Positions 1 to 64,000 of a DNA stretch of 64,000 nucleotides are shown in pieces (positions within the stretch are counted from its first letter, which is position 1; each line of letters opens with the position of its first letter). The DNA lies in assembly GCA_017499595.2 (NCBI GenBank), contig CM039006.1, positions 744,001 to 808,000 of the forward strand, in the 5' to 3' direction. The position numbers were made by a program, and so were the translations under genes. This DNA comes from Psilocybe cubensis (taxonomy: Eukaryota). The notes below the pieces were generated by a model, which was given only the letters and a program-made list of their open reading frames with translations, was not told where the DNA came from and ran no database searches.

Positions 1-530
1 GGACATTGTCCATTCGTATCTGCTTCTTATCCATTTTGATTTAATGACGCTTCGTATAATAATACCGCCGCCTTTTAAATTACGAGCACTGGAGATAGGA
101 AACGGTAATGATTCAAGGAATGCTTACATCATACTTGCTGCCCAAAGATTTCGTCTAGAATTTCGCGGATGTTAGTAGAGGAACATGGTCTAAATCCCGT
201 GGAGTTGAGATACGTGCTACACACAACAATGTCCGGTTCCACGGATTTGAGGACAGCTTGTGGTCAGATAAGGCAGAAGGGGTGCCCAAATTGGCACAAT
301 GGCGGATATGATTATCCTTTTGATAGAATTTATACGTAGTAGAGCTTCAAGCTTCAAGGCTTAAGTTTACTGTTGTAGAAAAAAAATGACTCATTCCTGT
401 GATGAGATGCGATTCACCAAGACATGTTGTGGATTACTCGAATGACTCTTTGAAATAAACCCGTCTCTTAACCTTCTAAACAGTACTGGAACCAATTGGC
501 TTGAAAACAAAAAGCGATTGGGCAAAAACA

Positions 531-613
531 TGGTCCAATCCAGGATCGAACTGGAGACCTTCTGTGTCCCTTACAGTGTAAGACAGAAATCATAACCACT
601 AGACCATTGGACC
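531..613 (-). tRNA. tRNA-Val (anticodon TAC) with 10-nt intron
   Basis: Reverse complement folds as a cloverleaf: acceptor GGTCCAA/TTGGACC, anticodon arm TCTGT-CT TAC A-[intron]-C-ACAGA, T arm TCCAG-TTCGATC-CTGGA. An oligo-T terminator lies downstream on the minus strand. Confidence 0.95.
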
Positions 614-716
614 GACAACCTGGAAGTTTGGTGCCTCCGGCCGCTCCGTGCGCGGGAGAGATAATAAGCGCCGGAGGGACTCGGAACTAATACGCTTTAT
701 GCTAAGAATCACCACT

Positions 717-799
717 GGTCCAATGGTCTAGTGGTTATGATTTCTGTCTTACACTGTAAGGAACACAGAAGGTCTCCAGTTCGATCCTGGATTGGACCA
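717..799 (+). tRNA. tRNA-Val (anticodon TAC) with 10-nt intron
   Basis: Same cloverleaf as 531-613, differing by one intron base (CTGTAAGGAA vs CTGTAAGGGA). Followed by a T run at 800-807 (Pol III terminator). Confidence 0.95.
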
Positions 800-1001
800 T
801 TTTTTTTGATTGATTCTCCCACGTCGTAGTATCCGTTATGTAATTTCAACAACTTCCGTACTAGCTTCACTTAGCCCTTGTCAAACTACTCCAAGGCACC
901 CATGGTGCTTGACAGGGACACGACATCCTAAATTCTGGCAACGTGTCCTTTTTCTTTCACCATCTCAACTGTATTTTCGTCTGGTTTACATTGGGACTCT
1001 C

Positions 1002-2355
1002 ATGGAACTTCCTCAGCTGTCGCTCGACACCTACGTCGCGATCTGCCTGGTAATCGCCACACCATGGCTCTACCGCACATTCTCTCCATTCTCGGAAGTG
1101 CGCACGAAAACACGAACAGAGCAGCTAGTCTCCACCACTATACTAACCCACACACTGTACATGCTCTACTGCCTTTTCGTTTCGCCGCCTCAGAATGTGT
1201 TCACGTCTCTTGGTGTACCGATGAGTGCTGCGCCGGAGGAGCTGCGTGTAAAGTTGGCGGAGAGGTTTGGGAGTGAGGAGCATGTTCCGGAGTATTTGAG
1301 GGTGTTGGTGAAGAGGCTTGGGTTGATGGATATGAGGTCGTTGTATATCCGGTATGTTGGTCTGGTCTGGAGGTAGGTGGAGGGCTAATTCAATGGTGGG
1401 ATTAGGTTTGGACACGACGTGCTTACGACGTGCTCATATTGCCAGTCGTTCGATGACTTTGCTTTGTATGCGTTTCCCTCCTCTCTCCTCGAATATGTTC
1501 GCGAAATTGCTTTCGTCGGGGTGGGTTCTACCAATGAATTCGCGGTTTTTAACTGACAACTTTTGTTGTGTAGCTCTTGACCCTACCAAAAACGCCCACA
1601 GCGCACTTCAGACCAGTAGGACTCGGCGTCCTCCTCGCCGCGCTCCTCATCGAGGCATACTGGGTACTCACAGTTCCAGTTCTAATCACTCCACGCGGGT
1701 CAGATACGACAACCACAATGGTACGTCCACCTTGCACCACGTACGTTATCTATCCCTGACCCCAAGACAGTGGCACGATACCTTCATCCTTATCCGACAC
1801 ACCCTCTTCCTCCTTCTCCCGCTCATAACAACCCTCGCGCCACACCTCGAACTGCACCGCGTTCCCATTCTAAACGCCTTCATACCCGCGCCGGAGACTG
1901 CCAATCTTCCGCCATCGCGCTTCCAGATGCAGGGACAGGGAGGGCCTGTGCTACCAGACGGCATCACGCTGAACCAGATCTCAAATATGACGCTCAAGAC
2001 ACTCGGGCACCTCGTCCCGACGCTGCACCTGCTCAAATATTCGCACGCCGCGATCATGCGCTCGCAGCCTTCCTCTGCTGACGCAGAAGATTCCTCCACA
2101 CCATCGCAGCACCTGCACGCCCGCGCATCCGAATGGTGGCGCGAAGAACGGCGCGAAGGTGATATCGTGCGAAATGACGCGAACGTGCGGCATGTGCTCA
2201 AGGCGTCCGGGCTATCACTAGATGACGAGGTCAAAGCTGAAGACGGCAGCGTGGTGCAACCTGAGGGCCCGTTGTTGAACAGCGCGAAGATCGCGGCGAA
2301 TATGTTGAAGGAGCAGGGCGCGCCGCCGAGTGAGTTTTGGGTGTTTATGAAGTGA
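1002..2355 (+). CDS. Multi-exon hypothetical fungal membrane protein
   Basis: ATG 1002 (MELPQLSLDTYVAICLVIATPW...), GT-AG introns (first donor GTATGT at 1352), several hydrophobic segments, a CxxC-containing exon (GHDVLTTCSYCQSFDDFALY), and a long last exon ending at TGA 2355. Confidence 0.75.
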
Positions 2356-3393
2356 CGCGGTTTAGATATCGCGCCAATGCTACTGATATGTTGTGAATGG
2401 ATGGTGGGTGGTGGTGCTGAGGAAAAAGTTTGATTGTAATATATTATATCTTGTCGTTGGTTTGCGAAGCTATCTATTCGGAGTCGTAATCACCAATTCG
2501 GTGCGCATATATGTAGTCCAAAGTAAGGAGGCGTTGTGACACTCAGATTTTTTGAATCATCGACAAACCATGCAGGTACTTTACAAATAAAATTGCAAAA
2601 CATCAGAGCCTTGATTCAATGAGAATCAAAGCAGATCATATATATCATCACATGGTCGTAAAGCGTAAAAAAAGGGGAGAACAGGCTGCAGGGGAGGTAG
2701 AAAAAGGAGAGGTGTATGCGTATGCATATGTGTATGTATGTACGATGAACATGTGGTGAGTGGGTGTGAGATGGGCGTGATAGGTGAAAAAGTAGAAACG
2801 TAAAGATGCATACTGTACTATGTACAAAAACTCTACCTAGCTAGATGAAAGTGCTACGAGCCCAACAAAATTTGGACCAAGGGATGCAGAGAAGGATATG
2901 GGTGAGGGTAAGGGTGAATTATTAAAATGCAACGTCAAGCGAACAAAAAAGCGGCTATGACAAAAGGAAATGGGGGTTAACACGACGGAGTACATGCACA
3001 AGGAAGGAGCAAAAAAGGAAAGAAAAAGAAAAGATAAGCAGAGAATGTCGTGTCAAGAATCATAAAGGTTACAGCAGTACATCGGTGTACACACGTATGT
3101 ACAGTGTACAGCAACAGCAAGATCGTGAAGAGTCCCTTCCGCCATTTAAGCAACAGCAACAGATATTAAAACAACAGAACTTGAAATTCTGCCACTCTGC
3201 ACAATTAAAAAAAAGCTGAAGAAAGAAGAAAGCAAAAGGAAGCGAGCGCCTGTGGGGGTGGGAGTAGTGGCAGATTCCCCCACAACATACACTTAACAAA
3301 TATCGGGGCGGGCGGTTATCGTCTTCGTTTCTGTCTCCCGGGAATAAAATTGCGAAATTGACATCCATGATCCATGAATGCATGACGGATTGC

Positions 3394-5584
3394 TCAACTC
3401 GACAGCTGCGCGTTGACATCAATACCTTCAATGCACTGAGGAGTGTCCTCCTTCATCTCCTCTTCCACAGCAACTTTCCCGTCTTCAGTCAAAACTGCGT
3501 ATCCTCGCTCCAAGTCATTCTCAAAGTACCTCGGGACAAACCTACAAACGACATTAACACCAGAAACAAAAGAAATCATCATAATGAACAAATGGAAAAA
3601 ACACGCACTGGATACCCTTCTTCTTCCGCTCAGCAGCCTCATCACGCTGTCTCTGCTCAATAGCCACCTTCTCCTTAGTCGCCTCCGAAAACTCCTTCTT
3701 CATCAGCTTGTCCGTCACATTCTCCCAAAGCTTCCTGCTCTCCCGCGAATGCTGCCTCTCCAACGGCCGCACCGTCTTCGGCACCACAAAGAGCGTAGAC
3801 AGGTCCATAAGCTGCATCCACTCATCCTCAGCTGCCACCGACGACGACTTCGAACTCGATCCGGAACCAGAACCAGAACCAGAGCTCCTCTTCCCCGACA
3901 AATAATACGACGCAACGTCCGCCTTGGACACCGACGCCGCAGGAATATTCGGCATGGGCAGTTTCGCATGGGACGGGTTGGGCGACGACGCGGTGGAACG
4001 CGTCACTCCTGTGTGGTTGTGCTCTGGGTTGGGGTACGACCCCGTCCCGACGCGCTTCCACCGGATCTTGCCCCGCCAGGACCCGTCGAACACAGCGACG
4101 ACGCGGTTCTGCGGGACGTGCTTCACTTTGGTCCATTCTGCGCAGTGGGTCGTGTCAGAGTCGAACACGGTGTGGATGACGCCTTCGACGAGGAAATGCG
4201 CGCGGCCAAGCCAGGACTACATGTCAAAAGGGAGAGGAGAGGGAGATCAGTCAGATACGATTGTTATTTTTACTTCGGACGCCAGACGTTGTTTTGGCAT
4301 GCACACGCACCTCTTCCTTGTACTCGATAATCGTCCTAAATTTATGTCCAGGCTTACCGCCTTCACACGTAATAATCGTCGACTCGCCAACAGTGACATA
4401 AAAGCTGCCCCTCAAAATCCCATTAACCGACGCAACAGGGTGCGTAATATGGTATTTCTCGCCCTCGCCGGGGCCTCCCGTCAAATGGATGAATATGCCC
4501 TGGTTATACTGACCAGGCGAAACGCGCAGGGTCGTCCCAGAGACCTTTGCTGATATCTGATCGATACCGGACATCTCTATCGACCGGCTCGGGCAGGTGG
4601 CGAAGTACGCAGAGACAGGCGGGTGGTGGGATACTTGCTCGGTCAGGAAAACCACGCGGACGGGCGCCGTGCCTCCGGGGGTGCTGGCATTATTGCCCCC
4701 AAGGCTGAGGCTGGACACCTGTGCTGTGAGGTTATCGGTATCGGCGCCACCGCCAGCGGCAGGATGGTGCGGCGAAGTGGGAGCAGTGGAGGGACTCTTA
4801 TGTTTCGAAAAAGCACTGATCCCACTCGTAGTACTCTTCGAGCTCTTGCCGCTCTTCACGCTGCCCGTTTCCGACGCCAAGGCTTCGCCGATGGAGTCTC
4901 TGTTGCTGTTCCCTTCCCCATCGTCTAGTCTGTACGGGTTAGGTTCAACATCCCAATGCGCCCGGAAATGCTCGCCCAGCACCGAGTTGTACGGCTTGCA
5001 GACTTTGCCGTGCTGCAATGAGGCGAAGTTGAGTTTTTTCCCCATGTCGTTTTTGAGAGACGGGACGCACTATGAACTTGATATCTTTCGTAAATGTAAA
5101 TCGTAACACCGAGATCATCCTCATAAAAGGATCGTCGGAATCATTGATCCTGGAAGACGTAAACAAGGATTGTGGGTTAGCCCAAACTGAACGATCGAAA
5201 CCGACTGAATTCAGGCGGAACAGCCAGAACAGACAGGCAGATGGCAACAAACACCTACGTGCAAAAGATGTCGGGCCTATCCAGATAGTGCCAGTACTCC
5301 AGATTGGGCATGGGCTCCAGCAACGAAGCCGGCAGGGACAATCGCCTGAGATTAGGAGGTAAGTTGATGGGGGAGTCAGCGTTCGCTGCTCCCCCTGGGC
5401 TCGACAAAAACGAAAGAGGAGAAACTCACATTGTAGCGATGTCCTTTACACCAAGACACTTCTTCACGAGCTGGACGATCATCTTCAGCTTTCCGCCCTC
5501 GCCTGTGTCCCCTGAATCCGGAACCGAGATGGGCGGTCCTGGGGCATCCTCATCGATGCTGTTGTCGTGCTGGGTCGTGCTCAT
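3394..5584 (-). CDS. Oxysterol-binding protein (OSBP/ORP family, Osh-like), multi-exon
   Basis: Signature EQVSHHPP plus KPYNSVLGEHF, SLPASLLEP and ATKEKVAIEQRQR. ATG at 5584 (MSTTQHDNSIDED...), last exon FVPRYFENDL...QLSS stop at 3394. Confidence 0.93.
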
Positions 5585-7754
5585 CGTTAGAGTGCAATGA
5601 AGGAATCAAAAAGAAAAGCAAATGCAAGGAAGAAGGGAGAGAAAGCGGTGGGGTTAGAAGTAAAGAGGAGGCTGGATGGGATGCTAGTAGCCGGTTATGG
5701 TACAGTGACAAAAGGCGCAGACGTGGACTGTAGGGCACTGATCATCCTAAATTGGTTACACGAGTCTACCGATCCTTCCTTCACGTGAATACTTTGACTA
5801 CAAAAAACCATATACACCCAATATACACCAGCAGACAATTGTCGCTTCCAGCGCACAATATAGCCTTTACGAAAATGCTTCCGGTCAAGATAACGTCCTT
5901 AGCCCACAGATCCGGCGGTAAATTCCATTTGCTTCATTTAAATTTAGAACAATTGTGTTCTTTGGAAGCCTTGTCACAACAGGTCATCGGAGAGGAGATA
6001 GCGTGGTTCTCATAAACGATAAGCTTGAGTCTCTTCAAACACCAAGGTACAATATTGCTCGGATCTTGTTAGGAGCATTCTGATGAAGGTCAGGCAAAGA
6101 AATGAAGGTATGTATAAATCCATCCAGCAACGCTCTAGAGCTTGGAAAAGAAAATATCAAGCAGGATTCTAAACGGAAACGAACACACATACTTTACAAA
6201 CAGTTGTTTGTTCACAATAAACCTGAGCCAAGGTAGAAGGTATATGAATCAAGTACCATTGGTACCCGGTTCCTATGTAAGTCTACCACTGCACAGCACT
6301 ACACCAAAAACTTAATTGTCAATCCAAATTTTCGAGAGTAATAATTCAGTAGTTGTACCTACTTGTATTGATGACCTCAATTCGGTGCAGAGATGACGCG
6401 ACTCTGAGAAAAGACGCTCGACAGAAACACTTGCAATTGGGCTAAGGTTTAGGAATTCCGAGTGATGAATCTGCTAGGATACATTTCAGATATTATGTCT
6501 TGCAATCTGAATAAAATTTGAAGCTTACTTTCCACCATAAAAGAGGTTTGTCTGGATCACTGTATTTCGAGCTACGGTTGGAAGTAGCTTGAAAAATGCA
6601 AGATTTTTGTTAGTGGTTAATAGGCGGGTCTTGGCCATTGAGCGGTTGGAGCTCTAGATTTACCACGCTACTCTGATCATTGAATAGCAAAGAGGGACTT
6701 TTAAAATCAATGGGTAACAGAGAGGGATGCGCCCTGGTCACTGGTGGAAAAAGAATATAACGTTGACAGTAAATGCATATGGTGCGCTGTCGAATGAAAG
6801 TCAAATAACATGATTATACGCACCATCATTTCGCGAATTTTTTTATAACTCCATTGTTTCGAAGACAGGAGGGATATCTCATAAACAGAGATATAGAGGT
6901 GAAGGTAGGGTATATGCTGCCGGTCTTGATAGCCTAGAGTACGGAGGTTAGAATAGGAGAACGCGAGTGTTGCATAACTGCGCGAGTGTTGCATAACTGA
7001 GAATACTTACTCGTCAACTACAGAATTTCTCCAGTCAGAGGGGGGAATTTAGGGAAGTAAACACGCTAAGTATAACTTGTTCCAAATTATCCAAGGAAGT
7101 TAACACTGAGAGGGGGAGATTGAGGGATGTCTTTGTGTAGATCAAACTTTCGAGGTTGGTTCTACCCGGGATCGACCACATAGACCTAGATCGATGTAGT
7201 GGCATGAATATGAACGTCGTTGTACCGCTTACCGACTTGCCGCCCCTTCACTACGATATGTGAGCCAGATGGTCCCTCCTATACTCCGATATTGACCGTT
7301 ATTTCCATTTCCCTAGAAGCATTTTTTAATCCGCTAGGTATAAAGACTGTCGAGCATGTCGGTGCGGTTCGATGACAAAGTATCGTAAAGTACAGCAGAC
7401 CACCTGCGAGTCTTGACCGATAGACTAGCTCTTGAATTTAATGAACACATCGAACATATTGCCTATACCCGTGAACATCAGCGAGGACATAAATTCTTCT
7501 GTTGTACAGTTCAACCTCTAGGGTGGGTTTCATGGTGATAAGCTTGTGTAGTTTTGGCCATTTTCAGCTCGAGACGTAGGACTGATTATCTTTTTAGTCT
7601 TTATTCCCTCTCCCGCCTCATTTTTCAAATAAAACAGGCCATCTGTCATTAGAAAACAAAGCTGGATTGCGCATATCCGTTGTCAATACAAATAGGTATA
7701 CATTTTAAAAGAAATGCCTTATAGTTACACGTTCCTCCAACCCCAATAATACGC

Positions 7755-9139
7755 TCATTGAGCAAGAGCTTCTTCCAAAAGTTTGAGAGCGACGGATGCC
7801 GAGCCATAGCAGGCAATGTACCCAAAGCCACCGTGGCTTGGGAATAAATGTCAATCAAGTGCTGATGCTTGAATGATTCTATCGGACTCACCCATAGTTA
7901 TGTACAACAGGGACGCGTCGTGTGGAAGTCTGCAGCCACTCCGACTCCAACCTCACACCTCCCTTCCTACATGGCCGGAGCCCGCATGATTCTTCAACGA
8001 TAATAGGAAGGATGTCGTCGACCGTAGGTTTCCTCTGCGCCCTGATTTCTGGGGGAGCGATTTCGGGACAGATCTCGAGAACACGTTCCAGGATATCCCG
8101 TGTCGTCTCCGGTCTCGGACGCGGGTGCCTTGACAAACTGTAAGGCAAGAACCAACAAAAAAGAAAACACATACCAGTCATCCGCCTCATACGTCCCACC
8201 AATGATCACATTCCCGCTCCTCCTCGGAATAACATACGTCCAGATCTTGCCCGGGCCTCCACTAAGCGACATGCAAAAGTCGACCCAGGGTGCATTGAGC
8301 AGCACAGTCTGCCCTCTCACAGGATACACGTCCGTGTCCTCGACACCGCCCAAATACCTCGCGCCGAGCCCAGGGCACACAACGACGGCATCTGGGAGAG
8401 GGAACCGGACGTGCGCGTCGGGTTCCGCGAAGGCGCCGGGGCCGCCGTTGATGACCTGGTTGATGTGCAGCACGGAGCCGCGGACGATGTGGCCGCCGCT
8501 GGCGAGGAAGGTGGAGAGGAGGTAGTTCAGGAAGATAGGCGCGTCGGTGTTCACAGAGTCGTATGTGATCCCGGAGATGGCGCCTGGGACGAGTTCATCC
8601 TTGCCTAGTTCGGTGTACTGGAGATATCGTGTTATTGGTGGACTGGGATTGGAAAATGATGAAGGGGGCTCACGTTTGGCATGAGACTCAACGTGTCGAG
8701 GTTTGTTGGCTCGCGATGGAATTCTTTCTGCTTTAATCTTTTGAAGCAGCCTGGTGCGTCGCCCTCGGGAGAGGATAGATCCCACATCGTTTTGAACGTT
8801 TCAATGTCGATTTCTACAGCCAAGTCAGCTATTTCCAGCGGTACGATAATTAGATTTACTTCTCTGAGCGACATCGTCCCCAGCAACGCTGACATGATGA
8901 GCACCCTAAGAAATATGAGCATCGACAGAACGTTGAGAGAGAATGACACGCACCGCAGACAGACTGGCATAAGTCACAGTCTTTGGATCCGTCGGAAAAT
9001 CCTGTGCAATAACAGTCACTTGATACCCTCCCTTTTGCTGAATCTTCAGCGCAGTGGTCAACCCTATAACACCAGCCCCGAGCACTGTGATGTGCTTGAT
9101 CCCATTCTGAGTCTGTGGTTGCGAATCAGAGCCAGACAT
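7755..9139 (-). CDS. FAD-dependent D-amino-acid/D-aspartate oxidase family protein, multi-exon
   Basis: N-terminal GAGVIGLTTA FAD motif, YPVRGQ, YVIPR, GLRPCR, and VVHNYG|HGGFGY spliced across an intron. Stop at 7755-7757 after LEEALAQ. Confidence 0.92.
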
Positions 9140-9892
9140 CGTCGAAGAAGTAGTCGACTAAGAGATTTATCGTCCCAAGTTATATAGGAAACAGGTTGTC
9201 CGTAAGATAAGATGGCACCGTGTGGACTCTGCGGGGGTGGGAGAAGCTTGAAGAGAAAATTTGATAAATGTATAGTATGTGGGCCGCGATCCTCGCTTGG
9301 CCTCACAATCCCACTCCGCGCGATCCTTTATTCAATCGTCAGAAAAGCATCCATGCAGTGTCCGATCGTGGTCTGTTCTCCCTGGACCCATTCTGGACCG
9401 GGAGGAGCTGATGTATGTATAGAAGAATAAAGCCTGGTTAACCCCTGTGTATGATCTTTTGGCTTGTATCGGAGAATGAATATGGCGGTCGTGTGATTGT
9501 GAAGCGAGTCTGGGGTTTGCCCCGCTTTGAATCCTCGATGTCTGGAGCAGTTACACAAATAAACACAGGGTATAAACACACTTTAGTACGTCTACAGGTG
9601 TAGCATTACGCTGAATCATTCAAGCGCCGAATCACATCACAGGGTGGTCTTTTCAACATCTTTCATGAGCCACGATAATTTGAAGTTGTTGGAGTTGTAT
9701 TTCTGGTATGCATAACTTCATCTTCTTTTAACCCTCCTGATCAATGGAAGAAAATTAATGAGAAAAAGTTGAGAGAAAGCGAGCAAAGAGTGGTGGAAGC
9801 TGAGCGACAAGCGAGGGGCCAAGCAACTTCAGTCTAGGGGCAGCTGGGCTTCGACCAGCACTGGGACTATGGACCGACCCTGTGTTTCAGAA

Positions 9893-9979
9893 GTCGGTAT
9901 CGATTAGGGGTTAAATCACTTCGTTGTGGTCATTTGAATTAGCTCCGAAGAGCCGCTGGTTCGATTCCAGCTACCGACA
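9893..9979 (+). tRNA. tRNA-His (anticodon GTG) with 15-nt intron (9930-9944)
   Basis: Acceptor GTCGGTA/TACCGAC, anticodon arm CTTCG-TT GTG G-[intron]-C-CGAAG, T arm GCTGG-TTCGATT-CCAGC. T-rich terminator downstream. Confidence 0.92.
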
Positions 9980-10802
9980 TTTAACTTTTTCATTCACCGC
10001 CATTCCTTATGACGTCACTGATCCTTTTTTAATCTAATCATCTTTCTAGTGTTCGCTCTCATCGACTTTCTCTTTTTTCCCCAATCACGGTGGCCATGGT
10101 ATATCACCATCGATGATAAAGAATAATAATAATTTCCGGATAAGAACTTCAGCAAGAGGTTTCATTCCGGACTGATTGGAAGGAAGCGTCAAGATTGAGA
10201 GTGGTGAGAGATTCGTATATACATTTCCCAATCATAGGAACCAAATTTTGTTCAGTATTTGGTGAAAGAGTTCTTGACTTCATAGCACCTATCTACAGGT
10301 GTCCTTCTTATTCTCCAAATTGGTATACTATGCTTTCCAGCAGTTGTGGAGTTTCTCCAGTTGCTGATCCTTCAAACTAGCGTCAATGCCCACATCCATC
10401 TCCTTTTTTAACTGGATTTTTTGGATGCCCTTGAATCTCAAGCAGACATTTGGGAATAATTTTGTATACACTGCGTGGCGCGGCCTCGTGATTAACGGCG
10501 ATTTTTCTGGTACAGGTGATGCCGGTAATTGCCTTACTACCCATTCGCCAATCCCCACATAGTTCCGTGTTTACAGAAATCTCATTTGCTTACCACTGTT
10601 CATACTATTTTAAAGGTGGTCTTTATTAATCATCTATCATGAATTGTACTTATACAAAAGCCTAATAGAGGCGAGTTTTTCACTCCAAAAGTGAGTTCTA
10701 AAATAATCACGCTACCTTATAAATCCTGCTATCAATGCATCCGTGTACTCAGCAAAGATTGCCTTCAGGTTTGTTTCTCTGTACTGCTACTTAGTCACGA
10801 CC

Positions 10803-11950
10803 ATGTCATCCGAAGAACTTCCTGCTTTCGAGAAGAACAAAGGGTTCAAAGTTTGCACGTCTCCCAATCCGGAATGGACTTACGGGCAGCGCGTAGAAGA
10901 GACGCCGGAAGGTAAAGCATGGGTTGAAGGAGAGAAAGCTGGATGGACAGTTGTCGACACTTCCAAGGAAGAGACTAGGTCAGTTCGTTTTTTCTTCCTT
11001 CCTTGAGTTGTCGTATTAATGAGCTCTTTGACGGGTACTAGGAGGCTGTATGCTATTGGAATAGCTGGTATCGTTCCTCGACCCATCGCGTTTGTATCGA
11101 CTGTGTCCAAGGATGGTGTGGAGAACATCGCGCCCTTCAGGCGTGTATCTCAGTCATTTGTTGATATGGCTGATTCTGTCTGATCTGAATTATCTTAGCT
11201 GGTTTAATCAAGTTAGTTTACCTCAATTCCTTGTACCGATGAGCACATTCTTATCTGGCTCGTTCTAGGTATCCCCCAACCCCTTCGTCGTCTCAATCTC
11301 ATGCGCACACGGTGGCCCAAAAGGCGCGAAAGACACCCTCACAAACATACTCAACGGAGCCGGATTTACCATCAACATCATCAGCGAACCATGGGTCGAG
11401 CAGTCCAACGTCTGTTCGACGGATGCCCCTATCGAAATCAGCGAATGGCCGCTCAGTGGACTGACCAAGGCGCCGAGTGTATGTCCCCGGCTATCCCTTT
11501 GCCGGTTTATTCTGCTGTGTTCACGCATTCGCTGAATTTCTATTTCGGTAATGTTAGATTCACGTCAAGGCGCCGAGGGTGAAGGAAAGCGCGTTCTCTA
11601 TGGAGTGCGAGGTAAGTAGAGGTGTCCCTTTTCGGATTGACATATTACTCACTTTAGCCATCTCTTGTGTTGATTAGCTTCTGCAAACTGTTCCGGTGAA
11701 AGACCCCAATACTGACAACACAGTCTCAACGCTTGTACTTGCACGCGTCAAGTATATCCACATGCGCAACGACATCCTCGACCCCGTGCGCGGGATTCCT
11801 GATCTCGCAAAATTCAAGCCTATGGCTAGAATGGGAGGCCTTACTTACGCGACCGTTTCGCAAGGCTTTGCGCTCCCCAGACCTCCCTGGGATTCGTTAC
11901 CTGAAGAAGCCAAGCAAAAGTTTGCTGGGGATGCAACCAAGCAGAGTTAA
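10803..11950 (+). CDS. Flavin reductase-like FMN-binding split-barrel protein, paralog 1 (multi-exon)
   Basis: MSSEELPAFEK..., GIVPRPIAFVST, NIAPFSWFN (across a GC-AG intron and a 13-nt micro-exon 11199-11211), KDTLTNI, PRVKESAFSMECE, KPMARMGGLTY. TAA at 11950. Confidence 0.88.
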
Positions 11951-12443
11951 ACGGAGTTCATCGGTGTTGTGGATGATAAAGCGTGTCACATTAAGTAGAA
12001 ACAAATATACTTCGTCTTTACCTTTTAATGACATTTAAGTTTGCGGATAGTATTATCCCGTGTATCCGCGATTTGCGTCGTCCATAGAGCGGATAAAAAT
12101 AGAGAGACTGAGACTTATTTTTGGGCCCTTTGCCGTCGCGCAAGGCCTTTAATTCATGTCTTCTCTCGTGATGAAAGGTGATGTTTTGTACTGTGGTACT
12201 AAACGTTGGGTTTTGCTGACCGGATGCGTTTTCCGCAATACAGTGCCCATCCGGATGACACTGCATAGTCTATGATGTTACTTGGTCAAGGAAGACGCTT
12301 CCTTGTAGACTTGAGTTATCTTTGGTGTGGCAAGTTCTGCTTAAAAGGTCTTGAAGAATAGCGTTATCATCATCTCCAGTCACTGTTCGACACCCATTTT
12401 TCGAATCGCCTTCAGTCCTCAATTAAATCTTATTTGAATCCAC

Positions 12444-13554
12444 ATGCCAGCTGAGAAGCTCGCCCAATTCGACCACGAGAAAGGATTTGAATACACCACC
12501 TCCCCTGTTCCAAATTGGAGATATGGGGAGAGTATTCAATCTTCTTCTGAAGGAAAGGCATGGGCAGAAGGAGAAAAATTAGGATGGACCGTCATTGACC
12601 CGTCCGAGGAAACGACCAGGTATGTAAACGCCTACAACTGGGATGACTTTGTGAATTGACCCTTTATTAGAAGGATGTACGCTATAATGGTCGCAGATAT
12701 TGCACCTCGTCCAATAGCTTTTATATCCTCCATCTCCCCTGAAGGAGTAGAAAATCTCGCACCATTTAGGTACTTCATTTCAATTTACTAAGCCCGCATA
12801 CCCGCTGATCTTACGCCGTCTGATACGGTTGGTTCAACATGGTAATTTGCACTCTTGTATCTGATATACGCATAATGAGCTCATCTTCCGTTTCAATTTT
12901 AATTAGATCACGCCTAGTCCGCATACGATAGCATTCGGAGCTCTACACGTCAACGGGGAGCCCAAAGATACCTTGCGCAATGTCCTTTCAGGAACTGGGT
13001 TTACCGTCAATATTATCAGTGCGCCGTGGGTAGAGCAGTCCCATGTTTGCTCTGTCGTTTTTCCTTCCGATGTCAGTGAGTGGCCAAGCAGCGGACTGAC
13101 GAGGGCGCCTAGTGTAAGTCCTAATTTTTGTATAAAAATTCTTGTCTTTTTAACACATCCACCAGTTACACGTCAAAGCTGCACGCGTAAAGGAAAGCGC
13201 ATTCTCGATGGAGTGCGAAGTGCGTATCTTGCATCTGATTTCATCGGAACAACTAACTTAACAAACACGTCAACGCCGCAGCTGCTCGATACCGTTCAGA
13301 TCAGGAACCCAGCCACGAACGTCATAGCGTCGACACTCGTCGTCGCAAGCGTCAAGTACATCCACATGCGCAATGACGTACTGGATCCTGTCCGCGGGAT
13401 ACCTGATCCAGGGAAGCTCAAGCCTGTCGCAAAAATGGGAGGCATCTCGTATGCGCGGGTGTCTGAAGGATTTACGCTTCCTAGAGCTCCGCATTGGACG
13501 ACTGTAGTTGAGGGCCAGCGTGCTTTCATGGAAGAAAGTGTCGAGTTTTCTTGA
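12444..13554 (+). CDS. Flavin reductase-like protein, tandem paralog 2 (possibly splice-defective)
   Basis: Same exon order and motifs as paralog 1 (PRPIAFISS, NLAPFS, KDTLRNV, RVKESAFSMECE, KPVAKMGGISY). The micro-exon acceptor reads GG instead of AG at 12827-12828. Confidence 0.8.
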
Positions 13555-16500
13555 ACAAAGAAACGGGTTAAATTTGGAGATGGTTCGGGTTATAGGAACT
13601 CTTCTTCTTTACAATGAAGCGCTATAAATTTTTCTTTCCGTTTGAATAGTTTACCCTATGCGATATATTAAAATTCTACTACCACACCTCTTAATGTACA
13701 ACTAGCCGATATTTCTTAGAACATCAATTCTCACAAGTTCCACCATCCCTCCTCAAAATTTCCAAGGGAGTCTTCTATTACTAAAGACACGCTTTGCAGG
13801 AATCAGCTCCGGAAACCAAAGGATATCGATAGCGCGAGCTCCAGACGATGGGAAGACCACAAGCTTCTTTCTTCTCTCGCAGACGATGATCTACATTTCC
13901 CCATGCGGAGCTGCACCTCGTACATACTGCGGATCGCAAGATAGAGCGCGATACGCAATAATCCATTACAAATCTCACACCCACCCAGGTTTTTCAACGT
14001 CTACCTTACACAAGAAGCGCATGCGCAGCCTGTTGATTTTTGAATTTTTGAAATGAGTGCGTCGATCGTGGAATGAAAAGAAAAAGAATCGAACATACAA
14101 TAAATAAATCGAGCGCTGTTCGAGGTCCTGCCCCGCACGGGAGATCATGATCAAAGAGTTTAAAAATAGACTGCAGTGATCGATGATCAGTCAGAACTAT
14201 TTTTGGATGCTTTGTGTGCTTAGACCTGCGCGTCGGTATAGTCGGGTGCGCCTGGAGGCTTTGGTGAGGCTTCGATATTGGTAGAAGGCGAGGAGTTTTT
14301 TTGAAAGCGCGTGAATTGCTATGAATGTGGAACAAAAACTCTTTCATGGGCCAATAACAGTGTCCGACATCGGAGCTTTGAACCTTCGTTGAAAGTATTT
14401 TGGAACTAAGCAAAGATTTCATTGGGAACTTCAGGGTATCCGTCGTCTGACCTACAAAATAGTCTATGCATATCTGTGGCTTGTGCATATACACAGCAAG
14501 GACTAACTATTCGATGTGATAAGATTAGGACAGAATACATTCCGAGATGTTCGTAAGGGGTTCAGATGCCAAGCCTGAGGTTGACCTTTTCCGGCGAGGC
14601 GGAATCCTCGAGGCTTTGTGAAGCATAACCGTAGCTCGACGTATATTATATGTATTCTATACATGCACATCACATGCGCTATGCGGTAATAGCAAACGTC
14701 GCTGAGTTCCCTGCCGAGAGTGTCAGGGATATATACTTTTGCTGAGGCTGTGACCCGGCCTTCTACTAGTACTGTTGTACTTGTATGCCACTTGGGGATA
14801 TAAGAAACACAAGAGGAGCGCTTGGGAGGTGTGTTGTAGCACAAGCTGACCGGAAGACACTGTATGCGCAGCACGAGTGCGTTCTTGAGTACAAATGGCT
14901 TGAGGAAATGGTTAGCTACCTGGCTCACGGGGAGCACGACTCGTAGGTCGAAAATAACAATGATATATATTCATATTCATCTTCAGATATATTGATGTGG
15001 TGAGCATATAGCATTCAATTTCATGGCCTTCTGTAGCAAGTAAACTAAGTGGTTATGAATGAAGTGAATATCTATTGAAATCTCTGAAAAGCTTGGCCTA
15101 CTACTGCGAGTCCGTTGGATATAAATTCATATTATTATCCAAGAAACCTTAAGCTGTGCACCGGTACTGGGGCAATTAAATTGAGACGCATATGTATTGC
15201 TGCATGTTTCTATCGTATTGGACTTACCACTGTATTCTTGGCGCCTAACGATGCACAACGCCATAAAGTGATTGACTTCTTCTGACCAATTGAGTTTGTC
15301 GGCGTTTCGTTGTCATCGATTTAATATTGGAGCACGCATACTTAATATACCAAGGTGACAGATGAACAAGCATTCCCCGCGTTGAAGCTGTACATATCAC
15401 ACACCTAAGCAAGATGCTTGCCTGGCCTTGAACTTCAGGACAGATGTCTAAATTTACATCAGAGTTTGAGCTTTGCACAAGTACAATGATAATCAACCTC
15501 GATAGTGGTTATAATCAACCAACAACTCCGATTCAGAGTCCAGACCTCTATCCCTCCGAACCAGCACCAGTTATCGCCTCGGGCACAATAGAGCACATCT
15601 GTAAAAAATATACTATTCATGTTCGATCGAAGAGCAAGTGGCCATATCGACCGACGCCCGTACGTACGTATGGGAACACGGCAGCGATGTGGATTAGCTA
15701 TATCTGTTTCGTTGAGCAAGACCACGTTTTCAAAAATACAATATGATAGATAGAAAAACCATCAATGACAACCATCTCCGAGGGAAGTGAGCACTGGCAC
15801 TGCCAACCAGCTCGAGGCTCAAGCCCACTATACGCCTGGCGGGACACCTGGAACCCACATACCCAAATAATACATTGACGGTGCCGCCTCGGCTGACAAC
15901 ATTTGTGAATCAACTGCTCACTGGCAGCGCTGTGGTATCTGTCCTAAATTTGTCTGCTCTCTGGATGAGAATGCATAAGCCTAGAAGATCAAAGATAAGC
16001 ACAAAACACCATTATCTGTGTCAAAGCAAAGGTCGATGCACTCCCAAAAAACGGAGCAATCATAATGACCTGCTCACAGACTCCAGAGTTAGCCTCCAAC
16101 TGCCGAATCAATTGACGAGGGTCCAGCTAGAAGTTAAGCGATCCATTGCGTAGCGTGGAGTTTCTAATATTACGATCGTCGGCGGCGGCGGGTGAGTGTG
16201 AAGACGAGTATTTTTGACTGATCTTCGGGAGACGACGGGCGAGAACGTATGGCTCTTTGTCAGGTGTTTTCGCACTTCGGACTGCAGGCCACAGGTGAGC
16301 AATCAATTTATTATTCAATGCCGTGCCTTTGCAAGTCGCGCGTCATAATCGGTGACGTGAGCACTGACTGCAATGCGTAGTGCAATGCGCATAATGCACA
16401 CATAGTGCACTCCAAGGGTATTCAATGCCTCAAAGGCAGTGACGGACAGGTGCGTACCTGGTGAGGGAGGTATGGTGTGTATGACGTTCCTTTTGTTGAT

Positions 16501-18082
16501 GTGATGCAGTGGATACGTGAAATCGAGCTTGCGTCGGAAAGACCTAGCAAAGTTAATCACTGTTTTTTTTGTCACTAACATCCAAGTAATTTCCGAACAG
16601 TCGTAGCTTCAACGGTTGCAAATTAAGGAGGCCCGAGGGTTGACTGGACGACGCCCTGGCACCGCTGCTGGAGCACTTTGTTTTCGGCCATTCCGATCTG
16701 CATCGGACTATGAGAGTTGAGAAGGGTCAAAGTTAGAAGCAACTCAACTGAGTATGAGCATTGATATTGAATGGCTAACTGACACTGACCCTCAGCGGGG
16801 CACGGAATGTATTTCTCGGTGTCTATGACCCCGATGCTTACCGGTACCGGCGTTGTTGTCAAAGTTTGATACAATTCACGTTCCAGAGTGCAACCTAACC
16901 CAAGAAGCGACACGAAAATCAGTATCAGTCTTCTAGGTTTGGTTTAAACCCACTGAGTGGATATGTTAAATCAGTAAAAAGAAGTCTAAGAGCTCTCATG
17001 CTCACTTGGGCTTGCGAGTGAAAAATTAGTGGAAGACGTGATAAATTCCGACGATTACGCTATTACAGAAGCAAAAGTTATGCGGGACTCGTGCTCGTGC
17101 TGGCTTGTCCCCCATAGAACGTTTTCCACTCTGAGATAAAATGCCCAACAAGCACTTTCCGTCGCACCGGAAATGTGCGTAGAGTGCGGTTCGGCTAAAG
17201 ATTGCTAATTGGCGGTGCTGGAGAAGTTGGAAGCATTTTTTACGGTGCTGGGTCTATGTTTGGACAATGTCCCATGCCTTGAGTTGTCGCTTCGACTCTC
17301 GAGTCAACTTTACCTCGTAGAGGCCTTGATTGGAGTGGGCCTAGAATCTTTTTTTTTAAAAAAAGTGCCAATATGATTCGTGTAAGGCCCTAGTAAGGCC
17401 ATCAGAGGCATTGTATATGTTGTGGCCTATGACCCTTGCGACGGTAAGTAATTGAAGCTTGGAGGTAGAGAGGCCCGAAGCCTACCTCGATTTGCCTTAC
17501 GAGATGACAATAATCCCGCCTTTCTGTGCTAACACCGGTTAGTTATGCGGGAAATAGATGTTTATTTCTATTTTTTTGCGTGGACCAAGCCGGTACAGAG
17601 TTGTAGATGGCCCCAAAGACCCTAATAGAGAGTGGCGTCCTAGTGTAAGGGCCTGAGAAGGGTCGTCTAGATACAGTCACTGGTGGCCAATGCACAGCGG
17701 TACAATCATGATTTAGGCCTTGGTCGATGAAATCAAAAGAAATCAGATACGGTGGTGAATGAAAATCTGGACTGGGATATTGAGAGAGAAAGAGATCTAG
17801 AAACGGCCGGGCATTGAAGGAGGACAATGATAGCAGAGGGCCACGTGAAAGAGAAAATGAGGATCAAGGATGAAGCGATAAAAGTGGGAGTTCTTGAGAG
17901 ATTCCAATCGGAGATAATCGGGGTGTTCTGGGTCCTGGCCACCCGTCACAGTTCCCAGCTTATTCTGTTCCGTAACTGAGCGTCTCACTTTGTGCCTCTC
18001 ACCCTCGTGGCCTGAGCATGCACTATAAAACCCACTCGTCCTTGCAAACTTTTTTACTCATTTTCCCCACTTCGAATTTAGC

Positions 18083-18537
18083 ATGACTTTCGCTACAGAA
18101 TCCCCAGAGCTCAGCCCCATAATGCAAAACGATGCGCACTTTGCCTTTGCGCGAATCAATGGGTCTGACGTCCATCTTGTACAAGGTCAGTTTCGCGATT
18201 TTGTCAACCCTTTCTCGATTTTAATTCGTTCAAAACAGCGTCGTCTTTCAAATCGCCTATAGCCCCTGTAGACGTCAAAGTCTTCAAGCACGAGTTTATC
18301 TACATTTTCCGGCTCGCCAAGTCGTGCACCGTGCATCCTGCAGAGATCTCGTTCCTGGAGACCATAGATGACCGTCACGCGCTCTATGAAGAAGAGGGCG
18401 AAAAGGTGTATCTTACGAGGGAGATGATGCAAAAGATGCAAAACTACAACTGCGATCCTCGCTTCCGCAAGCAGGTCCCAAAATCTCCGCGGCCTGTTGT
18501 ATCGAACCAGCGCCAACAACGGCAACGACAATATTGA
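18083..18537 (+). CDS. Small two-exon hypothetical protein (125 aa)
   Basis: TATAAAA near 18024, ATG 18083, intron 18186-18262 (GTCAGT...TAG). Exons 103+275 nt join in frame: MTFATESPELSPIMQNDAHFAFARINGSDVHLVQAPVDVKVFKHEFIYIFRLAKSCTVHPAEISFLE... Confidence 0.7.
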
Positions 18538-19931
18538 ATGCCACCATTATATCCCCTTTCATCTCCACGAAGCGACATGGAAGCAAGGAAGCTCTTTCTT
18601 CCCTTTTCTTGCTGCTTTCGACCTCTCCACCGCCGTTCTCATTCCATCCAAGACTCCGAATCACGTTCATGAACCCCCATTTCACGTCCATATTCAACCA
18701 TAGAACTTCTCACGACACACTCTCCTTCCATATTTCTCTTTCCCGCATAACTGCAACCCTTCTCCCCTAGGCGGCGCAATCCCGCCATATTCTTGTCTCG
18801 ACCCATCAGGTTTCCGACCCCATCACATCTCTCTTTCTCGCTCATCGGACACAGCATTTTTTTCTCTTTTCTTCTTGCATCGCACATTACCGCATTTGTA
18901 TTTTTACACACAATCATCATAACAACTGCATTTTTATGAAGAAAGTGATTCATATTTCGTACCCTTGTATCGCAGCGCATCGTAACTTCCATTTTTGTCA
19001 ACTTTCAAAATTGAGCTCGGCGCAGGCTCGGCAGACAAGGACACCGGACACTACACGCTCCATTTATCTCTGTACAGTGTAAAGGTACCCAAAACATGGA
19101 GAGGAAGGAAAAGTATTTAGCGAACTTTACACTGCTGAGGTTACTTAGATAATGCTCCAAAGTTGTATTTACCTTAAAATCATTTTATGTGTCCCACAAT
19201 TTACCAAAGAAGTCGTGAAATTAAAAAAATCCATGCCAATGCGCGTCTGCATGAAGCAGTCTTCCAAGGTTTTCAGTTTGTACAAGCATTTGATTATGAA
19301 GTGTTTACGAGTCCTCCTGTAGAAGAATTCGTTTTGTATCATCGACCTCCAGCCAAAATTTTGAAATGCTTATTGAGCCGGCGATCAATCGGCACGCTTT
19401 ATCGGAGATTGAATGAGCTATTTTCGCCATTTCGGCTTGAAGGTCGGTCTTTGAATTTCAGCTGCTGTCAAACGTCTATGGCTTTTCGCAGGGAATGAAA
19501 CGCTTTTTGAGCCGGTAATGGCTCGGCAAAAAGGTTGGAACTTCAAATAACTTTCTACTCAACATTGCTGAGAATTTGTTTGAATTTCAAAGGTTTCTTG
19601 TTGCTTATAGCATTAAATGCTTACTTATTTATGTAGATCTAATCAATTTACTAGTTTGTCATGGACAATTCAGAGCCAATTCAGTGACACAATTCAGAGG
19701 CAATTCTGGTCATTAGAAGCGTGGGACAACACTCAATTGCCTCAGAATCAGAATTGCTAAAGCAGCACAGAATTACAATTTTGCCTCTATGAATTCAATC
19801 TTAAATAATTTGCTCTTCTCAAAATCTGTAGTTTCTGAAGCAATTTAAAAGCTTCTTAAGGATGTTTCTACCATATGTGTTGAGAGCAACAAGCACGTGC
19901 CATAGTGCTCTACAAGTACAATGTCAGTATT

Positions 19932-20334
19932 TGTTGGAATACGGATGTTGTTACATGGTTCATTCACTCTTTTGTTTTCTTTCCTTTTCTTTCTACTTCC
20001 TGTTTTGTACTTTCACCTTCCTTATTCGACATTTGGAACACTGGATCCGAGAGCCCCTGTCCAATCACAAATCCAGTAGTCATCCTTCCCATATCGTTCA
20101 ACGCATCACCTTCGTATATTCTTCATCAGCTTCCGTAGCTACGAGCAGCTCACTTATACAGACCAGTTCTAGTTTTTGCACCTTAGTCTTTCTTCCCTTT
20201 GACTGAGGTACATTTGCTTTTATGTTGTTTCTACAAGATAGCTAATGTAGTTTACAGACTCACCGTGTGTTCAGGTTCATAATAGAGTCTTTCTTCCCTT
20301 TGACTGAGACTTACCGTGTGTTCAGTTTCCTTCA
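19932..20334 (+). repeat. 5' LTR of Copia element A
   Basis: TGTTGG...TTCA. Direct repeat of 45751-46153 with about 17 substitutions by eye, all transitions. Confidence 0.95.
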
Positions 20335-20346
20335 GGTTATGGGCCC
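20335..20346 (+). promoter_or_regulatory. Primer-binding site of element A (internal tRNA-iMet, half-tRNA type)
   Basis: GGTTATGGGCCC immediately after the LTR is complementary (with one G-U pair) to the initiator-tRNA anticodon arm GGGCUCAUAACC, as in copia/Ty5-type elements. Confidence 0.8.
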
Positions 20347-20466
20347 CAAACGCGCCTGAATCAAACAAACACACCATCAGACTCAGCTGTCAGACTCGTC
20401 TAGCATACTCTCAAGGGATATCAATTCTCTCTAGCATCAAACTCATATACACTCCATTTTGTCAAA

Positions 20467-22332
20467 ATGTTGGCCACGGCAGGGGATGTCCCTAATGCTG
20501 CCCATACAACCATCAATAATATCACAATGAGCTCTAAAATTACACCTGCAAATGCGAAAGTCAATCACATTGTCAATCTCGAGGAAACATTGAACTTCAT
20601 TGCTTGGAGAGACGATATGAGGAACATCTTAAAGGACTGTGGAGTCTATGGGCACATAGAGGGATCCGAAAAGAGAACTGCACGATACCATATGTCACTG
20701 AAACCCACAGAACCTGCAGATGACACTTTGGACGATGTGATTGCAGCCTATCAAAAGTGGTGGAGCAATGATGACAGTGCTAAAACACTGATAACTAGAA
20801 AGGTTTCAGCGCTCGTCAAATCCAATCTGAATGCAGGAGAGGACGTCACTGCACAAATGGTATGGAATCAGATAATGACCAGATATGCTCGGGTCAACAT
20901 CAACGCTCAATTTGCCATTAAAGAGAGGTTAGCATCAATCAAGCTCAAAGACTATACAGAGATTGAGAAGTACCTTGACAAATTTCGTACCGGCAGGGAA
21001 CGACTCAAAGACATGTGGGTTGATTACCAAGAAGGTGATATCATTCATCATATTATTCGAGGTCTACCATCATCGGGAGTCTGGCCAAACTTCAAACAGC
21101 TGATGATTCAGCTCTATTAGGATACGCTGGATCGAGACAAAACAGCAACAGATGAAGAACGTACCCCATCCGCACCAAATACTGCTTTAGAGAGGATCAC
21201 TGCACGACTTACCATTGAATGTCAACGTCTTGAAGCAGAAGCGGGCTCAAAATGTCACCCTCCGGGTTCCAAATACTCCAATTTCTCTAATGACAGTTGT
21301 CCCATTGCCAAGCACGCCAATAATCCAAATAGAGTGCGATGCACTAACTGTCAAAACCGTTCCCATGACAAAGATCATTGTTGGGCGAAAGGCGGTGGAA
21401 TGGAAGGCCAGGGTCCAGCATATCGAGCAGCACTGACAGCCAAGAAGACAAAATCGGTGTCTATTGCAATTGAAGCTGGCTCTGTAGAAAGTGGAGAAAT
21501 ATCCTGTGCACTCATTGAAGAATTCATTGATGGGAACGTACCAGAACCCATTGCGGCATCCGCAAATACCAGATCTTTCCTGTCAATGTCAATCCTGTTG
21601 GACTCTGGGGCAATCTCTCACATAGTCAAATCACAAGCGCTGTTCCACACGTACTCCAAGAGCGATGCTAGGAACGTCACGACGGCAAATCTAAGAACTT
21701 TAAGAACTCAAGGGGGAGGGAACATGTATACTGGATATTACTTACAAGGGAAAGACCATTAAACTCCGGCTTAACAACTGCCTCCATGCTCCGTCAGCCG
21801 CAGTAAACCTGCTCTCTGTCAGTCGCTTATACATTGCAGGGACTCTTGGTTGCAACTTTCAACCCAAATCCGGTATTCACCTCTCCAAAAGGGGCGTCGA
21901 ATTTGCTTCCGCTTCACTTATCCATGGTCTATTTGCAATGGATAATACCATGTTTGTTCCTACAAACAATAATTCATCCGTTGAACGTGCAATGTATGTG
22001 AAGGTGCCGGAAACACTCCACCTTCAACATCTTTGACTGGGACATCCTGGTGAACAAGCGACGTGGATACTAGTTCAAAGAGTCATGAAGTTAAATATCA
22101 AAGACAAAAATATCAAATGCAAACCTTGTATTGTTGCCAAACACATGGCTACCCCGCATCCGCCAAGATCACTTGGCCAGCGCGCTTATCAGCCACTCAA
22201 ACTTATTGTTGCGGACACCTGTGGCCCTTTTCCTGTCAAAACGCCTCATCACAAAGAGTTCTTTGTCGCATTCCGTTGTTCCGGGATGAAGGTAAATAAC
22301 ATACAACTTACCGCGGATAAAACGGCAGATAC
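20467..22332 (+). pseudogene. Copia gag-protease-integrase N-terminus (disrupted)
   Basis: Gag ORF 20467-21120 ends in a premature TAG. Zinc knuckle CTNCQNRSHDKDHC, protease LLDSGAISH, integrase LGHP...CKPC...ADTCGPF. Frameshifts. Cut by element B at 22333. Confidence 0.9.
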
Positions 22333-22609
22333 TGTTAGGAATTGACTTAAGTCAAGAGAGAAGAGTGCCCAAAGACCAAGTTGATATCAAAGCTGGGGTC
22401 TGACTACTGACCCCAGGACCCTATATATACATGGAGACCGGAGTAACTACTTCCCGGACCAGAGTACTCAACATATGACAACTATCAATAGATGAAACAG
22501 GAGAACAATAGACGTGGGACCGAACACAAAGATAGAACAAGGCATGACAGCGTGGAACCGTAACAGATAACGATAACGGATAGGGGTGGCACCAATACGT
22601 ATCCTGACA
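22333..22609 (-). repeat. 3' LTR of element B (277 bp)
   Basis: Minus strand reads TGTCAGG...CCTAACA, preceded by the PPT. About 7 transitions versus the other LTR. Confidence 0.92.
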
Positions 22610-22650
22610 TCACCTCCCCTCTAAAGGTCGGTGTCCCAACGACCTGGTCT

Positions 22651-23348
22651 TCACCGTGGACGGTTTGCACCAAAGACACGAGGCGGTCCACCGCCACGAC
22701 GCGCGGTCTGAATTCCCTCCCTAGGCTGAACAGGCCCGGGGCAAGAGTAACCGTTAGAGTGTTGCTGCGGAGCCCTGAGAGCGTCCACCTCCATAGGCGA
22801 ACCAGGGGCGAGCAACGAGGATGGGCTGGAGCGAGTGTCAACAGCCGTAGGAGTGGAAAAATGCGGAGAAGCCGTCCCGGAACGGGATGTCCGCGTAGTT
22901 GGGGTAGAGCTCGAGGTTGGAGTAGGAGAAGGAGGTTCAACGACGAGGGTAGGAGGGGCAGCAGTGGGCGCAGGAGGCTGTTTAGGCTTCTTGGACCTAG
23001 GGTTGCGGATGCGACGACGGGCAATCCGCTTGCCAATAGCAGAAAGAGCATCACCAACTTCACGAGCGGTGCCCCTGATAGTGACGGCACGCAAACCGGA
23101 GGTGACGACAGGGGAGACCGAGATCTTTGCATGCGAGATGTCGTGGATTTGGCGTAAGCCAGTTCCCGCGCGCCCTATAACGTGGCCAGCCTGTTCGTCC
23201 GCAATAGACAGGGTAGCGACGATCTTCTCGAGGGCGGCTTTGGTAGTAGTAGAGCGGATGGATTGGGAGTGCGGGGGCCCTGTAGTAGGGATAGAGGTAG
23301 GTGCAGCCGGGCGTTTCTTCCTAGAGGTGCGTCGAGCGCGAGGTGCGC
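22651..23348 (-). CDS. C-terminal part of element B ORF: type I KH domain plus Pro/Ser/Thr-rich tail
   Basis: KIVATLSIADEQAGHVIGRAGTGLRQIHDISHAKISVS...RAVTIRGTAREVGDALSAI (about 23035-23226) matches the KH GxxG fold pattern. Joins in frame to 41253-41455 once element C and one TSD copy are removed. Confidence 0.85.
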
Positions 23349-24977
23349 TATCATACCCCAATCCTGATTGGAGATGAGATGTTCATTTTGGATCTACACA
23401 CGACGCCCTCAACCCAAGCAGTCATTCTTTCCATAAGTCATCCACACATCTTATCTTATCAACACTTGTCACATGGAAGCCACGTTATTCCGGATCATGT
23501 CACTTCGTCAGATCATCAAGGCTATGCGACGGATCAGTCAACCATCAAACTGCATAGCTTTCTACACTGCCTTGCACAGCCGGACTGTCAACTCTATTTT
23601 TATCAATTCAATGGTCTTACTCAGCGTCAGGCTGCGGATTACTCATTCCAACTTATTTTTGGTTTGTCTTACTCATCCTTTTGTGTTTATTTATATCTTT
23701 TCTATTGTCTGTTGCGCTTTTATTGTCTTTGTCTTACCAATCTTCTATGCTTTCTGACTCATCCTTGCTTCTTTTATCTAATCTGTATTACCATTCACCT
23801 TCGTCATACACTTCTTTCTTACTCATCCTATTCATTTCTTATCTGTCGTCGTGTCGATATTGACATGTCTTATTGTTCTTGCTTATTGTTACACTTGCGT
23901 AGCCTCATTCTTGACACTTTGTACAGTATATGACTCGGTTTTCAGTAGCTTAGATTGGTATTTCGTTCACGTAGCTTTTAGTATAAAAGCTGTAGTAGAA
24001 TTACACGAAATGACAGGAAAGTTACACCCAGTCCCCACTTTCTTCAAAGCAAGTCAATTTTCATCCAAGTCAAGTCAATTTCAAGTCAATCCACATCGAT
24101 TCATTTCAATTCCAAGCTCAAGTTCAAGCCAAGCCCAAACCCAAGTCCAATTCAGTCATCAGTTCCACCCTCCGTCGAGACCAAGTTTACTTCCATTCAT
24201 CCGAAGTCATCTCGCTTTCCATTAAGAGAGGATTTCATCCGAGACCAGTCATCCTCCTCATCCAACGCCTCTTCTTCTCAGAGTTGAATATCCAACTTCT
24301 ATCCAGACCTCCAGTACTTCCCTACTTCCTCTCCTCCATTCAATCCGTCACCGCTCCTACTCTTTCTACACCTTCCAACCATCGCCGTTAGGAGTGTATT
24401 CAAGACATCCTTTCCCTCCGTCAACTCATCTGGAGCGATTTCATTCGAGACAGACTTAGTCTTTCATCCTCGATTCAGTCAATACTCCTGCGACGTATAG
24501 CTTCATTCCAAGCTTCAGAAAGATTGTCAATTTAAAGACACTTTCACCATTCTTCAAGATTCAGCCCGTTAACGACATTCCGACTCCTAGTCATCTTCTT
24601 ATCTCCCCTCGGAACGTCCCCCACTCACTTCAGACAACCCCTCTAAGATTCACATTTATTGATTTCTCATACGCAATCTACGCATCTTCTTCACGCTTTC
24701 CATATACACCCGCCATCCAATTCCACGGTTCCATCCCATTTTCGGAAGGCTTATTTACTATCGTACCCAGACGACCCGGTTATCCTCTTCTTACTATTTC
24801 GCTTTCATTACCCTTCACAATCCACACCATCCTAATCTACTTAAATCCTAGGCAGCGTCCTCCCTTAAGAAACTTAGGAGAAGGTTTCGTCCTATCCAGT
24901 CTGGACCACTCTTTCCCTGGGGTTTGTGTTTGTTGGATTACATATAGTTTATAACCAATCACAAACTTCGATCTTCA
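23349..24977 (+). repeat. 5' LTR of element C
   Basis: TATCATACC...TCTTCA, near-identical to 39624-41252 (4 differences seen). TATAAAAG at 23982-23989. Confidence 0.96.
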
Positions 24978-24979
24978 TC

Positions 24980-24996
24980 TGGAGCCCACCGCGAGG
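24980..24996 (+). promoter_or_regulatory. tRNA-type primer-binding site of element C
   Basis: TGGAGCCCACCGCGAGG starts 2 nt after the LTR. TGG is complementary to a tRNA CCA end. The cognate tRNA was not identified. Confidence 0.75.
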
Positions 24997-25172
24997 GAGG
25001 GTTAATTAGGATTTTATATTAGGAACACAGCAATCTACCACTTTATCACTTCCATTCCATCCATTTCGACTCTTTTTCTTTACAGGTTACTTCGCTTCGC
25101 TGGTCTATTCTCTAGGCAACTCTAGGCAACAATTCTAGGCGACACTTTCTGACTCTGTAACTGGTTTACGCT

Positions 25173-28100
25173 ATGACTGATTCTGGCAATCCGCTTCCAT
25201 CCTCTACTCCCACTATGGCTACTACCATCATCCAACGTACTCCTGTCGATATGCCTGTTCCTAAATCTAGTGCTGCTCCAAAATTCACTGGATCTTACGT
25301 CGACGTCAAGAATTTCTTGGATCACTGCAACCGCATTTTTGATCAGTACAATGTCACTCTCGACGATGACAAAGTACGATACATGGTTCAATGCTGCAAC
25401 CAAGAGAGCAGAGAAATCATTGAAGGTTTACCCAGCCACCATGCCAAGCAATGGGAACGACTCAAGACTGATATGCTCAAGATCTTTGATCATGCTAGGA
25501 CAACGCAGAAGTTCACGTTGAGTACTCTTCGTGCTTACGCTTTCCAACACTCCAATCTTTCTATGCGCTCTCTCGACGACTTCCGCGAGTATCAGAAGCA
25601 ATACATTCGCATCGCTGGTTGGCTTCTCAACAACAACAAGATATCCAAGACGGAATACAATCAATACTTCTGGCTAGGAATCAATGAATCCCTCCGACCT
25701 GCGCTCGAAAGCAAGATCATGGTCTTTAATCCTCATATCGATCTCTCCTCACCTTTTTCCATTGAAGACGTCACCAAGGCAGTTGAAATCATCTTTAAAC
25801 GAGACCGCTTTGACGTTGGAATCTTTGACAATCCTTCTGCACGCCCCTTCACGTCTCTTATTCCTCCAAAGGATTCGTATCCAGAGCGCTCATCAGTCTT
25901 TGACGAGATCAAGAAGTACTTACAGGAGATGTTTCCTAACATTGAGACACGCGATGCCCGTGAACGTCCATACAATCCCCCGGAAGAGACCAAGCGCATT
26001 TTTCAGGATCTAGACAAGGAAGAGAAGCAAGCGCACAAGGATGACGAAGTGGAGAACTTGATCAAGCAGATGTCGAAGCTCACCATCCATGATTCTTCGT
26101 ACGCCATTTATTATCTTCGCGCCATCAAGTTGGAACCCGCTCTTGCTAATATGCTCATTGCTCCGGCCATTATGAATCCAAGTGCACAGCCAGCTCAGCC
26201 AGTCCCAATCGCAAGTCAGTCAGCACCTCCAGCACCACGAGCACCACGTCAGTCCGCATCCGAGATCATCTGCTATGGTTGCCACCAACAAGGCCATGGA
26301 ATCAACAACTGCCCGACGCTCATTGATCTTACAAACCGCAAGCTCATCTCCAGAGATAGTAGCAATCGAGTTGTCTTCCCTGATGGATCCCGCATTATTC
26401 GCCAGAATGGAGAGTCAATCGCACAAGCAGTCCTTCGTCAACAACAGCCTCCTCCTCCTCAAGTTGCTACTACAAGCATAGCCGTATCCGAAGCATATTA
26501 TGGTCAGATGTTCAAGAACTACAGAGCCATGGTTGCAGAAGAAGAAGAGGACGACATTGGAACCTGGGATGGAGAAGACGAGTTTGAGTTTACGCTGGCA
26601 GGTCCTGGTAATCGAATCCCAACTGAAAAGCGAACACGTGCTGCACGCAAACAGGTCATGGACGCTGTGGTACCTCCGGAACCCGCGTATCTGAAAGGGA
26701 AGCGAGCGGAAATGAGTAAAGCTAAGGATTCTTCTCAGATCCCATCTATTCTTAAACGTCCGGCTAACTCTGGATTGCCAAACAACGTGCCTAGCTCCAC
26801 TTCCATTCAACCTGTCCCAATCCCGTCAATTAATCAACCTTCTGCCGAAATAAATCCATCAATTCCTGTCAAACAAGCTCAACCCAATGTCCCAATTAGG
26901 GCAAATCCAACGGAACATCCCGAGACTGCCCAACGACACGAGGTTTTTGATCCGGCCGATGATGATCAAATCATGGAAGATGTCACTCCTAGTCTAGAAC
27001 GAGGCAAATCAGTTACCAAGCCACGTGCAGCACCTCAGAAACGTGTCTCTGACATATCCCAAACTGTCGACACTATGGCCATTCTCAGACGATGCCTTAA
27101 TCAACCCGTTAATGCGACGTTCGGCGAGCTACTTGGAGTTTCAAAGGACCTTAGGACCCTTCTTATCAACAGCATCAAAGGCAAGACCCTTACTGTCGAC
27201 GAATTCAAAGCTTCATTGGCAAACAGCAACTTAAAGCTTTCCGATAAGGAAGTTCTAGACATCATTCGCAGTGCCGAAAAGGACGTACCTGTTCAATACA
27301 TGCACGAGACCAATTCAGTCGAATCCCTTCGCGCTCACAAGCCCCTTCTTCGAATCACATTAATGTGTAATGGTCACGAACTCAATGCCTTGATTGACAG
27401 TGGATCTACGCAGAACATTCTAAGCAAACAGGCTTGGAAGAAGATTGTCAAGTTGCCGATGGACAGCCGGAATACTATTGTTATGGTCGATATTCATGGC
27501 GGCAAATCCCACATGCTTGGATTCGTTGGAAATGTTCAACTTGATATTGGTACAGTCAGGACGCGTGCTCATTGCTATGTATCCGACAAAGTCCAGTTTG
27601 ATATACTCTTGGGACGTCCATGGACCCGTGACAACTATGTGGACATTCTAGAACGACCCGAAGGGACCTTCATTGCCTTCTATGACGTCAAAGATCCTAC
27701 ACGTGAGCAGAAATTCCTTGTGACACCTGATACTCAGCACGACCGGCGTTACTTCACGGATACCATTTACGACAAGACCCCCCACACAATGTTAGCACAC
27801 AACGACCTCTCCTTAGCTAATCCGGATGCCGAAGAAGGTGAAATTGAAGAAGATCTAGAACCCGGTGAATTATTGGACGACCTTCGCTATCCATCACCTA
27901 CCCCTTCCATGATCGAGTTATCTATCCTTACTAGGCAACAATCTCTGAATCGGGACGAATCTGCTAACCCAAATGAGGACTTATCCACTTCACAAGATGC
28001 ACCCTCTTTCTCTGACTCCAACTGCGAACATGACTCGACTCAGGACTCCTCTCACGGTCTCTACGCTTCCGATTATGACTCAATGTATCAAGATGACTCG

Positions 28101-29048
28101 GGAACTTCTCAATTCAATGCGACTGCCCATTATGGTCATATTTCCACACCACCTTACGATTCCACACATGAGGCCCCACAAATAGAACAGCCACCATCAC
28201 CATCTGTCAATCCGTCCATCAAATCCCACACTTCAGACAATAACGACCCACATGAAGAAGAACCAGCTGACGACGATCCAGAAATGGAACAATTGAGCTC
28301 ACCCGAAGTAGAAGCTATTCAATTCTCTTCTGACAATACTCACCTTACGGCTATGGGAATGCTCAACCCCCACTTGCGCTTTGAAGACTGGATTCTATAC
28401 GACGCCACTTATTCTTCTCCTACTCGTGTTGTTTCTGACCGAACAGGAACGGCCTTTGTCCATTATGTTTATCCGCAGAGAGACAGCCATATAAACTTGA
28501 CGACGACTCCAACTATTCTACACTTCAGTCGCACTGGTATCTCGTCTCAATCTAACCACTCTGCTTCAGTCAGTGCCTATCCAATGGGCCAACGTCACTC
28601 AGCATCCTGGACTCATTTTATTCCCCAATCCATTCGCTCTCAAAACGCTTCTTCTATTCCCCAACCTCATTCCCGAAATTCTGCTCTTCCAGAGACGCCT
28701 CTTTCGATTATGATTCACCAAGAAACACGTGTATCATCGACGGTCACCGCAAATGTAGACGAGCATCATCGAGGCCCGAAAGCTTTGGTACATCCTCTGC
28801 GAGTAGCCCACGACAGTCCGAAGGAGCCATTAAACAAGGATGAAGAAGAGCTACGAATCGCTCAAAATGGCAAAGAGGTCGACCACAATTCTTCCCTTTT
28901 ACCTCTTCCAATAACCAGCACAATGCACGAATCGCGAGCTTCAAATATGGACGATGGAAACGAATGGTACTATCAGTATGGAGAAGAAAGTCCCTTTTGT
29001 ATTGACAACACGGAAGAGCATCCCTTGGACGCCAACACATTGTACTGA
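25173..29048 (+). CDS. Element C gag-protease ORF (1291 aa)
   Basis: APKFTG gag start, zinc knuckle CYGCHQQGHGINNC, aspartic protease ALIDSGS...ILLGRPW, long acidic/Ser-Pro extension. Confidence 0.9.
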   Translation: MTDSGNPLPSSTPTMATTIIQRTPVDMPVPKSSAAPKFTGSYVDVKNFLDHCNRIFDQYNVTLDDDKVRYMVQCCNQESREIIEGLPSHHAKQWERLKTDMLKIFDHARTTQKFTLSTLRAYAFQHSNLSMRSLDDFREYQKQYIRIAGWLLNNNKISKTEYNQYFWLGINESLRPALESKIMVFNPHIDLSSPFSIEDVTKAVEIIFKRDRFDVGIFDNPSARPFTSLIPPKDSYPERSSVFDEIKKYLQEMFPNIETRDARERPYNPPEETKRIFQDLDKEEKQAHKDDEVENLIKQMSKLTIHDSSYAIYYLRAIKLEPALANMLIAPAIMNPSAQPAQPVPIASQSAPPAPRAPRQSASEIICYGCHQQGHGINNCPTLIDLTNRKLISRDSSNRVVFPDGSRIIRQNGESIAQAVLRQQQPPPPQVATTSIAVSEAYYGQMFKNYRAMVAEEEEDDIGTWDGEDEFEFTLAGPGNRIPTEKRTRAARKQVMDAVVPPEPAYLKGKRAEMSKAKDSSQIPSILKRPANSGLPNNVPSSTSIQPVPIPSINQPSAEINPSIPVKQAQPNVPIRANPTEHPETAQRHEVFDPADDDQIMEDVTPSLERGKSVTKPRAAPQKRVSDISQTVDTMAILRRCLNQPVNATFGELLGVSKDLRTLLINSIKGKTLTVDEFKASLANSNLKLSDKEVLDIIRSAEKDVPVQYMHETNSVESLRAHKPLLRITLMCNGHELNALIDSGSTQNILSKQAWKKIVKLPMDSRNTIVMVDIHGGKSHMLGFVGNVQLDIGTVRTRAHCYVSDKVQFDILLGRPWTRDNYVDILERPEGTFIAFYDVKDPTREQKFLVTPDTQHDRRYFTDTIYDKTPHTMLAHNDLSLANPDAEEGEIEEDLEPGELLDDLRYPSPTPSMIELSILTRQQSLNRDESANPNEDLSTSQDAPSFSDSNCEHDSTQDSSHGLYASDYDSMYQDDSGTSQFNATAHYGHISTPPYDSTHEAPQIEQPPSPSVNPSIKSHTSDNNDPHEEEPADDDPEMEQLSSPEVEAIQFSSDNTHLTAMGMLNPHLRFEDWILYDATYSSPTRVVSDRTGTAFVHYVYPQRDSHINLTTTPTILHFSRTGISSQSNHSASVSAYPMGQRHSASWTHFIPQSIRSQNASSIPQPHSRNSALPETPLSIMIHQETRVSSTVTANVDEHHRGPKALVHPLRVAHDSPKEPLNKDEEELRIAQNGKEVDHNSSLLPLPITSTMHESRASNMDDGNEWYYQYGEESPFCIDNTEEHPLDANTLY

Positions 29049-31460
29049 CTATCTGGACGGTGCATGGACATCAGCTTGCTTCCTCAACGCCCTCTCTTTG
29101 TTCTCCGATCCCCTCAATTTTTCTTTGTCACCTTTGCTGTTGCTGGTGTTTCTTCTTCCTCATCGTTATGCCTTTATTCCACCTCCCATTTTATTTCCAC
29201 ATTTTGCGTTTCTCTTTTCCATTTCACGGACACTTATGTAGATTTTTCATTTGTGCAACGAGTTCTTGAATACCTCCACTTTTCTTTTATGTGCCTTTTC
29301 CTCACATTCACACTCTCAATGGCAACTCCACGCCATACAACCTTTTCCTTTACCTTTTATTTTCATTTTCTTTCCACTTTATCCATTTGTATGTACGTCG
29401 ACCGAAAAGTCGTTAAACTAACCTTTATTTATTCCTCCCTTTTATTTATTTGTTCTACCCCCGCTTCACCACTTCAGTCCGCAAACAAATCCTCAGGTCA
29501 CCTATTGCAGAGTTCTTGGAGAAACACGCGCAACCTCCCAAAGGAATGCTATACGGAATCTCTATCTCCAATATACACCACCATCACGCCTCCAATACAC
29601 CTCGAACTCCTACAGAATCGGGAAGGGCTTCATCTTATCCACAAAGAGCGAAAAATCAAGCTTACGGACAAGATAAGAAGGACGACCACTCCATTACCTC
29701 TGATGGGTCAAGACCTACAGAAATTTCGGATAGATCAAAGCATTTATGCGAGATCATGGTCACTCAATTCAGATATTACTGCTAAACCCACCGTCAACCA
29801 AACTAATTCGGCAAGGTCGTCAAGCTCTCCTACAATTGGTTTTGTATTCACTGCCGCGTCAGGATCGACACTATCAACCTTCCAAGCCTCCATGAATCAA
29901 TTCATATCACCTATTCTTTCCCCCTCTTCTGCCAATACAGCCTATAAACGAGTCGATCGGAAAGTTAGACCTATAAATCGGGTTACTCCAGAATCGGCCA
30001 AAGTTATACGACGAATTCCTGTTGATCCCTTATTATCTCTCCCACCTCTCCCACTCCATCCCCCTGCCTTTACGCCAACAACCAGACTCACCCTTGAACG
30101 CATACAATCAATGAACATTAACGCCAACAAATTCCTATGGCCGGAAGAAGAAAAGCTTTTCCTTCATATTCTTAAACTCAATGAACGCTCACTCGCTTTT
30201 CATCAGTCCGAACGTGGAACATTTTCTGAAGAATACTTCTCTCCATACATCTTTCCTGTTGAGGATCACGAGCCCTGGGTAGTCCGAAATATTCCTATTC
30301 CACCCGGCATCAAGGATCAAGTTATCAGTCTCTTACGTGAAAAGATAGACGCTGGAGTATACGAACCAAGCCAAGCTCCGTATCGCTCTCCAATTTTCTG
30401 GGTCAAGAAGAAGACATCTGGTGCTATCCGTCTAGTTCATGATCTGCAGATTCTTAACTCTATTTCCTATCGCGACGCAGGAGTTCCTCCAGTTCTTGAC
30501 GACTTTGTGGTTCCCTTTGCTGGTTATTCTATTTACACGGTCTTTGACTTATATTGGGGATATGACGCACGCAAAATCCATCCTATGAGCAGAGATCTTA
30601 CCACATTCCAGTCGCCTATTGGACCTCTTCGACTTACTTCAATGCCTATGGGATATACGAATGCAGTAGCGGAATTTCAAGCCTGTACAACCTTCATCCT
30701 TCGTGACGAGATCCCTCACGTAGCCAATGTCTTTATCGACGATGTTCCTATCAAAGGCCCTCCAACACAGTACTTAGACGAGGACGGCAATCCAGAAACA
30801 CTTCCAGAAAATCCAGGAATACGACGATTTGTCTGGGAACACGCTCAAGATGTTCATCGAGTTATGCACCGCATGGGATGTGCTGGTGCTACATTTTCTG
30901 GACCAAAGACTCAGCTCGCTCAGCCTAAAGTTCTTATCCTTGGACAGTTATGCACTCCGGATGGACGACTACCCGATCAGAGCAAGATACAGAAAGTCAC
31001 TGATTGGCCACGACCAAAGTCTGTTCACGACATCCGATCCTTTCTAGGTCTATGCGGAACAATGCGTGTTTGGATCAGAAATTACTCAGCCCTTGTCCGA
31101 CCACTCACAGAACTCTATCGTAAGGACGAACCCTTTGTCTGGACTCAACAACGAGAAGACTCTTTCCAAACTCTCAAAGAAATCATTTCCAATCCTCCTG
31201 TTCTCACTTCTATTGACTATTCATCCGATCGCCCAGTTATTCTTGCCGTGGACACTTCTCACATTGCTATTGGTATTATTCTCTATCAGCTTGACAAAGA
31301 AGGCATCCGACGACCTGTCCGCTATGGTTCTATCTCACTTAATCCACGAGAAGCACGATACAGTCAGCCCAAGCTTGAGTTATATGGTCTTTTCCGTGCT
31401 CTTCGAGAATTCCGCCTCTATCTTATTGGAGTCAAGAACCTCTACGTTGAAGTCGACGCC
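29049..31460 (+). CDS. Element C pol, part 1 (hydrophobic segment, RT, RNase H N part), in frame with the gag-protease ORF
   Basis: RT motifs FDLYWGY, MPMGYTNA and VFIDDV. RNase H LAVDTS...YSQPKLELYG...VEVDA, cut by element D. Confidence 0.9.
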
Positions 31461-31633
31461 TGTTAGAGTTCCCTCTAACGTAGACACACACACGTGCCTG
31501 TAGTCACATATCACACAGTATTTGTAGACACACCCGTAGCTACGTAGCCTCAGTTCCTTCTTTGTTAGCACACCCAACACGTTCTGGTCCTTCGTCTCTC
31601 TCTCCCGCCTCGTCTCCGGGTCTCCTCCTAACA
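31461..31633 (+). repeat. 5' LTR of element D
   Basis: TGTTAG...CTAACA terminal inverted repeats. No difference seen versus 37714-37886. Confidence 0.97.
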
Positions 31634-32276
31634 TCAAGAAGGAACTCTAACACATTCAAAACATCCTCTCTCATCGCCTTTTGGCATTTCAATACCACCG
31701 TTTCCCAAACTGCCTGGACTACCTCGTTCCCCTTCGATCCTGCCCATCCAGCAGGATATCGAAGCCTGTACCGACACTTGTGACCGCTACTCTTGGCAAT
31801 TATTTTTTTTGCAAAGAGACCTCTTGTTGCACGAAGAAACCCTGCGTATTGCTTCCAACCAGGGTGCATCTTTTGATACCCTTCGGCGACTTACTGCTGC
31901 TGTTATAGACTGTCAACGGTCAATCTCACATACCAGAGACCTTCTCGCTTCCGCTGAAAGACAGTTGCGTTACCTACACGACCAGGCTGATCGCGTTCGC
32001 GACCTACAAGATTGTCTGGCTACTCTGTCTCGCCGCATTGATAATCTGGCTTTTACCACCTCTCTTAGCCCTGCTATTTTGTCTGGACTTCACGCCCGCC
32101 TTGACGATATTCTCAGCTCTCCTCTCTTCTCCAGGTCCTCTACCCCAGACAGCTTACCTGACCTTGAACCCTCCGATTAGAAGCGCATATATTCACCCTT
32201 TTGGCGCATACACCCACCCTCTCTGTTTTTTTCTCTTTCCTTTTTTTAATTCGCTTCTCGCTTATCGTTTGCACTC

Positions 32277-33461
32277 ATGCCTCCCGGAAAAAGTAAAGGT
32301 CGTTCGGTCTCCCCCCGTCGTGGTCGTGACGGTAGTGATGACGACACTGTGTCCCGAATTGACCCTGCCATTATCGCTCTCATTAAGGCTAGCCAGGAAT
32401 CCAATAAAGAAACTATGAAAGATATTCTCGAACTGTCGCGTATACAAGCCGAAACTATGTTCAAATCATTCCTCGCGTTACCCCAACTCCAAACCTCTAC
32501 CCACTCCTCTGCGACTACCTCTACCGCCCGCTCTGGTGATTCACGCGCTTATAAGGTGCCCTTTCCAGGTGCCTTCGACGGCTCCTCTGATACTGTCGAA
32601 GACTTGCTGGCCTCATGGCGTAACTTTTTTCACTCCGACCCCGAAGCATACAAAACCACTGATTCCAAAGTACGCACCGCTCTCAGTTCTTTCAAGACCG
32701 GCACGCCCGCTGTCTGGCGTAACCAGCTCATTGAAGAGCTAGAGTCTGGGCAATGCGTCTTAACCAACTGGTCCGACTTTGAGGAGCGCGTGAAAGACTC
32801 CTTCCTGTTCCATTTCTCGCAACAACGCGCGGCACGCGAGATCATGTGCATCCGTCAGAACTCCACGCCCACTCAAGAGTTCATTATTATCTTCGAGAAC
32901 CTTGCCTTTCGCTCCAAGTTTAACGACGAAGCGTTGATCCAATGCTTCAAAATGGCCTTGGATAAGCGTATTATGGAGGAGATTGGACGAACACACCGTG
33001 AGATGCCCACATTCGCGGAATGGAAGAGTGCCGCAATCTTGATGGCTCACAGACTGCGTGAGACTGATGCCACGGTGACTCCGGTCGTCAACACCACCGC
33101 CACCTGGCGTCCTCCCCCTTCTTTCACCTCCACCCCTTCCACTGTTCAAAAGTCTAGCAACCCCCGCCCCGCTGCTCCTGCCCCCAACGCGACTCTACCT
33201 GCAAACATCTCCGCTGCTCCGAATCGACGTGCCGCCCTGCCCTGCTTTAACTGCGGCGTATTTGGCCACTTCATGCGAGTCTGCCCCAAACCCAAAGATC
33301 TCGAATTCCAACGCAAATCACGCGCAAAACTGGAACGAGCTCGGGCCGTCCTCGAGTGCTTTGATGCTTTGCCTGATGACGACAAGCATGAGATTCGATG
33401 CGTTGATGTTGACGAAAGTGCCTTGTTTGATGATTCGGATTTTGTTTCTTGCGTCGAGTGA
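32277..33461 (+). CDS. Element D gag (394 aa)
   Basis: Retrotransposon capsid-like region (PGAFDG...IRQ...FIIIFE) and zinc knuckle CFNCGVFGHFMRVC. Confidence 0.92.
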   Translation: MPPGKSKGRSVSPRRGRDGSDDDTVSRIDPAIIALIKASQESNKETMKDILELSRIQAETMFKSFLALPQLQTSTHSSATTSTARSGDSRAYKVPFPGAFDGSSDTVEDLLASWRNFFHSDPEAYKTTDSKVRTALSSFKTGTPAVWRNQLIEELESGQCVLTNWSDFEERVKDSFLFHFSQQRAAREIMCIRQNSTPTQEFIIIFENLAFRSKFNDEALIQCFKMALDKRIMEEIGRTHREMPTFAEWKSAAILMAHRLRETDATVTPVVNTTATWRPPPSFTSTPSTVQKSSNPRPAAPAPNATLPANISAAPNRRAALPCFNCGVFGHFMRVCPKPKDLEFQRKSRAKLERARAVLECFDALPDDDKHEIRCVDVDESALFDDSDFVSCVE

Positions 33462-36400
33462 GTAGTACGTCCTCGCCGCTTCTGTACAACAACCCTGTAA
33501 TTACTCCCAAATTGCATGTTGCATTGTCTCCAAAATCCGTACCTCTGCCCGTGTTACCTGTTTACGCGACCCCTCAACCTTCATTATCCAATTCTGTATT
33601 GACTCCTGACAAGCCCTCTTCTTCAACAACATCACCCAACTCCGACTACCCGACACCAACACTCCTGCCCGCGCACCCACAACCTCCAACTATGGCACCC
33701 GATTGCATTCCATATTCAGACCTCTTTTTATCCTGTCCTGAGGATGATCCACCAGAGCTGCAAGCCCCAGATGCCTCTGATGATTCGGATGAAGATTCGC
33801 CAACCAAGCCTGCTCAACAAACCTCCGCCCACGATGATGCATCTGTCTCTATGACACACGATGCAAGTCCACCACCGGCCCCACGCGACTCTCTACTTTG
33901 CAGCCCGCCCGTCGCTGACCACACAGACTGCCCGCCTTCAATCCCTACACCTGTCCGCACCGTCCTGTGCAACTTGCGCCGATTACGCAGCACGCCTTGG
34001 CGAACCGAGAGCCTGCTCAAATCCTGGGCCCCAAAGGAGCGTTGGGACGACATTGACGATGATCTGATTGCTGCTCTTTGCGATCTCCCCTGGACCGACG
34101 CCGCCAAAGTCCTCCAGCAGCTCAAGAAGCCCCGCGACTACATCTCCCGCATGGGGAGTAAATGCCTTGACATTCCAATGTCGGCTGCACCCCCAGGCTC
34201 GACCTCTTTGGTGTCGCTGAAAGCGCTCTTAGACAGCGGTGCCACTGGTTGTTACGTGCACTCCGATTTTGTCAAACTCAATGGATGGGTGACTGAGCGG
34301 CTGCCCCACCCCGTTAGCGTTTACAATGCAGACGGAACTCGCAATGCCAACGGTGCTATCACAGATGTTGTTTACCTTGTCATCCGCATTGAAAACCATG
34401 TTGAGCGACTCCGCCTTTCAGTCACCAACACGGGATCATCTTCCCTCATCCTCGGGCACTCCTGGCTCTGGTTCCATAATCCGCTTGTTGACTGGCGAGA
34501 GGCCAAGCTCTGCTTTGCACGCTGCCCCACGTCCTGTGGTGCTGACGTGCTGCCGACTTCGCACCCTGATGGCGAAACCGTGAATGTTTGCCGCGAAGGA
34601 CCCCAGCTCCGTGAAGACGACATCTTTGATGACAGCCCGGGCCCCTTCACGCCGGTCTCTGCTGCGGAATGGGCTGACGCCTTTGCTGGTGAACTTGCCG
34701 ATGGTGAATCGATGTGCGCGGTTGACCTCAATGAGTTCACGTCCGAACAAGTCCATGGCTCATGCGACCACCGCATTTCTCACTTTTTGCGAACTCAACG
34801 TGAAGCAGCTTCATATCCCGACCGCTACCTGAAGGAATTTGCACCTGTTTTCTCCAAAGAGGAGTTTGACGAGCTCCCACCCCGTCGCCCATGGGATCAT
34901 GCTATTAACCTGAAACCAGATGCAAAGTCGTTCAAAGCAAAGCCGTACCGTCTGTCGCCCGCTGAAACCTCGAAGGTCAAGGAATGGATAGAAGAGGAAA
35001 AACGCACTGGCCGTATACGGGACTCCATCTCTCCCTATGCCGCCCCTTTCTTCTTCATCCAGAAAAAGGATGGCTCACTGCGCCCTGTGCAAGACTACCG
35101 ACGCCTGAACGATATCACGATCAAGAACCGCTATCCATTGCCGCTCATCTCTGACCTCATGGACAAGCTTAAAGGCGCGAAAGTATTCACCAAACTTGAC
35201 GTCCGCTGGGGTTTCAATAACATTCGTATCAGGGAAGGCGATGAGCACAAGGCTGCCTTTATCACGGAGTTTGGACTTTTTGAGCCTCTTGTAATGTTCT
35301 TTGGATTGACAAACTCACCAGCTACCTTCCAGAATATGATGAACGATCTGTTCAAGGATCTCATTGCTGGCGGCCATGTCGTGATATATATGGATGACAT
35401 CCTCATCTTCACTGATGATGTCCAGTCCCATCGACATCTTGTCCGCAATGTCTTGCAGATTCTGGAGGACAACAAGCTTTATCTGCGGCCAGAAAAGTGC
35501 TGTTTTGAGCAGGACCGTGTGGAATACTTGGGCGTCATTGTCGGCCACGGGAAAATGTCCATGGATCCCAAGAAAGTTGACGCTATCACCTCTTGGCCAA
35601 TCCCGCGCTGTCGTAAGGACGTCCAACAGTTCCTCGGTTTCGTCAACTTCTACCGTAGGTTTATCAAGAACTTCTCCCGCATTGCCGCTCCCCTGCATGC
35701 CCTGGGTGGTTCGGCGCCTTGGGTATGGGACAATTTGTCAACATCCGCCTTCAACGAGCTCAAATCCGCCTGCGCTTCACACCCGGTGCTACTTCTTCCC
35801 CGCGACGGTGCCCCATTCCGCATAGAGGCAGACAGCTCTGGATACGCAACCGGCGCGGTGCTCAGCCAATTTGTTGACAATTCCTGGCAACCGGTCGCGT
35901 TTGCTTCAAAAGCCCTCAGTCCCGTTGAGCGCAACTACGAGATACATGACCGCGAACTACTGTCAATCATGAGGTCTCTCGATGACTGGCGACGCTACCT
36001 CCACGGCTCCGATTCTCCTGTTGAGATCCACACCGATCACAAGAACCTTCAGTATTTCATGACCGCTCAGAAATTGAACCGTCGTCAGGCTCGCTGGTCC
36101 CTGCAGCTCGCTGAATTCGATTTCGTACTCGTCCACAAGCCAGGCCCGACCATGATCTGCGCAGACTCGTTGTCCCGCCGCCCCGACTACGATAAAGGTG
36201 TTGGCGACAACGAAAACGTCACCTTACTGCGCCCAGAACACATTCGACGTACTGCTGAATGCTCAATTGGGGATGACCCCGTCCTGGCTGACATTCGAAC
36301 TCACCAGCACCAAATCACTGAAATGTGGGAAAAGCACAAGAACCTGCCTGGCTGGTCCCTCCACGACGGCTTGCTTTCATGGCATAACCGAATCTTTGTG

Positions 36401-37702
36401 CCAAACAAAGGCAACTTGCGTCAACGAATACTCGCCGACTGTCATGATCACCAATCCGTAGGCCACCCTGGCCGGATGAAGACCATGGAACTCGTCCTGC
36501 GCGACTATTGGTGGCCGTCACTATCAAAAGACGCGAAGCGTTACGTTGATGGATGCCCCACCTGTCAATCAACTAAGCCTCTGAGGATGGCGCCCGCGGG
36601 CCTACTGACCCCCAACGAAATCCCTTCCTCCAATTGGGAGATCATTTCCTGTGATCTCATCGTGGACTTACCTAAATCTCGCGGCTTCGATTCGATCTTT
36701 GTCGTCGTCGATAGACTCTCAAAAATGGTTCGTATCATCCCATGCAAAAAGTCAATCACTTCTGAGGGTCTCGCGCGCCTCTTCCGCGACCATGTCTGGA
36801 AAGACTTCGGACTGCCACGACGCATCATCTCCGACCGTGGTTCAATCTTCCTGTCAAACTTTACTCGGGCCCTCAACGACCTGCTAGGCATTTCACAGAA
36901 CGCGTCCACCGCATTTCGACCTCAAACAGACGGACAAACTGAGCGCGTCAATCAAGAAATCGAACAATACCTACGGATCTTTGTGAATAACAGGCAAAAT
37001 GATTGGGTGGAATGGCTTGCATGCGCCGAATTTGCTATCAACAATAAGATTCACTCGTCCACTGGCTTCTCGCCCTTCTTCCTAAACTATGGCTCCAACC
37101 CCCGCCGAACCCTGCAACCCGCACGCCTCTCGGACGACCGTGTCCCCAAAGCTCTTGAATTCGCCTCTCAAATGGATTCCCTCGCGAAGGAATCCGCTTC
37201 AGCGCTAAACCTCGCCGCTGATGCAATGAAGCGATCCTATGACACCTCTCACCGCGCTCCACCCGTCTTCAATGTTGGCGACATGGTGATGCTCAGCGCC
37301 TCCGACATCAAGTCCTCACGTCCGTCTAAAAAGCTCGATGTTAAGCGTCACGGACCTTTTCCTGTGACGAAACGCGTTGGCATCCAGTCTTACACCCTCG
37401 ACCTACCGGCCTCGTGGTCGATCCACCCTACTTTCCATGTCTCTAAACTCTCCCGTTTCATACCAGCAGAATTCGATTCCCAAACTTCACCCGCGACACC
37501 AACACCTCCCCCCGCGTTACCACCCCCAGACATTGCAAGTGTGCTCGGCCACAGGGCCCTGCGCAGTGGAACACAGTTCCTCGTGCTGCTCGATGGCTGC
37601 ACAGAGGAAGACGCTTCGTGGTCAAGCCACTCATCCTTCCCTAACTCTGAAGTACTAAACAATTACATACGCCTCCACAACATCCCGGACGCCCACCTTT
37701 AA
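33437..37702 (+). CDS. Element D pol: protease, RT, RNase H, integrase, chromodomain (-1 frame relative to gag)
   Basis: ALLDSGA, KLDVRWGF, YMDDIL, EADSS...NYEIHDRELL, HHCC zinc finger, D,D-35-E core, GPF module, and a C-terminal chromo-like segment (IASVLGHR...FLVLLDGCTEEDASW). Confidence 0.95.
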   Translation, partial: GFCFLRRVSSTSSPLLYNNPVITPKLHVALSPKSVPLPVLPVYATPQPSLSNSVLTPDKPSSSTTSPNSDYPTPTLLPAHPQPPTMAPDCIPYSDLFLSCPEDDPPELQAPDASDDSDEDSPTKPAQQTSAHDDASVSMTHDASPPPAPRDSLLCSPPVADHTDCPPSIPTPVRTVLCNLRRLRSTPWRTESLLKSWAPKERWDDIDDDLIAALCDLPWTDAAKVLQQLKKPRDYISRMGSKCLDIPMSAAPPGSTSLVSLKALLDSGATGCYVHSDFVKLNGWVTERLPHPVSVYNADGTRNANGAITDVVYLVIRIENHVERLRLSVTNTGSSSLILGHSWLWFHNPLVDWREAKLCFARCPTSCGADVLPTSHPDGETVNVCREGPQLREDDIFDDSPGPFTPVSAAEWADAFAGELADGESMCAVDLNEFTSEQVHGSCDHRISHFLRTQREAASYPDRYLKEFAPVFSKEEFDELPPRRPWDHAINLKPDAKSFKAKPYRLSPAETSKVKEWIEEEKRTGRIRDSISPYAAPFFFIQKKDGSLRPVQDYRRLNDITIKNRYPLPLISDLMDKLKGAKVFTKLDVRWGFNNIRIREGDEHKAAFITEFGLFEPLVMFFGLTNSPATFQNMMNDLFKDLIAGGHVVIYMDDILIFTDDVQSHRHLVRNVLQILEDNKLYLRPEKCCFEQDRVEYLGVIVGHGKMSMDPKKVDAITSWPIPRCRKDVQQFLGFVNFYRRFIKNFSRIAAPLHALGGSAPWVWDNLSTSAFNELKSACASHPVLLLPRDGAPFRIEADSSGYATGAVLSQFVDNSWQPVAFASKALSPVERNYEIHDRELLSIMRSLDDWRRYLHGSDSPVEIHTDHKNLQYFMTAQKLNRRQARWSLQLAEFDFVLVHKPGPTMICADSLSRRPDYDKGVGDNENVTLLRPEHIRRTAECSIGDDPVLADIRTHQHQITEMWEKHKNLPGWSLHDGLLSWHNRIFVPNKGNLRQRILADCHDHQSVGHPGRMKTMELVLRDYWWPSLSKDAKRYVDGCPTCQSTKPLRMAPAGLLTPNEIPSSNWEIISCDLIVDLPKSRGFDSIFVVVDRLSKMVRIIPCKKSITSEGLARLFRDHVWKDFGLPRRIISDRGSIFLSNFTRALNDLLGISQNASTAFRPQTDGQTERVNQEIEQYLRIFVNNRQNDWVEWLACAEFAINNKIHSSTGFSPFFLNYGSNPRRTLQPARLSDDRVPKALEFASQMDSLAKESASALNLAADAMKRSYDTSHRAPPVFNVGDMVMLSASDIKSSRPSKKLDVKRHGPFPVTKRVGIQSYTLDLPASWSIHPTFHVSKLSRFIPAEFDSQTSPATPTPPPALPPPDIASVLGHRALRSGTQFLVLLDGCTEEDASWSSHSSFPNSEVLNNYIRLHNIPDAHL

Positions 37703-37713
37703 GAGGGGGGTGA

Positions 37714-37886
37714 TGTTAGAGTTCCCTCTAACGTAGACACACACACGTGCCTGTAGTCACATATCACACAGTATTTGTAGACACACCCGTAGCTACGTAG
37801 CCTCAGTTCCTTCTTTGTTAGCACACCCAACACGTTCTGGTCCTTCGTCTCTCTCTCCCGCCTCGTCTCCGGGTCTCCTCCTAACA
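37714..37886 (+). repeat. 3' LTR of element D
   Basis: Direct repeat of 31461-31633, preceded by the PPT and followed by the TSD. Confidence 0.97.
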
Positions 37887-37891
37887 ACGCC

Positions 37892-39565
37892 AAGTACATC
37901 AAAGGCATGCTCAATCAGCCTGACTTGCAGCCTAGTGCTAGTATGAATCGATGGATACAAGGCATTCTTCTCTTTGACTTCAAGCTCATCCATGTAAAGG
38001 CCGGTAATCATCGTGGACCTGATGGACTTTCAAGGCGACAACCAACTTCTGAAGAGTTAGAAGAACCTCAAGAAGACGATGACTGGCTCGACGATATTGC
38101 TCTTCTTAATACGGTCAAATTTTTCCCTACTTTTCTTTTTACTCCCTCTTCTATGCCATCGTATGACTCTATCTCGCTTCCTTCTTTTATTGCTTCTTCT
38201 TCTTCTCAAGAACGGACACTTCGACAAATTCTTCAATTTCTTACAGACCAAACTATACCCCCTTTTCCCAATTTGCAGTCCCGACGACGATTCCTTGCTC
38301 GCGCTACTCAGTACTATCTCAAAGATGATCAACTCTATCGACGACGACAAGGAAGACCTCCACTCTTGGTTATTCTAGATCCAGACAAGCGACGTCTCAT
38401 TCTTACTCAAGCTCATGAAGAACTCGGACATCGAGGAGTATACGGTGTGTTTGGAGTTATTCGCATTCGGTTTTTCTGGCCATTTCTTTTTCAGGATATC
38501 AAGCATCATCTCGCTACTTGCCATGAATGTCAGATCAGATCCACCAAGAAAAGCGAAGTTCCTATCACTATCACAGCTACCCCAACTATCTTCACTATCA
38601 TCAATGTCGACGTCATGTACATGCCCAAGTCTGGACGCTTCCGATACGTAGTCCTAGCCCGAGACGACTTATCACGTGCACCTGAAGGACGTGCCCTCAA
38701 GTCTTTACGTTCCGAAGAGCTGGCCACTTTCTTTTGGGAAGAAGTCATATGCCGATATGGTGCTATTGCTATTGTACGCACGGACAATGGAGTAGAAGTC
38801 TCTGGCGCTTTCAGTCTTTTGATGGAAAAGTACGGCATTCCTCAAGTTCGCATTTCTCCTTACAACTCTAAAGCCAATGGATCTATTGAACGTGGTCACA
38901 TTGACTTCCGTGAATCCATTCTCAAAGCTTGCGGCGACCGACCTCTAGACTGGCCACAGTACGTTCATCACACACTCTTCTCCGACAAATGCATTACTCG
39001 ACGCTCTACTGGACATTCCCCTTTCTACGTCATGCATGGTGTTCATCCTGTTCTTCCATTCGATCTCCTTGAAGCCACATTTCTAGTTGATGGATTCCGA
39101 CAAGGAATGAGTTCCGAAGATCTCCTAGCTCTCCGTGTTCGACAACTCATGAAACGAGATGAAGACTTAGCCAACATAGCCGACGTTCTGAAACAATCAC
39201 GACTTCAATCCAAAGCTACTTTTGAACGACGATTTGCTCGACGTCTTCGACAAGAAAGCTTCAAGTTTGGTGATCTAGTCCTTGTTAGGAACAGTCAAGT
39301 CGAGAAGGAGATGAATCGCAAGCACAAGCCACGATACCTTGGACCTTACGAAGTTGTACGACAGACACGAGGAGGATCATATGTGCTTAGAGAACTTAAT
39401 GGTACGCAACTGGCTCAAGGCGTAGCTGCTTTCCGACTTCTTCGCTATTTTCCACGAGACGGTTCAGTCATTCCTCGACCTCAGCTAGACCGGATGATCA
39501 GAGAACTTGGACACGAGAGTGAGGAAGATGAAGACACATGGAGCGACGATATGGACGATTTCTAA
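37892..39565 (+). CDS. Element C pol, part 2 (RNase H C part and integrase)
   Basis: VEVDA|KYIKGMLNQPD rejoins in frame after removing element D. H..LGH...CHEC zinc finger, NVD...TDNG...IERGH core, YLGPY module. Confidence 0.92.
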   Translation, partial: KYIKGMLNQPDLQPSASMNRWIQGILLFDFKLIHVKAGNHRGPDGLSRRQPTSEELEEPQEDDDWLDDIALLNTVKFFPTFLFTPSSMPSYDSISLPSFIASSSSQERTLRQILQFLTDQTIPPFPNLQSRRRFLARATQYYLKDDQLYRRRQGRPPLLVILDPDKRRLILTQAHEELGHRGVYGVFGVIRIRFFWPFLFQDIKHHLATCHECQIRSTKKSEVPITITATPTIFTIINVDVMYMPKSGRFRYVVLARDDLSRAPEGRALKSLRSEELATFFWEEVICRYGAIAIVRTDNGVEVSGAFSLLMEKYGIPQVRISPYNSKANGSIERGHIDFRESILKACGDRPLDWPQYVHHTLFSDKCITRRSTGHSPFYVMHGVHPVLPFDLLEATFLVDGFRQGMSSEDLLALRVRQLMKRDEDLANIADVLKQSRLQSKATFERRFARRLRQESFKFGDLVLVRNSQVEKEMNRKHKPRYLGPYEVVRQTRGGSYVLRELNGTQLAQGVAAFRLLRYFPRDGSVIPRPQLDRMIRELGHESEEDEDTWSDDMDDF

Positions 39566-39623
39566 TCTATCCCCCCCTTCCTTCCGCAACCGGGGACGGT
39601 TGATTTCTCAAGTTTGGGACGGA

Positions 39624-41252
39624 TATCATACCCCAATCCTGATTGGAGATGAGATGTTCATTTTGGATCTACACACGACGCCCTCAACCCAAGCAGTCAT
39701 TCTTTCCATAAGTCATCCACACATCTTATCTTATCAACACTTGTCACATGGAAGCCACGTTATTCCGGATCATGTCACTTCGTCAGATCATCAAGGCTAT
39801 GCGACGGATCAGTCAACCATCAAACTGCATAGCTTTCTACACTGCCTTGCACAGCCGGACTGTCAACTCTATTTTTATCAATTCAATGGTCTTACTCAGC
39901 GTCAGGCTGCGGATTACTCATTCCAACTTATTTTTGGTTTGTCTTACTCATCCTTTTGTGTTTATTTATATCTTTTCTATTGTCTGTTGCGCTTTTATTG
40001 TCTTTGTCTTACCAATCTTCTATGCTTTCTGACTCATCCTTGCTTCTTTTATCTAATCTGTATTACCATTCACCTTCGTCATACACTTCTTTCTTACTCA
40101 TCCTATTCATTTCTTATCTGTCGTCGTGTCGATATTGACATGTCTTATTGTTCTTGCTTATTGTTACACTTGCGTAGCCTCATTCTTGACACTTTGTACA
40201 GTATATGACTCGGTTTTCAGTAGCTTAGATTGGTATTTCGTTCACGTAGCTTTTAGTATAAAAGCTGTAGTAGAATTACACGAAATGACAGGAAAGTTAC
40301 ACCCAGTCCCCACTTTCTTCAAAGCAAGTCAATTTTCATCCAAGTCAAGTCAATTTCAAGTCAATCCACATCGATTCATTTCAATTCCAAGCTCAAGTTC
40401 AAGCCAAGCCCAAACCCAAGTCCAATTCAGTCATCAGTTCCACCCTCCGTCGAGACCAAGTTTACTTCCATTCATCCGAAGTCATCTCGCTTTCCATTAA
40501 GAGAGGATTTCATCCGAGACCAGTCATCCTCCTCATCCAACGCCTCTTCTTTTCAGAGTTGAATATCCAACTTCTATCCAGACCTCCAGTACTTCCCTAC
40601 TTCCTCTCCTCCATTCAATCCGTCACCGCTCCTACTCTTTCTACACCTTCCAACCATCGCCGTTAGGAGTGTATTCAAGACATCCTTTCCCTCCGTCAAC
40701 TCATCTGGAGCAATTTCATTCGAGACAGACTTAGTCTTTCATCCTCGATTCAGTCAATACTCCTGCGATGTATAGCTTCATTCCAAGCTTCAGAAAGATT
40801 GTCAATTTAAAGACACTTTCACCATTCTTCAAGATTCAGCCCGTTAACGACATTCCGACTCCTAGTCATCTTCTTATCTCCCCTCGGAACGTCCCCCACT
40901 CACTTCAGACAACCCCTCTAAGATTCACATTTATTGATTTCTCATACGCAATCTACGCATCTTCTTCACGCTTTCCATATACACCCGCCATCCAATTCCA
41001 CGGTTCCATCCCATTTTTGGAAGGCTTATTTACTATCGTACCCAGACGACCCGGTTATCCTCTTCTTACTATTTCGCTTTCATTACCCTTCACAATCCAC
41101 ACCATCCTAATCTACTTAAATCCTAGGCAGCGTCCTCCCTTAAGAAACTTAGGAGAAGGTTTCGTCCTATCCAGTCTGGACCACTCTTTCCCTGGGGTTT
41201 GTGTTTGTTGGATTACATATAGTTTATAACCAATCACAAACTTCGATCTTCA
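39624..41252 (+). repeat. 3' LTR of element C
   Basis: 1629-bp direct repeat of 23349-24977, preceded by purine-rich GGGACGGA. Confidence 0.96.
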
Positions 41253-41455
41253 GCGCGAGCAGAGGGAGTGGGAGCGGCAGGCGGTTTGGGTAGGGAGGCC
41301 GTGAGGCGTTCGAGTTTAGACTCAATGGCAGACAGTCGGTCATCAACCTTTTTATCGGCATCGAACCTGACTTGCTGCGCCCTAAAGAGGAGGGCAAAAC
41401 GGTCCTCGAGGGACATCGTCATGAACCCATCGTAAGGCGAAGGAGGGTCGGCCAT
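41253..41455 (-). CDS. N-terminal part of element B ORF (predicted coiled coil)
   Basis: MADPPSPYDG...VDDRLSAIESKLERLTASLPKPPAAPTPSARA continues as PRARRTSRKK at 23344 and below. Confidence 0.85.
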
Positions 41456-41546
41456 AGAGTATAGTAGGTGGGGGCAAGGTAGAGTGGAGTAGACGAGCGC
41501 TGCAGTGGGTAGAGTACCAGGGCAACGTTGGGTAGCTTCGATATGC

Positions 41547-41805
41547 TGTTAGGAATCGACTTAAGTCAAGAGAGAAGAATGCCCAAAGACCAAGTTGATA
41601 TCGAAGCTGGGGTCTGACTACTGACCCCAGGACCCTATATATACATGGAGACCAGAGTAACTACTTCCCGGACCAGAGTACTCGACATATGACAACTATC
41701 AATAGATGAAACAGGAGAACGATAGACGTGGGACCGAACACAAAGATAGAACAAGGCATGACAGCGTGGGACCGTAACAGATAACGATAACGGATAGGGG
41801 TGGCA
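41547..41805 (-). repeat. 5' LTR of element B, outer 18 bp missing
   Basis: Matches 22333-22591. Lacks the terminal CCAATACGTATCCTGACA present in the other LTR. Confidence 0.9.
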
Positions 41806-44800
41806 AAACACCATGTTTGATGAGAATATGCCGTCTATTTCTACTGTTAATAATTCTCCTTCTTTGATAGATTATTCTTCTTTGCCTTTTCATCTTGAAA
41901 CTCTTTCTTCTTCTCATCCTGTTTCTTCACCTTCAGTTCCAAATTCCGTTCTTGATTCTATTCCTCATTTTATTTCCACTTCTTCTGATTTAGATGCGCC
42001 TGAGTTACTTCAATCTTCCCCTCTTCCTTCTGCTTTATCCATTTCTTCTCTATATATTGAAGTTATTCCTCCTGCAACTCCTCCTCCTGCAACTCCCACT
42101 CAGTCCTCCTCGCTTCACATGCCCGCAACTCCAGCCTCTTGTTGAGTTTTGCCGCCACCTCGCTCCTCCTCCAGAGAACGTCACCCATTGTCTCGTGGAA
42201 CACTCTACAATCAGTTTCGGAAAGCTGAAAAAGCTAAAAGCGAATCGATTATTGCTTCTCATCAAGCAACAAGTGCTGAACGCTCCACAACAACTCTACC
42301 GTCCAACAAGCAAGGGGGCAACTCTAACCCATTCACATCTCTTTTTTGCTCTGTTGGACTACTAGAAAACACATCATCTTCCTTGTATGACATCTATTCA
42401 GACATTTCATTTGTGTCACTCAACGTTGAAGACTACCTAGCACGAGACAAAGAAGCCTTTTTTAAAGCTATCTTACTCTCAGTCAGGAGCAAGCATAAAC
42501 AAAATCTTAATTCCCCAAATTACGATCTCAAAGTTCCACCGGCAAATTACTTTGAAGCAATGCAACGTCCAGATGCTGATGAATGGAGAAGAGTTATTCA
42601 GCAAGAACTTGAGATGTTCAAATCCATGAATGTATACGTCGATGAGGAGCTTCCACTTGGCGAACATACAATTGGGTGTTGATGGGTTTTTGAGTTCAAG
42701 TTCAACAACAGTGGACAGTTGATATACAAAGCCAGATTGGTCGCGCAAGGGTTTTCTCAAAAGTATCTCATAGACTATCATGAAACATTCGCACCAGTAT
42801 CAAAATCCGTCAGAACTTGTGCCATAGTGGTTCATGCTACGCTGAACGGGTGGCATATTGAATGCTTTGATGCCACAAGAGCTTTTCTGTGGGGGGATTT
42901 GAGTGAGGTGATATACATGAAGTGTCTTGCGGGCTATTTGTCACCGCTTCCGAAAGGTGTTTGGAGACTGAAGAAGTTGTTATACGGGTTGAAGCAGGCA
43001 AGCAACGTGTGGTATGTTCTCATTTGCTCAACGCTCCAGGACATTGGCTTCAAACAATCAGAAAAAGACCATGCCACATTTATTTTTGAAGGAGTTTGGA
43101 ATGGGGAACAAGTCAAATGCTGGCTATGCATCCATGTTGACGACGGCCTAGGGGCATCCAACTTCAAGCCGTTTCTTGACCACACCAAATCTGAAGTCAA
43201 CAAGCGATTCGGTATCAAGGACCTTGGCCCACTGCAATCTTACCTGGGAGTGCAGTACGAGCGGAATATGGCCACTTGGGAACTATGGATTCACCAAACT
43301 CCATACATTGAGAGTGTACTCAATGAGTATGGTCTTCTCAACTGCAGTCCCGTTTCAACACCACTTGATGACAACGTCTTTGGCCGTGACAACAACGTCT
43401 TTCCAGATATTCCAGACATTAAAGTCACCTTCCAACGTTTGATTGGTTCACTCCTCTTCATCCAGCGACACTCTTGCCCTAACATTTCAATAGCCGTACT
43501 ACTTTTATCACAACACGCTTCAAACCCTCAACCAAGACATTTCGCTATAGCTAAACGTGTTCTTCGTTACTTGAGCGGTACGCGCAATTATTGGCTACAC
43601 TATGGTGGACAGAATGCATTGCACAGCCTACAGGGTTACTCCAATGCTGACTGGGCAGGCAACAGGGACTTGCGTGCGTCCGTCTCAGGATTTGTATGAA
43701 TGGTTGCTGGCGGACCTTTGAGCTGGTCTTTGAAAACTCAGACATGCATCGCCACTAGTTCCACAGAATCTGAGTACATTGTGCTAACAAGAACGGTACA
43801 AGAAGGGCTGTGGTTATCTTCTTCTCTTTCATATCTTCACATTGCTCACCCAAATCCGTTGGTGGTCGCTACTGACAACAAAGGAGCCAAGTCCTTGTGC
43901 AAAAATGACTCGTCTCACTCAAAAGCAAAATACATCGACATCAGATATCATTTCATATGGTCTCACATTGAATTAAAATCTTTCAACATTCTTCACATCC
44001 CAGGAAAAGAGAATCCGGCAGACCTACTCACTAAGCCGCTGAAGATCAAAGTTTGTGATTGGTTATAAACTATATGTAATCTAACAAACACAAACCCCAG
44101 GGAAAGAGTGGTCCAGACTGGATAGGACAAAACCTTCTCCTAAGTTTCTTAAGGGAGGACGCTGCCTAGGATTTAAGTAGATTAGGATGGTGTAGATCGT
44201 GAAGGGTAACAAAAGCGATATAGTAAGAAGAGGATAACCGGGTTGTCTGGGTACAATAGTAAATAAGCCTTCCGAAAATGGGATGGAACCGTGGAATTGG
44301 ATGGCGGGTGTATATGGAAAGCGTAAAGAAGATGCGTAGAATGTGTATGAAAAATCAATAAATGTGAATCTTAGAGGGGTGGTCGGAAGTGAGTGGGGAA
44401 CGTTTCGAGGGGAAATGAGGAGATGACTGGGAGTTGGAACGTCATTGAAGGGCTGAATCTTGGGGAATGGTGAAAGTGTCCTTAAATTGACAATCTTTTG
44501 GATGCTTGGAATGAAGCTATACATCGCAGGAGTATCGACTGAATCGAGGATGAAAGACTAAGTCTGTCTCGAATGAAATCGCTCCAGATGAGTTGACGGA
44601 GGGAAAGGATGTCTTGAATACACTCCTAACGGCGATGGTTGAAAGGTGTAGACGGAGTAGGAGCGGTGACGGATTGAATGGGGGAGAGGAAGTAGGGAAG
44701 TACTGGAGGTCTGGATAGAAGTTGGATATTCAACGCTGAGAAGAAGAGGCGTTGGATGAGAAGGATGACTGGTCTCGGATGAAATCTTCTCTTAATGGAA

Positions 44801-45743
44801 AGCAAGATGACTTCGGATGAATGGAAGTAAACTTGGTCTCGACGGAGGGTGGAACTGATGACTGAATTGGACTTGGGTTTGGGCTTGGCTTGAACTTGAG
44901 CTTGGAATTGAAATGAATCGATGTGGATTGACTTGAAATTGACTTGACTTGGATGAAAATTGACTTGCTTTGAAGAAAGTGGGGGCTGGGTGTAACTTTC
45001 CTGTCATTTTATGTAATTCTACTACAGCTTTTATACTAAAAGCTACGTGAACGAAATACCAATCTGAGCTACTGAAAAACCGAGTACAAAGTGTCAAGAA
45101 TGAGGCTACGCAAGTGTAACAATAAGCAAGAACAATAAGACATATTAATATTGACACGACAACAGATAAGAAATGAATAGGATGAGTAAGAAAGAAGTGT
45201 ATGATGAAGGTGAATGGTAATACAGATTAGATAAAAGAAGCAAGGATGAGTCAGAAAGCATAGAAGATTGGTAAGACAAAGACAATAAAAGCGCAACAGA
45301 CAATAGAAAAGATATAAATAAACACAAAAGGATGAGTAAGACAAACCAAAAATAAGTTGGAATGAGTAATCCGCAGCCTGACGCTGAGTAAGACCATTGA
45401 ATTGATAAAAATAGAGTTGACAGTCCGGCTGTGCAAGGCAGTGTAGAAAGCTATGCAGTTTGATGGTTGACTGGTCCGTTGCCTAGCCTTGATAATCCGA
45501 CGAAGTGACATGATCTGGAATAATGTGGCTCCCATGTGACGAGTGTTAATAAGATAAGATGTGTGGATGACTTATGGAAAGAATGACTGCTTGGGTTGAG
45601 GGCGTCGTGTGTAGATCCAAAATGAACATCTCATCTCCAATCAGGATTGGGGTATGATACCGCTTCAAAGAGTCAAGTTCCTCGAAGGAGTCACTAGGCT
45701 TAGACTTGTTGACCCTAAAACGGTTAAAGAGGCGATGCGTTGA
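41806..45743 (+). pseudogene. Copia pol remainder (linker, RT, RNase H), interrupted by a solo LTR
   Basis: NTMFDE, YKARLVAQG, LYGLKQA, IHVDDG, YSNADWAG, ADLLTKP|LQRVKF...AMR stop at 45741-45743. In-frame TGA stops at 42680 and 43697. Confidence 0.92.
44040..45659 (-). mobile_element. Solo LTR of the element C family
   Basis: Reverse-complement copy of the C LTR, clearly more diverged and with a ~10-bp deletion. 4-bp TSD CCGC (44036-44039 / 45660-45663). Confidence 0.95.
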
Positions 45744-45750
45744 GGGGGCG

Positions 45751-46153
45751 TATTGGAATACGGATGTTGTTACATGGTTCATTCATTCTTTTGTTTTCTT
45801 TCCTTTTCTTTCTATTTCCTGTTTTGTACTTTCACCTTCCTTATTTGACGTTCAGAACACTGGGTCCGAGAGCCCCTGTCCAATCACAAATCCAGTAGTC
45901 ATCCTTCCCATATCGTTCAACGCATTACCTTTGTATATCCTTCATCAGCTTCCGTAGCTACGAGCAGCTCACTTATACAGACCAGTTCTAGTTTTTGCAC
46001 CTCAGTCTTTCTTCCCTTTGACTGAGGTACATTTGCTTTTATGTTGTTCCTACAAGATAGCTAATATAGTTTACAGACTCACCGTGTGTTCAGGTTCATA
46101 ATAAAGTCTTTCTTCCCTTTGACTGAGACTCACTGTGTGTTCAGTTTCCTTCA
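45751..46153 (+). repeat. 3' LTR of Copia element A
   Basis: TATTGG...TTCA directly after the PPT. Repeat of 19932-20334. Confidence 0.95.
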
Positions 46154-46192
46154 GGGGGTGTGTGTTGACATATAACTCTCTATTTACCCATG

Positions 46193-46264
46193 GGTTATGT
46201 AGCTCAGTGGTAGAGCATTGGCATATATAGCCGGGAGTCACTGGTTCAACTCCAGTCCTGACTG
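46193..46264 (+). ncRNA. tRNA-like / pseudo-tRNA unit with Pol III A and B boxes
   Basis: 72-nt cloverleaf: GGTTATG/CCTGACT (one mismatch), A box TAGCTCAGTGG, T arm ACTGG-TTCAACT-CCAGT, non-canonical anticodon loop ATATATA, TTTT at 46269-46272. Confidence 0.75.
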
Positions 46265-49200
46265 TATCTTTTCCGTCATCACCTGATTGAGTGATTCTAA
46301 TAGTATTCAAATATGATATAGGAGGACTGACAAATCTATGAGAAACAATGCATCCACATTTTTCCAGAGCTTTTTGGGCAGATAAATGGCAAACAATGTG
46401 CCCACAAGCTGTAATTTGAATGTCAGTAACAAGTACAGGATAATAAATAACTCAATGATCATTAGTTCTCAAACCAACTGGAAAATCGCAGATGAACTTG
46501 AAGCAAATAATGGAATAAACTCAGTTATTACCGGCCCGCCTCGTGACATTGTGCTGAGTTCAAATTCAAAGTCTTCTGAATCTTAATTCCAATTGTATAT
46601 CTCATTTTACGCAACAAATTCAATGTAGCAATTACGAGCATGACTCCGTAGTTTTTATTCAAACGTAAGCGTACTCATGTTTAGCAGCTTGTGAAATTTA
46701 TGATTGGGAAAATTGCCACCCTCAATGCGGCACTGGCCGCACATTCAAGCTCAGTCGAATTCCAACCCCAAGCACTGTCTGGGGTCCCGCCCGGCATGCC
46801 AACAACCAAACGTTCGGTGCAAGGCGGCATTGCCTTGGGGTATTTTCTGCATCTGATTTCTGCCTTCGATTGCATTGCATTTATCGAGTCCTATTCTATC
46901 ACATCATAAATGGATATGATGAAAGGTCTCAATCTGGTGCTTCGTGATTGCTCGCCCGGGATCAGGTATTATTCTTTGGCTTGAAAGGGGAACTACGTGT
47001 TGACCGCCCTTATTTGCTGATTTTGGTGCACCTACCCATCATGATTTGCTTTTATTACCTCTGATGATTCTATCTCTCCAACTTGTATTTGCCTTATCAT
47101 ACTCTCTCGGTCCACCGCTCCGGCGCTGTGTCATAACTCTGATTAGTTATTTTCACTATCAGTAGACTTGACAATTTACCGTTTTTCTATTGCTTCGCTT
47201 GAGTGGGTTACCGAGTTCGACTTTGTTTGATTTTTTGAATGTTACGAAGGAGCGCGGTGCTGTGTTTCGTAATTGACGTGGTTACTTATGAGCCGACATT
47301 CTGAGTGAATTCTCTCAGTTGAGCGCCAACGCGAAATCATCCTTCAATATGTTTGAGTTTCAACTTGATGATTTTTTTAATTAAGGCTGTGTATAAGGCG
47401 TCTCAAATCCATCACCCGGAGATATTCTGAGTAGGTGAGGAGTAAGGCGTATACGAGCGTACATGTTACTACACGATCCACTTCAAAGTTCAAAGTTCAG
47501 GGTGCTTTTAGAACTCAATAACGTCTTGTCGGATTTTCTGGATACCATACTGCGCAGTAGGTCCACTTGCGCACGGTACTGGTATCATTCATATCATGAA
47601 TCATGATCATGGAGATTGATGTTGTATATTCTTGGTTATCGTTGAGACCCACATTATATACTAGTTCTCTTATATGGCAAGGTCTCAGACAGCGAGTCGG
47701 CGATTAGACTGTGCTTGAAGCCCAAAAACGTTACGCTCTGCGCAAGGACTTGTGAATGCAACTGAGCAGTACAACTCCTTTCTTCAAGTCAATTCAACTT
47801 GTCAAAAATAACTCTGGCTTGGCTAGCTTGCTGCCTGCAAGAACCGGCTTTCATACACTCCTACCCTTTGTGAAACATCCACCAGCCACGCTTTGTATAG
47901 CGACCCGCTTCACTTCGCAAGGTTCTCAGTGACACTGACGCTGACACCATGCTTCACAACATATCCCTGAGCTGGAATCTAATGAATAATATTAACTGTT
48001 GATGCACCGGAGCGGACCCCGGTACAACCTGAACATACAAGTAGTAGTACCCACCAGCACCTCGACAACTCCTCAACACCCCATTCGTGCGGGCAACTCA
48101 AAAACTTCGGATAGTAGAGTCCGATACTGCTCCGTCATCCCCAAGTATTCCCAAGTCGTGCGACCACATATGACAGGATTCAGAACGATCGAGTGAGCGT
48201 GTCTGCTGCTACTGAGCTACTCACACCGATTGGAAATATTCATCTGGCTCTTGAAGGCGAGGTGTGTTCACTTCAGTTGTATAGAACCGGACAACACACC
48301 GTGTCCAATTCGAGCATTGTATATCTGACCCTTCATCGGAATTTCATTAGTCACACACCTCTCAGACTCGCCGTACATGCCCATTGGCATATTAATAGGA
48401 CAGTATAGCAATATAGAGGTTGACCACGACGCACTTAAAGTTAGCCCTGGTTTCGAATCCAATTCAACGGACTCCTCCAGATATCCAGCTCCAGTATGAT
48501 AATCACGCGGGATACGGGATGTCCACGGAGTCACGATCATGATCATATTCTGGGAAACGGACTTCCCAGTTCCCACTACAAACTCCAATAATCACATATC
48601 GTACTCGCTGGAAGTATCCACTTGCCCAACGAGCCATATGCCGGGGTACTGCTCTCACACAGTATGGGTATGAGAGAGCAGAGAGAAAAGAGGTAACAAT
48701 GAATTGAACGAGCACAGACGCACCTGGTATCCACGGTGTACACTGAAACTCGACCTTTCCGAATCCCGATTCACCGACAAGCACAAGTACTAGGACTGAC
48801 TGAGGATTCGGGAGTCAAGAGAAGCACGCTTTTAATTCCCCCATGCACTTCCCCACACTTCCTGGCATTGCCCTAACCCTATCCCTGGAGAAGAGATCAA
48901 TGATAGGCAGTCAAATGCCGTGCACTGAAGCTAGACGATTCTTTCCCCTGGGTGAGTCCCCCTGGAGCTTCTGATTCTGTCTTCTTTCTTCTTGCTGACG
49001 AGAAGAAGCTAAATAACATGCCCCAGTCTCCAGCTGACCGGAGCGACAGCATGAATTTTGGAAGGACTGCTGGCACCTTTGTATGTTGGGCTGCAATCCA
49101 CTATCTTTGACTCGATTTAGGCATGCCGACGCCATCTCAATCTACTTTACCATGGCATAGCACGGCACAACGACGCAAGTAGGGTATTGGGCATGGACTC

Positions 49201-50144
49201 CTTTTTTGTTATTAGCAACGAAGTTTTGAAAGGCAATCGGTCGTGCCTTGGGATAGCATGACCATCCAACGTCGATGTTCGACAATCATATGACCGCATA
49301 CAGCACAGTAGAATACGCGCAAATTCCAAATAGGCATGCGTGCGTGTGCGCATGACGCCAAACCAAAGGAAAGTGTTATCGGCTGGAGAGATAGCAAGCT
49401 GCAAGGCCCGAATGTCTGCTTGGGGAGCGGGGCGGCCTGGTGTGATGGTTAAATGGTTGGAAGAAGCATACGCGTCATTCTGCGACATTATTTCCAAGCT
49501 GGACGCTGAGGATGCCGCGAGTCCTAGAAGGACGTGTTTCGTGGGATTCATGGAACGTCATGGCACATTGGGACCGTGGCGGACCACCCCATAATTGAAG
49601 AGATCCTGAAAATGCGTGAATGGAAGACTCGGAGGATTTGACCTACCCTAGAAATAGTATGCTTCGACTCTCAGGAGGGAAAAGATAAATCTGACAATGG
49701 AAACAAAGGATCAAAGGATCTTGTTGAACGACGGGGCACTCAAGTGGGATGGATGGTGGCTCAGTTTGCAAATTATACAACCGTCATCCTGCCCTTTTTC
49801 CTGTGATGGAGCGCACGACATCTAACGGTTATCGAGGAGCCATGATCCATAAGAATCCTGACAACACAAGAAAACACAGATAAAATGCCCGTGTGCAGGC
49901 AGTCAGGAAGTTGCTTATTGTCTTCATCGCCGGTAGAACAGGTGTATAGAAGGGTGGACAAAGTAAGGAGATGGTTCATGAGCTTGCAGAAAAATACGAG
50001 ATTTCGACTGTAAATTTCCTTCAAATTCAAACGGCTTATATTCTAAGAAGTTTACAAAGTCACAGTGCACAACGATAATAGTAACTGACACACCGACAAT
50101 ATAAATAGAAAGATCTTTTGCACGCAATCGATGATTTTTCGTGT

Positions 50145-51156
50145 TCAGCTACCCAGCCGCCTTCCACTTCCCCAAGTGTGTCCTGAAGGATTCCCCGCCT
50201 CTGCAGCTTGTCGTGGTGCTGTAACGTAAATTCCACCGCGGGCCAGACTCTGCGCAGTACCTCCAGCCGCTGGGGGCGGCCCTGCTTGGTTCGTCTGTCC
50301 CATCAAATTGCACAACCAGCGTGGCGCCCTTGCTCTGTTGCTCAACACTCCGCGAGAGGCCATTTCTCCGCCCCAAACAGTCCACCACCAAAGATGGCCA
50401 ACAACAGCGCCGGCCACGGACAACGCTGCCACCTGAGGACCGCCTGAAAGGAGGTCAAATGCAATAAGGATGTATGGGTAGTATATCACTGGAACGGTGA
50501 CAAGACCCATGATGGATGTCATGGTCGATGGAGGGGCGAGGGCGGCGTATACGTAAACGAGGCATAATAGGAAGGGTCGGGTGAAAATAGAAGGCGAGAA
50601 CGGCCACGTCGTGAACTGGATGAGGGTTCATGGCTCAGGGTCAGTTGGTCATTAAATTTCAGAAAGTACGCATACGATGATAGCAACACACGCCCAGATG
50701 AGTTGGTAGGCATAGTCAGCGGATCGCAAGAAATACGCCTTGGTTTCAATGTCGTTCGAAGTGCGACTAATAGAAAAAATCAGTTAGTGGGGCACGAGGA
50801 GTAAGAATGAACGCAACTATAGCATCATAAGCTCAAATATGTACATCAGCCCTCCACCTGAGATTCAGGTATTTGGATAATGAGCATGAAATTGAACTGC
50901 GACGCAAATACACTCGCCTCCTACAAAGAAAGACGACCATAGACGCCAAAGCTACCAACAATAGGCTTCAATCCAATTCCTGCAATGTAAATGATGTGCA
51001 TACCTGAAATTTCGGGTATATAAAATTCCATCGGAAGGCTACTGAGTAGAACGAAACAGTGTTTAAAATCAAAGAGAGAGTCACCACCAGTGAAGATCCA
51101 CAAATGAATCTAGTCACTGGGGGAATTTTCTTGATCTCGGCAATGATTTGGTCCAT
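50145..51156 (-). CDS. Derlin (Der1/Dfm1-like ERAD rhomboid pseudoprotease), multi-exon
   Basis: IPPVTRF N-terminus, QLWRLWSSFF WR motif, GAVVGHLWW, and a C-terminal SHP-box-like WGSGRRLG. Confidence 0.92.
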
Positions 51157-51487
51157 TGTATTGAAATATTAGAAGGATTCAATTCGTATCACAGGTGCAT
51201 CCAGTATTCTCTTTGGGAAAGGGCAGGAATTGGGAGGTGTAAAGGAAGATTTGAGGGATGGGTGAACACGCAGTTCACAGCCACGTAATACGATGCGTGT
51301 CTGTGACAGTCGCGCCGTGACGAATACGGCAATTACCGCGATGGGATCACGGATGTTTCCGTCTTTGCCTTGGCCACGGGGCGGGGTAAGTCACCGAATA
51401 TTGCTGTTCTGAAAATTGAAAGACTATTTGTGTTTAAATGAAATATATAGAAAGAGGGTAAAATATTCATATAACGTATGATGTATG

Positions 51488-53135
51488 CTATTGTAATCTC
51501 TGACATGCCCCTGGCAGCATTCTTTGTTCTCTCATTGCACGGAGGACTGGGTCTTGGCCGAATTCGTCTCCAGTTAAATACTTGCTGGTCTCCGTTGTGG
51601 CGAGCCGTTGGTTGCGACCGAATTTTATAGTTGTTCTATCCCCTTCTATCACTACAGCGGATGTTTTGAATTCCCAGTCTCGCAGATGGATGAGAAACCT
51701 TGCAGTCATTACGCCGGAGACTCTGTGGTGTGATATCTAAGCACAATGCAAAGAGTTTCACCACAATAAAAACTTACGGTAACGTGAGAGCATTTAATAG
51801 TCCTTGGAAAGTTGATCCAGGCTTGTGATGTAAGACGTTAATCACTGAATTACCTTTGCAGAAGACGGCATTACTGACTGGCTCCGTCTGCAAGGAGTAA
51901 TCTTCTTCAGTGACTCTTTCAATAAGTGATAATCACGTAACCAACGTACATAAAGTAATACCATTGCAGAGGTGGAAAACGCTATGACGCAACTGATAAA
52001 TAAAAAACGATAATCAGCTAGACAGTTCGCGCATTCGATTATTTTCCTACATAAAATACAGTAGTCCTTCTTGAAATCAGTATTGCTGAAGTTAAGTTGA
52101 AGTTATAAATCTCACCTTCTCGAATTACTATCTCCATCAATGTTTCTCGTCTTTGCTTCTCTCCAGTCTCCCATGTCCAAATGACGCGCAACGCTTTCCA
52201 GCTTCGAATCGACGTCAACAACACCGATATGATCTCATAGACAACCATAAAAATTGAAAGCAGAAGAGAAGCTAGTTTACGGGATGATTAATCTGCACGG
52301 TTTTAGTGAGCAAACTGAAGGCCATCACATACCTCTGAAGTATTATAATTGAGCGTTATGGAGGTCAATATATACGAGGAGTATTTTGGCAATCTCACTT
52401 TGGATTTCCGTTACTACCCTCACATGAAACCCATTTTACATGCACCTGTGCCCAAATGAGCCTTTGGCTTTGGAAGGACTTAACATAACCATGCATACCG
52501 CATCCAAGCCTATGATTGCCAACCCGAGAGGAACAAATATCAACAGTATATGCTTGTTCGCGTTATATACGGCGTAAGTTCTTGCTCCCCATACGACTGT
52601 AGATAGACAAAATTAAACTCTATAAAATTGATTGATATAATCCTCTTACTAAGGATGGCGGAGCGCCCAATTACACTCAATGCTGAACATATCTTATATA
52701 CAAGATCACAACTAAACATTGGAATTGAGTGAGATATTTTCCTTTAGATGTTTGGAGTAATCACTGTAAATACGTTAGACAACGGTTTAAATAGACAACA
52801 AGATTCATACCCTTCCAGAAGGAAATTTGTCATCTAAAGCCAAGGTAAATATGATGTTGGACACTAAGGCATAACGGCAGGCGATGTATAAAGCCGTAGT
52901 AGCCTTCAACTTCTTGCCCCAGAAGTAGTTCACTTCTCGAGTCCAAGTTAGTGCATAGTCGTAAAGGATTAGCGCTGTGATCGTGAGAGATGATGTCGGA
53001 TATCCGTCCAGATCAAGAACGAGAACACTGACCCAGGCTTGAATACTGGATAGACAACTTGACGAGGCTATCTTCTCTCAGATTAACATTGCAAAAAATA
53101 TGAGAAAGGAGTGCATACCGCTTTTGGTCTACCAT
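51488..53135 (-). CDS. Multi-pass membrane protein, DUF6533-like agaricomycete family, many exons
   Basis: Spliced N-terminus IQYSSLALILYDYALTWTREVNYFW...LYIACRY, later RTYAVY, IVIREG, MTARFLIHLR. Start at 53135 is inferred. Confidence 0.78.
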
Positions 53136-54856
53136 CGCTTTTCAAGGAGAGACGTTAGTCGCCTGGAGGCAAGGAAAACCATTTGAACTGCGAGGTCCCC
53201 TATAAGTAGACCTACGAAGTGTCTAAAGTGGTGATGGGAATTCACATCGATTTAGTGCATGGTTAGTCATATAGATTTTGCAGAAGACCAACATGCTCAT
53301 TGGCTCTCAGGCACATTTATCCGTGAACGCTGGCCTCATTTGAGGATATAATTAACCAGCCGGTTCGTCCGGAAAGCATGTCCTGAAATGTCCAGGGATA
53401 TTAGGATCTCAGGTAAATGACCTCCGGATCCCGATATGTGGTAAACCCCTGTATACTTGTATCTAACCAGAAGGGAAGTTTAGTCTATCTTATCTTCAAG
53501 GTTGTAATGAAACCTATTCTGTGACACTGTCAAAATAGAAAAATAGTTGAACTTCTAATAATGATGCCCAAATTATTAACCGTGTAGATATAGGTGCAAG
53601 AAATGCAATTACCTGCGGTAGACAAGGTCAGTTACCCTTGCGCTAATGTAGGCAATGGCCCACTACCACTGACGCATCGGAACGAAGATAACCAATTAGA
53701 TATTTTGTACCTCTCACCCTTCATGCTTCTAGCGTCACATCCAAATATGAAATGACATGCGCAGGGTAAGCGGAAAAATTGCAAAAATATACCTCTGTGT
53801 CTTCATCTCATTTAAGTTATATCGTAGCGAATCAGCTTCCACCTTATTCGCAACACTGAGGAGAATTGAATTGGATGTTCCCCAGAGGTAATCCTTTTGT
53901 CCAGGCATGACCAATCCACGGTGCCACCTTAAGGGATGGACCTGGAGGACCCTTGACTTTATACTCAACTGGTGTCTATTGGTGTGGTTAGAATAGGAAC
54001 TATTGTAATGTCTCCAAATCACTTACTATATTGATATCTTTAATATCAATATCTAATTTGCGATGAGTGCAGATTAGCGCCGAGGTGCCAACTGACACCC
54101 TATAGCTATTCTTCTAAATAAACAACATGTTTAACAACGTGGTCTCGTCAAAATGATGCTCGGGATAGTTCCCGAAGAAAAGGATATGAAATGAATGAAT
54201 CAACGTTTTCTCACTGTCCCCTTTACTGACCCTTTGAGGGTCATATTTCAGCTCATGTGGCATGTAATGATTAGAAATGATGGCAGATAAAATATGCACA
54301 ATATGTACATGTACAGCTGTCTTAATCAGCCGTGCCATTAGAGCACATGAAATATAGATTCATTGGTAAATGATTGACTCTTGAATGATAGAATAATGAG
54401 GAGATGGCGCGCAGAGACAACGTGCTGAACCCCCCAGCGCTATCGTCAAGGCCAGCCAGTTGACGCGAACCGGTTGCATGAGATCTTATTAATTGAGTTC
54501 GTTTGGCTTCATCACGTATTGTGACTGCCCAATAAAAGAGGAAAAGCTTACAAAGTGCGATTATAATGGCAAGTATGGTGATCCTGGCGAAGAAACTGAA
54601 ACATGCACAAACGGCACAATCTGTCCAATGCTGTGCACGATTCTTTGAATTGTCAGAATATGCATAATGTTCAAAAGATCCGGACATGGCGTTCTTGCGT
54701 CGAAGTATTAGAACACATGGAAGAAAGCATGCCTCACGTCTCAAGCCAAAGGTATTGCTGAGTAAAGTAGCTTGATAATTAGTACACATAATTCAAAAAT
54801 CCCTAATGCCCAAAAATAATGAAAAATAGAATATGTAGCAACAGATCAAACCCATA

Positions 54857-57786
54857 TTAGGGTGTGTCCATCGCTCTTTTAGCAGAACTGGTTATGTCAT
54901 GCAATGATTCTACATCTCATGTCAGTTAAATGGTGTTGACTAAACGAGGTCAACGTACTTTCAACTTCAGAAAGCAACTGGTCCTAAAATGACCATCGGT
55001 ATGTCGTCAGAATGTCGTGTATCAGCGTTCTAGCGGGCAAACACGCACCAAATTGATAGGAGAAGAGAAAGGAACACCTGAAATATCATTGGCTGCTTCA
55101 GGCGGAGGTACGGCATTTTTATCGGAAGTGAGTCTCGCAAGGAGAGTGCGTATGCTTTCAGCATGCTTCAAGACTTGTTGTGGCAGAATGTCCATTTCAC
55201 CCTTCGCCTGTCGCTGCTGCAACATGCTCGCAACAGCCGTCGATCCAATCTGAAGCCCTGTAGAAGCAGCCACGCTAGGTCCTCGACTTCTTCCGATCCG
55301 TGGCGTGTTTGCACATGCTGGAAACGTGTTCAAACCGTTCCCGAAAGAGATAGCAGATGGTCTGCGAGGTGCAACAGAATAATCGTCTGGTATTTCTGTA
55401 ATGTCATTAGAGTCGTAAAGCCGGGGCGGCGGTCTCGCCAAATCCTCACTAATTATCGTCGATTCCTGTATAACTTCAGACTTGATCATACTTTTATATT
55501 GATTTGAGTATGCTTCAGCGAGAACTATACAGAGAACGGTGGGTAAAGTTATCATCTAATCAATTAATGGAGCCTTACTAGATATCAGGATCGTCATTGT
55601 TCCAACACCAAGAAGAGCCCAAACTACAAATATCGATCGACCTGCTGGAGTTTTAGGTGCAAGGTCCCCTATGTTATGGCGAGGGTGAGATTGAATATAT
55701 GTCGTAAATTGATTAACTTGCCATATCCAACGGTAGTGAAAGAAATAAAGCCTGAGCATTCCATATGTCATTTGCAATAGGGACAATGAAAGGGGGATGA
55801 AACTCACAGAAATATACAGCGGATCCGAATGCCCATCCCTCTGTATGCATAAAAATAGCCGATCCAGCCTGTAAAACATTTGTTAATGTCCATGGCAATA
55901 AGCAACGAAAAGGATTTACCATCCAGAAAAGCATAAATAGCGTCAATGCGACCGTGAGCCTGGCACGAAATGCATTCCGTCGTTCAATCTCCAGTGATTC
56001 TGCCAGTGTTGTTTCGTCCTCTATAAAGGTCGTCATAGTCATTGTCCGTGAAAATGGTACACCCAGGCCAGTCGGCGTCGGGTCGCCATCTTTATCCACT
56101 GCGCCAAGATCAGCTTCACCGTCTTGATCCACAAAGGTTGCTGCGGTTTGTGGTTCCAGAGTATATTCAAATCCCCCAGCCATGGCGACAGCAAATTTTC
56201 CTAGTAATGAAACCATTCCTCCAATACGAACATGGGTAAGTGAGGGAGGGATACCCGTTCCACTTACGGTTGAATCAAAGCGAGGAAAAGTAGGACCGTG
56301 ACCCCCATCAGACTGAGATCCATCTCTGAGCTTCAGTCCCTTTGGTACTAACTCAGAGAGTGGTGCTCCCGCCTCCAGAGCTGCAGTTTCTAGCTGCGCT
56401 TCCGTCAACACTTCCAAATTCAACCTCCTGTGACCTGGGCCATAGACATACTTCCACGCAGGGTCTTCCCATTCCCTCCACACCTCGTCCCAGATCTTCC
56501 GCCACATATGGCAGACGGCGGAGTACCAGTGATGGTGCAGTTTTTCCCCGACGCGTAGTCGTCGCTCTTCATCGCGATCGTTGATCCACATTGGCTGACC
56601 TTGGGCGCGGAGCCGCCAGCGCACGGCAGCGCGCCACCGGCTCCGGATATGTCGCTCGCGCTGACGCGTTTCTGCTGCTCTCAGACGAGTACGGAACCCG
56701 ACCGCGGCGGATTCGAGCAAGGCTTCACGTGAGAGGGCAACCGCTAGAGCAAGGTTAAGAATTCCTCCGGCGATGTAGAAGCACGTAAAGATGCGTGTGC
56801 CTGTAGTTAATGGATGGAGGTCACCGAATCCTAAATCGTGGTCAGAGGGACGAGGTTAGCTGGGAGAAGAGAAATACTAACCGACGGTTTCGATTGAAAC
56901 AACAGAGAAGTATAGGGCGTCGATAAATGTTATATTTAGCATGATAGCCAGTATAAGGGACCCGATGGATACGTAGCAAAGCAATACAATAACAATAATG
57001 ACCAGAGAGCGTTGCTTATGTGTTAGTCCGCTTCCTATAATTGAGCGGTATGAGGCGTCAGTTATGATCATGTTTTATCCTTGCTATCACGTACCAGAAT
57101 GTATAAAATCCTTTGTTTGATAATAGTCGGTAATGAGGGTAATATTTGTAGCCGTAGAGGCAATTGTGGAGCAGACAGTGAACCAAAATGACTGCCCATA
57201 AGTAAATCCGTCGTCAAATCGGTGCTCAACACCGAATATTGTAACGGCAGGTATGTTTATAAGATCTAAGATTGAATTGAAGTGTCAGAAAAGTCTTGAA
57301 CGGGATCACACTTCTGACTGACTGACCGTGAAGCGTCAAGAACACGATGCACAAGAATGTCATTAAGCGTATGTGCCTCTCAGCAAATCGAACCACGAGG
57401 CATGCACTGGCAAGAACGCCACATCCCATGCTCAACCCCATGGCGGCATCGAGAAGAGGGGGATTTGGTCGAGTTTCCAGAAGGACGCTGTCGTCGCCCG
57501 TACGAATATACCAGTGCCCGGTCAGACTAGGAATAGAAAGCATGATGGAGAAGGGTATCATGATTCCAGAAAATATGGGAAGCAAACGATAAGTGTGGGT
57601 GTCAGGAAGTTTCGAGTCGTCCAGAAAGACAGATTCTCCAGAGAGTGGAATGCTGGTTGGTTTACTCTGGAGAGGAGTGCTGGGGTCTTCTGTACGAGAA
57701 ACCTCCTCTTCGTTCTTCTCCACATCATCTACAGAAGGCTTTTCCGCCGAAAGAATATTGTGTATGACACTTGAAAGGACCAGCAT
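54857..57786 (-). CDS. TOK1: Two-pore-domain outward-rectifier K+ channel (TOK1-like), multi-exon
   Basis: FTYGQSFWF, GLTHKQRSL, pore 1 ALYFSVVSIETVGFGD, pore 2 FTTVGYGDLAP spliced across a GC-AG intron. Start 57786 and last exons are inferred. Confidence 0.9.
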
Positions 57787-58126
57787 TGTGATGTCCGTGA
57801 TTAACGTTTTCAAAAGTAGTGTTCAAAAATAGTGGGAAGTCCTCATAGTCAGGAGATAGCAGGAAAGCGGTGCTCTGTCCAGTCGTTTTTATAACCATGG
57901 TCTGAGTCGACATGATGTATTCGCACGACACTTTTTCCGAGAGGCCACAGGGGTGGATTAAGGTTGAATGGGGCTGAAGCAAGTTCAATTGAAGATCCGT
58001 TTGAGGCTCTGAGCAGCGCGGTAACGTGTCGGAGTTGAGTGCCGAGATGCCGAAAATGGAGATTTTAAGATAAGATATGCGTAAATTGTTTATTTGTTGC
58101 GGGAGCAGGCTTTGCACTCGACCTCA

Positions 58127-58862
58127 ATGGCAGATTCTACACAGGCTTCGTACAAAGCAGACTTAATCCAACATGCCATGGAGGTCGATGCCCTGAAATA
58201 CGGGTCATTCACCTTGAAGTCCGGGCGGTGCGTCAGACCTGTCTCGAATCATCAGTAATTACCAACATACGGATCCGTCTAGAATCTCCCCATATTTTTT
58301 TAACGCTGGGCTCCTGTCTACCGGACCTATCCTTGCTACGCTCGCGACAGCATACTCCTCTACCATTGCGCAAGCACTAAAAGATGGGTCATTCCCGGAA
58401 TTCGACGTCCTGTTTGGCCCCGCGTATAAAGGCATCCCATTCGCGTCGGGTGCTGCTATGGCCCTATACACACAACATGGAATTTCAGTTGGCTTTGCAT
58501 ACGATCGAAAAGAAGAAAAAGATCATGGAGAGGGCGGTAAAATGGTGGGAGTGCCCGTCAAAGGAAAGCGTGTGGTGATCCTCGACGACGTAATGACCTC
58601 GGGAAAGGCCGTACGTGGCGCCATCGAAACAGTTCGCCAAAATGGTGGCGAAGTGGTTGGTGTCGTTCAAGCCCTCGATCGACAAGAAGTTGGGCAGGAT
58701 GGTGTCAGTAGCACCGTGAAGGAGATAGAGGGTTTAATTGGCGAAGGCAGGGTCTTTTCTATCTTGACGATGAAGGATCTTATGACTTGGCTGGAAAGCA
58801 AGGGGCGAGTGAAGGAATTCGAGAGCTTACAGGCATACTGGGAGCAGTATGGTTTGAAGTGA
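58127..58862 (+). CDS. URA5: Orotate phosphoribosyltransferase (226 aa, one intron 58228-58282)
   Basis: FTLKSGRISPYFFNAG, LFGPAYKGIP, DRKEEKDHGEGG, and PRPP motif VILDDVMTSG. Exons 101+580 nt are in frame. Confidence 0.97.
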
Positions 58863-59457
58863 TATTCTGGCTGGAGAACCTTCCCATCTACCAAAACAAA
58901 CAAGTGTACGACTACGAATCAACAGCTCTTTGCGAGATTCTACCGCGAAAAAGCCAGTATAGATCAATCCCGCCTCCCAATTGTTATTTCTGCTAGGTAT
59001 TCACTGACTGGAACATTCCCCCCTCCGCTATATCCTTTTCTACTCCCAGAGATCTACACACAGTCAGATTGCTATAGGTTCAAACTTCAATTTTCTTACA
59101 ATTCATTGCTATTTTTTGCTGTTATTACATCCAAAATTCTCGTTTTTTGCAGGAGTATGTACTAGTAGTCAGTGTGATTTACTTTTGATATATAACAGAA
59201 ATCAGGAGTGACTTAGAATATGCTGGAGACAGTATACCCAAACGACATATATCAGGCAACAAAAAACTAAAACGACGCACAGACTGAAGGGAGAGCTTTC
59301 GAGAGTATGGAGGCCGTCTAAAATTAGCCGGAACCAGGAAAAGTTAAATTTAAATCCTGTGCTGTTGTTTGGTTCTTCTCTGGGATTAATTTGGTTGTAT
59401 ATGTCAAGAGTGTCTTTGCCAAACATCACCATAAACGTCTCCTCATCCTTGCCCACC

Positions 59458-64000: not shown

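Follow-up and report, generated by a model that had tools for sequence, protein, structure and literature searches.

The window analysed here is a stretch of 64,000 nucleotides (64 kb) of DNA from Psilocybe cubensis. Host genes were found at several places in it: a 12-exon gene of the ChAPs family (59458-62391, plus strand), the product of which has 100% identity with a protein of Psilocybe cubensis, a phosphoribosyltransferase gene (58218-58862, plus strand), an ion-channel fragment (55713-56855, minus strand) and an FAD oxidoreductase gene (7994-8800, minus strand). The identity of the ChAPs product bears out the agaricomycete source assumed in the earlier note. Two tRNA genes lie in divergent orientation at 531-613 (minus strand) and 717-799 (plus strand). 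Each scored 52.3 bits against Rfam, both were called tRNA-Cys(ACA) by ARAGORN in bacterial mode, and they are probably intron-containing eukaryotic tRNAs.

The copia element and its nested insertions

An LTR retrotransposon was identified as a member of the Ty1/copia type by its protein domains. The gag ORF (20467-21120, plus strand) matched PF14223 with an E-value of 5.6e-14, the reverse transcriptase remnant (42719-43699, plus strand) matched RVT_2 (PF07727) with an E-value of 3.9e-39, and Pol_BBD was found in the ORFs after gag. The element is degenerate, with an in-frame stop of the gag ORF at 21118-21120. When the gag protein was searched in the protein database, one longer relative was found, a Psilocybe cubensis protein of 427 aa with 73% identity. 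The same protein had no confirmed relatives among metagenome or viral contigs, and a 23-mer spanning the LTR end and the PBS had no matches among metagenome and viral contigs.

The copia body is split by a nested block of the Ty3/gypsy type (22329-41805, plus strand), which contains nested direct repeats (D3, D1 and D4) and RVT_1, RNase H, integrase and gag domains. The nesting is of the Russian-doll kind: the repeat pairs 22329/41543, 23349/39624 and 31461/37714 enclose gypsy-type ORFs for gag, protease, reverse transcriptase, RNase H and integrase, including an apparently intact pol of 1417 aa at 33449-37702. No rve domain was detected at E<=0.01 in the ORFs flanking the nested insertion, which lie in degenerate sequence interrupted at 22329-41805. 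In the final 1.7 kb of the body, ahead of the 3ʹ LTR (44081-45782), open frames occur on the minus strand only, with lengths of 125-158 aa. The frames of 158, 144 and 137 aa showed no Pfam match, and this part may be foreign or antisense sequence within the copia element.

The 5ʹ LTR (19932-20334, plus strand) has the termini TG...CA and was aligned over 403 nt with the 3ʹ LTR (45751-46153, plus strand), which shares its layout at an offset of 25819 and ends in TA instead. A PBS-like sequence (20335-20347, plus strand) lies directly 3ʹ of the 5ʹ LTR, and a purine-rich tract (45742-45750, plus strand) lies directly 5ʹ of the 3ʹ LTR. The PBS-like sequence may be complementary to the anticodon arm of initiator tRNA-Met and not to its 3ʹ end. 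This would imply a half-tRNA primer, such as Drosophila copia and yeast Ty5 use. Between the two LTRs, 17 of the 403 positions differ, every difference being a transition, and the context is CpG for only four of the 17. At the 5-bp flanks of the element, where a target duplication would be expected, the sequences are unlike each other (GTATT versus GGGGG), and the two LTRs may derive from two separate elements.

Two leader copies and an intron-like segment in the LTR

Both LTRs carry the same series of parts, all on the plus strand: a first block of 23 nt (E1), a 50-nt segment with GT..AG ends, a second block of 17 nt (E2), a filler of 11 nt, a joined E1E2 of 40 nt that is the same leader without the 50-mer, and the last 9 nt of the LTR. 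In the 5ʹ LTR, with the position in the 3ʹ LTR in brackets, the upstream copy consists of E1 at 20185-20207 (46004-46026), the 50-mer at 20208-20257 (46027-46076) and E2 at 20258-20274 (46077-46093). The filler is at 20275-20285 (46094-46104), the joined copy at 20286-20325 (46105-46144) and the last 9 nt, the U5 end reading ...TTCA, at 20326-20334 (46145-46153). The earlier note had described this tandem of an unspliced and a precisely joined copy in the 5ʹ and the 3ʹ LTR, and sequence and alignment bore out the description exactly.

E1 of the upstream copy is identical to 20286-20308 at all 23 positions, and E2 is identical to 20309-20325 at 16 of 17. In the 3ʹ LTR, as in the 5ʹ LTR, the joined copy matched E1 plus E2 at 39 of 40 positions, and the single mismatch is a transition private to the LTR in question, at 20312 in the 5ʹ LTR and at 46134 in the 3ʹ LTR. 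Since the mismatches are private to each LTR, the joined copy and E1 plus E2 would have been identical at 40 of 40 positions at the time of insertion, with E2 matching at 17 of 17. A window-wide scan for a block, an indel of 30-200 nt and a second block in tandem gave two matches in the 64 kb, which are these two LTRs, and the scan found no other LTR in the window with a comparable layout. The tandem of unspliced and joined copies is not a chance pattern, and the structure is real and unusual.

In both LTRs, the 50-mer starts with a GTACAT donor, contains the branch motif CTAAT (in GCTAAT) 12 nt before its end and closes with a CAG acceptor (in TTACAG). The combination of GT..AG with CTRAY at 6-30 nt from the 3ʹ end was present in 28 of the 63950 plus-strand 50-mers of the 64-kb window, and in 17 on the minus strand. 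Three registers are possible for the indel between the two copies, as AG is the end of E1 as well as of the 50-mer, and GT..AG results in only one register. Even when the three registers are allowed for, these counts make it unlikely that the intron-like 50-mer arose by chance.

The ChAPs gene nearby has 11 introns, with which the 50-mer was compared; its exons were rebuilt from the Psilocybe cubensis protein, and the introns are those of a gene model and may not be RNA-verified. They are 47-69 nt long, three of the 11 are exactly 50 nt, and all 11 end in AG. The donor starts with GTAC in four of them, CTRAY is present in five at 5-17 nt before the end, and G occupies position +5 in 10, the exception being GTATTT. 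The 50-mer has A instead of G at +5 in both LTRs, suggesting that its donor is weak. By these sequence features, the 50-mer fits host spliceosomal introns in length, ends and branch motif, with the exception of +5. The claim of the earlier note that size, donor, branch point and acceptor fit fungal introns thus agrees with the 11 local introns, except that the donor lacks the G at +5.

An origin without any intron would be a tandem duplication at the DNA level, followed by a 50-nt deletion or insertion through slippage at the 2-nt AG microhomology, so that the resemblance to an intron would be coincidental. The shared AG ends with their three possible registers and the donor without G at +5 are in line with this course. 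However, GT..AG with a placed branch motif occurs in only about 0.04% of 50-mers, or about 0.1% with three registers allowed, 50 nt is the modal length of the local introns, and the coincidence of the 5ʹ edge of the repeat with a promoter-like +1 position, described below, would be left unexplained. We regard an origin without an intron as very improbable. It is instead quite probable that the LTR leader holds a real intron that was spliced and reverse-transcribed, a point common to the reading that we favour and to the two-step course considered below.

The 50-mer was also considered as a miniature transposon, and a terminal inverted repeat was not seen by eye. The predicted fold of the leader RNA was not unusual (z -1.04; 28 of 200 shuffles folded equally well). 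Within this fold, which is not significant overall, the 50-mer is predicted to form a hairpin at 20205-20252 between its donor and branch-site regions, and such pairing could weaken splicing.

The two edges of the repeated unit were then considered. Position 20185 (46004 in the 3ʹ LTR), the first base of E1, is the only position in the LTR with TATA at -33..-23 together with a YYANWYY initiator; the same pattern occurs at 29 of the 64000 plus-strand positions of the window, in a test that was devised once the motif had been seen and that uses the initiator consensus of animal promoters. The pattern is suggestive of a transcription start at the first base of E1. With this predicted start, U3 would extend over 19932-20184 (plus strand), and the TATA at 20155-20158 would lie at -30 to -27. 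At the other edge, the joined copy and the 9 nt behind it form the LTR terminus, which abuts the PBS-like sequence, and the downstream unit would therefore span the content of a minus-strand strong-stop cDNA on spliced RNA. If the duplicate was made from a cDNA end at the cap site, a repeat edge at the promoter-like +1 position is also what would be predicted.

Outside the 5ʹ and 3ʹ LTRs, the filler sequence does not recur in the window. At its junction with E2 stands the 8-mer TTCAGGTT, which is also found at the LTR-end/PBS junction at 20331 and occurs four times in the window. The shared 8-mer is suggestive of the filler being a remnant of the PBS, and we put little weight on the match because the repeated end of E2 accounts for five of the eight bases. 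A decayed poly(A) tail and the start of U5 were rejected as sources of the filler: about 5 of 11 positions match the downstream sequence by eye, and a local alignment of both post-E2 stretches was equalled in score by 3127 of 5000 shuffles. As the filler differs from the sequence 3ʹ of the joined copy, an end-to-end transfer of the simple kind, from one RNA to another identical to it, would not yield the exact product.

Copies of the LTR in another strain

Evidence on the LTR family was obtained from raw DNA reads of another strain with the same species label (run X12), 693 of which aligned. Their likeness to the window was at least 99% for 7 reads, 95-99% for 147, 90-95% for 216 and below 90% for 323. 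The reads differed from both window LTRs at fixed sites, such as 19954, where C>T was present in all 43 reads. In 24 reads, the sequence departed from the LTR immediately behind 20334 and ran into other flanks (agreement 0.65), confirming the LTR boundary. The fixed differences and the other flanks indicated that the reads represent paralogous copies. Just upstream of the 5ʹ LTR, the sequence at 19787-19897 is itself repetitive, with an X12 depth of 73-171 compared with about 11 at 19898-19934, and 71 reads diverge past 19883.

Because the paralogous copies carry the layout, it went through several transposition cycles. The earlier note had argued for propagation from the presence of the layout in both LTRs; this argument does not hold, since one cycle of reverse transcription builds both LTRs from one template (PMC6894440). 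That the layout itself was propagated is supported instead by the paralogous copies at other loci in the other strain.

A single joint was listed for X12, from 20295 to 20196 (16 reads; longest shorter side, 72 nt). Its order is intron-E2-filler-E1-intron-E2, with an extra unspliced unit. No listed joint leaves out the 50-mer, the 101-nt unit or the 51-nt insert, and neither a single-unit LTR nor a fully spliced LTR was detected among them. The depth of X12 reads was 80-98 over 20194-20304 compared with 43-62 over U3, which fits an extra unit in some copies.

These reads bear on a course of two steps, in which the unspliced leader was duplicated by misaligned strand transfer or unequal recombination, and only the downstream intron was later lost through a partly spliced genomic RNA or through recombination with spliced cDNA. 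The 16 reads with two unspliced units in tandem indicate that unspliced duplications do occur in the family, and intron loss by reverse transcription is textbook behaviour of retroelements (PMC12786077, PMC2923131). However, no listed X12 joint has a unit with the intron next to the last 9 nt, and the extra unit more likely belongs to an array of three units with the joined copy at its end. The filler is likewise left unexplained by a plain tandem duplication, as it is found neither 5ʹ of copy 1 nor 3ʹ of copy 2. Moreover, two events would be needed, together with selective splicing of one of two identical introns. We consider the two-step course unlikely.

The X12 reads also contained variants within the repeated blocks. 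A 1-nt deletion in the C-run of E1 was present at both E1 positions, in 29 of 53 reads at 20195 and in 33 of 86 reads at 20296, where three-unit arrays may have contributed some of the reads through their middle E1. In copy 1, an insertion in E2, found in 14 and 16 of 101 reads at 20268/20269, had no counterpart in the joined copy among the changes listed. Two diverged lineages among those listed align only from 20304 (33 reads) or from 20318 (32 reads); their E1E2 has diverged but is joined and lies beside U5, and in one of them a filler-like stretch precedes it. Given these lineages, the layout may be old. An old layout would sit less easily with the identity at 40 of 40 positions, unless the two copies have been homogenised. 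From another organism (organism D, run X10), four short records aligned to 20304-20362 and 20656-20850, a range that does not reach the upstream copy.

Homogenisation is part of a further explanation, which holds that the LTR intron is functional. Alternative splicing in R-U5 would give two RNA classes, and concerted evolution, favoured for instance by a position of both copies in R, would keep the joined copy the same as copy 1 in its spliced form, which would provide homology for minus-strand transfer. Every RNA form would then share this homology, and the family could keep an LTR intron over many cycles. The explanation is in agreement with the layout being kept in all LTR copies detectable in the other strain, with the same E1 deletion at both E1 positions, with the joined E1E2 retained beside U5 in diverged lineages, and with an identity of 40/40 at insertion although E1 differs strongly between lineages. 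On the other hand, the covariation of the E1 deletion is insecure, as the reads at 20296 may partly be from three-unit arrays, the E2 insertion of copy 1 has no listed counterpart in copy 2, and the leader fold is not unusual. Joints of the form E1E2-filler-E1E2, which this explanation predicts, were absent among the joints listed. A maintained device of this kind seems improbable to us. The design proposed in the earlier note, in which splicing creates the repeat for minus-strand transfer, gained no support: in addition to the absence of such arrays among the listed joints, we found no scheme in which splicing would make the R homology and the LTR would still be regenerated.

Proposed origin of the layout and known systems

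The explanation that we favour, with a probability of roughly 55%, is that an aberrant strand transfer between co-packaged RNAs, spliced and unspliced, left the layout as a fossil that was then inherited. The R-U5 leader would be present twice in tandem, upstream with a real but weak intron and downstream as a reverse-transcribed spliced leader. The ancestral LTR would have had the order U3-E1-intron-E2-9 nt, and its transcripts would have begun with the first base of E1. Within a single particle, a spliced full-length RNA would have served as the template for minus-strand strong-stop cDNA, yielding E1E2 and the 9 nt, from cap to PBS. This cDNA would not have paired in register with R, but would have been joined through the 11-nt filler to the unspliced leader or R end of the co-packaged RNA. 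After this out-of-register first transfer, synthesis would have continued into U3, and plus-strand synthesis would have brought the composite into both LTRs. The enlarged LTR would still have been replication-competent and would have been passed to later insertions, in which the internal 23-nt repeat of E1 could have caused further misalignment and arrays with an extra unspliced unit. Co-packaging of two RNAs and inter-molecular transfer of the first strand are established for LTR elements (PMC6894440, PMC2923131). A strand-transfer fossil from spliced and unspliced RNA ends had been the first alternative of the earlier note, and it is favoured by the fit to local introns, by the repeat edge at TATA and Inr, and by the 9 nt to the PBS. 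Less in line with it are the donor lacking G at +5, the filler, and the X12 reads, among which the listed joints gave no single-unit ancestor. The layout of the leader is probably without function.

To our knowledge, the known introns of LTR retrotransposons are internal, and retroelements are expected to lose sense-strand introns. Drosophila copia and BARE are LTR retrotransposons that also have internal sense-strand introns. Among plant LTR elements, Ogre and EVADE are described as intron-containing exceptions in a review (PMC12786077). As in Ogre, EVADE, copia and BARE, the intron here would survive in a retroelement with the unspliced RNA as the replication template, and the splice sites are probably weak. 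Unlike in those elements, where the intron lies internally and yields subgenomic mRNAs, the predicted intron here lies inside the LTR leader (R-U5) and has a spliced DNA copy adjoining it. No report of a natural intron located inside an LTR was found in searches of open-access text.

An HIV-1 study reportedly concerns aberrant or misaligned strand transfer in reverse transcription. The proposed event resembles aberrant strand transfer in retroviruses and Ty elements, (PMC6894440) in that a cDNA end reaches a wrong acceptor, perhaps on the other co-packaged RNA, and an LTR or leader is rearranged. Unlike the known strand-transfer errors, which are deletions, duplications and recombinants of one RNA form, the donor and acceptor here would differ by splicing, and the product would be a transmissible LTR variant. 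The exact removal of an intron is also the signature of spliced RNA and reverse transcription in processed retrocopies and in the retrotransposition assay based on intron loss (PMC2923131, PMC12786077). Processed retrocopies are at a separate locus, in contrast to the intron-less copy here, which is a 40-nt tandem partner of its unspliced parent inside the LTR. Intron loss by reverse transcription and errors of strand transfer are already known processes, and the proposed event would draw on both.

The LTRs of other elements contain tandem repeats of enhancer or U3 sequence, which are plain duplications in U3. The repeat described here is similar to these in having short tandem units that vary in number among copies, as seen from the extra unit in the X12 reads. 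It differs from them in that its units begin at the predicted transcription start and differ from each other by an intron.

If the capture of a spliced strong-stop cDNA is the correct explanation, this LTR would be a rare natural record of spliced and unspliced full-length RNAs packaged together, in a copia element of a fungus. It would also indicate that a strong-stop cDNA captured out of register can still yield a transmissible element. The leader, which is compact at 150 nt, would be suited for testing the interplay of splice-site weakness, start site and extent of R in reverse transcription.

Downstream of the element, a tRNA gene lies at 46193-46264 (plus strand), with 47.6 bits for the Rfam tRNA model and an odd Tyr/ATA anticodon in ARAGORN. 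It starts 39 bp past the end of the 3ʹ LTR, which places the copia element directly upstream of a Pol III gene, as is the case for targeted Ty elements in yeast.
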